Of a stretch of DNA of 64,000 nt, positions 1-64,000 are shown one piece after another. The notes under the pieces are model-generated. The model made no database searches, was not told the origin of the DNA, and worked only from the letters and a program-made list of their open reading frames with translations. Source of the stretch: Trichinella spiralis (lineage: Eukaryota). Made by a program: the position numbers and the translations under genes. Numbering within the stretch: position 1 is the stretch's first letter; every line of letters starts with the position of its first letter. The stretch spans positions 11,212,007 through 11,276,006 of the forward strand of contig NW_003526943.1 in assembly GCF_000181795.1 (NCBI RefSeq), written 5' to 3'.

Positions 1-326
1 TTCAATTTATTAACGGTTTTGGTGTGATTTTGTGCTGAATGAATGTCCAGTTAAATAAATATTTCAGCGTATGCGAATTTTAATTATGATTATGAATGTG
101 AAAAATTCAAAAAAACAGATGAAGAAAAGAAATGAATGATATACTTTGTAAATAATTTTTTGACAAAAATTTTGTATGAGATTTCAAATTGATTTACAGA
201 GTATGGTGGTTTTTGATTTTTGACGAATGTTGAAAATATTTTAAATTGAAAGTTTTTTTAGAAATGTAAAATTATTGAATAAAATATCGTTTGAATTCCA
301 ATCTATTCTAAGGTGTATTGTATGAA

Positions 327-2144
327 ATGTTAGGATCTTCGGGAAAAAGAACGTTGAATGTTGCGCAAGAGAATCACAGAAACGAACAGACCGTTGCGAA
401 GAAGAGAAAACCAGGTGACAATTTTGATAATGTTGCTGTTGATGATTTAAATATTTTTTTGTTTCAGAAAAGCTTTCAGCTGAACAATTCCTTCCTGAAG
501 CGGATGCATCCGATCTGTTCGTTTGCGGTGTCGGTGACATGGGCCAGTTGGGTCTGGGCGATGATGTTCGTGAATGTCACAAATTCAGGAGGGTGAAATT
601 TAACGATAGCAGTGTGAAAATCAAAATGGTAGCCGCCGGCGGATGTCACAGTTTAGTGTTGACTGATAAAAATGAGGCATGCGCATGTGCAGATTGTTGT
701 AGTTGACAAGATTGTTTATTTATTTATTTGTTGTTGTTGTTGTTGTATTCAAATTTTAGGTTCTCAGTTGTGGATGCAATGATGAAGGAGCGCTTGGACG
801 TGCAGTGTTCGAAAATGATGAAGAAGTGGATGAAGATTGTACATTTGCCAAAGTTCAATTTGATCAAGAGGACTTGAATGAGCACGGAGAAATTGCAATG
901 ATATCTGCTGGTGATAGTCATGGTGCCGCATTGACAGTCAATGGTTCAGTTTTCATTTGGGGACGTTTTCGAGTATGTATTCAATTTTGGAATTTAATTT
1001 CTATTGATCATGCGGTATATAAAATTTAGGGCAAAAATGGCGCTCTGGGATTGATGGTTGACCAGAAAACGAACAAAGTTATTAGCCAAAGCAAAACTCC
1101 TGTACTTTTGTGGTCTTACAAAAATCACAAAATTGTGAAGATCAGTTCGGGATGCAATCATTTGATGTGCCTGGATGAATCTGGAAAAGTTTGGACAATT
1201 GGAGATGGTTCGGATGGTCAGTTGGGTCGAATTTTTCGATTCGATTTCGATTTAGAATCCATACGCGTCACTCGTGAGTTTGGAAGAATTATTTTCCACT
1301 TCTCTTTTGGGAAATAATTTACTTTGGTCAAGTTGAACTTTAGGGCGTTTGTTGTCTTTGGATTGTGTTGAATTGAAGCATAAATGCAAGAATGTATTCG
1401 CAGTTGCTCAGGGATCTTTCGCAATAACCGTCGATGACAACGTCATCGTCTGGGGATTGAACGGATACGCCCAGTTGGGTGAGTATTTGAAATTCGTTTT
1501 ATTGAAATGATATGAAAACTGCCCAAGATACGTTTTGAAGAAAAATATGCACAATTGTACAATTATGCTTCAGGTTTTCCAATTGAGGGGAAAGGTAGTT
1601 TGCAAGTTGTGAAAATTCCCACACCAAGTCCTGAATTCGAATCAAACGGTCCATATGCCTGCTTTTCTGGAGAACATCATATTCTTTCCGCAAATAGACA
1701 GGGTAAATTATTTTTTATTAAAATTTTTTACAACTAATTATTATGATTTTTCACATCAGGAGAACTTTATTCTATTGGACGGGTGTGCGATGGGCGATTG
1801 GGAATTGAAAATTTACAAGCTGAAAATGATATACAGTCAACGTTGCTTCGAGTGGAAAGTTTATCCAAATTTGTACTGGGCGTCACAGCAGCTGGATCAT
1901 GTTCCTTCTGTTGGACGAGGGAAGGTAGAAGAAGAAAATTTCTCTTTTCACGTCGATGTATTATTATTATTATTTAGGCAAAGCTTATTCTTGGGGAGCC
2001 AACATTGGTGGCATGCTTGGTCTGCCAGTTGAAGAAGATCTTTCCATTACAACTCCCACTGAAATCCCTGTTCCTCAGGATTTTTCAGTAGTGCAACTGG
2101 CAGCAAGTAGCAGCATTTGCATGATGTTATGTTTCAAAAAATAA
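327..2144 (+). CDS. RCC1: Regulator of chromosome condensation (RCC1, Ran GEF); about 8 exons
   Basis: Spliced translation gives an N-terminal NLS-like KKRKP and RCC1 repeats: FVCGVGDMGQLGLG, AAGGCHSLVLTDKNE|VLSCGCNDEGALGR, ISAGDSHGAALTVNGSVFIWG, SSGCNHLMCLDESGKVWTIGDGSDGQLGR, WGLNGYAQLG, YSWGANIGGMLG. Intron 677-759 is GC-AG. Confidence 0.9.
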
Positions 2145-2892
2145 TGTCTAGTTTTATATGTATCAGTGTTACTTTCTTTTTTTTGTTTTATATTCCTCAA
2201 AGATTGCGCATGTTTAAAGTAAGGAGTAAACGCATTGCATTGTTGATTTTGTTTGTTTTGTACTTGACTAAATTTGACGTGTAATAGTAGTGACGTAACA
2301 TTAATGCATCATTCTGCAAAACATACAAAAGCAACGAATGAACAACCGGGATAGAACCGTTTCTACTAGTATAATTACGTAATCTTAAATGGATTATTTG
2401 AACCAATGAAATGAAAAAATATTTTAGCTAATCACAAGTTAGAGGTTTGAATCAATGAGCACTTAGACAAGGCAAACCAATAAAACAACGACATGAACAT
2501 CCAATAAAATAGCGCGGTTAACGACCAGTAAGAAAACGAGGTCAAAATTTTACCCGAACTGGACCAAACCTTAATAAGACATTTTCAATTTTTTCAAATT
2601 TCAGTAACATTTTTATTATTTTTTTTTGTTAAAGGTAAATATAATTTTCTGTGGAAATAAATTCTACATTGTAAATTTCAAGTTGTCTGTACGTGTTCAT
2701 TTACTTTTTTGAATCAATTTGTCAATTCATTTATCCATCAGACAAATATTGCATTTGTTCTATGAATTTTTCAACATTCATTATTTTGGACATTAAAATG
2801 AAAATCTTTACTGGTTGAAAAATCAGTTTCAGCTGATTTTTATTTGCTACTTGTTTATCAGTTTTCATACTGTGCAATTGTTTTTCCCAAAA

Positions 2893-4201
2893 ATGGAAGC
2901 AGATCTTGTGAAGGTGAATTTATTTTTAAATCCGTATTTATATTTTTTGCTATCAGTGAGATTTTAATAAAAATGATGATTTTAATCATAATTATAACTT
3001 TTGTTAATCGATATTAAATGTGATTTCATTTAAAATTTTATGTTGTAAAATTTTGTTGAAATTATAATCATGCAGTGGTTTGTTGAATTTTATGTTTCTT
3101 ATTCTCAAAATTTGCCCTTAACACGGATATTGTTGATATTTCAAGAAATATTTGTCTATTTTAGGAATTTGAAGAAGTTGCGGAACAAGTGCGGCGATTG
3201 AAATCCCGCCCAACTGACAATGAGCTGCTTGAATTATATGCCCTGTACAAGCAATCAACTGTTGGTGATGCTTCAGAAGGTAAGAAAAAATTCACATACA
3301 AGTCCAAGCAAGCAAAACCGATTTCTTTTCTTCTTTTTTTATTGCTAACATGAACGTTCAATGTTAATCTTATACTGAAAATATATTTTGACCGAGTCTG
3401 ATGAAAATAATGGTGTAATTTGAATATTTTATTCTTGAAACATCTCGACATTTAATAACTTATATTTGATTTAAAGTTCATTTAGTTTTGTCAGTTTTGA
3501 ATCATTTTACATACAATGATAAGCTATTAGAAAAATTTATATACGTATTTATTGATAATAATAATTATTTAATCGCATTCTTGTGAAGCAGTAAATGTTT
3601 TATTTGTTACTTGAAATTTCAAAGTGATTTATTACAAATGTCAGCAATGTTAACACTAGTTGTGATACTGTCGTTTGCTTTAGAAAATTTACAAATTTAG
3701 CGTGCTTTATTTGACAGATTCAACGAAGCAAATGCCTTTAGAGCATAGTCATAGTTGGCAGATTAGTCATAGCATAGTCATAGTTGTCAGCTTTTCTTCT
3801 GTAATAGAAAATAATTTTTTAATTACATTTATTGAATGTAGTATCTTGCATCAGTTTTATCTCGCATTAAAAAATTATGTCAGTGAAAAGTCAATTCTGT
3901 AATTAGAAATTATAAAGTTGCAATTTAAGTTCGGTGATGGCTTTGTGAAATGAAGTTGATTTTTTAAAACTTTAAATATTTCAATTGATGTTTAAATGTT
4001 TTTTAAGAAAAACCGGGAGTGTTTGATTTTAAAGGAAAATCCAAATGGGATGTGTGGAGAAAGAGAAAAGGTAAAAAAGGAAATAAATTATTGTTGTTCA
4101 ACTGTATCGAATTTTATTTAGGTATGTCCAAAACCGATGCTATGAAAGAATATATTAAAAAGACCAAGCAAATTATCAACAAATATGGAACAGATTTATG
4201 A
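2893..4201 (+). CDS. ACBP: Acyl-CoA-binding protein (ACBP/DBI family); 4 exons
   Basis: Exons at about 2893-2913, 3165-3279, 4008-4070 and 4122-4201 translate to MEADLVK|EFEEVAEQVRRLKSRPTDNELLELYALYKQSTVGD...KPGVFDFKGKSKWDVW...GMSKTDAMKEYI, the canonical ACBP motifs. Confidence 0.93.
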
Positions 4202-4524
4202 TTTTGAAAGTTGTATTAAAAATTGTTCCATTTTTTGAAATAAGTGTACTGTTTGTATTAAGAGTGTGAAAAAATTATTAATTTCAAAACTGCATCTACC
4301 AACATTGACAGGTAAAGTTCGTAGAAAATCAATTGGTGCAGCTGTTTATTCAGTTAACAGTTTTCTGGTATCTGTGACATGTTATACAACACGAACATAT
4401 GAACATTTAATTTTCTTCACTGAAAATATTTTGACAGTGGCAGCATCTTTTGAAAATAATTTGTTTACCGTATTTTTTGTTTGTTTGTTTTTCATTATCT
4501 TTTTGCGTGAAAATAATTATTATT

Positions 4525-5942
4525 TCAAATTTTGGTCGACGTTGCCATGGTGAGGCGACTCAAGGCTACGGCTGTTAAAATTAACAATAAAGCCTGGAAA
4601 AATTATCATAATTTATCATTGAAATATTCGTGTGAATAATTATTATGAGATCTTACTTTGAACACGTTCGGACCTGTGATGAAAAACCACTTCTCAATGC
4701 CTATACCGACCGGCAGGTCTCGAAAAGCTTGTTCGTAAAATGTTACCACAGAAAAGCACTATAAATTCAATTGCATAATTTAAAATAAAAAACAACATAA
4801 TTCTACAGAATCCTACGTCTTGTTCCCAGTGCAAATTGATACTGCTTATTTTCTGCATGTGGTAAAAGATGTAGCTTGCCTGAAAAGAGAGAAGACAAAA
4901 TTGGACAAACAGAACAATTCACGACAACTGTCTATACCTGACGACAAATAAAAGTTGATAATAATGTAAAAGTGAGCAGCTGCAAGCCGAGAAAACAGGC
5001 GCACAGACATGTGAATAGTTTGTCGTATGCGCTGAAATTGGTGACAAAATTACTGCCAATCAAAGCGTTCGTATGCAAAATTGCAAGCGCCGTTTGGCAT
5101 GTCAGACTGATGCCGATCAACGGTGCGAAAGTGCTGTTCAAGCTGACGTTGGCTAATTTCAAACGACCATGCACTGACAAGTAGTGCTTCACCAACGCCA
5201 ATTGCCAGCAGTTTCTGTCCGATCTAAGATCGACGTTGAGAGCGTGAAATTCCGTCGCCAGCATCGTATATTGTCCAATCAGTAACGTGTTGGCCAATGT
5301 CCACAGTACGGCCGAATGGATGATCGCCAGCAACAGTGGCACTGGTTGGAATGGGCCACTGTTGGAATAGTAGAAGTATATGGCAAAATATGCGATCCAG
5401 AGCAGAGCTTGCAAAGCGGCGGTGCAGAGCAGGGTCGTCTGCACCGCTTTGAGACGTTTGCGTTGACGTGCCAGGCCGATTCCAAGCGTGGCCGCTTGGA
5501 GCCGTGAGGCAAATTTCCTCAGCACCGGCCCGCTTCTCAGTTGGACTGTGGCCAAAAATAGCGCAGAACTGGCAAATTGGATTACAACAATTAGCTGGGT
5601 GGTGAGGTGCAAGAAAAATGGATCCGGGCCACGTTGCCACCAAAATTTCACCAACGATATTGTCATCGTGCACAACAACACTGCCCAGTAGAACAGCGCA
5701 ACTGTTGCGTGCAGTCGACGCAGCCAACGGAAACGGCTCGACTGTATGTTGTAGCTTAGCCAAAAGCCGCTCAATTTCCAAACTGTTCTCAACGATTTCG
5801 TGAGTTCATCGATGAGACGTCTCGCGTTCAGAGTCTCCCCATCGTGCTGCTGTGCTCGACGTCTGCCGCTTGTTGTTGTGGTCGCCTGTTGCCTTCTTGA
5901 ACGGTCATTGTACGTCAGCCATTCTGACTTTTCTATCTGCAT
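4525..5942 (-). CDS. Gustatory-receptor-superfamily (7TM chemoreceptor, GUR/GRL-like) membrane protein; 4 exons
   Basis: A long hydrophobic first exon (5942-4938) is followed by three short exons joined by phase-0 introns (4879-4817; about 4758-4657, ...DLPVGIGIEKWFFITGPNVFK; about 4593-4525, ALLLILTAVALSRL...). This is the typical GR-family C-terminal exon layout. The family call rests on topology and exon structure only. Confidence 0.65.
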
Positions 5943-6964
5943 CGACACTTTTAATCTAAATTCAAACAATTTACAATTTGTTCCTCTTTTTCTTTAATTT
6001 TTTACGATATACTGTAATTCTTTTTTTTACTTTTTTTCATACAAATACAATTTTGAAATACGATTGTTTTTGAAAATAGAAAATAAAAATAATTATTATT
6101 TACACATGTAGTACCTAAATAATTGTTTTTAAAATTTTAAATTCTCATTCAGTTCCATTCGTATCTTTCGACAATGGTCAATATCTGTTTGTTTATTCAG
6201 GTTCACTAATCACTAATCAGTAAAGTTGATTTCAATGAAACATTTTTACAGGGGAAAGAAAAATATTAATTTTTATGAAAAAAATAAAAGTATGAATTAA
6301 TTAACAACAAGTTTATTTAATTTTACAAAAAACAAAGAAAAACGACTACTTTAAATGCATAATCTTAATAATTATGTTTACAATTTTATAATTTGATTTT
6401 TCCTCCTATCTTAATACAATGTAAATATTGAGATTATGCAAAGATTCAGAAACATTTTGAAAAATATATATTTCAGACTTACTTTTCGCTTGTTCCAGGT
6501 GTTCAGTGTTGATGTAAATTTTTACGACAACAGCTACAACAAAAATGGTGCAATGGAATTCGAATATCAGAACAGCTAATTCAATTATCTTCTTTCATCG
6601 GTTTATGTATTATTCAAAAGGGTAAGTTTATTTTGATTAATTTTCCATTTGGCAATTAAATTTATTAAAGTGCTAAGAATTAATCAACCAGTAAAGATGT
6701 TCAATTCAATTCAACACTTTAGCAATTTACTTGAGTTGTTTTTTTCAAAAGTGAAGAAAAACAACAATACATTTTACAAATTGAATACAATACAAACAAT
6801 TATTACAAATTATTATTGATTATCAATTAAACAATCTTACCTGTTGTTGTTGTCGTTGTTATTGTTGTTTTGTTTTAAATTTCGGTAACTGTTCATATTG
6901 GCATATTAATTATGTACCAGAAAAGGTTAAAATTTTATTATTATTTCAAAATGGTTGGTTGAAA

Positions 6965-7047
6965 CTGATACTACAACAGCAACTACTACTAAAACTATCC
7001 CTACTACTATTACTACTATTACTAATAATAATAATAATAATAATAAT
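6965..7047. repeat. Imperfect (ACT)n/(AAT)n microsatellite
   Basis: Runs of ctactact followed by aataataat... are directly visible. Confidence 0.85.
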
Positions 7048-8151
7048 GTTAATATTGCATTGATGTAAAATTTAAAATGAAAGACCAAATCTTACATAAC
7101 GATGTCATTTATAGCAATAAAAAGTTTTTGTCAGTCTAATCGCTTTTGAATTGCAAAATTTCGATTCGTTCTAGAAACATTTGAATTGATTGATTGGAAG
7201 AAGAAGATGTAGAAGTAGAATCTGAAAAAGAATCCATCTATTGTCTTGTGGTTCCTATTGGCACTGTCATTGGAGCGGATGAATCATTGTTGCTTGGAAT
7301 GAGCAGAACAGTAGAATTATCTCAGATTAAGGTTGCTTATTTTTGTATGCTTTCAGTTTTTAAAATTGAAGTCCACTTTGTCGTTCGATTCGAGGATTAT
7401 AAATCGATTTTCATTTGCACAGCAGAATGATTTGTAAAAATTTTATCTTCAGCAATCTTTCCAAATTTGACAGCATATTCCACTGACGTCTGCTGATGTT
7501 GATCAAAATTCCAATAATTTCTCAACCATTACTGGCATATTTCTCAACTTGTGCATGTAAATTCTATGTTTAATTGGTTGCAAAGAAATATTTTCATTCC
7601 TCAAATAATTCACTTTAATTTTGCAAATCAAAAATAACTAACTATTTCAAATTGATGACGAAGAATCTCTTTTGAAAATAAAATTTAAATTTTGCATTGT
7701 TAATATTGTTAAGCAATTCAAACAACCGAATAATTCTTAAACCAATTTGTACATTGGTGAATTCACCTTTATATTGTATTTTTTATTATAAACCAACCAT
7801 TTGCTTCACTTTTTATCCCGATCTATACAGTATGGTTGTTGTTGGGTTTTAAAAGTTTTATATTTTTAATGGTTGATTATATTATGCTCAAAAAATGAAT
7901 TTGATATTCAAATCCTGAAGTGTTGAAATTTGATCGGCAGAAGTAAAGCAAGTTTCTTTTCTTTATTCATCGAATCTGAGCTCGTTCAGAGTTTAGATTA
8001 AGTAATTAGGTATTTCGATTTGTTTATTTCATTATTCATAAAGCATCATAAAATTTGCGTGTTAAGTTGGAAAGTTGAACTGAAATTGAAGAATAAAGTA
8101 ATTTTTGTTTCATGTTCATATACTGCCATATAAAACTATATTTATTATATA

Positions 8152-8907
8152 CAGGCATATCCCGCTTAACGCTCTTAGTCCGTTCCTGAAAAGAGAGCGT
8201 TAAGCGAAACAGCGTTGTTATAGCATGTGTTTATAGTACATCCGTTCCAATCAAAAGTCAGAATATATACGGCAAAATTTATTTGAAATATTCATTAAAA
8301 TGTTTACATACTTTTCGGTTCATATTAATCATTGTGATGATAGACCAGGCTTTGATTTCTCAACCTTAGGTATCTTGGTGATAAAACTATCAAGCGTTAA
8401 CTGTCTCACCTTACAGTTTTCTTTCATGTAGAATTTCTTGATAACAACATATCATTTCAAGAACATCCTGTCTTGCTTTGTAACTTCGTTCATCCTCAGG
8501 ATCTTGTTCTATGAACAGGTCCATGATTTCTGTAATGTTGGTGATGCTGTTCTTGGGGAATTCTGCTATTACAGTTCTCAAAGGCATAATATCCTCTCTT
8601 GAATCAACGACTGTTGGCGTTTATTATCAGTGCATAAACTCTGCCAGTTGTTTCAAGTCATTATATGAGGCCGTCGTTATGAGATAGTGAATACAGCACA
8701 CCAAAAATACATGACCGAATATATGAAATCTAATAGAATCCAAGCCAGTTATCGTAAATGATTCATAAAATATATGAAATAACTCAAGTAGCATGATGTA
8801 ATAAAATCGTTTCAGTGCTGTTAAAAATGTTCAGCTAAATTTCTCGCTTTGAGGAAAAATGAGTGACGTGACATGCGAAAAAAACAGCGTTAAGCGGGGT
8901 ATGCCTT
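8152..8907 (-). mobile_element. Non-autonomous Tigger/pogo (Tc1-mariner superfamily) DNA transposon remnant
   Basis: 22-bp TIRs: CAGGCATATCCCGCTTAACGCT (8152-8173) matches the reverse complement of 8886-8907 at 20/22 positions, with TA on both flanks. A subterminal inverted repeat lies at about 8163-8206. The minus strand at about 8535-8375 reads DLFIEQDPEDERSYKARQDVLEMICCYQEILHERKL*/RQLTLDSFITK, which resembles a Tigger transposase C-terminus. Confidence 0.85.
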
Positions 8908-9656
8908 TATACGTAATGGCAGTGAGTAATTTGAGGAAATGTAAATAAGTAGATATTTTCTTTTATAAGAAGCAAAAGCATTGCTGTTTCTTTGATCCGC
9001 ATAAAATTAATTGAGACAAATTCACCAACGGAAAGGTTTTTCTTCTCAACATTTTATTAAGAAGCATAATAATTTTTGTCTGTTTTCCAATTTTGAAATA
9101 TTATTTAAGTTTATTTAAAAGTAAAATGGGAAGCTTAAATTTACTGTTCAAAACTCTTCAAAATTTAGTAAACAAAAAATCGAAAGTTTGAATTTTTAGA
9201 AAAAAGTTTCAATTTTGACCAGTTAATGGTCAAAAAATAAAATTTCAGTTCATATTAATAGTAGTATATTTATTTTGTGATAGTTTTGAAAAAAAACGCA
9301 TTATCAATTTTCAGATGCTTCTTCAACAGCATGCTTGGAAGCCGTTGACATAGCTATTTGCAATGCTATCTTTGATTAATAAATACGTTGAATTAACTTA
9401 TCTAATCAACATTGCATGAATAATCATTCTTTTTGGCAAGCAATTTTCTAAAGCACATTCACTTGAAACTTCATTTATCGAATGCGTGTCTCTTCAACGA
9501 TCATTCATTGAAGAAATCATTTTACTGTCATCGAAAATATCGTTAAATCGTCATGATCTCTCTTTAAAAAAATATTTCTACAGTTTAAACAATATGTATA
9601 AAACTTGATTATATTTAAATTGAGTCATTGTTTTGTAATCCTTAAGTGTTGAATAA

Positions 9657-12084
<2,428 letters not shown>

Positions 12085-13024
12085 TTTCATTACATCGTAA
12101 GACTTTGTTTGAATCTTAAAATTAAAGAAATATTTTTGAATAGTTATTAATTTTAATGCATTACAATGGGAACAGTATTATCCATCAGGTATTATACTGG
12201 TACAACCTTAAAAATTGTTTCTTAAGATAAAATTCAAAATGTTTAAAGTGAACGTATCTGAATAAACAGTATAAGTTGAAATGATTATTTATTTATGCAG
12301 TAAATAATGGCAATTACTGATATTTATGAATGTTATGTGAAGTAATTATTCAATGCAAAAGATGAATAAATGAATTTATTTATTTTGCCAATTATAATAA
12401 TTGCAAAGTTTATATTTTTGTTTTTTAGTTTTATGTGAAAATATTAGAATATATTTGATAAGATCATAAGAATCTTTGATGAATAAGCAAATTATTGCAT
12501 TGTTTTTGGTTGCATGCGTTTCAGTGTGGTATCGATGATGTGATGTGGTTCTTTTTACATGGGTCGATACTATTTGTGAAAGTTGTTTACATGTTTAGTG
12601 GGCATTTGAATAAATAAAAAATTCTATGCCGGTTGTATGTTCAGCGAATTAGCCAGTTGAATTCTCGTTTCTACATTTTATCAAAGCATAAAAATAAAAA
12701 TAAAATGCATATGTTAATTCAACATGTCGAAACATGTAGAAAGAAATGTTGTTTTGGTAATAATTGGAATATATATGTATTCCATTTAATAAGCTCAATT
12801 CCCACGCCCAACAGCCAAACAGGCCAACGACGAAACGTCCGCAAGTTCCTTCTTGAACTATTTCCAAATAACCACATGGTCACATGTTGACTTAATCCTC
12901 ACTCTGCTGTTTGAATAAATATTTGCCCTGGCCAGTAGCACTGGCATTTGGAGAACCGTCTGAAACGTTAGCTGAGAAAACGATACAGGGAGAAACTTTA
13001 CCGTATATTTTAGTTTCGTTTCAA

Positions 13025-16000
13025 ATGGTCAACGTGAACTGTTCTCTGATTGTTTTATTTTTCACTTACGGTGCAGTTTTTGGTGGCAATATTGCCTTGG
13101 AACAATGTGCCTCTGATCAACTACCGGCAGAAAAAACTGCAGCTGCAATCATTACATTAATACTGGATGTTCGACGAACTTTACACAACCATGGTGCGTT
13201 TTGTGCATGCTAACTTTTATACATTTATAAGTTAAAAATGAAAAAGCGACACATATGCATATCTAGAAAAGCTAAGCGAAAAGCGTTGAAAGATCCCATT
13301 TCAAATCATTTGCAGCAACATGCATTTGCAAAAATGCAGAGGCAGTTGATATTTTTATGCAAACAACAAATGCACTATTGGAAAATAAGCTCAAATTTAA
13401 AAAATTCACTTTCATCCGCATGTTATCTTAATTATGCAAATATGTTTGAACTAAAATATTAGAATTGGCAAAAACGTTTTAAATACAATGACAATTGTTT
13501 TACAGTAATTCCATTCATGCAAATTTATGTAATATTTATGCTTTAATTTATGAATAACGCATGCAAGAAAACCGGTGCATAGATTTAAAAGCACATTTGA
13601 TTAGCTTTGATACTTTTTATTATATTTTCACGATCGGTTTTTTTGTTGTTTTATTTATTAATTCTTTGAATGGGTGTGGCATTGCACAAATATAAATAAA
13701 ATGAGAAAACAACCATTGTTTATTTATAATAAATAGTTATTTTCAATAATAATGCTGTTGATTATTGTTTATTATGGAAACTGATTTTAAACGTCAAATC
13801 TTTTTTTCATTATTACAATGGGAATGGACTTTATGCAGTCAGGTTTAAGAAAACTAGAAAGTTTGAACGGTGTCACTTCCTCATGCACTGATCCTCTTAT
13901 TTCTGTAATTGGTAGATAACTGAGGCAATTTGGGTTTATGGTGCTAAAGTCACTATTTACCATAGCTGGTCAAACAACGCTTTTCCCACCAAAGGGTAAG
14001 TTCCATCCAGTCTGACATCAGTAAAATTGTCTTCATGTATGAAGAACAACTTTTCACTCGAAAAAGATAAAATTCGGAAAAAAAATTAAATAATTGATTT
14101 TCTGTCAGAATCTTTATTTATTTTTCATTTTTGAAATAAATAAAAAAAATTTTTTTTTAAATATTCTAGAAAATATTTCAAAAACTTCAGATGATATAAA
14201 ACAAAATTTTCAGATGGACCATCATGCGGTACAGTTTCTGAAGAAGGACTTCAAATTGAAGAAATTGCTCAATGGGTAATAAAGATTTTAAATCAAGCCT
14301 CAGGAACCGTGTTTGGGTTGCCAGTTTCAGACTCATTTATTCCTGGAATTGAACTAGGTATTAAGATATATGTTTTTTAAAACAATCATACAGTTTAATG
14401 ATTTAATTTTAATTTTCGCAGGATTGCAAGTGTTAGATACTTGCGGAATTGCTAGTCGAGCAATTCGACTTTCAGCGGAAGCATTTTCAGATTTGCAATC
14501 TCCAAAGCACAAATGTACTTTCAATGATACACGAATAAGTTTAGGTAAGTTGACAGAATTTTTAAAGACATTTTTACATATTTAATAAACACAACGCTGT
14601 CATGAAGAAGATAATATTTATTTTATTACCCTGAAAAGTAATTTGCAACAGCAATACTTATTTAATAATTACCAATTAATGGGCAATTATTGAAAAGAAA
14701 AATTAACTTTTTTTCAGGCGTGATTGTCAAAGCAGATGACTCTACGATGCATCACTTGGTTGATTTTTTTCATCAGTACAAAAAATCTGTTATTGGACTT
14801 GGTTCCAGATCAAATATGCTGAAGCAAAAGCAAGTATTTACCGTTCAACCTGATATAGATACAATAGTCCAGGTATTTAATATTTTATTAAAGAACAAAC
14901 AAAATTATCATAATTTATACACAATTTTCTAGGCTATACTGAAAACAGCGGAAGCAATGGAATGGAAACATTTGTGGCTAATTTATGAAAATACTGATTA
15001 TGGCAATGAAGGGAAAACGCTGTTGACGAATATATCCGCTCAGCAACAATCAATATGCATTTTGGGAACGGAGCAATTTTCTCATGGAACGAATTCAAAT
15101 GCAAATATTAAATTAATATTAGAGAAAATATTATCCAAAAAAGAAGATTCATATTTAATAATTTTGTTCATGTCCAGACCAGTTGCTCTTCAATTTTTGC
15201 AGGTTAATTTTTTGCGAACATTTTTCAATTAAAATTTAATGCTTTGTGTTTAGGCAGCTTTTGAGGAAGAGCTGATCGCCGACAGCCGCCGCATGAAATG
15301 GATAATGTCAGATGGATTTGACGGATCTTTTGTCGATATTTTTGACCTTAGCAAAGGTGTGATTGCAATTTCTGACGAAAATCCATACAGGGTTCCAGAA
15401 TTTTTGTCACACTGGACTGAAACTGATCCAAAGGAACATTCTAAATTCTGGTATAAAGAATTTTATCAACATCGTCATAAATGTCGATTAGAAGGTAATT
15501 CAAATATTAAAAAATATTTTTTTATTAATAAAATTATATACAACAATAATAAATTAAAATGGCTTTATGCAATATCTTTTAAGCTTTTTATTCTGCTTTT
15601 TTTAATTACGGAAAACTTACAGAGACGAAATAATTTGATTTTAAATTATTTTGTGTCAAATCAATTAATGAAATTGAATATTTTGATATTTAATATTTTA
15701 AATTTTAACGATATTATACATTTGATTAGAATATATTTCATTAATACTTTTCCTGTAAATAGAAGAGAATATAACAACAACTTTGTTATATTAAAATTTG
15801 TTTCCAAAAAGCAAATATGTCAATACATGTGAAACTAAGTGTATATTTTTTTGAAATTTGTAATATTATTTCAGATGACACAAATCCGGCGTTTTATCGA
15901 TTTGGAATTTGCAAGAATAAAAAATCAGCAATAAACCACACTGATTCTGAATTATTTTTAACTCCTTCAGCGGTTCACGTCGTTGATGCAATTTTCACCT

Positions 16001-19000
16001 ATGCTATAGCACTGAAAGGCGCTTGGATGGCAAAATGCCGAGGACGACCAGGTTTATGCCCACAGTTAGTTCAAATGGATAATCAAGTAACTATAGCATT
16101 TTTTCTTGTTTAATTATAAATAAAAAAGAAATTTCATAATTTTAATTAATTGAATGCAATATTTATGCAGGATTTTATCCGTTTTATTAAACACGTTGAA
16201 TTTTCTTATCAAAAAGAAAATCGTTCTCCACCAAGTTTCATTTCCCGTCAAGTTAGTCATCGAAAACCGAAAAGCCAAGTTGCTGTATTTCAAGTTCAAA
16301 GTGACGAACAAGCAAACCTGCTACTCAAACAAGTATGTCATTTGAAATTAAACAAAAATTATAAAGATTTAAAAGACCAACTGACCAATTATAATCTGTT
16401 ATTTGAAAAATCTGTTTTTCACAATTCTAAATTATTTAAAAACAGTTGTTTGAAGTTTATAAATAATGAATATGTGTCATTTAAATTAATTAATAATTTT
16501 ATGATCAAAAAGTTGATTAATTGTGGGAATATTTATAAGTATAAATTTGTTACCTAGTAACAAGCCCCGGTAGCGCAGTAGGTAGCGCGTGAGTCTCATA
16601 ATCTCAAGGTCGAGGGTTCGATCCCCTCCCGAGGCATAACTTTTTCCACTTTTAACGCACTGTTTTATTTTGATTTAATTCAGTTTAAATCAACTGTTCT
16701 TTATTAATTAAAATAATTAATAATAATTTCATTTCAAAATGTGTAATTCCAATTACTACAATTTTATATTACTGTTCATAGATATTCAGATATGATTGTT
16801 TTCACAACAATCGTCTTCTTCAATTATCTGCTCCTTTATATTATGATAATTTTGGGAAAATAGACTTGGAAAAAAAGCACTCTATGACAACAAATGATAA
16901 ATCTCGTCGATGTATGACGTTTCAGAAGCGGAAAGCTTGCCATATTATTCCTGGTGACTTATATATGATTGCAATAATTGGTATACAAGAAAAAGGATCA
17001 TATTTTGATTACTGTGGGCAAGTGAATGTAGAGGACAGCTTAGCAGATATTGTATTTTTCAACCATGCGCTTTCTTCACTGAATAAAAAATTACTGCCTG
17101 ATCTTAAAATTGGCAGTATAGTAGTGGACAGTTGTTCCAATGCAATTTTTGCTGCTCAACAAATTGGCACTTGTCTTACTAATATGGAAGAAATTATTTT
17201 TTCCAAAACAGAAAATGATTCATCTATTTCCAATCAGCCATTGTTTATTGGAGCTTTAATTCAAGCTGATGGTTTAGAATCAGCTGAAATTTCTCATCTT
17301 TTATCATTGACTTTACCCTCCCTACCAATTGTAATGTATGGGAAGAATGTTGTTCCTGGAATAGCACCGAACATTATCAATTTTGGGACCAATTTTCAAA
17401 ATATTGCAGATGCAGTTTTCAATGTGATCCAACAGTTCCCTTGTCATTACAAGCAATTTATTGTTGCAAGAAAATACGCACCTTCTGTCAGCGTGATTGA
17501 AAGCATGGCGATGAACAATTCAATTGGAAATTTCAAAACTTTGCTTACAAATTTTGGTAGCAATTTTGACGGTATTTCAGCGATGAATTGGATTGAAAGA
17601 AATGCAAATTTGTCCGTTGTTGTGCTGTTTTTAGAAGAAGCGGAACTTTTGGAATTTTTGAAAACTGCCAATCAATCTGCAACTTCGAGCAATCATATTT
17701 ATTTGATCGTTTTGGATCGTAATTGGACATTCGAAAAATTACGCAACTTTTCACACCTTGAAGGCAACATGATCATTTTTCTTCACACTGACAATGATGC
17801 TAATTATTCCTTACAAGATCATATTATTAATGAAGCAGTCGATGGGATATTCAATTCAAAAAATATCTGGATTCGAGAACATATTGAAAATAATCTAAAC
17901 TGTGGGAAACAAAATGAGAAAAATGAACACAATGCTATTGTTGCATCTTGCAAAAATGAGACGTTATTGTATTTAAAAAAATTGGCTCTTCGGCATTCGA
18001 TCAAGACGAATCGTTTACTTGCATCTGTAGACATGCTTGTAGCAACTTTGCATCATGTGGTGAAAAATAACTGCTTTGATGGTTTTGCCACCGGCAGCAA
18101 ATGTTCACAATTTTTGCAATCTTTCCTGAATCTGAAAGAGAACAAAATGTTAAATTATGTTACGAAGCATTATGAAAAAATTAGTGAAAATGATATGTTT
18201 GTCTTGCCTACAAAAATTGGGATATATTTTCAAAGTCAGCTGAACAATGAAAAATTTCAACAGGTAAGATGAAAATATTTTCATAAATGTATAAATAAAT
18301 CTACACATTTAAATAAAGGTGATCAGATATTTAAAATAAATTAATAAAAGAGTGAGAAATTCTTAACAGTATACTTATTTAATTCATTCCCAATAAATGA
18401 ACAGAAAATTGTTTTCAATTTAATATTAAAAGAATTTTTTTCAATTAATACATTATAAATCGTGTGCAGTTTTGAAGAGAAAGGAAATTATGCTATTTTT
18501 GTTGTAAATTAATGTAAATATTAAAAAGTGAAATAATTGTCGAATGTTTTAATTAACAGTACAACTAGTTTAATTTTTAAAGTGATCTTGATTTTGTTTT
18601 AGATTGGCACATTTTATTTTAATTCAAAAAAGTTTGAAATTATGGACTTTTCATTATTTAAAAATCTGTCTAATCAAGCATCAAGCTACTGTTTGAATGG
18701 AAGTTCAGAAAATCAGTACATCGAACAAAGTACAGTACGAAAGAGCGAGGAATTATTGACAACTGTACTTCCCGTTACTGATATATCAGACTATTTATTA
18801 CAATCTGAAAATATCAAAGAAATGCATGTTTTTTTTGAAAGCACTGTTATGAATATACCCCCACTGTCGACTGGTGAAAGTGTTCTGATTGGAGTGCTAC
18901 TGCCTTTGACGGGAAGCGCTAATTGTGGACATGTGGATTACAATAAGGTGAAGAATGAGGATGCTGTTTACGCATTAGAAGCATTGCTTTGGGCTAGAAA

Positions 19001-22000
19001 AAAAATTCACATACTCTACAACATGGATATACAATTTATTATTTTCAACACTTGTTCTTCAGTTTCAAAGACCAATATATTGTTGAACAGTTTTCTTATT
19101 AATCCACGGCAATTTTTTGGAGAAAAATTTGGACTAAATTACACAGAAGATTTGGTGGTAGGATTTATCAATGGTTATTCTGCTGGTCCTGCAAGTGTAG
19201 CTTCTGAAATTCTATCCGAAGCATCCATAATCAATGCGGACATCAGGAACAATGTGCAAAATCAAAATTCAATGACGCTGCATTTTTCAGGCAATTTAAA
19301 CTCCTACATCAGTGCGGCTCTTCAATTTCTGGAACAATTTCAAATTAATTTTATCAGCATATTGTATTCCAATGATGAAATAGCAGTTACATTTACAGAT
19401 AAATTTCGCTTGAAAGCAAATAATTTCAACGTTTGTATGGCTTACATTAGTCAAGTTGACTCTACTCAATCACTGAATACACATATAGACAATTTGGAAA
19501 GTGTTAGAAATGCAGGCGCTACTGTTGTACTTGTTGTGCTGGAATTTCAAAAACTGATTGCCTTCGAACGAGCATTAGAAAAGCAAAGTCATGGTTTGAC
19601 ATTTTTCATAATTTCATTTCAAAATGAAATTAATGCATGGAATTCCAATCACTTTCCAGTGCTGTTGAATAGTTCAATTTTATTAAAAAGGCAAGCTGAT
19701 CTTCCAAAAGACTTTATGAATCATTTATTGCAGCTCAGATATGATAACAATGATGGAAATTATTTGTGGTCTGATTTTGTGAAAAACAAATTCAACTGTA
19801 CTACAGAATGCAATGATCGACTGCCTGATGTAAGTGATTACGCCATGTTGAATGCAGATCAAGTACTTTCTGCTGTAAATGCGTTGTCTGCATTAGTAGC
19901 GGGTGTCCGCAAACTTGGTTCAACAATATGTAAAAATCAGACTATAATATGCAAAGAGTTGAAAGAACTTCCTAATTTTGGAAGTGAATTACTCCATATA
20001 CTTCAAAAAGAAACTTTCCCTGCAGTAGATGATATTAGCCGAAAAATTCGAATAGATGAAACAAGACAAGTGAATGAAAAATTAATTATCAGTACAACAT
20101 TAATTCTCGGTTCAAATGAAACACCTTTGTTACAACCGGTAACTTTTTTGAATTTTGTGATTGTATACATGTTTTATATGCATTAATTATTTGCTCTTCT
20201 ATTTTTCAGATAGCAGTATATGAAAATGAAAAGCTTACCCTCAATAGAATTGGAACTGAAGTAAAAAATCAACTAGTTTTTACTTCACAATGCTTAGATA
20301 TACATCAATGCAAGCAGTGTTGGAAATCAATGGATAAACTGTTAAATTCTTACCTGAGAAAATTTAGTAAGTTTTTTTTTCAAAAATTTTGAAACTCCAT
20401 TCAAAAAAATTACAGAAATTTATTTTTTAATTTTTAATCGCAGAATATGGTTAACTATTTTTTTTGGTATTTTAACATTTCAAAACAAATAATTTTTCAA
20501 GTTGCGATTATACTTATATCACTATATAGGCCCTGCATTGGAAGTTCACACAGAAAGTTCTGATCATGTTGAAGAGATATTAAGTATTTCTGAAGAAGAA
20601 GCTGAAAATGTTGAGAAAAAGACAAATGAACAAATAGAAGAGTCAAAATCTTTTGTATGCATAAAATCAACGAGCAACATTTATCTAATGGCAGTAATTC
20701 CAATTCACAACCGTGAGCAGAAGAAGTTGACATGCGGTGCTTTTTCATCAAATCAGTACCAACGATGGAAAGCGATTCAGTGGAGTTTGGAACGGCTGAA
20801 TTATTATTTGTTGGCACAAAATGGCATCAATTTGGGAATAATTGCACTAGATTCATGCTCAGATCAAGCGCATACAATAAAACAACTATCCTATTTGATA
20901 AACGGCGATATGCAATTGAATAGTTGTATTCAAGGCAATTTTTCTGAACAGGTGATTGCAGCAATTTTAGTCCCGTACAATCAAGAGGATGCATCCCATG
21001 AAGCTACCGTTGATTTGTTGACCAGTAATGGAATTTTAACTTTCAACTGGGATTCAAGTTTCGCATACAGTGCAAACAGTATGCTATTCAGTACTGGTTT
21101 GATAGAACAGTCTATGGTGAATGGCCTGGTGAAATTTTTAGCTAAAACAAAATGGCACTATGTTGCGTACATTTATTCAAATAATAAAAACAGCTTGAGA
21201 AGAAGACAAATTTTCAGCAGCCTTGCAAATGATAATGGGATTTGTTCTGAATACATATTATATCCAAGTCATAATAAACAGTCGTGTGGTGAAATGACGG
21301 AATTATTTGATCAGTTGAAGAAGATTAAACTGAATGGCCTGCGCGGTGTAGTTCTTGGCTTAAGCATGAATAAACTGCGTTGTTTTTTGGACCGGATGGA
21401 ACGTTTGGTGGCATCTGGACAATTTTCGACAAATCAATTTACCTTCATTACCGCTCTTGACGCTAATTACAAGCAAGCATTTTTTCGTTACGAATCAGTT
21501 GCTGCTGGATTTGTAGTTGTTCATCCAACTGCTGTAGAACTGGACGAATTCCATCAGTACTGGAAAGCTTTAAAAGTGAGCAATAGATAATAATAATAAT
21601 AATAATAAAACGATCGTATAATTTTAGCATCTCAATGTTTCCAATGATATTTGGTGGAAAGAATTGTTGGCAACTGATGATTGGCCTGAACGACAAGATG
21701 AAAAACTACTCTATTTGGCCAATGCAGCATACTCTGCAGGACATGCGGTCTACGAAACTAAACAACAACTTTGTGGTTCAGGAATGATTGCATCAAAAAA
21801 TTGCAATAATTTAATCATGCATCATTCTTTTCGAAATGCTTTTCGAGAAAACGTAGCTACATCAAAGTTTGTTGACGAATCTGGACAGATGGTTACATTT
21901 GGTAAAGATGGCTTAGCTACTCAACGGGTATCAATCAGCTTGCTAGTTATGGATTTGGATATTGTTCAGTGGATAGAAGTAAGCAACATTTGGCACTGTT

Positions 22001-25000
22001 ATATATTTTAATTTTATCGTAATTCTCTAGATTGTATTCACAATATTTTTTATTAATCGTCATAAAAGTGGGAAAACTTTGGCCATATTTTAAAATTATT
22101 TAAACATATCAGAATGATATAGAATATGAATACAATGTGCTAAAAAATATTAACAACATGGTAAACAACTTTTACAGATTGGTCGAATAGAAAATGATGT
22201 GTTCGATACTAAGCAACGTGGCAATTCACCATTCCAAAACTATGAGCCGATGCTTTATTTGCAAAAGTTGACTTCAAAATGCACAAACGCAACACTGTGT
22301 CCACAGTGTTCAAGATGTCCATCTCCAGTACAATTGTCGACTTGTCCTAGTGTTCATTGTAAGAATGAATTTGGGAAAAGTACAACGCCTGCACAACTGG
22401 ATGTCACGACAGAAAAGATTCACTTGCCTGCTCTAAATTTGCATTATTCTGAATCAAAGTTACACTGGATTGTTCCTTCACCAAATGGAATATATGCAAT
22501 TGCGTTGGTTCCTGTCCATTTTCCAAGCGAAGAGCTATTTTCATGTGGTCCATTGGATATTTTTGGAGGATTTCGACAAGCTTTAGCATTCATGCATTCA
22601 GTGGAAAAATTGAACAAGCAACTGCCAAAGCATGACCAAATCGGTTTGATAATTATAGATACGTGCAACGCCAAAAGTGATCTTGCATTCAGTTGGATTT
22701 ACCACTTGTCGACTAACAATCGATCCGTGCAAATATTAGCTGTTTTGGATGCTGGGTATTCGAATTCAAATGAACTGGCAGAATTGATGAAAAATTTTCA
22801 AATACCTCTATTCACAATTGATCCAAAATTAGAAATGTCAAAAAATGAATGGAATTTGCAATTCAAATTTGATCTCAATTGGTACGCTGAAATTGCTTGT
22901 TCAGTGATTCATCGCTTGAAATTTATTACCCCACTGGTGGTGCTGTTCGAGCAGTCAAACAAGCTACATTCTAGCATTATGGAAAAATTCATTTACTGTT
23001 TAGAAAGTAACAACTTCAATAATGTAATTACAAAAATACCTGTGAATAATTATCGTGAGCTTAATGCCATTTTGAATGGACTTTCCAATCGTCCAACAGC
23101 TGTTTTTGTGCTTTTCATGTCGTCGACATTCATTTCTGCATTTAGGCGTGCAGTTGTTCAACAACCATACAACATTGGTCAGACAATTGTTTTAGGATAT
23201 GGTTTGGAACGGATTTTCACAACTGCTAGTCCAATCGAACAAGTTGAACAACAACATTCAAATGTGGTAACATGGTTGAGCATTGAATTGTTGATCGAAA
23301 ATGATGCGGATACGTCTGAATTTTTACTTTCGAAACAACTGAACAATTATCATCCTATTCCACAGTATTGGTTTGAAGAATATTGGCAGCAGATGTTCAC
23401 ATGCAAATTGTCAAACAGTGCAATAGTGGGAAATTTTCATTTCCACAAAAACTGTACTGAAAATGAGCGAATCAATTCGACTGCTTTGTCGAAGAATCTA
23501 GAAAGCGATATGTCTGTTTGGTTTCTTATGAACGTTGCGGTTGATGGATACAAAAAGTATGTGGACAATGATTGTGCACAAGTTTCAACAGCAGCACAAC
23601 CCACCAGGCTGGTGAATTGTTTGAAAAATGGAAATCGAAGTAATTTATTGAAATATTTAAAATCTTCACGTTGGAATCAAATTGTTGTTGGAAATGAATT
23701 CAGCAATCACAAAACACTGGAAAATTGTAAAATAGTTTTGAAAAAAATTTACATGGACAAAAATCAACTACTTGCAGAATCTGTAGCTTTGTGGAAGCAG
23801 ACTTTCACTTTGAGCATCAATGGAAAACCAACTTCATCATCAGCATCTTTTTCTTCTTCTTCTTCTAAAGATATTATATGCAAGACATCTTCTGTAGAAG
23901 AAGATTGTTGGAAAAGATTCGATTTTGCTGTTTCCAGTTTAGAAGAAACCAACAGAATGAATGAAATATGGATTGTAATTGCAATTTCTCTGGCTGGACT
24001 CGGCATGACAGTTTGTATTATAACGTCAATTGTGCTCGTTGTTACAGATCATGCAGCCAATGACATGTTCAATCATTTGACTCTTTTTGGTATGTTTTTT
24101 TTCCTTTTTTAAATTTCAATTTAAACTCATCAATTCTATTCAGGCCTGTTCAATCTGTACGCTGTAACGCTAGCCTTTACTTGGCAATTATCCGATATCG
24201 TGTGTACAATTCGATTATATGCGACCGGATTTGCATGGACATTAGTTTTTGCACCACTTTCAGTGAAAGTACGTGAAAGAGTTTTTTATTATAAACATTT
24301 TGAGACAGGAAAAAAATACACAGATATGTATTTATATGAATTTTCAGGTTGTTCAGATGCGTTTGTTTCCGGAAAATGGAAAAAAGCAAGCGTATTGTTG
24401 GAAAAAGCGAAATTGCATCATGGTCATTTTAGCAGTTGTATTTGTTCATGCAATCGGTGTTCTACAGTGGATGATTGTGAGCAAAAGTACCAAAATACCG
24501 GTCTTGTTCAAACAAGCTAAATGTGCACCGGTGGGAAGTTTGGCCACGTTTGAACTGTCCCTCACCTTTTCCATGGCTTACCCGATTTTAATCATCTTGG
24601 CCACAATGATCACCGCAATGACCACCACCACTACAAATATGTCGAAATATAATAAAAGCAGCTGCGGTATTGCCGTCACATGTATGTTGACAATAATCAT
24701 TTGGCTATTTTGGAATATCACATCAACAATGGAAATATTTCAACTTAGTGATCCTGTAATTGCAATGGGTAAAAAACATGCATGCATATTGAATTGTATT
24801 CAAATGATGATGATAATTTCTCTTTTTTTTTATTTAGGAATTTTGATCAATGCTAGCGTGCTGTTTGTCGGTTTGCGTCTTCGTGATAACAAAAATACTT
24901 CGACACAGTCGAGACGTAGTTACAATGTAAATATGATCAGAAATGAGGCATCGCTCCAGGTACTTCAAAAGTCCATACTGTATTTTACACCGGATGCTTA

Positions 25001-25201
25001 ATAAAAATGTTTATTCTATCTTTGTAGCCTGACCCGGCGCTGGTACCGTATGGTGTAAATTTTTCAAAATCAAAACTTGGCACATTTGATTCAGATCAAT
25101 CTTATTCAACTTATTCAACCGTGCCTAAGACGAAAAGATACTTCAACGTGATGGCTTACGACGGCAGTTCAGAATTTTCCGCTACAACAATGGTCAACTG
25201 A
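13025..25201 (+). CDS. Giant class C (mGluR-like) GPCR with five tandem Venus-flytrap (ANF-receptor-type) domains; 18 exons, about 2,900 aa
   Basis: Signal peptide MVNVNCSLIVLFFTYGAVFG. Five copies of the VFT pattern (CG...A...N...G..i.D/N-T/S-C): LQVLDTC about 14440, IVVDSCS about 17128, IIFNTCS about 19047, IALDSCS about 20850, IIIDTCN about 22658. The 7TM at about 23965-24880 has a class C TM3 (CTIRLYATGFAWTLVFAPLSVK). All GT-AG junctions were checked as phase-compatible, e.g. 16332/16782, 18263/18603, 20138/20210, 21575/21628, 21978/22178. Confidence 0.85.
13825..14050 (-). mobile_element. Possible degenerate Helitron/PIF1-helicase fragment in GPCR intron 1
   Basis: The minus strand reads LPFGGKSVV*...YLPITEIRGSVHEEVTPFKLSSFL, resembling the PFGGK...LPV..RGS...S.LW segment of Helitron helicases. 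It contains a stop and I found no termini. Confidence 0.35.
16564..16636 (+). tRNA. tRNA-Met (elongator, anticodon CAT), intronic
   Basis: Cloverleaf: GCCCCGG TA GCGC-AGTAGGTA-GCGC G TGAGT-CTCATAA-TCTCA AGGTC GAGGG-TTCGATC-CCCTC CCGAGGC A. It has U31:U39 as in elongator Met and a T5 Pol III terminator at 16641-16645. Confidence 0.96.
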
Positions 25202-25313
25202 TGCTTTCAAATTTTATTTCAAATAACATAAACAAAAACATAACTGATCAATAAATTATCACCTAAAATATCAAATAATTCACCAGATGAAAAAACAAAA
25301 ATTGTTGTTTCTT

Positions 25314-27566
25314 TCAATCTTTTTTCTTCTTATCACGATGAACAATCTGAAAAATAAAATTCAAATTCAAAAATATTTAATTTTTAATGGTATTTTCTGA
25401 TTTTCTTTCTATTTAAATAAACATTTCATATGTTCATATTTCAATGCAGCAAATTCTCAGGCATATATGCATAGGCAATGCATTAAAATAGTTCAAATTC
25501 AAAATATATACCTGAAAAGACTTGGATAATGCGCACAAACAACGATTAGATTGACTATAATAGCCGAGTTGGTATTTTCCAGCTTTAACCAAAAATTTGC
25601 CAAGAAACAACACATTCTGATAAACGCCTTTTTCACTCTTCCGATTTACCCATTTTGATAATACATACTTCCAGGCCACTACATCCAAATCAGAAGAGAA
25701 ACCAACCTACAAGTATACCAATAATGACTTATTAAATAATAATGATATTATGAATAAACAAAACAAAACAGTTTACCTCATACAAACCTATCCAATCTAA
25801 AATGCCTGCTTTGTAATTCTGGGGTTCGAAAAATGTGCAAATACTGTTCTCGTTCACATACCAGGATTTGTTGAATTCACTACCATCTGCATTGCAAAAG
25901 TAAATTTCTGGATTTGACACACTCAACGGACACTGAAGAGTAACAAACGAATTATGTAATTAATTAAATCAAAATATTATTATTAAAAAATCAGATGACA
26001 ATACATGATATGTAAAAACTGTTTCTAAATAAATTTTAAAAGATACTTGAATTTTAAAATCGGCCAAAACTGCTTTGTGATCACTGCAAAAAACGTGCTC
26101 AACAGAGGTATACTTTTTAATTTTACAATTCGGAACATGGCATGAACTTTCACAACAATGATCAGCGGTTCTCCACAAAATTCGATCACAGTAAGAAGGC
26201 ATGCGGCTAAAAATAAAAATTTTGTTGTCTTGCTAATACCAAAAACAAAAAGATTTACATCAAAAACTGTTTTACCTAAAATTTCGCTCATTTTTTTCTC
26301 CAGGTTTAAATTTATACGTCGGAGCAAATTCAATTTGCGCTTCATTAAACTCTTTCAGTGCAGCATTTTCACTCTTACACTCGTTCAGCTTAAAACATTT
26401 CCTTTCAAAACTTATAAATCATACTTTTAGTACACAAAAATCAGTACTTGATCATATTTCAATAATTCTGAATAGTTTTTATTATCCAAATGCCGTTTCA
26501 CTTCCTCTTTCGTTAATCCGTCCACACGAAAATTCAAATCGCCAAACCAAAATACAAAACTGAAACCATTCCAATATTTTAAATGCATTAACATGTTAAC
26601 ATAAGTTTAAAAAAATTTCCGTCCATTACTCTTCAGATGTTAAACTACAGTTTGGTTTAAAATTGCATTTTCTCATCACTTCTTCGCATTCCTTAAAAAA
26701 CTATTAATAAACAAATATATAAAATGAATTTCAACAATTCTTACAATTTCACGCCGTGCTAACTTGTTTGCATGCGGAGTGCAATGCGAATTAAGAAAAA
26801 CAGTATGAGTTCCATTGGCGAAATTTAAATGAATACACAGTGTTCCCTTGTGCCCCTAAAATTATCCTATTAAAAATTTTTAAATCTATTTATTTTTCTA
26901 AATTATACCGATAAACCATAAAAACCACTTCGAATGTATTTCACCTGCACTGATTTTACCAAACTCAGCAAGTGTCGTTTGAGGAAAATAACCGATGAAA
27001 GCCCCATCATAAAAACGCCAGATGGCTAAAGAAACATTGAAATAAAAATGGAATTAAAATTTTTTCAACATTCATACATGATTGCACGTCAGTTGAGCAA
27101 AACCATAACTATTCAGGAAATCTTTAAATTGATTGCCCCAAGGATTGCCGACCCAGAACATGTTATAAAGATATTTCAACGATAAAAAATTCCCTTCTTG
27201 AAATCTGAAAATTCAAATTGTATAAGCTAAACATATTTAAACAGTAGCATAACAAATGATTCATTGATAAGCTACATTATCCATGATTATTAAGACTAAC
27301 AATTTACATTTTAATCGTAGAACATTACGGATACTGTTTTATTAGCTGGTAGTATAAATTTACCCTATCACAATGATATCGAGCTTTTCAACTTCTCCAG
27401 GACTCATGTGAAATTCTGCAGGAGATAATATACCAGGTCGGAAATTAACTTTATTTACATTCCATGTCATAATTCGCATACTAAACAGCAGACTGTCACA
27501 GAAACTATATATTTAAAAAATTACTTACTTTAACGTTGAAAATTCATCTTTTTGAAACGACGACAT
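25314..27566 (-). CDS. INPP5K: Inositol polyphosphate 5-phosphatase K/J-like (SKIP) with C-terminal SKICH domain; about 11 exons
   Basis: Translation includes IMTWNV, IVIGFQE, GHKGTLCI, FLNSH, VFWFGDLNFRV, FAPTYKF, RMPSYCDRILW and CSDHKAV, then SKICH-like DWIGLYE|VGF...YQLGYYS. Confidence 0.88.
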
Positions 27567-30494
27567 TATTTCAAAAATTATTGCGCAGCCAACACCAAAT
27601 TTTAACCGTCACCTTCAAAATGATTAATAAAACCAAAAATATTTCCTATAACAATAATAATTTTAATTATACAACACATTCTAAATAATATTCCGGAGAT
27701 AATCATTGAAAATTACAATGATCTGACAAAAATATAATAAAGAAAACAGTCAGCAAAAATTAACAAGAAAAAAACCAAAAAATTATGTTAAAACACTTTA
27801 AAATATTTAATAATTTGTAAATATATCATTATTTAATACCTAAATAAAGGAAAAAAAACAATTCTTACTTAACAACGGTGTAGAAGAAAACACTCAGTTC
27901 CTTTACGCTATTACAAATCAAATTCATTACAGTAAATAAAATGCAGGTTTTATTTTTATGAATGTAAATAATCACGAAAACTTACAAATTTATTTGATAA
28001 TAATGCAATAATTAAAGGCATGAATTGGACATTAATATATATTTTATAAATATATTTAATTTTTAAAATATGAAAATTTTATTTTAAACGTAATTACAGT
28101 AATTTCTTTGAAAAATAAATAAAGGAATAAATCCTAATATAACTCCTTTTTAAATTTGACAACAAGTGAAATATAAAGGTTGTTTTTATTTTTTTTTGCT
28201 TCATAAATAGACCGTATTATTAAACTTGATTATAATATAAGACAATGTTTGTCACGTGATGTTTGATGTGCAATTGCGTGTGGTGCCTGATGTTTTCAAA
28301 TGCATTTTTACGTTGCTGACAAATAAATCATTTGTTGTGGCTGATATATTGTGAGTTTAAATTTTGTATTTTGCTCCGTATGCTTAGTTTGTTGTTTTTT
28401 GTTATTTTGTCTGTTATTTTTAATTATTTTGTAGACCCTTTTCTTTTTTAACGAATCACAGACGCGTAAATTAAATTTCGAACAAAGTGCTCAAGCAAGC
28501 AAATAAGTGATATTCTATTTCATGTAATTGTTCATTTATCAAAACAATTAATTTTCTTTTTTTAATTGTTTATTTTTATCCCTTAAATTTTTTTGAAGCT
28601 AGCTGATGAAAATAAGATAACTTCCTTTAACGAATTTGCTTGCTTGCTTATATTTTCAAACATTGCTATTTCACACATTTGAATTTTGATGTATAATAAA
28701 ACATGCAAAATATTGCAAAACATTTAACTTTTCAGATTTATTTTGTTTTGATTTTTAATTTTTTAAATTATTGTTAGGCATGTAATAATTTTTGTTTGTT
28801 GCGTTGTACGTTGTTATCTAGTCACAGTCGTTTATTTAGAAAACAAGTAAAATTGGACCACATTTATTCTTCCACGTCATGAATTTTTTCATCATTTCTG
28901 CATTCTTTGAGTTCTTGGTATTTTTGATAAAATTCAATTGATTCAACATTGCCCAGAATAAATGTATGAAAGCAGCACTGTTTTAATTATTTAGCATCAA
29001 GTTTATATTCTTAAAACTGTGTAAACAAGAAATTGAATAATTTTTATAAGCAAAGTTTGTTTTTTATGTTATTCCAAAGTGCTTCATCATCAGTTTATAT
29101 TTTCGAATGATGAAATTTGTTAAATATTTATATACGCAATGGATTCAACTTTTTTTAATTTTTGAATTTCGTGTATATATATATAAGCAGATATGTGAGA
29201 TGTGTGATTCATTGCGAAAAAGCATTGACCAATTTTCATGATGTAAGCGAATTTGATTAGTTTGAAATATTTTGAGAAGTTGGCAGTTTGTTAGATTATA
29301 AAAACACATTGTTGCAATAATGATAAATAATGCCTGAATTTTTCTATTTGCTGTCTTTGCAGTTTAATTTAATGTAATCTTATGCAGGAGGTGATTAATT
29401 GAAAATTTTAATCATCATACTTTTTTCCATGATGATAATATAAATATATTTTTTATTTTAGGTAGATCGTGAAAATGTTGCATTTTTATCGCCAATCTAC
29501 TTTGCCAAATTTGCTTTCTGTAAGTTTATTTGTTATTATTTTCAATTTAATTAACTTATTATTTTTTGAATTGTATCACAGATACAGAAAATTTTGAAAA
29601 GTATGATTTATTTTAAGTTATTTATTGTAAATATTTTTGTCTTAATGTAAAATTCAAAATTTTTTGTTATTTGAATACGAGGGTTTATTTTTGATTAATA
29701 AAGAAAGAAAGGTGATAGCATTTATGCCTGTATTGCATTTATTTTTATAATGGCAATATTTTTGAGATGAATTGAAAATCGACTAAGGGAAATGCTTGTT
29801 TTGCAATCAAAGATACGATTTTTTTTTAGTATTTTGATAAAATAACCATGTAAGAAACACGTTAATATGAATTATTCGAAATGCTGACCGTTCGTAAATT
29901 TGAAACTTGCCACTGAGTGTTAATGTAATAATTTTATTATTGTACTTTTGAAATAGAGCTTTTTTACAAGTAATGAGAATATTAGGTAGGCTGTTGCTTT
30001 ATTATTTTGAATTTCAGTTCGAGCAGTTGTTATCAATGTTTCGTTGTAGGGATATAAGAAAAGTTGAACATTTAATACGTGTTCACGTGTTTTAACGTGA
30101 AGCTACTTGTTAATTTGATTAACTGTCCTTGAATTGATAATTTTAATTTTCCCCTCAAATTTGTCAATTTGAAAATGTTTTTTTTCGAAACAACGCTTCA
30201 CTTGAAAGCAATAATACTCGTCGTTTATTTATTAATTGGCTGATGGCAGCTTTTTTGAAGCTGATGAAAACCAATCTTCTCACTGATTTCGGCCTGCCCA
30301 TTGGTCAGTAATTGCAAATTGTTTACACTATTTTGTTATTCATGACAAATAAATAATTTGAGAAGGGCGAAAATTTATCCACACTTTTTGCATATATATA
30401 TATTTTGTACATATAAGACGGTGTTTTTTATGGTTTTCTCGATTTCAGTTATCTTAGATATTCTAATGTGTAGTCAGTGTTTTGTACTTGTACG

Positions 30495-33923
<3,429 letters not shown>

Positions 33924-34099
33924 TTCAGTTGAAATTTTCATCAAACTTAACTCTTCTCAGTTACTGTAATTTAGAAGTGCAATTTCAATTCTCCTTTTAC
34001 TTAGCATTTCAATTTACAACTTCAACAACTAACCAACCACATTTAGAAATACTTAACTTAGTTCTTGCCTATGCCAAATGGTGTCAACTTGATTTAGAC

Positions 34100-34401
34100 C
34101 AGTTGTTCCCAAAGTGAGGTTCATGGAAGCATTGCTGGGGGTTCACGGAGACATTTTCAGATGTCCACTCCTTCATTTTATTTAATTTTAATTGAAATTG
34201 CTAAGAACTGTCCGACATAACGCGCCGTGTCGACGCTTTATTTACACATTCATTTTATTCAGTCTAACAACTACTCAGGTTCCAAGTCCCCTTACCGTAC
34301 TCCCCCCCCCCATTTTCCCTGCACATCCAGTGAACTGTAAAGGGTCAACGGTAACGAGGGTTACCGAAGGGGTCCAAGGCGTTCAGCTTTGGGAATCGCT
34401 G
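34100..34401. mobile_element. hAT-superfamily (Charlie-like) MITE, 302 bp
   Basis: Perfect 8-bp target-site duplication ATTTAGAC (34092-34099 and 34402-34409). The TIRs are CAGTTGTTCCCAAAG and, on the reverse strand, CAGCGATTCCCAAAG (12/15). No coding capacity. Confidence 0.85.
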
Positions 34402-34792
34402 ATTTAGACTGTCACAGTATTTTTCAAATTGCTTATTGTATGCTAAATTTATGCATTGTTAAATGTATCTGGCGAGTTAGTGTGAGGAATTGAAAAAGAC
34501 GTTGCTGAATTTATATGATTATTACAATGTGAAACGAAAATTGTCCTGAATATAATTTTGTTTTATATCAAATATTATTGAATAAAATGATCGATTCAAT
34601 CAATACAATAAAATTATTCAAGTTAACAAATCAGTTTGAAAATGTTTTTCAAAATAAAGTTATACTTGAAAATCAACATATCTGTATTATACTGTAATAT
34701 TGTTGAAACTTTTCCCATTATTGAAGTAGTGTTGGTCTGGTGTTTTTCCGTTGGCATTTTTGATTCTTAAATTAAATGTAAAGCGCAACAAA

Positions 34793-36214
34793 ATGGTCAT
34801 AGGCAAAGATGAGATACTTTCGAGATGCGGTTTAATTACGAAGGATATGGTGATGAATTTGACTACTGATGTGTCATTGAATTCGAAAAACGCTCAGTGG
34901 AATCGTTTAATTTATGTAAAAAGCGGAGCTGACGCGTTGATAGATACTCAGAAGCCTTTTCAGAGGAAATTCATTCGCAACAGAATGGATTTCAAAGAAG
35001 AATTTGAGCAATGGTGCAAGAAAAACGGCGTAAAAACGTTTAGCGTCAAGCCGGAGGCGGTCGACAATTGTGGCATCGGCATGGTCGCCACGGAAGATAT
35101 TCCACAAGGGAAGTTGCTGGTGTTGGTCCCGAGGAAGGTAATGCTGACCACAGAATCTTGTCTCCAGTCTTGCCCTGCGATGAGAGATCTGCTCAAGGGG
35201 GATCCAATTTTGAGCAGCATGAACAACGTCTCTTTAACAATGGCCGTCCTTTATGAACTGTTTTTGGGTAAAAAGTCATGCTGGTATGAATATTTGCGCT
35301 TTTTGCCCACTGAATATTCGGTGCCGTTGTATTTCGACGAAGATGCGTTCAGCGTATTGAAATTTTCCGCTTTTTTCGACCAAGTGGTCAACGTCTACAC
35401 GTCCATTGTTCGTCAGTACAGTTACTTTTATCAGTTGTTGATCAACAGAAATTCACCGTTCCGCGGGACTCCGTTCAAAGAGACCAATTTTACTTTTGAA
35501 AATTTTCGCTGGGCCGCCAGCACCGTGATGACGCGCATCAACTTCATACCGTTGTCGGAGATGAGCGTGGCTTCGGCTATGAACGAGGCCGCTTTGATTC
35601 CAATGTGGGATTTGTTCAACCACGAAATTCAGACGCTGTGCAGCGATTACGACACCGACACTGACTATGGGCGTGTTTTTTCCGTCAAATCCTGGTCCGC
35701 CGGCGACCAAGTGTTCATCCACTACGGTAACCGTGGAAATTACGAACTGCTCATTGGGGGCGGGTTCGTGGTCGACAACAACCCGTTCGATTATTTTCCG
35801 TTGAAGCTGAGCCTCGGCCAGGCCAGCGAAAACTACTCACTGCGCTTGGAAGTGCTGCAACAACGCGATTTGGCCGAGACCAAGGTCCACCGCATATGCT
35901 GGGCTGAGGACGAGATGTTCCAGCCGTCGATTTTGCAATTCGCCATCGTCCACTCGGCCGACGTGGCGGCGTTGGAAGAGATTAAGAATATGCCCACCGG
36001 TACGGCGCCGATCTCGGACCAGTTGCGGTTCAAAGCGAAATCCTTTCTCAAAAATCGTCTAAGTCTGCTGCTCAACACTTACGCCAAATTGCCTGAAGAA
36101 AATGACGAAAACCCCCATCAGAAACTCTGTCTCGTCTGTTTGGATGGTGAAAAGCAGCTTCTTCAGCACGCAGTTGACGTTTTGGAAAGTTGTACATTTC
36201 CTACGGAGATATAA
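34793..36214 (+). CDS. SETD3: SETD3-like SET-domain methyltransferase (actin-histidine N-methyltransferase family), intronless
   Basis: A single ORF containing GIGMVATEDI, WAASTVMTRIN, ALIPMWDLFNH and DQVFIHYGNRGNYELLIGGGF, followed by a Rubisco-LSMT-type substrate-binding region (FLKNRLSLLLNTY). Confidence 0.85.
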   Translation: MVIGKDEILSRCGLITKDMVMNLTTDVSLNSKNAQWNRLIYVKSGADALIDTQKPFQRKFIRNRMDFKEEFEQWCKKNGVKTFSVKPEAVDNCGIGMVATEDIPQGKLLVLVPRKVMLTTESCLQSCPAMRDLLKGDPILSSMNNVSLTMAVLYELFLGKKSCWYEYLRFLPTEYSVPLYFDEDAFSVLKFSAFFDQVVNVYTSIVRQYSYFYQLLINRNSPFRGTPFKETNFTFENFRWAASTVMTRINFIPLSEMSVASAMNEAALIPMWDLFNHEIQTLCSDYDTDTDYGRVFSVKSWSAGDQVFIHYGNRGNYELLIGGGFVVDNNPFDYFPLKLSLGQASENYSLRLEVLQQRDLAETKVHRICWAEDEMFQPSILQFAIVHSADVAALEEIKNMPTGTAPISDQLRFKAKSFLKNRLSLLLNTYAKLPEENDENPHQKLCLVCLDGEKQLLQHAVDVLESCTFPTEI

Positions 36215-36626
36215 ATTGGTTCTTCCGTGTGATGAGTGCCACTACAACACCCCGAATGAAACTGTTGAACGGTTTACTCGCCATTATTGGTATTATTTGT
36301 ATTTTGACCGTAAAATTTTTCAAACCTACCATCAACTCAAACAGCTGATTGAATGAAAATGAAGTAAAATCAAAAAATGTATGTTAGTATGATAGAATTT
36401 TTTTTCAAATTTTTTGATGCATTTCATTATATTGTTATTACTACTATTATTAGTATCTTTTGTTTTGTTATTTAGCGCCAATCTACCTTCTAGTATTACT
36501 GTAGCTTTAATTCAGGTACGAATAAAGTATTCATTAAAAAGGCAATTTTGAGCTGTCGTTTTTAATTTATTACTATTTTTTGAAATTATTGTAAAATAAA
36601 ATTTTGCAAAGCAAAGAATATTTCTG

Positions 36627-37259
36627 TGTTCTGAACGCGTGCACAAAGGAGTCTTGGCACTTGTTCACGGCGTGTACGGTAATGCAGCTGAGTTGATTTT
36701 TGTGCTCAGTTTCAGGAACTGAAACTGTAGAGCAGCATCTTCATCAAAATTGCCATTTGCCCAGGGCGAGCGCCAAAATGTACTTGCTGTTATAGATCAG
36801 CAAGCATCATTTACCACCCGCCAGATGTTTTGACTAACGATTCTGATGCCTGATGGCGAGGGCATTTGCCATGGTGCCAGCCGCCAGCAGAGTTAAGCTC
36901 TGGAAGAGGTCATATGGCCCGGGTATATATATAAAGGAAGAGCCTGACCAAATGGATCGAGAGATAAAAAGAGCCAAACGTACAAATTCAGAAAAATTCA
37001 CGTTATTGCTTGCAGTATTTGTTGTCTCTATATTTATTCGTCCGTATTGTCGTGTATGTTTGTGTATTAGTTTTGGTTAGACTGAATTTTGTCGATGATT
37101 CGATCTCGTATCAAGCGAGGGCATTCAGCTTAAGACCATTGAAGCGGTTTGTTTGAATCTACCTCTCAAAATAACCTCTGGGTATTTATTTACATGTTGA
37201 GCTTTCTGACGAAAAAATGTTTTTCATTGTTGTTTGTTGCGTACGGAAGCAGTCGAACA
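36627..37259 (+). mobile_element. Possible solo LTR
   Basis: Relatively GC-richer non-coding block bounded by TGTTC...GAACA, with an internal TATATATATAAAGG at about 36923. There is no clean TSD and no gag/pol remnant. Confidence 0.3.
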
Positions 37260-37335
37260 TTATTCCTTTTTTATTGCAAACTGGGCGAAATAAAAATTAT
37301 AATAACAAAAATATTGTGCAATTTGATTTATTTAT

Positions 37336-39263
37336 TTACAAGTGCATGACATCTAAACAAGTGTTTTCATTCATTTTTACATATCCAGGCAAGCAATTGC
37401 AGTGAAAACTGCCTGCAGTATTAATGCATCGGCTGCCACTGCTGCATGGATATGATTTTCCATCATCCGGTTGACATTCATTAATATCAAAGCAGTGATT
37501 GGTCCCATCGCCAAAGTATCCCTTTTTGCAAACACACTTGTGCCCGTGCTCTTCGTTAATACAATCTGCATCCGGATGGCAAGGTGCTGCGGCACAAAAA
37601 TCTGCATTTTTGCATATTGCACAACAATGACCCTCTGGTGTAATTTGATCTTCAATTGAACAGCTCAATTTTGGACAAGAATTTGTAGTATATGTGCATG
37701 ACATGTCACCATTTTCACAACGACATTGAACGCATTGTTTCGGTGAAAATGCATCTCCATGTTTGTAATTTGCACCCATATAATGACAGTCTTGCCCACA
37801 TTCTGGGCAACACTGTCCAGGACGTTTTATCAAATGATCACATTTTAATTTTGGACATCCCAACGCGTGACAAAACACTTTTCCCAAATGGCACGTGCAC
37901 TCTGTGCAACTTTGTTGATCAAGCCAACGATATCCATCGTCCACTTCAGTGTCGTTTATCTAAAATGAAAAAATCTAATCAAAAAGAAATAGAATAATAT
38001 ATTTAATTATAATTCCGAATATAAATTTATCCTCTCATCACAACTTACAACACATCCACGTTGTCGAAGAAGGACACTTTTCAAACGTTCGTCCATGTCC
38101 TTCATGTTTTTTCGCAATCGTTTAAATTCTTCTTCCAAGTAATTGATTTTGAAACGCAAATATTCCCAACAGTTTGGACACTGGCCGTCGATTTTCACTT
38201 CGCTCGGTTCTGGCAAATTTACCAACTTCAGTGTGGCACCCTTTTCCGGCTTCAAATCCAAAGCAATTGCTTCTAAAATTTCCACCCTACTTTGCAACTT
38301 TTTGCAAATATTTTCCGCTTGCAACAGCGCCTCATGCGGCAATATCGGATCTTGCATGGGAGTTTCAGTGATGCGCTTTTCGAACGCGACCGACTTCCAC
38401 TGATCATAATCTTGTGTACGTATGCTGCACAATTTGCCGGCAAGCGACTCGTTCGTGATGACGAACCGTCTGATTTCGCCGGCGAATTTCGAACTTCCCC
38501 TGCCCCGGTGACCGACGTGGGCGCTGGTCGTTTTGTTGCTTTGCAAAATTCGAAAATCAATTTCTGGATAATCCCCAACCACTGCTTCAATGCAGTCGAT
38601 CATCAGGCGCAAATCTTCATTCACCAATTCAAATATGATCGTGTGCATATTTTCGTCGTCAAATTCATATTTCACATGCAAATTTGCTATTCTATATTGA
38701 CGGCGCCAGTAGACGGTAAGTTCACCTGATTTAAATTTATTCACAATCAACAAATAATAAATGGTGAAATGAAATTTTGTAATTTTAATTTTATAAAAAA
38801 AACAATGAATTTTTGAAATTAAAAGTTAAATAAATAAATATATATTGTTTTTTAATTTGTAGTAAAATAGAAAATTAAAAGAAAAGAAAAGATCCAAAAA
38901 GTTCAATAATATCTTTAATAAGACTTGATGAATAAAATAATGCAAAAAAATTCAAGAAAAAGGTTTACCTTTCAATCCTGAGCTGTATAATTCGAAAACT
39001 TTCACGTTGCCAGTGCTGACGTAAAATAAAGTTCCACGGGTGTGTTCAATTTGTACAAATTGTAATAGAATGGAAAATTTTTTCGTCATCAACAATGAAG
39101 CCACTTCCGCTGTTTCAGATTTTGTCAAAGTGACCGGCTGGGATATGTCCTTTATTTCAAGTGTTTCACAGTGGATTATTATTATTAATATTAATATTAA
39201 GAGTGAAAACAAATGAAGAGGTAAAATGGAAAAATTCATTTTTGAAATTTTTATTTCACTCAT
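37336..39263 (-). CDS. NELL-like secreted protein (signal peptide, LamG/TSPN, coiled coil, 2 VWC, 2 EGF); 3 exons, about 530 aa
   Basis: Exons at about 39263-38969, 38726-38049 and 37959-37336. The LamG-like LRLMIDC region is followed by CPNC plus heptad repeats, two VWC repeats (CTECTC...CCPEC; CVQCRC...CCAIC), an EGF and a Ca-binding EGF (DINEC...CINTAGSFHCNC). Confidence 0.75.
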
Positions 39264-40651
39264 TTGAATGATGAAAAGAAAAAAAGCTGAAAATTTTCAA
39301 GCTTGTTCAGTTGAAGCTAAAAGAAAGAACGAATTGGAGAAGAAGAGGCGGAAAAATGAAGATGGTGACACACAACGCCGTGGTTGATTTTGATTATTAT
39401 TTTTCCTCCTCATAGCAGTGATGATGATGCTCTCCTGCCGACGAGTAAACATTAGCTGGTCATAAGCATAAGTCACAAGCCAACAACTCGCAGAATTTGC
39501 CCAACTTTCATCACATCGTTAAGTCATCTGCGTTTGCATGTCAGTTTTCTTCAAACCCACCATCCGTAAACTTTTGAAATTTATTAGAGAACAAATTCAG
39601 AAATTCTCTTGTTCCCATTCTTGACAACAAGCGTTCATCAAAAATTTAAGCTAAAAATTCATTTCATAAATATGATCATTGATAGATAGATAGATTGATT
39701 GATTGATGGGTTGATCACCTTCATTTTTCAACTTGATACCTTAAAATGGATATTGAAAAAAAATAATAAATTAGACAAATAATTTATACTCCTCTTTGCA
39801 TTGTTTTTGATTTATTATTAATTTTTCTGAAAAAAATTTCTTTTCTTCATTGTTGATATTATTATATTTTGCTGCTGTGAAATCAGTTGGATTTCAATAA
39901 TGCAGATTTATTTACACCAACCATACTCCTCGGTCTCTATATTTTAATATCATTTTCAACCTTTGTTGCATGTGCATGTTAAAATGAAAAATTAAATTTA
40001 AGAAAATCAAAAATGTATAAATGAAGAACAACGTTGGTAAAACAAAAATTGCCAACAAAATTTTTGTATATTTATTTTTTTCACATCATTTTCAATTTAA
40101 CATCAATAAAATTGTTTCATGCGCAATAAACTGAAGAATAATGCAATCAATATAAAACTTTAATTGCGCGATAACAATTTTATTATTACCAATCATTGAC
40201 ATTTAAAGTAAATATTATATCATAAAATAAACATTTCCAAGTTGTAGACTTATTGTTCATCAAAATAAATAGCAACAGCTATTACTGTTGCTTTATTAAA
40301 ATTAATGTAATTCTAAAACAGTGTGAGAAAAAACAGATTTCTTTGTTTATATTTATGACTTTCTTCATTTGTAATATTTATGTACAGACATTTTTTCTTA
40401 TACTTTTTATTTACATTTATATTGGAAGGATATTGCACTGAGGGAATGTAGTAAAAATGTATTTGAATGAAGCTGAAGCATTTACAAATCTCAACTTGGA
40501 TCATTGTATGATTGTATTAAACAATATTGTTCAATAATATTGAAAATATAAAATATATAAATAAGAATAGCGCATGCAGTTGATAATTTGTTATTTGGTG
40601 AGTTACAATTTTCGACAAAATTTTACAAGAATAAAAATAATAGCATTTTCA

Positions 40652-43600
40652 TTAAAGAGAAAATTGTGATAGATCAAAGTGACTTTGTATTTTTTCCCAC
40701 AGAAGATCAGTGAATGTTGGAGGTAAAACTTGAATAGCTAGTTGCATGTAAGCTGGGTAATTTTCAGGCTCGGCAATCACTTTCATGAACAATTGCAAAT
40801 AGTGATCGCTTTTGAAAAATGCTTCCCGGCTTGCCATTGCTTGCAAACGCACATCACGGACAAAATCTTCGACCAAAGAATGATGTTCATCTGCAATGAA
40901 GAGAAAAAACAAAGACAATCATCAGATCACTTATCCATGACATTTATGTTTCAAACTTACCACTGTAAAATACGTAATGTATTTTAAATCCTGTATTTGA
41001 ATTGTTCGAATCAGATCGGAAATAAATCCACAAACGTCTCGATTGTCCAAGCAACGCAAACGGGGCAGCTTTTGATGAACAAGCTTCTAGTGTCATTGGA
41101 GAAAGTGGAGATCCTTTGTAAAAGTTAAAAAAATTTCATTCTTAACGTAAAAATAAAAAAAACAAACATCAGAAATGAATAATACAAATAAAAAACCCAC
41201 TATTTTTACGAATAACCAAGTAATCCCCACAATGATCTGCGGCAAGGTGAAGTTGAACAATGAAGAGCAAGATTCTTTTACCCAAAGGGGCTCGAATAAA
41301 CCACTCGCAGGATGCATTGTTTGGATAATTGCCCGGATAATTTGGTGACGCTATAAATCCTGTCAAATAGCCCATCTGTTTTACACATCTTTTACCTAAA
41401 TGAAAAAATTTTGATATTATTTATTTATTTATTTATTTATCATTGTACATACTGATGCAACTGTTTTGCGATTTGCTGGCAGGGAATTCTGTTGTCAAAT
41501 TCTGTGGACATCGGATGCAGTAATTTTTCCCATACTCAAACTGATAACTACCAATTGGACATGGCTGACATTTATTTTCATCAACGTTGAAGTAAAATCC
41601 TGGTAAGCATAATTCTAAAATGAAACATCTTTTGAAATATTAGAATAAAAAGTGGACGACGACGCATTCACCTGGAACAGAGCAGTTGGAAAATGATGTT
41701 GAGCCGAAATCGTAAGTAGTAAGCTTTTCTCCGCATGCTGTACAAGCCAGTCGACCACTTTCCGATTGATAAAATCCATATGGACATGGCAAGCACGGTT
41801 CCATACCGGTCGAAGAATAATGTCCAGGCAAACATGGAGCTGAAATACATGCAAAACGATACTTCAAACATAGCATATTTTGAAAATGCAACGGTCAACC
41901 AACTGGCGCAATTTTCAATTGCATCTCTCCCAGCAGATTGATTTTTCTTATAATCAACCGATGGACACTTTATGCAGCTTAGAGCGTTGGACATTGGTTG
42001 GTAAGTGCCGGTAGGACAAGGAAAGCACAAGCCTACGGTTCTGTTATAAAAATTTCCAGGTTCACACGTCACTGGCATCATATTTTTGAATGTTTTCATT
42101 ACAGAATCTTTGGACAATGTTCTACACTCTTTTTTAGGATGCTTGTGATTGCACAATAAATGCAATGAACTTTTCGAAATTGTTCTAAGCATCATTTCTG
42201 AAGAACGATATCTAAAAAAGAAGAAAGTTTTTTTTTCATCAATAACCGCAATCATAGAAAAACCATCTCGTGAAAAATTATTACTGAAGCTAACATTTAT
42301 ACATGGAGCTTTTTTGAGATTATTACTTCAAAAGAAAACAACATTTGTTTAAAAAAAATCTTTTTTCCAATTGCAAGTGTATTTAAATTAACAAAAGTTT
42401 GACTTTTTAGTTAATATTAATAACATATTCACCAAAGTGTTTCTCATTAATGCGCATTGCACATTTTAAATGTTTACTTTAAAAGTCTGTATTTCATAAA
42501 TTAAAAAGATTAATAATCATGATAAATAGTGTCTTCATTAGAAATTTTGAAATAACTATCAATCAAAAACAGCAGTGGACAATGTTATTAAAATAAAATA
42601 AATACCTGAGTTTCAAGCCATTGATTTGAGCTATTTCACTAAACAAGTTGATAAAATGTTGAGATGTAATTGCGTCAGCTAAAAGTTCAGCATCGTATTG
42701 AAATGAAAAGTCAAAATTTTAATTTTTGAAAGTCATACCAATTCTATACCAGCCTTGAGCTGAAAATACAGACAATGATCGATTGTTATTTGCCTCCTGC
42801 ATTTCAGCTGCTCGTTTCAGGCATGTAATTTCAATGCTGGCAAATTCTGGATTCTTTCCACATTGTTGGTGGCGATCAATTTTACCGCTGTTCTCTATTA
42901 ATAGAATTCCTTTCTCTAAATAATGCCAAATAAGAATAATGATGATAAAATAATAATTTTCTCTGCATACCTGCTTCGAAGTTCTTTTGATTTGTCTTCA
43001 TTCGAAACAGTCGATTTAGCAAAATGCAACGATCCACCAAGAACGAGACATCCATATAGTGCCATTGGGACCCTGCAGCTTTTATAGACGTCACTGCAGA
43101 TATATTTTTGCTGCATGCTATTTTGATGCTTGATTTCATTTTTTTCGCCACAAATTCAGCATTTTTGTGGCAAATTAATGTACACATATTTCCTCGACAA
43201 TTTAAACTGCTGGATATTATTGAACTTTCGTCACTGCTTTTCAAACAGTAGTCAACAGCTAAACATAAATGTTAATGGTTTAACATATAAATAACATACA
43301 TTAAATACTCTGATTTTAAACAAAATCATTGTCAATCTAAACTTCAAAAAATTGTAATTAATCATCATGCTTGAATTATTCAAAAAGACAGTTTTGTTCC
43401 ATTATGTTGTCTTTACCAATGCAATCTTTTTTATTGCTGTGAAGAACAAATCCTGTGTGACATGAGCAATAATAACTTCCAGGTGTATTGTGGCAAATTT
43501 GTTGACATCCTGCGTTCCCTATTGAACATTCATCTACGTCTAAATTTTAAAAAATTAATGAAATAAAGTAAAATATAATACAATAAAAAGAACATTTTTG

Positions 43601-45216
43601 CCTGCACAATGATGATGTTCATGCAAATAAAATCCCGGACGACATTGGCAAGTGTAACTTCCAGGTTGGTTGATGCATATGTGATCACAAACATCATTGC
43701 TTTCGCATTCATCAATATCTTTGCAAGATAGTCTGTCGTTGCTTAATAAATATCCATTTTCACAAGCACATTCATACGCTCCAGGAATGTTAATGCAAAT
43801 TTGCTCACAGTGGCCGTTCCAATTTTGACATTCATCAATGTCTAAACAAAAAAATTGCTTAAATAAAAATGCACTATGTGGAGATATCTATATCAGAATT
43901 AATTGCCTGAACAAGTTTTATTATCAGCATTTAAAATAAATCCATTATCACAGTAACATTCAATTCCATTTTCAGTTGATTCACATCGCTTTTCACAACC
44001 TCCGTTGTCAATTTCACATGAAGCTTAAAATTCAAATGTATAAGTTAATTTTGTTTAACAAATGTTTATGTTTTTACCAACGCATGAATGCTCATCGCTT
44101 GCTAGGAAGTAACCAGAATGGCACATACAAATTGTACCTTGACGGGTGTCCAAGCAGTTATGTTGACATCCACCATTTCCAATCTTCACGATGTTGTAAT
44201 TGTTATTTTCAAATAAATGCAATTTTACATAATTGGATAATGTTAAAAAAGAAAAGAAAATACTAATAATTAATTATTAATAATAAATTTACCGAACAAG
44301 TGGAGATGCAAGTTCGCCCATCAGAATGTAAATGGTACCCAGATTTACAATAGCAGCTTCCAAATTCTTTTACACAACCATGAGTACAGCCCAACTGATC
44401 GCAAATTTGACTTGGTTTCTCTTAATCGAATCATCTTATTATTGCTACAGTGTATACAGAAATATACGTACTTAAGATGCAGCTAAATCCATCTGCGGCT
44501 AATACGAAACCTCTTTCACACGAACAATAGTAACTTCCAATAGTGTTTACGCAATAATGTTCGCAATAGCCGTTGTCCGTTTTGCATTCATCAATATCTA
44601 AAATTATGCATCATTCAGAAATTAATTAAGCATTTTTAAAAATTAATCAAATAATGAGTGATAGCAAAGGATACGAAACAAAAATACTTTCACAAAATTT
44701 AACCTCTCAGTCAGAAAAGTTTTCAAACATATATGCAGAAAAGTTAAATTTAACTTGCGTTTAAAAAAATGCTTTTTACATCTGATAAGAATTTACTTAA
44801 ACAGAAGCACGCTAATTTATATCGTTTACAAAAAACATTCTTGAAGTACAGTAATTAACAATAATTTTATTTATTCAAATAATGTAAGTAAATTTGTACA
44901 AATTTGCAAGCATATTTTGTAAATGAATGATTTTTTTTAATTTGAATATTATTAATTAAAACATTAAGAAATTCATTGCACCTACACTATGTTACTATAA
45001 TACAGGTAGACAAATGAATTGTTATCTTTTTTTTTGATTTTAATAAATGAGAATGTTCATTTTTGAAAATGTCACCTAAACAATTTTTCTGATCATCAGC
45101 CAGTTGAAAGCCAACATAGCATGAACATTTGAAACTGCCAATAGTATTAGCACAAATTTGGACACAGTGCCCATTCATATGCTCGCATTCGTTTACGTCT
45201 ACAAAAGCAAAAGTTC

Positions 45217-45306
<90 letters not shown>

Positions 45307-46907
45307 CGAAAAAATAAAAATAAATTTAGCTAGTGATGTAATAATAAAATTTAAATACCACGACATCTGTTGCCGTGCTTTTGGAAGCCAGGTTTGCAAA
45401 CGCAAAAATAACGTCCGGATGCAAATTGACATTCACCTTTTTCTCCATCGCATGTTCGGTTTCCAAATGTGCATTCATCCCTTTTCCCTTAAAGGAACTT
45501 TTCATTTTTTTAATTTGTACAAAATCAACAAACATTCACATCCGACAAGACTGTATGCAATACCTCGTGATTTGAGCAACGAGATGATCACTTTACAAAG
45601 GCCGGTGCCGTATTGGCCAGGTTCAGAAATGAGCCTGTTCAAGCCGAGATAAAGAGTTCTGTTTTGTGAATTTTTAGGAAAAAGGGAAACCATTTCTGCA
45701 ATTGGCAAAAAGCGCTTCCTTTTAGCATCATTGATGTAAAATTTAGAACGTTTCTCGGTAATTTCAAGTTTCACCACTGGTCGGCGCCTCGATGGTAGAA
45801 AATTTTCAAACAGTCGACAATTGCTCTGATTGGAATGCTTGTTATTGCAGTGGAATGTAATTCGACGATTCTGAATGCACATCTCGGACTGGGCCAGGTC
45901 GTTGGTCCACAAGTATCCGCATCCGCCGGACTGCTTTTTCGACTGCGAGATGTGCAACGTCCACAGCTGGGGTCTGTTGTAGAAGCCGACTATTTTTACC
46001 AAAGATATGGAACCGTGCAAATTGATACGCAACACTGCTCTTCTATTGCAATCGCCGGTCAACGACCAATCCGAGCCGGCATTGGATTTGGAATATTCAA
46101 ATGATTCTTCTACACGTACAAACCTGCCAGTGCCGGACACATTTCCCGTTTTCAAATTTACGACAACCTTTTCATTACTGTGCATAAGCATTTTGGGTGG
46201 CTTATCTGAAACAGGCAAACAAACCAATATTTACGCATCATTCATTATCAACAATTTAAAATTCTTTTTCATGCTTTTTCTTTGCTTTGTTGCTTTTGTT
46301 AAATTTTACAAACATCAAAATATGCTAATAATAAAACATATTCCATGATTGAACGAAAAATAAAATTATATTGTACTCGATGTTCAGTTGTGCATTGCTT
46401 AAAGTACGCTCATAATTTACGCTTAGATATTACAAATTGCATTTACACAATAAAACTATAACTTATGAAATCGAACATTTCAAACTTTTTCTTGATTTCT
46501 TTGAAAAATAATAATCTTCTATTGATTTCAATATTTTTGCAATATAAATGTATAAAATGGTAAATAAGAATGCAGAATCTTTTTTCATTTTTGAAATCAA
46601 TGACGTCATTTAAGTAAAAAAAAGCATCGCTTTACGTATGCAAAAAGTTGTATACCAACAGTAAACAGCTCGAAATGTTGCAAAATAAGCGTTGAACCAA
46701 CTGTCAAGAAATAGCCAAAGCTGAAAATTGCTTTTCCAACGTGATGTTGAATGTTGAAATGGAAATTTCACAATTTAAACAGATGAATTGAAGAATGTTT
46801 TTTTTACTTGTTATAATATATAATTATGAATTATAATTTTATGCATACATACCGTTGCTGACGATGATCAAAGTTGCAAAAAATGAGAGCAGCCAAACAA
46901 AAGCCAT
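40652..46907 (-). CDS. SCUBE: SCUBE-like protein (signal peptide, extra N-terminal domain, 9 EGF, spacer, 3 Cys-rich repeats, CUB)
   Basis: Signal-peptide exon 46907-46853 ([18 protein letters not shown]). Nine EGF repeats lie between about 45490 and 43417, then CP.GTYQ/CPYGFYQ/CPIGSYQ repeats, a CUB domain ([22 protein letters not shown]) and a SCUBE-type tail ([11 protein letters not shown]...VIAEPENY). Confidence 0.87.
45217..45305. repeat. Perfect (AAT)n microsatellite, about 30 units, in a SCUBE intron
   Basis: Directly visible. It produces the spurious poly-N and poly-Y ORFs in the track. Confidence 0.97.
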
Positions 46908-48932
46908 CGATGTAGTAGTTTCGCACCAATGTTCAAGAATGCAATGGTCAACAAATTTCAACAATGGCAAAAGATCGCTTCTCAGATTGGCTACGTTCTG
47001 TCATATCGATAAAAAAAGTCAAGCATTTGCAAATCAACTTCTTTTGGAAAAGACAAATGAAAACTAATAATAATAATACAGTAGGCTTGTGTTATATGTT
47101 TTTTCTATTTTTAGTTATTATATTGTTGTTCTTATTGTTGATGGATGAAGGGTAAAAAAAAAAGATAACTCTTATACTATTATGCGTGAAGCAGAAATTG
47201 TAAATTGAGTTATTTTGGCTTATGGCAAAGCAGAAAGCATAACTGACACTGCCGGACGGCCCTCTTGAGCTTGCTGCAAAAAGACACACTCGACCGATTG
47301 GCAGTTGAGATAAAATATGCCTCAGTCGGTTGATTTGAACGCATCGATTGTCGTAAAGTAACTTTTGATCATGTGATGAAATTCACCTCAGGCACATTTC
47401 CATTTTTAGCATTCAATAAAGAATTTAATTATAAATTTCTCAATTTTTGTATCATCATACAAATATATGCATACAATGAAATACTAATACTACTAATAAT
47501 ACCTTATAATGCATATGAATTTTAAAGTTATTTTGATGATTCATAAATTGCTTTTAATCTGCTTTTTGTTTTTCAAATTTGAAAATTTTAAATTTCATTG
47601 AAAATAGTGTTGAAGATTATTCTTTGGAAAATACTTTTAAATTATAATAAATTATTTCATCATGCAAATTTACTCTGTCAGTCTTTGCAATCAACATTAC
47701 ATATATGGATTGGTTTGGCGAGTTTTTATCAGCACTTTTATTGAACAATGTTGGCATTAATGTGAACCTTTTGGCAAAATTTGAAATAAGAATAAATTAA
47801 ACTTGATTCATTGTAGTAAATTAATGTGAACACAACTCTCGATTTTAAGGTACATCAATATTGCGTGAGATAATTATATAAGAAACTTCTATAATTATAA
47901 ATTATCACTTGACTCATTTTCTGTTCATATATTTCTTAACAAAAACAAATGTATAAAAGTAATGTGTTCTTGAATCTGAAAAATAGTTGCAAATGCGGAG
48001 TAAAATGTTCATTTACAAGTTCTTTTCAATGCATTTTATAGCAAAAATTTGTCTAATCTTTTTTCAGAAGAAGAATCTGATAAAATAATATGCCATAATT
48101 ATTGATTAAAAAATGTAAATTTAATTAATTATTGCACTACATTTAATTTAGTCAGTCAAAATGGTAAACTATTTTAAGCAGATTTTATTGACTTCAGCTA
48201 TAATTGGTATTTTATTATACAATTTTAAGCAAAAATTGCTTATGAATGATATCATATTTATGACATTTGCTTTGTTCAGATTATCTTATTCTACTTGACT
48301 ATTTAACTCGTAAATTTCTTAAAGTGAGTAAAGAATATTCCATGCTATTTACATTCATTTGCATCATCTTTGCATTTCAAACCGCTTTTACAATTGCATT
48401 AAAAGGTTTTCAACTTTTTCTGAAATGTTACGCCGGTTTATATATGGGCTTTTTTCGTTTTGTTTTTGAAAACATAATCTTAAAATCAAAACATCTCTAA
48501 ACGTTCAAACATTTTACGCTTTAAGGCACCTTTCTTGCTTAATTTTGTTATTTTATTTAAAATAGGATTTTCAAGCTTTAAATACATTTTATAAACTTTA
48601 AATATAGTTGTAATTGAACTTAATTAATTTTCATAATTCAAAATTTATTCCAACTTCCATGCACAATTCCCATACATCTCTATATGCATATATTTATAGA
48701 ATACAGTACACTGTAGTTGCATACCTTTATTTTTATATTTTTACAGTATGATTTTTCTGTTATTACACACTATTCTTTTGTAGTTATATATGTTATCTGT
48801 TATATTTTATATAAATGAATTTAAAAGGTTTTTTAAATAAATCTGTTAGTATAGCTTTGAAAAGCAATTTTTTTCCAACTTGTATAATTTCAAATTGGGA
48901 AGCATAACTTAAAAATCCAATGAACATTTTAC

Positions 48933-51900
48933 ATGGCTTCAAGATTGAGGTAAAGGTGATTTATTTTTAATTCGATTGAAATTTCAAAGAAATTTTTTTG
49001 TTTAGATTAAATCCAGTTACATTGTTTGATGTGTTTGCTGAAGTTGCATCCAATGAATCAGAGGGTGGAAATCCATGGATTTTGTGGAAATATCCGGACG
49101 ATTTTAATGACGAAGTATTTTTTTTGTTGTAAAATTATTACAAATGGACTGTCTTGATGTGTTATTTTTGTGTAGAAAATTTTACGTTCCATAGCGGAAT
49201 TTTCTTATCCTTGTACTCTTTCGAGGTAAATATTTCATTAATTATTTATTATTCAACTAAAAAAATTATATTTCAGTGAATCTGTACAGCTGTTTTCATT
49301 TGTGTTAACAGATTTGGAAGGCTGCTATACGTTTGGCTTTTGTCGACATGCACCTCGAACAAAAACTTGCTATTGTTTGTTGAGGTGAAAGAATTTGTAT
49401 TCGAAAATGTTTATTAAGTCTCTATTTATTTTTATGTTTCAAATGTTATGTTTTTAATTAAATTTTTTATTTACATGCAGTTTATTGAACTTGTAAAGTT
49501 TAATGTGAAAAGTAAAATTGTTTGTATTATTTCAGTGCATTGCCTTGGCCGGAAGTGTTTTTCAAATTTCTCAATCACATTGCAAGCGTTGCTGACCAGT
49601 GTTCTGTATTGAAATTAATTTTCAGTTTCATATCAGCAATTTCAATTTTCACCTTTTAGCCTGATGAAGTTGAACGCTTGTTGGATTGCACTTATCATCA
49701 AGAAATACCACTTCCAAACCAGACGTTTGTTATCAATTCTTCATCTGGTCGGAATGTAATTTCTGCCATTGACGTAATGAATGAGTGAACAAATGAATTA
49801 CAATATTAGCATTGTAGGCATTGGAATGTCTTTGCCCTGACAATACGAAATTACCTAAAATACCTGAGAATGTTTGTTATTTGCATGCATAATTTTTTTT
49901 GAAAATAAATTTTCTCCATTTTCAGCGTTATTTAACTGAATATTTTAACGCAGTCAATGAAACTGCAATGATTGCAGTTTTCGCTAGTATGCTGTGTGAA
50001 AGGAGGATTATTTTCAAAGGAAACAAGTTGGGCAAACTGAGTTCGTGTGTTTTAGCAGCTAATTTGCTGATTTATCCTATGCATTGGTGAGCGATTTTCT
50101 TTTCTGATCAATTTTATAATTACTATGCTTTTATTCAACCAATTGATATTCCTTTTTCATCATTTAATTTCACTTGATCAAGTGAACGATTGAAAAGAAC
50201 ATTTTTGTCTGAATTTATGAAAACGGTGAAAATTGTAATGTTCTCACATTTAGGCAGCACATATTTATTCCAGTTTTACCTGCTCATCTCTGCCATTATT
50301 TAAAGTGAGTTTTTATTTTTCAATAAATAATATTTAATTTCGCTCGAATAATCTGTACATAAACAAGCAACCTTATTTATTATTAATTCAAGTATTGTTT
50401 TTGCAGTGCACCGATGCCATATCTCATTGGTGTGCCTTCGGTATTATACGAGGTAAGTAATGTTGTTTTTTTTGGTATATTTTTTGGTTTATGGGGTTTT
50501 ATAATTTATTAATTATATTTATTCTTAATTTTAGCAATCTTTTATGCAAGAAGTTGATTTGAATGACGTTGTAATGCTTGACATTGATTCGAAGTTGTTC
50601 CGTTCACCGTACGACGATGTGAGCACATTGCCATACGAAGTGGTACGTTTGGAAAATATTTTCATTGAAAGAATTAATATCTTCTGTAATTTTGCATTTT
50701 TTGAATTTCAGATCTCCGTTTTGAAGAAAAACATGAGACTGTCCTATGGAACGGCTGGTGACGGTCTTGCTCGTGCCTTTTTGCGCGCTTTGGTTGTACT
50801 GATCGGTGGATATCGTGAAGCTTTGCAATTTCGACAAGGCGAATTGATCACATTCAGTCCTGAAGCATTTGTTCAAACGAGGCCTTCAAATTTGAGACCT
50901 TTTCTGGATAAAATGCTCGATTTGCAAATATTTCGTCAAGTAACTTTTTTTTCATCTCAGTCAATCAATCATTAAATTATACATATGTAATGTGGAACAA
51001 AAATCAATTCTGTTTTATGTAGAAATTGTTGTAAGAGTGAGCAGTTTTATCATTTCATTGATAAGTTTAGTTTATTGACGATCGCTTGGATAGATTGAAC
51101 ACGGGCGTGGGATTTCAAGATCAGTTTGAAGAGGAATGCAACTGTTATTCAGGGAAAGAATCTAGTCGAATTAAATACCAGTACAACGAATGGATGAACA
51201 ATATGAAAGTATGTATTATAATCTATTTAAATGTTTTCTTTCATGTAAATAATGGTTTTTTGCTTTTTTCTAGAAAGAAGGTGGTGCATGGGTCAAGCAA
51301 ATTCGAAGCAAAGTATCAGTTTTTTTCATTAACACTATTGAATAGGAGTTTTCAGTTTTTGTTTTCAGGTAAAATTGAAAGGTAAAGAAGCTATGAATGA
51401 TATACGGAATATACTTGGTGATTTGAAAGTATTCAAATTGAAATATTTTCATTTTCCAACGAACTTTCACCCTTTTCTATATATATATTTCTATAGGAGG
51501 ATTCAACAACAATGAAGGCAGTTCCTCCAATACAGCAGCATTCGCAGAGTTGTATTCGACGCGCACGCGACAAAGTAATTAAATCCGGCTAAAACTTTGG
51601 ATGGATTTTTTAAATTTCATTTCTACTTTTCAGCTAATGCAAAAGGCTGTTTTACCTTTGAAAGCTGGCCGGTCGAAGTGGATGGACTTGAATGTGAGCA
51701 AAGATGATAACTTGAGCGGTGAAGAAGCGGAAGAGGAACGCAATGCAGAAAGCAAAGCAGAAGAACATTGTACAAAATTGCAGAAAAATAAGAATTCTAC
51801 AAATTTTGATTTAATGTCAGAAATGCAAGAAGTATTGTCCAGACGATCATCTGTTTTAGTTAGATTAGAGCAGGAACAAGAGCAACAACAACAACAACAA

Positions 51901-52604
51901 CCTAGCATTTCAGGCATGGATAATAAACATCCTCCTGGCACCAGTAGTAAGCAAGGTTAAAATTTTGGAAATATACTTTGCAATTATTGTTTTCTTTTGT
52001 AAAAGTCTCAACAGTTCAGCTTTTATATCATAAAATAGAGAGCTGTTCAGAAATTTCTACGCAATCAAGGAAGTATACATGCAAAAAGCTAATATGAAAG
52101 TGATTTAAAAGTAGAAGAAAGAAAACACAAAAACCTCTAACACAGAAAGACAATTTAAGCGTTGGATAAATTTGAGTAATATTTTTTCTCCTGTTGTTAT
52201 GCTGAAATGTAAAAATCAAAATATTTTTAATTTGTCTTGGATGTATATTTGCATAGAAGAAGGGCTGCTTCTGCTTCTTAAATAAGGACTATCTTTAAAG
52301 TGATGTAGCATTTTGAAAAATAAGCAGACATTTAGTATTTGCAAAACAGAGATTATCTGTTGTAGATGAGACTGAATGCTCGACTGAGAACAACGATTTA
52401 ATCGATCTGAGATCAGATGATCCGTCAGTTTCGGTTGCATCATCTGCTGCACAAGAATGCACTCCAAAAATGGATGGGAATTCAGAATTGAATTTACTGG
52501 AATCCATTTTTACCCCTGCAACTTCGACTTCTTCTTTGCAAACTAAAACTTCACCTTCTGGAGTTGTCAATTCTTTGCCTGCGAACTGGGAAACATTCGA
52601 TTAA
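48933..52604 (+). CDS. DENND1: DENN domain protein 1 (connecdenn / RME-4-like Rab35 GEF); about 17 exons
   Basis: N-terminus MASRLR|LNPVTLFDVFAEV, then FSFVLTDLEG..FGFCR, FASMLCERRI, YPMHWQHIFIPVLP, APMPYLIGV, GDGLARAFLRALVVLIGGYR and FIDDRLDRLNTG.GFQDQFEEE. The C-terminal WETFD is a WxxF-acidic AP-2-binding motif. Confidence 0.92.
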
Positions 52605-53012
52605 ACAAACTCAAGAAATTATAATAATAATTATTATTATGTAATTTTTACTTGAAACATTTGTTGTTGTACGTGTTGTGTACATACATATATATATATA
52701 AGAAGAAAATCTTTTTTATTTTTAAGAATTATGATGATGATGTTATTTATTATTATATTGATGTTGAATCGTGATGTTTAATGAATAACTACTACTTTGT
52801 GCTTTGAATGTTCTGTCATCTTTGATATATTTAATAAATAGTTATTATCATTGTTTTTTGAGAAATACGGATACAGCATGAAATCGTTTGAGACATTTGA
52901 ACACAATGGAATAAAAAATGAACAATCTTTATTTCTGATCTTACTTTTATAAAATGCATATCTATTACAGAATTTATAACGTTCAAATTTTTAAAGTTGT
53001 CCAAAAGAAAAA

Positions 53013-54445
53013 TCATTTCCATCTATAATGGGCATAAGCCTTGTTTGCTTCACATTGTCGATGCAAATCTTGCTTTTTCTTCACAATACGTCCCTGTCAA
53101 ATTTGTATTTCATTTTAAATTTAAAATTAACAAACATAAAAAACAAACAATACAACCTCGTTGTTGAAAGCATCCAATAGTTCTTTACCCAACGACTCTG
53201 CCATCGTTTCCGTATGACCACGTATTCGACAAGTTCGTACTAACCATTTCATAGCCATAAAGCGAGCATATTTTCTTGTGACAAACGAAGGAACCGAAAA
53301 TATACGAATAACAATTTTAAATAATAATAACGCATATTATGCACGGTAATAATAATAATAATCATAACACACAATAATAAAGTACTGACATTTGCAACAA
53401 ATGCCAAAATGCTTCCCTCCTTTCCCTCTATTTACTTGGTAAGTGATGCCACCACGAGTGGCAGGCATCAATTTCAGAACGGGAGTGCAATTTTCAATTG
53501 CTTTGTGGAAAATTTTCCAAGGATTGCATTCAATTTCTTTCCGTTCTTCATCAGAATTACAAGCTAACCATTTTTTCACTTGTTTACGCTTTATATATTC
53601 AAAACAGTTCGCCATAATTCGCTGCGCCAAATCTTTACGACCATCTTTCATTACCATATGTGTGAAAGTTCTGCGTAAAAGAACAATAATTTCTTCGCAT
53701 ACATATGCAAATTATAAATTTGTATTTAAATTTAAACAAATAAAAATTATACATTAAAACAGGATCGTGAAAGAAAGTAGTCGCATCTGAATGAAATAAC
53801 GGCTTGATTGGCCGATATTTGCGTGGATCATCTTCACTTAAAGGAAGATCAAGTTCACTTTTATCAGTAATAGGATCTTGGTAAGTTGGATTCCAAATAG
53901 AAGTTCGTTTGTTAATTATGCTAAAATAATTGATTTCAAAAACAAATTTAAAAATTTCGGATATATCAGCTGAAAATTATGGAACTGAACTACAAATACT
54001 ACATTTGAAATGTTGCCCTATCAGCAAAGCAAACAGTTCAGTGCAATTCAAAATAAGTAACAAAAAGCATTATTAAACAAATGAATTAAAAATTCTGATA
54101 ATCTTAACCCAAAAAACAAAAGAAATGCCCAAATAAAGTTTTTCGAACTAAAACAATTCAAACGTAAGAGGAAATTAGTAAAAAACAAGACTACCTCTAA
54201 TAATATCATGAAACTAAAGAAAATGTGGTTTTCTTTACAAGAAAAAGAAATATTAAATATTTCACAGTTTCAATTAAATAAAATGAACTTTGAATTGGCA
54301 TTAAATCACTGACTGCACATAATGAAACATTTAGTTGTGAAACAAACTTGAATTGTACAATAAAAATTACATTGCAGATTAAAATATCAATAAAATGTTA
54401 CTTTGGTGTAAAACAGCTTCCACAAATTCGCCGGAAGTAAAGCAT
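53013..54445 (-). CDS. MRPS7: Mitochondrial ribosomal protein S7; 5 exons
   Basis: Translation includes MVMKDGRKDLAQRIM, IECNPWKIFHKAIENCTPVL, GGITYQ|VP, RFMAMKWL and KKQDLHRQCEANKAYAHYRW. The first exon (54445-54402, MLYFRRICGSCFTP) is inferred from splice phase. Confidence 0.9.
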
Positions 54446-55559
54446 TTATTTCAAAGCAATGAATCAATGAACATCGGATCTATCAAAAGAAAATATTCTG
54501 AATAGTTGAGTTAGTAATCTTAAGTTTAATCAAGTTTAAGTTCAGTTTTGGTTTCAAAAAATATATCTACAGTAGTATTTCTAACGATAAATATGTCAAA
54601 AATTATTAAGTGGTATTTTTTATTTGTTAGAAACGTACTTATTATTTAAAAAAACTACGTCATCTACGAAATGTTTTATACAAATACAGTATGAACATTC
54701 AAAGCAACTAGTAAAAAACATTGTTTTTTGTGAGTTTTATTTTTTATATAAAATTGCATAAAGTTTAAATTGCGCTAATCAAATATCAAACAAGTAGTCA
54801 TTTTAATAAAAACGCGATTCAATATTTTATAATTTGAAGCATGAATCTTGAATTGCTGTTTAATACGAACAACGGGCGTTTTTAATTTAAAATTTAGAAT
54901 ATTTTTCTTAATTGTAATTATTACTGGACACTGTTTAATAATTATTAAACGTGCTTTTCATTAAATGAAAAATATTCCGTATTGAAAATAAAAGAAAACA
55001 CTGAATAATATGATGCATGCATACAGCATGAAATGTATTTTCATTTTGAATTACTTTTCTTATTTTATTTTAAGCTATAAGAACATTTTTAATTATTGAA
55101 AGTGCGAACTTCATGAATAAAACTTAAACATCACATCACAACAGTAACTCACCCATAATCAAATGAGGAAATTCGATGAAAATAGTAACTAAATTTTGAG
55201 ATTGCGTAAGTTTGTTAAGCTTCTGCCGCTTTTTATTTAATACGGTTAACTGCGTAAATTAAAAATTATGTTGTAAAAAAGTTGTTTCCTAGCAAGAATT
55301 TAAAATGATGTAAGCATTAAAAATTGCTATTTGAAAATTTAAGAGGGTCTTTTATTACAATAATTAGTTCTAAAATGCACGAAAATTGTTTGTATGGTTT
55401 TATTCTGCGTTTTTCTGAAATTAGCCTCATTTACAAATATTTGTATATTTCAGTGGTAAATAAGATAGTTTTTCAATAATAATAATGCAATAATGTAGTC
55501 ACTTTACTATTTTTATAATTTTTCAGCTTATTAATAAGCTTTAAATTTAGTCTATCACT

Positions 55560-55884
55560 ATGAAGATCCAGTTATTTATTAGAGATACGTTATTTCGAAT
55601 GTTATGGCAATCGAGTACAGCAAATTCATCAACCTATACTTCAGGAATCGAGCATGCAGAAACTATGCCCAAAAGTTTGAATCTTAATCTGAATCATTTT
55701 GTTTTTAATTATGTATGATTTAGAAAAAAACAAAAATTTCACACCATCGTCGTATAAAGTTCAGGAGTATTACAGCTTCAATAAATGGAGCTTTTACGAC
55801 TTAGGAAAGAAACTTGAAGCATTTCGTTTGTCTCAGCCTAATCCTAATCAACCAGACTTACCTAGAAAAACCATTAAAATGTAG
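55560..55884 (+). CDS. NDUFV3: NDUFV3-like complex I accessory subunit; 2 coding exons
   Basis: Exons at about 55560-55674 and 55724-55884. The C-terminal YKVQEYYSFNKWSFYDLGKKLEAFRLSQP matches the NDUFV3 conserved motif (Y...E...Y..F.D....L...RL.QP). Confidence 0.72.
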
Positions 55885-55982
55885 AATGTTTTATATAATC
55901 ATTACTTAAATTTATTTTTATTTATAATGCTAAAATAAAAGTATTTGTTTGAATTTTGATTTCATCCCTTCTCTTCGGAAAG

Positions 55983-56024
55983 AAGCGTAAAGGCTTAATT
56001 CCATGGAATTAAGCCTTTACGCTT
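55983..56024. repeat. Perfect 42-bp palindrome
   Basis: AAGCGTAAAGGCTTAATTCCA|TGGAATTAAGCCTTTACGCTT: 21-bp arms with no spacer. Confidence 0.97.
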
Positions 56025-56146
56025 AGAATATGTGCAAAGAAACAACTTTCGAAATTTGCAAAAAAAAAGTTTTTATTACATAACATAAACAACGACTAAT
56101 ATACAATAATGTTAACAATTAATACAATAATAATAACAGGCAGTTT

Positions 56147-56641
56147 TCATTTGTCATCTTGATCCGATAAATCAGGTGAAGAAGAAACTTGTTCACTATC
56201 TTCATCAGTCTCCTCTTCATCATTTTCTTCATCGTCAGCTGAAGAATCAAAATCTGAATCGGACGGAGGTAGATCCAGTTCGTAAACGTCGTTTTTGGAT
56301 TTCCGATCTTTGAAAGGAAGAGGAAACACTTCTGGCCACAAACCGTTTTGTACTATATGTTCAATGTTATCGTTGAATAAGATGCGGAAGATCTCTGCTT
56401 TTACTTTTTTTCCTTCTTCTATTGGCTCACACAGGACGTAGCTTCCACGCTTAACCCAAATATGCTTTCTATATTTTGTTGGCATGCTAACCAAAAATGT
56501 TTCTCCAGACGCAGTTTCCACTTCAACCAAATTACTTCCACGATTTGAAATAACACGTGCGATAAACATTGGAGGTTCGGGAAGAACCATATCATAAAAA
56601 ATTTCATGAGTAACATATTTACGTTTTGTAGCTACCGACAT
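56147..56641 (-). CDS. EIF1AD: Probable RNA-binding protein EIF1AD (eIF1A-like OB fold), single coding exon
   Basis: Translation includes MSVATKRKYV, RGSNLVEVETASGETFLVSMPTKYRKHIWVKRGSYV, PIEEGKKVKAEI, GLWPEVF and an acidic tail (LPPSDSD). Confidence 0.92.
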   Translation of the reverse strand: MSVATKRKYVTHEIFYDMVLPEPPMFIARVISNRGSNLVEVETASGETFLVSMPTKYRKHIWVKRGSYVLCEPIEEGKKVKAEIFRILFNDNIEHIVQNGLWPEVFPLPFKDRKSKNDVYELDLPPSDSDFDSSADDEENDEEETDEDSEQVSSSPDLSDQDDK

Positions 56642-58081
56642 CAGGAATGAAACACACAGCAGACAATAACGACAGAAGAAACAAGACAAATAAAATAGCA
56701 ATACTATACAAGATTTGCAAGTTATATAAAATACTGTAGAAAAGTACAGTAAACAATATTATTGCGGGAAATGTTTTTAATTTTATATTTCTGAAAATTT
56801 CATTAAAAACATATTTATCAATAAAGTATATTATTTAATTTGAGTTATCTTGGTTATATTAGCAGTTTAAGAATTTTATAAAACATTTGCATAACAATTT
56901 TGATAATATATTTCTAGAAATTATAAATACTGAGATTATTATTATTTTTAATATTTTTAGATTGTGTAAATTATAATGTATATTAAATTCTTTTTCATTT
57001 GAATATTTTATCTTGAAAATTAACCATTTCTTACTGTAATTTATTCGAAAAATTTGAATATGTACTGTAGTAGTTGTCTTTTGAGACTGTTAAATGCAGT
57101 TTTGATTGCAGCCGGTATAGCAGAAATTTATTTGAATTTTTGGCACCTTCATCTCTTTGCTCTGTTTGAGACTAGGTTAGATTGTTTATTTCTTTTAGTT
57201 TTGAAATTGAAATTTTGAATTTCAAACGATGTTGTTTCTTAGTTTGAATTTGAATCCGTTTCAGCGCTGAGGTTTGTTTTCGCGCGTTAAACGCAAAGTT
57301 TTCAATGTTTATTGAAGATTAGTGTTTTTTCAGTTTAATATGCATGGCTTGAAGTTGTATTCTGACATTTTGCATTGTATCTCACTGCAATATTTTAATT
57401 TTTTTTTGATTTATCACGGTGGTGCTCATTTTTATTTCAAATATATTGCTTCAGTTGATTGATGAAAAGCAGTAGAAATGCAAAAATTAATTGTCTGTAT
57501 AATTTTTAATAATTGTATGATTAAAAAACAATTAATTTTTGATTGTGATATTGTTTTCTTAAAATACAATTGAAATGCATTATTTGAAATATTTATATAT
57601 TTTAAATATTTTTATGATTATAGGATATAATTTGAAAATGAAATTTGCAGAAATGCAAGACAAAAATTCTTTTTTTACTTTTACCAAGGTTATATTTCAA
57701 AACGTAGTGTTTGCGTTGTAACTAATTGTGCACACGATTGTTCAATATCATTTGTATAGCTGTTGTTTGTAGAACACTTTAGTTGTGTTTTATTTTTACA
57801 GTTATTGTTTTGTCTAGAGTTGTGTATTGCATGTCGTATGTTTTATTTCTAGCAGAACTTAAACGGCAGACTTACCCCTAATTCTGTCGCTAATCATACC
57901 GATTGTTTATAAATGCGCATTGTGTATATATATAAGAGGAATGTGTAAACCGTGAATTTCGAAAGAACTGTCAGAAAAGAGTTGTTTTTCGATGCTATTC
58001 GAAACTAGTTTTTATCGTCTCTTCGAATGGTATCATAACATATCGTATTATTTATTGTAAAATTTATAGATTCGTGGAAAT

Positions 58082-61000
58082 ATGGCTGAAATTTCTTCAG
58101 ATTCTGACGAAATCTCTGAAGAATATTTGTACAGCACCCCACTGACAGGTTCTCGATCTAGACGTATAGAAAATCTTGAACTCAGTGCTATTCCATCTTT
58201 TCGATCTGTTTTGTTTGATCAAATAGTATCAGATAATGATAGCGGTCAATTGGGAGATCTGGAAGCTGCTAGTTCAGGAAATACTGAAACAATTTCTGAT
58301 GGGAAACAGCGAAATGCGGTGACCAAATGCAGTGATGTCTGTAGTCCAGAGAAGGTAAAAGACATTGTCGGTTCTACAGTCATTATGGAAAGTATAGATG
58401 AAAGCAAATCTGCGAACGGTGTCTCTTTCAGCAATGAGGTGAATATTGCATTTTATTTTTCTTTAAAATTATCATCCAGAGCTAGTGGAAATTTTGAACT
58501 TTAAACCATTCGTCTACTAGAAATACAAAAGCTATTTCCCTGGTGTAAGTGGAAAAGCTGATGATCGAAGTCGAAGTGAGATTTTCATGACTACGAAGAA
58601 GATATTGCCAGCGCATCCCGACCGGAAAGAATTTTCTGGAGTCGTAATTTTGAGTTCAGAAGATGAGAAGGAGAATGGTTCTTCATCGCCCGAGGAAAAA
58701 GATATTTTTCGAGATCAGCTTCAATATTCCCAACACCGAGAAATTGTTTCGAGTGCATCTTCTAGTTCTGACGAAGAATCCTCTTTTGTTATTTTCAAAG
58801 AGCGCAAAAATATGCTGAATTTCAGTGATACTGATTCTGAAAATGAATGTGAACAAACTGACAAAGATCATGAAAAAAAACAAGAACAAGTTGATATAGC
58901 TTCATCGCATTCAAATGATTCAGAAAAAAGTGTTGATAAATCTTCATCAACAGGTGAATTGTGTGTTAATTTGAAAGCAAAAAGCTAATAATTTCAAATA
59001 TCATAATGATAATTTAGATTCTTCACACAGTCAGAGTGGAGGCGTTCGTAAAATAGCGGACTTGGAGAAGCAGCAGAATGATGCGTTGAGGATGTTGCAT
59101 GCATTGCAGGTTTTTGGTTTTTTTATTCTCTCTTTTAAATAAAAGTTATATCGTCATTTTTATCGCTGTTTGCATTTCAGATGAGTTTGAAAGTTCGAAA
59201 CAGTTTGCCTGATAAAGGTGCACGGATAATTACAACAATGTTATCAACGCAGAAGCAAATCGATGAATTACGTAAGACATTTTCAATACGATAATAAATA
59301 TAAAACTTATTGTTATGTATAGAATAATGATCATATTTATGAACAACTGATTGTGAAGCAATAAACAATAATTTGAATGTTTTAGAAAAGCAAATTGCTT
59401 CATTAAAAGCAAATGAAGTGGAAGTCGAAAAAGAGCTAAAGCGATCTGCAGAACAGGAAGGTCAAGATTTTAATAATGAAATTGAGAGAATTACAAGAAA
59501 CCTTGTTGGAAGAATTGAAAAAAATCGACTGGTGGAAGTTCGTCAGCTGACATATAATGTTATTTTCAATTTGCACGAGTAATATATTTTTTAAAGCGGT
59601 TTATCAGCAGTGTTCGTATAATTCTGTGTTAATGTAAATTTGAACAGGGCATGGAAGACTTGTCCTAAAGAAACCGAAGAAACAGCCGACCCGAACGGTC
59701 TTCGTGTAGCATTGATGCCACATCAACGTCAAGCGCTCACTTGGTTCTTGTGGAGAGAGAAACAAAATCCAAAAGGTGGAATTTTAGGTATGTTTTATTT
59801 GTAAAACAGTTTGCGGTAACAATTTAAATATATTATAATTTAAAAAAAATAATTTATTTCAGCCGATGACATGGGACTTGGTAAAACATTATCAATGATA
59901 AGTCTCGTGATGTACAAGAAATTCAACAGAGACACGAGAGAATTCACCAAGGGTCACATGAACGATCTTTGTGGTATGTAAATTTAAAACAACGATTTCT
60001 TTTTAAAATTAAAATAATTTCAGAAGCAGAAAACTTGATTCCATCCAAAACTACTCTTGTCGTATGCACGAATTCTTTGGTATCACAGTGGAATGGAGAA
60101 ATCAACAGTCGTGTCAATTCCGGCTTACTTCGTGTTAAAATTTTTCACGGAGCCAACCGAGAAAGAGTAGCCGCAAAGTGAGTTGTTCCATTTCATATTT
60201 ACAGAGCGGTTTTCAATTAATTGAAATTTAATTTTCAACTGCATATTAATGATGATTTTGTTTGCTTAATTTTCATATTTATGTATTTGTAGAAATTTCT
60301 ATAGAATGTTATGTGAATAAAAGGAATATTTTATTGTTTTATTTATAATTTTAACATGATAAATGTAGCTTTGCAGCAGTGTAATGAATTTTATTTAAAA
60401 AAAATGAGAATAAACTTGAAATATTTTTATTGTTTTTTCAATTTTATTCTTTTTTTTAGTCTCGCAAGATATGATATCGTCATTACTACTTACGGCACAA
60501 TATCGAGTGAACTGGGAAAGGATGTATGTCAATTATGAATAATTTTGAACCATTTTGTTGTTTTCAATAATTATATTTGAAATAATAATTTAGAAAGAGT
60601 CGAGTAGAGTATCTGTGCTTGGTCAGATTGCTTGGGAGCGCATAATTCTTGACGAAGGGCACACTATCAAAAATCACAGTACACAAGCAGCGATCGGATG
60701 TTGCAAGCTGAACAGTATTTATCGTTGGGTGTTGACTGGAACTCCAATACAGAATCAGTTGAAAGATTTGTACTCGTTGATAAAGTAATGAAAAAAAATT
60801 ATTTTATATTATTTATGAATTATAATCTTTGAATAAAAATATTTCAGATTTCTTCGTTGTGAACCTTTCGACGATCTGCGAGTTTGGAAAACCTGGATGG
60901 ATGCGAAATCAGGTAACATTTTGATGATTATTATTAGTTTTCACTTATTGATCTGTGTTTTAATGTGGCATTTAATAGTTTTAGTTAAGAGAGTTTTAAT

Positions 61001-63442
61001 TTTTATTTTGTAAAATTTTATTTTTTTGTTCGTAATAATGATGATGATGGTTCTATTGTACATCAGTGAGATTGAAATTTTTTCACTCTGCAATGTGCAA
61101 CAACAATGCAGACCATGATAGTCCATTTTGAAAAGATGAAAAATTTGAGCATAAGTTGAATTTGGAGATTTTTATTTAAATGAAGCAATCATGGTTATCA
61201 GTTGTTAATATTACTAATGTCGTTGATTATTATTAGAATCTTCGAAGAAGCGGATGAATTCTCTGATTAAAAGTATGCTTTTACGCAGAACAAAGGAACA
61301 AAAATGTTCTGTCACCGGTTCGGCAATAGTAATAATTTTTTAAATTTTTTAATTAAAAAGCAATTTTTTTCTTGTTTTGTTTTCAAGGTAAGCCTTCCAC
61401 CAAAAACGGTTTCGGTTGTGCGATTGAAGTTGTCAAAACAAGAGGAGACTACTTATATGAAAATGTTCACTGCTACAAGGTGAGGAAAAATTCATCATAT
61501 GCATTATGATAATAATATTTTTTACATTGGTCCATGTGAAGACGATACGTGGAAGAATTTTTAAAATATGAAGAGCAAAAGCATAAATTTGTATATCCTG
61601 CGCACAATTCCAACAAGGCCACTGGTGCTGTTGAAGGATATCGTAATCCGTTTTCAGGCAAGATTATTATTATTATTGTTGTTTGTTTGTTTTTTGCATT
61701 GAACATCAAATATATTTTTATATTAGATGCAAAAATGAAAGTTTCTGGAGAAAAGCAACGAATGCAAATTATTGTAATGTTGTTGCGCCTCCGTCAAGCA
61801 TGTTGTCATTTTGCTTTGACAAAAGAGGTTATTATTATTATTATTATTATTTCATTTCTTTTTCAATAAAAGTAAAAAGAAGAAAAATTAATATTTCTAC
61901 AGGCTGTTGACATTGATGCTTTGTGCATGGATCGAGAAGAGCATGATTTGTCAGAACGATTGCAAGAAATGTCTCTGGTTGATGAATTTCCCGATGTCAG
62001 TGATATCATCGGTGAGCAAAATACAGAAAAAACTGGTGTTCGGGAACTTTTTGAAAATTCCTTCGTAAGCACCAAAGTGAGTTGGTCATTTTCTTATTCT
62101 ATATCTTTACAAATGAATAATCATTTTTTAATATTAATAAATTATTTAAACTAGAAAAAAAATTTAAACTGAACTTTTCATATGGTAACTTTTTAGTAGA
62201 AAAATAAATTTCTTTTTGGTAATGATTGTTGTATTACAATTTATTATCAGTTATAAAAACGATTATGCTTGTTAATTTCGCTTTAATTTAATTGATCGTC
62301 GTTTTGCATGTTGAGTAAGATGTTTTGACGCATTTTTGATTGACAATTTTATTTTCAGGTGAAATTTGTCATGGAGAAAATTGAATTTCTTCGAAAATCA
62401 ACCACAACTCCTCGAAACAAATTGTCAGTTGATCGTTGACATTTGAACATGTATTTATTATATTTTTTGTATGTTGTATTTTGTTTTTAGCGTGATTGTC
62501 AGTCAGTGGGTAAAGCTGTTGGATATTCTAAGTGTTCATTTGAAGAAGAGAGGTATCAGTTTTACTTGCATATGCGGAGGTTTGAAAAATGAAGAACGTG
62601 GTGAACGGATGGCGAAATTTAACAGAATTGATTCGGATCCAGAGGTGATAACAACTATTTTGCACTGGTGTCGGTTGCCGGTTTTGGAAATTTTAAGCTG
62701 CCCTTTAATTTTCAGGTGATGTTATTGTCGTTAACGGCCGGTGGAGTTGGCTTGAATTTAACAGGCGGCAATCATCTTTTTTTGATGGATTTACATTGGT
62801 GAGTTTGTATTATATTAAACGTTCTAAAAAGGCGATATCGTTCGTTTTCTTTTCTGTAAATCAGGAATCCTGCTCAAGAGCTGCAAGCTTCAGACAGAAT
62901 CAATCGTATTGGTCAAACGCGAGATGTTGTCATTTATAAGTTAGTTAACCGTGAAAATTTACTCTTCTTCATATTTTACCGTGTTCTTTTTCTTGTGTTT
63001 CCAGAACCGTTTGCTCTGGGACAATAGAAGAAAAAGTTCTGAAATTGCAAGAAGAAAAACTGGCATTGGCGGAAAGTGTACTTTCGGGGTAATTAAAATC
63101 ATTGTAGATTTAGCAAGAGCTAATCTGTTATTTATTTTAAATATTTCTTAAATTGTATACGATTTATATATATGTATATATATATATACGGTGTAGAAGA
63201 TGTGCATTGAATTGCACTTTTAGTGTTTACTCGAAGAGAATAGTTTTCATATTGGGTTATAATATAATTATAATAATAATTTGATTGATTGTTTGTTTTT
63301 GTATTTGAATTGTAGAGTAGCACGTCAAGATCCACGATTGTTGTCACTGAACGATTGGAAATTTTTGTTCAATTTGGAAAATTCAGAACATCCAGCAGTG
63401 AAGCCCGTCATGCAGAAGGGTTTTTTGAAACGAAAAAAATAA
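58082..63442 (+). CDS. TTF2: SNF2-family ATPase, transcription termination factor 2 / lodestar-like; about 19 exons
   Basis: Acidic low-complexity N-terminus, then [123 protein letters not shown] and a C-terminal [10 protein letters not shown]. Confidence 0.9.
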
Positions 63443-64000
63443 TTCAGTCTCAGAACGATTGACACGCATAATGCGGATGTTGAAGTATTTTTTTTGTTGT
63501 TTTTATTTTTTTTAAATTTTTAAATTTTTTATATTTTGTTTGAAATTATTTACAATTTTGTGGAAAAGGGGGTGTGTTGAATTAAAAGTTATGTCGAACA
63601 ATTTCGACCGTCTTCTATCTTGTGAATCCATGAAAATGAAAATATTTTACTTCCACCAGATTGTTACTTTGTGCTGTTATTTGAGCAAAAAATGTTTATT
63701 TACTATTTTATTAATTGATTTGTGCATTATAATTGATGCCTCGTGGGCAGGCAGTATTTGCCTTACGTCATTCAACAATCCTGAATCGCACATTGCACTG
63801 CACACTATTTACCGTTTTTGTTGTTGTTTTTCATGGTTTTTTGTTTTTTCATCAGACTAGCAGAAAATAATTTCTCACGAATGCTAGTTGAAATAGCAAA
63901 ATGTAATGACAGTGTTTTTAAAAAATTATTTTTTTAATATTTTTTTTGCTATTCTGCTGTAGTAGTTGTTGGAATGCCAACTGCAGCACACTTTTGTAAC

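What the first reader, a model, noticed from the sequence alone, without database searches (positions are those of the whole stretch)
13025..25201. One class C GPCR carrying five tandem Venus-flytrap domains
Seen in sequence: what the ORF track shows as separate ORFs (16866, 18642, 20502, 22199, 24273) splices in frame, via phase-matched GT-AG introns, from a single signal-peptide exon to a single 7TM. The product is about 2,900 aa with five divergent VFT modules at about 13130-16332, 16940-18263, 18880-20138, 20680-21978 and 22490-23790. Each module has the D/N-S/T-C motif and a W..E...C-like segment (FWYKEFYQHRHKC, IWIREHIENNLNC, LWSDFVKNKFNC, IWWKELL, YWFEEYWQQMFTC). I saw no signal peptide or TM between modules. 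Established: mGluR, CaSR, T1R and GABA-B have one VFT per chain. Inference: this may be a multi-ligand or avidity sensor, or a long adhesion-like receptor. I cannot tell whether this architecture is already described in other invertebrates.
Basis: partly seen in the sequence, partly recalled or inferred. Interest (0 to 1): 0.9.

Follow-up and report, generated by a model that had tools for sequence, protein, structure and literature searches.

The report
Five-flytrap class C receptor in Trichinella
This Trichinella gene encodes one 2,933-residue surface receptor of the glutamate/taste-receptor class that carries five ligand-trap (Venus flytrap) domains in a row instead of the usual one, a layout shared by unnamed relatives in molluscs, a ribbon worm and (with four) arthropods; its traps lack most amino-acid-binding residues, so it likely senses something other than glutamate.

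Summary
Confirmed. The window is Trichinella spiralis DNA. An 18-exon gene (13025-25201) encodes 2,933 aa: a hydrophobic N-terminus, five mGluR-type Venus-flytrap (VFT) modules and one class C 7TM, with no cysteine-rich domain. RNA contigs splice exons 2-18 in one piece. The exon-1 junction was not seen; a read-through splice from the upstream HPD gene was. Other Trichinella species carry the same 2,925-2,930 aa protein, auto-named 'mGluR8'. It is not unique: five-VFT receptors occur in Romanomermis, bivalves, snails and a nemertean, four-VFT ones across arthropods, and their 7TMs form one clade apart from mGluRs. This scan found the layout before, in octopus DNA. New here: only the first and last modules are orthologous by position. 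AU tests reject positional orthology of modules 3 and 4 between nematodes/arthropods and spiralians, so the count of five may have arisen twice. Trichinella modules keep 2, 0, 0, 0, 0 of five amino-acid-backbone residues, against 4-5 in 13 of 40 spiralian modules. It is therefore likely an orphan, non-glutamate receptor on a long VFT stalk. Ten literature searches found no description. New variant of a known kind; ligand unknown.

The parts
13025..13193 (+). Exon 1: start codon, probable signal peptide (aa 1-22) and start of VFT module 1
   Evidence: Hydrophobic N-terminus; 91% identical in T. pseudospiralis; same N-terminus in 11 of 13 other Trichinella receptor models compared; its splice to exon 2 not seen in RNA
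13118..16901 (+). VFT module 1 (aa 32-532; exons 1-9), membrane-distal, most conserved module
   Evidence: Pfam ANF_receptor; 203 bits with arthropod-only HMM; one clade with arthropod and spiralian first modules, 100/100
16947..18695 (+). VFT module 2 (aa 548-1017), most divergent, no arthropod counterpart
   Evidence: phmmer to mGlu3 E 1.8e-10; 82 bits; unplaced in module tree
18858..20296 (+). VFT module 3 (aa 1072-1527)
   Evidence: Pfam ANF_receptor E 4.8e-11; groups with arthropod modules 2 and 3 and shares their short Cys loop
20652..22285 (+). VFT module 4 (aa 1592-2052)
   Evidence: Pfam ANF_receptor E 9.9e-15; groups with arthropod modules 2 and 3
22463..23881 (+). VFT module 5 (aa 2112-2584), membrane-proximal, joined to TM1 by about 26 aa, no cysteine-rich domain
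   Evidence: AlphaFold2 model (mean pLDDT 62) matches mGlu3 VFT, E 1.1e-21; one clade with the last module of arthropods and spiralians, 98/98; no NCD3G hit
23957..24887 (+). Class C seven-transmembrane domain (aa 2610-2852; exons 14-17)
   Evidence: 7tm_3 57.8 bits against cut-off 33.5 on the 97%-identical P0008; 95.5% identical to T. pseudospiralis; 7TM tree
24888..25201 (+). Cytoplasmic tail (81 aa; exons 17-18) and stop codon
   Evidence: 96% identical to T. pseudospiralis; joint 24959/25028 in RNA
16333..22177 (+). Four phase-0 introns (16333-16781, 18264-18602, 20139-20209, 21979-22177) at one homologous position in modules 1-4
   Evidence: All map to alignment column 698; all spliced in RNA contigs
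12096..14214 (+). Read-through splice from the last exon of the upstream HPD gene (after its stop at 12079-12081) into receptor exon 2, skipping exon 1
   Evidence: GT..AG joint in runs X1 and X3 and the same loose end in X2, all one study; absent in X7; no in-frame start or signal peptide

Best explanation
One gene encodes a single 2,933-aa class C GPCR with five tandem Venus-flytrap modules on one 7TM, and it likely works as an orphan, non-glutamate receptor in which most modules would form a long stalk while the conserved outermost module would bind the ligand. Shown: the gene structure, the five folds, the 7TM, the missing cysteine-rich domain, short Cys-containing linkers, and loss of the amino-acid-binding residues. 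Inferred: the short linkers (9-26 aa in spiralians; 16-65 aa here) would stack the modules head to tail into a rod of roughly 30 nm (5 x about 6 nm, domain size recalled). The receptor would dimerise as other class C receptors do (established for the class, untested here). Ligand binding or mechanical engagement at module 1 would be relayed down the stack to module 5, which sits about 26 aa from TM1 and would re-orient the 7TM pair directly, as the CRD-less GABA-B receptor does (recalled). The ancestor was likely a multi-site amino-acid sensor, since spiralian modules often keep the pocket.
For: One spliced contig over exons 2-18 in two runs, and inter-module joints in a second study. The same single-gene model in T. 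britovi (40-member cluster, which also holds HPD proteins) and T. pseudospiralis (9 members). Introns fall inside the folds, so cutting there would leave incomplete domains. Pocket residues (mGlu1 numbering S165, T188, D208, Y236, D318): 2, 0, 0, 0, 0 of 5 here; at most 2 in all 5 Romanomermis and all 20 arthropod modules; 4-5 in 13 of 40 spiralian modules; 5 in 9 of 10 single-VFT references (residue set from PMC6307864). Disulfide cysteines of the fold are kept. Module 1 is the best conserved module within Trichinella (93.8% against 89.5-92.0%) and the clearest ortholog across phyla, and it alone keeps Y236 and D318. The 7TM and tail are the best conserved parts (95.5%, 96.3%), and the TM3 and ECL2 cysteines and the TM3 lysine are kept.
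Against: No ligand, localisation or signalling data exist. Pocket mapping rests on alignments at 15-20% identity and can slip by a residue; module 1 may keep D208 one column off. A changed pocket may bind another small molecule, as proposed for class IV mGluRs. The conservation margin of module 1 is small. The Trichinella 7TM has a very long branch and lacks the TM6 glutamate kept by its relatives and by mGluRs, so G-protein coupling is not assured. The exon-1 junction was not seen in RNA, while an out-of-frame read-through from HPD was.
Confidence: 0.5

Rival explanations
1. Multi-site small-molecule sensor: several of the five pockets are active but re-tuned to non-amino-acid ligands (host metabolites, amines, ions), and the receptor integrates them as a coincidence detector.
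For: All five folds and their disulfides are kept. All modules are 89-94% identical between T. spiralis and T. pseudospiralis. The nemertean ortholog keeps 4-5 of 5 backbone residues in all five modules, with different side-chain residues in each.
Against: Pocket positions in Trichinella modules 2-5 share nothing with Romanomermis at the same positions. How closure of a distal VFT would be relayed through four others is unexplained.
Confidence: 0.27
2. Silent partner or adhesion protein: the chain does not couple to G proteins itself. It serves as a structural or trafficking subunit of a heterodimer, or as a cell-surface tether with a 7TM anchor.
For: Degenerate pockets; a 7TM far from mGluRs with loss of the TM6 glutamate; 33 N-glycosylation sequons.
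Against: The 7TM and cytoplasmic tail are the most conserved parts of the protein. No partner was identified.
Confidence: 0.2
3. Artefact: several neighbouring genes or an operon of VFT proteins merged into one model.
For: Contigs are not single molecules, and the same contig also joins the HPD gene upstream and the convergent gene downstream. One T. pseudospiralis annotation starts at module 3. Raw reads cover only 2 of the 4 repeat-position introns, one read each.
Against: In-frame GT-AG joints at all four positions; introns inside the folds; no internal signal peptide or stop; the same architecture in nine other 50%-identity clusters from three phyla plus unnamed entries.
Confidence: 0.03

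Closest known systems
Metabotropic glutamate receptors mGlu1-8 and invertebrate class IV (mXR/mangetout type)
   Same: VFT sequence and fold (best PDB matches are mGlu3, 7 and 8), conserved disulfide pattern, 7tm_3 domain.
   Different: Five VFTs instead of one; no NCD3G cysteine-rich domain, only a 1-6 Cys linker; amino-acid pocket lost; the 7TM lies outside the clade of CRD-bearing single-VFT receptors.
GABA-B receptor subunits
   Same: VFT joined to the 7TM by a short stalk with no cysteine-rich domain (GABA-B layout recalled; about 26 aa here).
   Different: No GABA-B chain among the 42 and 47 PDB sequences matched by modules 2 and 5 at E up to 10; one VFT per chain in GABA-B; coiled-coil tail not tested.
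Unnamed protostome multi-VFT class C receptors (e.g. XP_074641006.1 Tubulanus, XP_069135753.1 Argopecten, XP_022257203.1 Limulus, XP_064082330.1 Macrobrachium, A0A915HWR7 Romanomermis)
   Same: Same 7TM clade (SH-aLRT 99), orthologous first and last modules, short linkers with mostly three cysteines, no CRD.
   Different: Arthropods have four modules. Spiralian middle modules form their own clade and often keep the amino-acid pocket. Trichinella is the most divergent member and has longer linkers.
Bordetella BvgS sensor kinase (tandem VFT domains; PMC4352136, seen as search listing and start of abstract)
   Same: Tandem VFT domains outside the membrane of a dimeric sensor: a functional analogy for relaying signals through stacked flytraps.
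   Different: Bacterial histidine kinase, not a GPCR; homology not tested.
Venus kinase receptors of invertebrates (PMC2680970, search listing)
   Same: Invertebrate receptors that use a class C-like VFT.
   Different: One VFT, one transmembrane helix and a tyrosine kinase domain.

Membership tests
Class C GPCR | 7tm_3 transmembrane domain | tested here: met
   57.8 and 61.5 bits against cut-off 33.5 on P0008 and P0009, 97% and 91% identical to the model
Class C GPCR | Extracellular Venus-flytrap (ANF_receptor) domain | tested here: met
   Five copies
Class C GPCR | N-terminal signal peptide on the expressed mRNA | tested here: inconclusive
   Hydrophobic, conserved exon 1, but its junction was not seen in six runs
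Class C GPCR | Obligate dimer that couples to G proteins | not testable with these tools
   Needs expression and signalling assays
mGluR classes I-IV | One VFT per chain | tested here: not met
   Five
mGluR classes I-IV | Nine-cysteine domain (NCD3G) between VFT and 7TM | tested here: not met
   No PF07562 hit, while two single-VFT controls have it
mGluR classes I-IV | Amino-acid backbone residues S165, T188, D208, Y236, D318 | tested here: not met
   2, 0, 0, 0, 0 of 5
mGluR classes I-IV | 7TM groups with mGluRs | tested here: not met
   Outside the 20-row CRD-bearing clade (support 99) in a quick tree of 60 rows
GABA-B receptors | VFT closer to GABA-B than to mGluR | tested here: not met
   Only mGluR chains matched modules 2 and 5
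GABA-B receptors | C-terminal coiled coil for heterodimer assembly | not tested
   No coiled-coil prediction was run
Unnamed protostome multi-VFT class C orthogroup | Shared 7TM clade | tested here: met
   30-row clade, SH-aLRT 99, holding 11 of 11 five-VFT and 12 of 14 four-VFT rows; Trichinella branch very long
Unnamed protostome multi-VFT class C orthogroup | First and last modules orthologous by position | tested here: met
   100/100 and 98/98; position-specific HMM margins of 127 and 39 bits
Unnamed protostome multi-VFT class C orthogroup | Middle modules orthologous by position with spiralian five-VFT receptors | tested here: not met
   AU tests reject for module 4 (p 1.7e-55) and module 3 (p 5.3e-7)

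The most novel reading that the evidence does not exclude
An unnamed, protostome-wide lineage of class C GPCRs breaks the one-flytrap rule. It began with fixed first and last modules around a middle module that was multiplied separately in ecdysozoans and spiralians, so five flytraps arose twice. Spiralians kept a row of differently tuned amino-acid pockets (a multi-ligand sensor in one chain), while nematodes and arthropods turned the stack into a ~30 nm stalk that reaches for a non-amino-acid or macromolecular ligand, in Trichinella possibly a host cue.
Probability: 0.35. Interest if true: 0.82.

Novelty: new variant of a known kind. Interest (0 to 1): 0.62.

Why it matters
The activation model for class C GPCRs rests on one flytrap per subunit, whose closure re-orients the dimer. 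A lineage with four or five flytraps per chain, kept across nematodes, arthropods, molluscs and nemerteans, shows the architecture can be extended. It raises a directly testable question: can a signal pass through stacked flytraps, or do the extra ones serve as spacers? The family offers a natural contrast, with intact pockets in a nemertean and lost ones in Trichinella and arthropods. Database names ('mGluR8', 'mGluR3', 'pheromone and odorant receptor') are misleading and hide it. No close relative appeared among solved structures (best PDB matches are mGluRs at under 20% structural-alignment identity); if vertebrates lack the family it would be a candidate parasite- and pest-selective receptor, but absence from vertebrates was not tested directly.

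Tried and rejected
No whole genome is held for this window, so copy number in T. spiralis is unknown. Self-BLAST of the model found no internal repeat; the modules are only 13-20% identical, so recent duplication is rejected. A single-sequence AlphaFold2 model of exon 14 was uninformative (pLDDT 36); the 14-row alignment fixed this. Complex prediction of two copies of module 1 gave no verdict (score 0.01, alignment not used); it says nothing for or against dimerisation. The run search listed no holder on record as RNA; RNA status of X1-X4 rests on their spliced joints. My first idea, that five modules are ancestral by position and arthropods simply lost module 2, was rejected by the module trees and AU tests. 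An HPD-receptor fusion protein was rejected for this window: the observed splice lies after the HPD stop and gives no in-frame start; the 3,280-aa T. patagoniensis entry is likely a merged model. An operon with HPD is undecided: 943 bases from stop to start, against medians of 380 for operons and 2,667 for monocistronic genes (PMC7668243 passages); its supplements gave no hit for HPD or glutamate receptor (file 12 not searched). Drosophila CG32447 and C. elegans F35H10.10 were recalled as possible reduced orthologs; the papers gave no domain information and the sequences were not compared. The ESM Atlas called module 5 ANF_receptor-like but named no family. The look-up of look-alike windows in this scan returned nothing.
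Full report
Source. The best database match to exon 10 is a T. spiralis protein (99% identity), so the window is Trichinella spiralis or nearly so. No whole genome is held.

Gene model. From the sequence I built 18 exons: 13025-13193, 14214-14357, 14422-14544, 14718-14872, 14933-15202, 15254-15494, 15875-16086, 16171-16332, 16782-18263, 18603-20138, 20210-20366, 20530-21575, 21628-21978, 22178-24089, 24144-24268, 24348-24768, 24838-24959, 25028-25201. All 17 introns are GT-AG and in phase, giving 2,933 aa with no internal stop. The model is 97.4% identical to an annotated 2,930-aa T. britovi protein and 91.3% to a 2,925-aa T. pseudospiralis protein, with only 1-5 residue gaps. Both are auto-named 'Metabotropic glutamate receptor 8'. 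The 2,535-aa T. spiralis entry P0001 has six internal gaps and a truncated 7TM relative to the model.

RNA. One 11,284-nt contig in run X1 carries exons 2-18; a 10,228-nt contig in X2 shows the same joints. Fourteen introns are listed as joints; introns 12 and 15 follow from contig coordinates (351 and 126 nt between listed pieces). Run X4, from a second study and another organism label, has contigs across three of the four repeat-position introns (not 16332/16782). Raw reads of X18 are thin (72 laid) and cover two of the four, one read each. Contigs are not single molecules, so long reads remain the final test. Against the model: the exon 1-2 junction was seen in none of six runs. Instead X1 and X3 (joint) and X2 (loose end), all one study, splice the last exon of the upstream HPD gene at 12096, 15 bases after its stop, to exon 2. 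That form has no in-frame start or signal peptide. Exon 1 is thinly covered (contig depth 2-5), is 91% conserved in T. pseudospiralis and begins 11 of the 13 other Trichinella receptor models compared. I infer that it is the true start and that its short branch was lost in assembly; this is not shown.

Five VFTs. Modules lie at aa 32-532, 548-1017, 1072-1527, 1592-2052 and 2112-2584. An HMM from 15 arthropod proteins, with no Trichinella input, scores them 203, 82, 155, 151 and 102 bits, against 3.5 at best in 100 shuffles. Pfam finds ANF_receptor in exons of modules 1, 3 and 4, and four stretches plus 7tm_3 in the full-length orthologs, with no NCD3G. The two Pfam-weak modules were checked separately: module 2 matches mGlu3 over 328 residues (E 1.8e-10), and module 5, folded with a 14-row alignment (mean pLDDT 62), matches mGlu3 VFT structures (E 1.1e-21). 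The modules are 13-20% identical to each other. Four phase-0 introns sit at the same alignment column in modules 1-4, just before the last beta-strand.

Relatives. A search with a prawn protein returned 28 proteins, named ones from crustaceans, chelicerates and a mayfly; most full-length ones have four VFTs and one 7TM. A profile search of 1.84 billion representatives listed the best 150. Ten of these have five VFTs plus this 7TM and eleven have four. Of the nine non-Trichinella five-VFT entries, eight were looked up: a nemertean (Tubulanus), two bivalves, three gastropods, the nematode Romanomermis and one unnamed; Pfam counts five ANF stretches in five of six tested and four in Romanomermis. 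In a quick 7TM tree of 60 rows (four rows with a 7TM hit left out as fused or partial), a 30-row clade (SH-aLRT 99) holds all 11 five-VFT rows and 12 of 14 four-VFT rows, apart from the 20 CRD-bearing single-VFT receptors. The Trichinella branch is very long. Two earlier notes of this scan report the same layout in octopus DNA; I did not examine those sequences.

History of the repeats. In a careful mixture-model tree of 46 modules (13 proteins chosen from the 25 aligned), all first modules form a clade (100/100) and all last modules another (98/98). The middle ones split by lineage: spiralian modules 2-4 (96/94) against nematode modules 3-4 with arthropod modules 2-3 (96/98); nematode module 2 is unplaced (the 80-row LG tree agrees on these groups). 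AU tests reject grouping by position for the penultimate module (lnL 101 lower, p 1.7e-55) and for the one before it (96 lower, p 5.3e-7). A shortened Cys loop (3-5 residues) is shared by 10 of 10 arthropod middle modules and both nematode module 3s, against 8-16 residues in 23 of 24 spiralian middle modules. It is not clean: Romanomermis module 4 has 13, Tubulanus module 3 has 5, and one arthropod first module has 4. Nematode branches are long and the tests share the model's bias; early gene conversion within each lineage would look the same. So the ancestor had at least three modules, and five may have been reached twice.

Pockets and mechanism. I mapped the seven mGlu1 ligand residues listed in PMC6307864 (passages; its legend prints 168 where I used T188 from recall) through a reference aligned to mGlu7. 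Trichinella modules keep 2, 0, 0, 0, 0 of the five backbone residues. Romanomermis and all 20 arthropod modules keep at most 2; 13 of 40 spiralian modules keep 4-5, including all five in Tubulanus; 9 of 10 single-VFT references keep 5. The fold's cysteines are kept, and linkers mostly carry three cysteines, resembling the start of a cysteine-rich domain (resemblance recalled); Trichinella linkers are longer, with 1-6. The 7TM and tail are the most conserved parts within the genus; the TM3 and ECL2 cysteines and the TM3 lysine are kept, the TM6 glutamate is not (helix labels recalled). I read this as an orphan receptor that does not bind glutamate, whose stack is mostly a stalk, with module 1 as the likeliest binding end and module 5 driving the 7TM directly (0.5). 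Rivals are several re-tuned pockets (0.27), a silent or adhesive subunit (0.2) and a merged-gene artefact (0.03).

Literature. Ten full-text searches listed no paper describing class C GPCRs with tandem VFTs. I read passages of PMC6307864, PMC3971589, PMC1192796, bioRxiv 2020.04.23.037242, PMC7668243, PMC6341585, PMC2246102, PMC4302439 and PMC9138782; none of those passages mentions it. The architecture list in the supplement of PMC3971589 shows only ANF//7tm_3 and ANF//NCD3G//7tm_3 (file 1 not searched, and repeats may have been collapsed). The library lacks most subscription journals, and the architecture is visible in public annotations, so a prior mention is possible.

Verdict. It is a class C GPCR, not an mGluR, and belongs to an unnamed protostome lineage: a new variant of a known kind, interest 0.62.

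Noticed in passing
window 9728-12081 (+), start not fixed: 4-hydroxyphenylpyruvate dioxygenase gene directly upstream; its spliced RNA reads through into receptor exon 2 in one study, and a T. patagoniensis annotation fuses the two genes into 3,280 aa by a different junction. Operon status undecided.
   Followed up: partly
window 16564-16636 (+): tRNA-Met (CAT) gene inside intron 8 of the receptor, on the same strand.
   Followed up: no
window 25347-27100 (-): Convergent gene with a spliced 3' end (joint 25346/25512) close behind the receptor's stop; its motifs look like an inositol polyphosphate 5-phosphatase (recalled; no Pfam hit on two fragments).
   Followed up: partly
window 15875-16790, Trichinella models P0039, P0044, P0051, P0056, P0058: Five annotated forms lack 54-64 aa at the end of module 1 (around exon 8); not seen in the RNA laid here.
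   Followed up: no
window about 24376: A second contig covers this spot in X1 and X2 (summed depth 98.5 against 69.7, and 64.1 against 44.2), perhaps an alternative acceptor in exon 16.
   Followed up: no
P0120, P0126, P0130, P0137, P0138, P0161 and similar: Many 1,050-1,670 aa proteins with two VFTs and no 7tm_3 hit; in those scored, the first module resembles module 1 of this family. One looked up is from a bivalve.
   Followed up: partly
P0083, P0088, P0093, P0107, P0110, P0121, P0135, P0152, P0180: Two- to four-VFT 7TM proteins outside the main clade in the 7TM tree, source organisms not looked up: tandem VFTs may have arisen more than once.
   Followed up: no
P0092, P0099, P0100, P0101: Long entries with many VFT pieces and CRD motifs; the one looked up is a fish 'CASR protein, partial'. 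Likely merged models of tandem gene arrays, not counted as family members.
   Followed up: partly
window 4935-5993 (-): 353-aa single ORF at 49% GC in an AT-rich window, with hydrophobic stretches and no Pfam hit.
   Followed up: no
window 30863-58985: Ordinary neighbours by Pfam: methylmalonyl-CoA mutase (30863-33125), SET-domain protein (34730-36211), VWC/EGF and ephrin-receptor-like exons (37339-42327, minus), dDENN (50535-50972), eIF-1A (56150-56758, minus).
   Followed up: no
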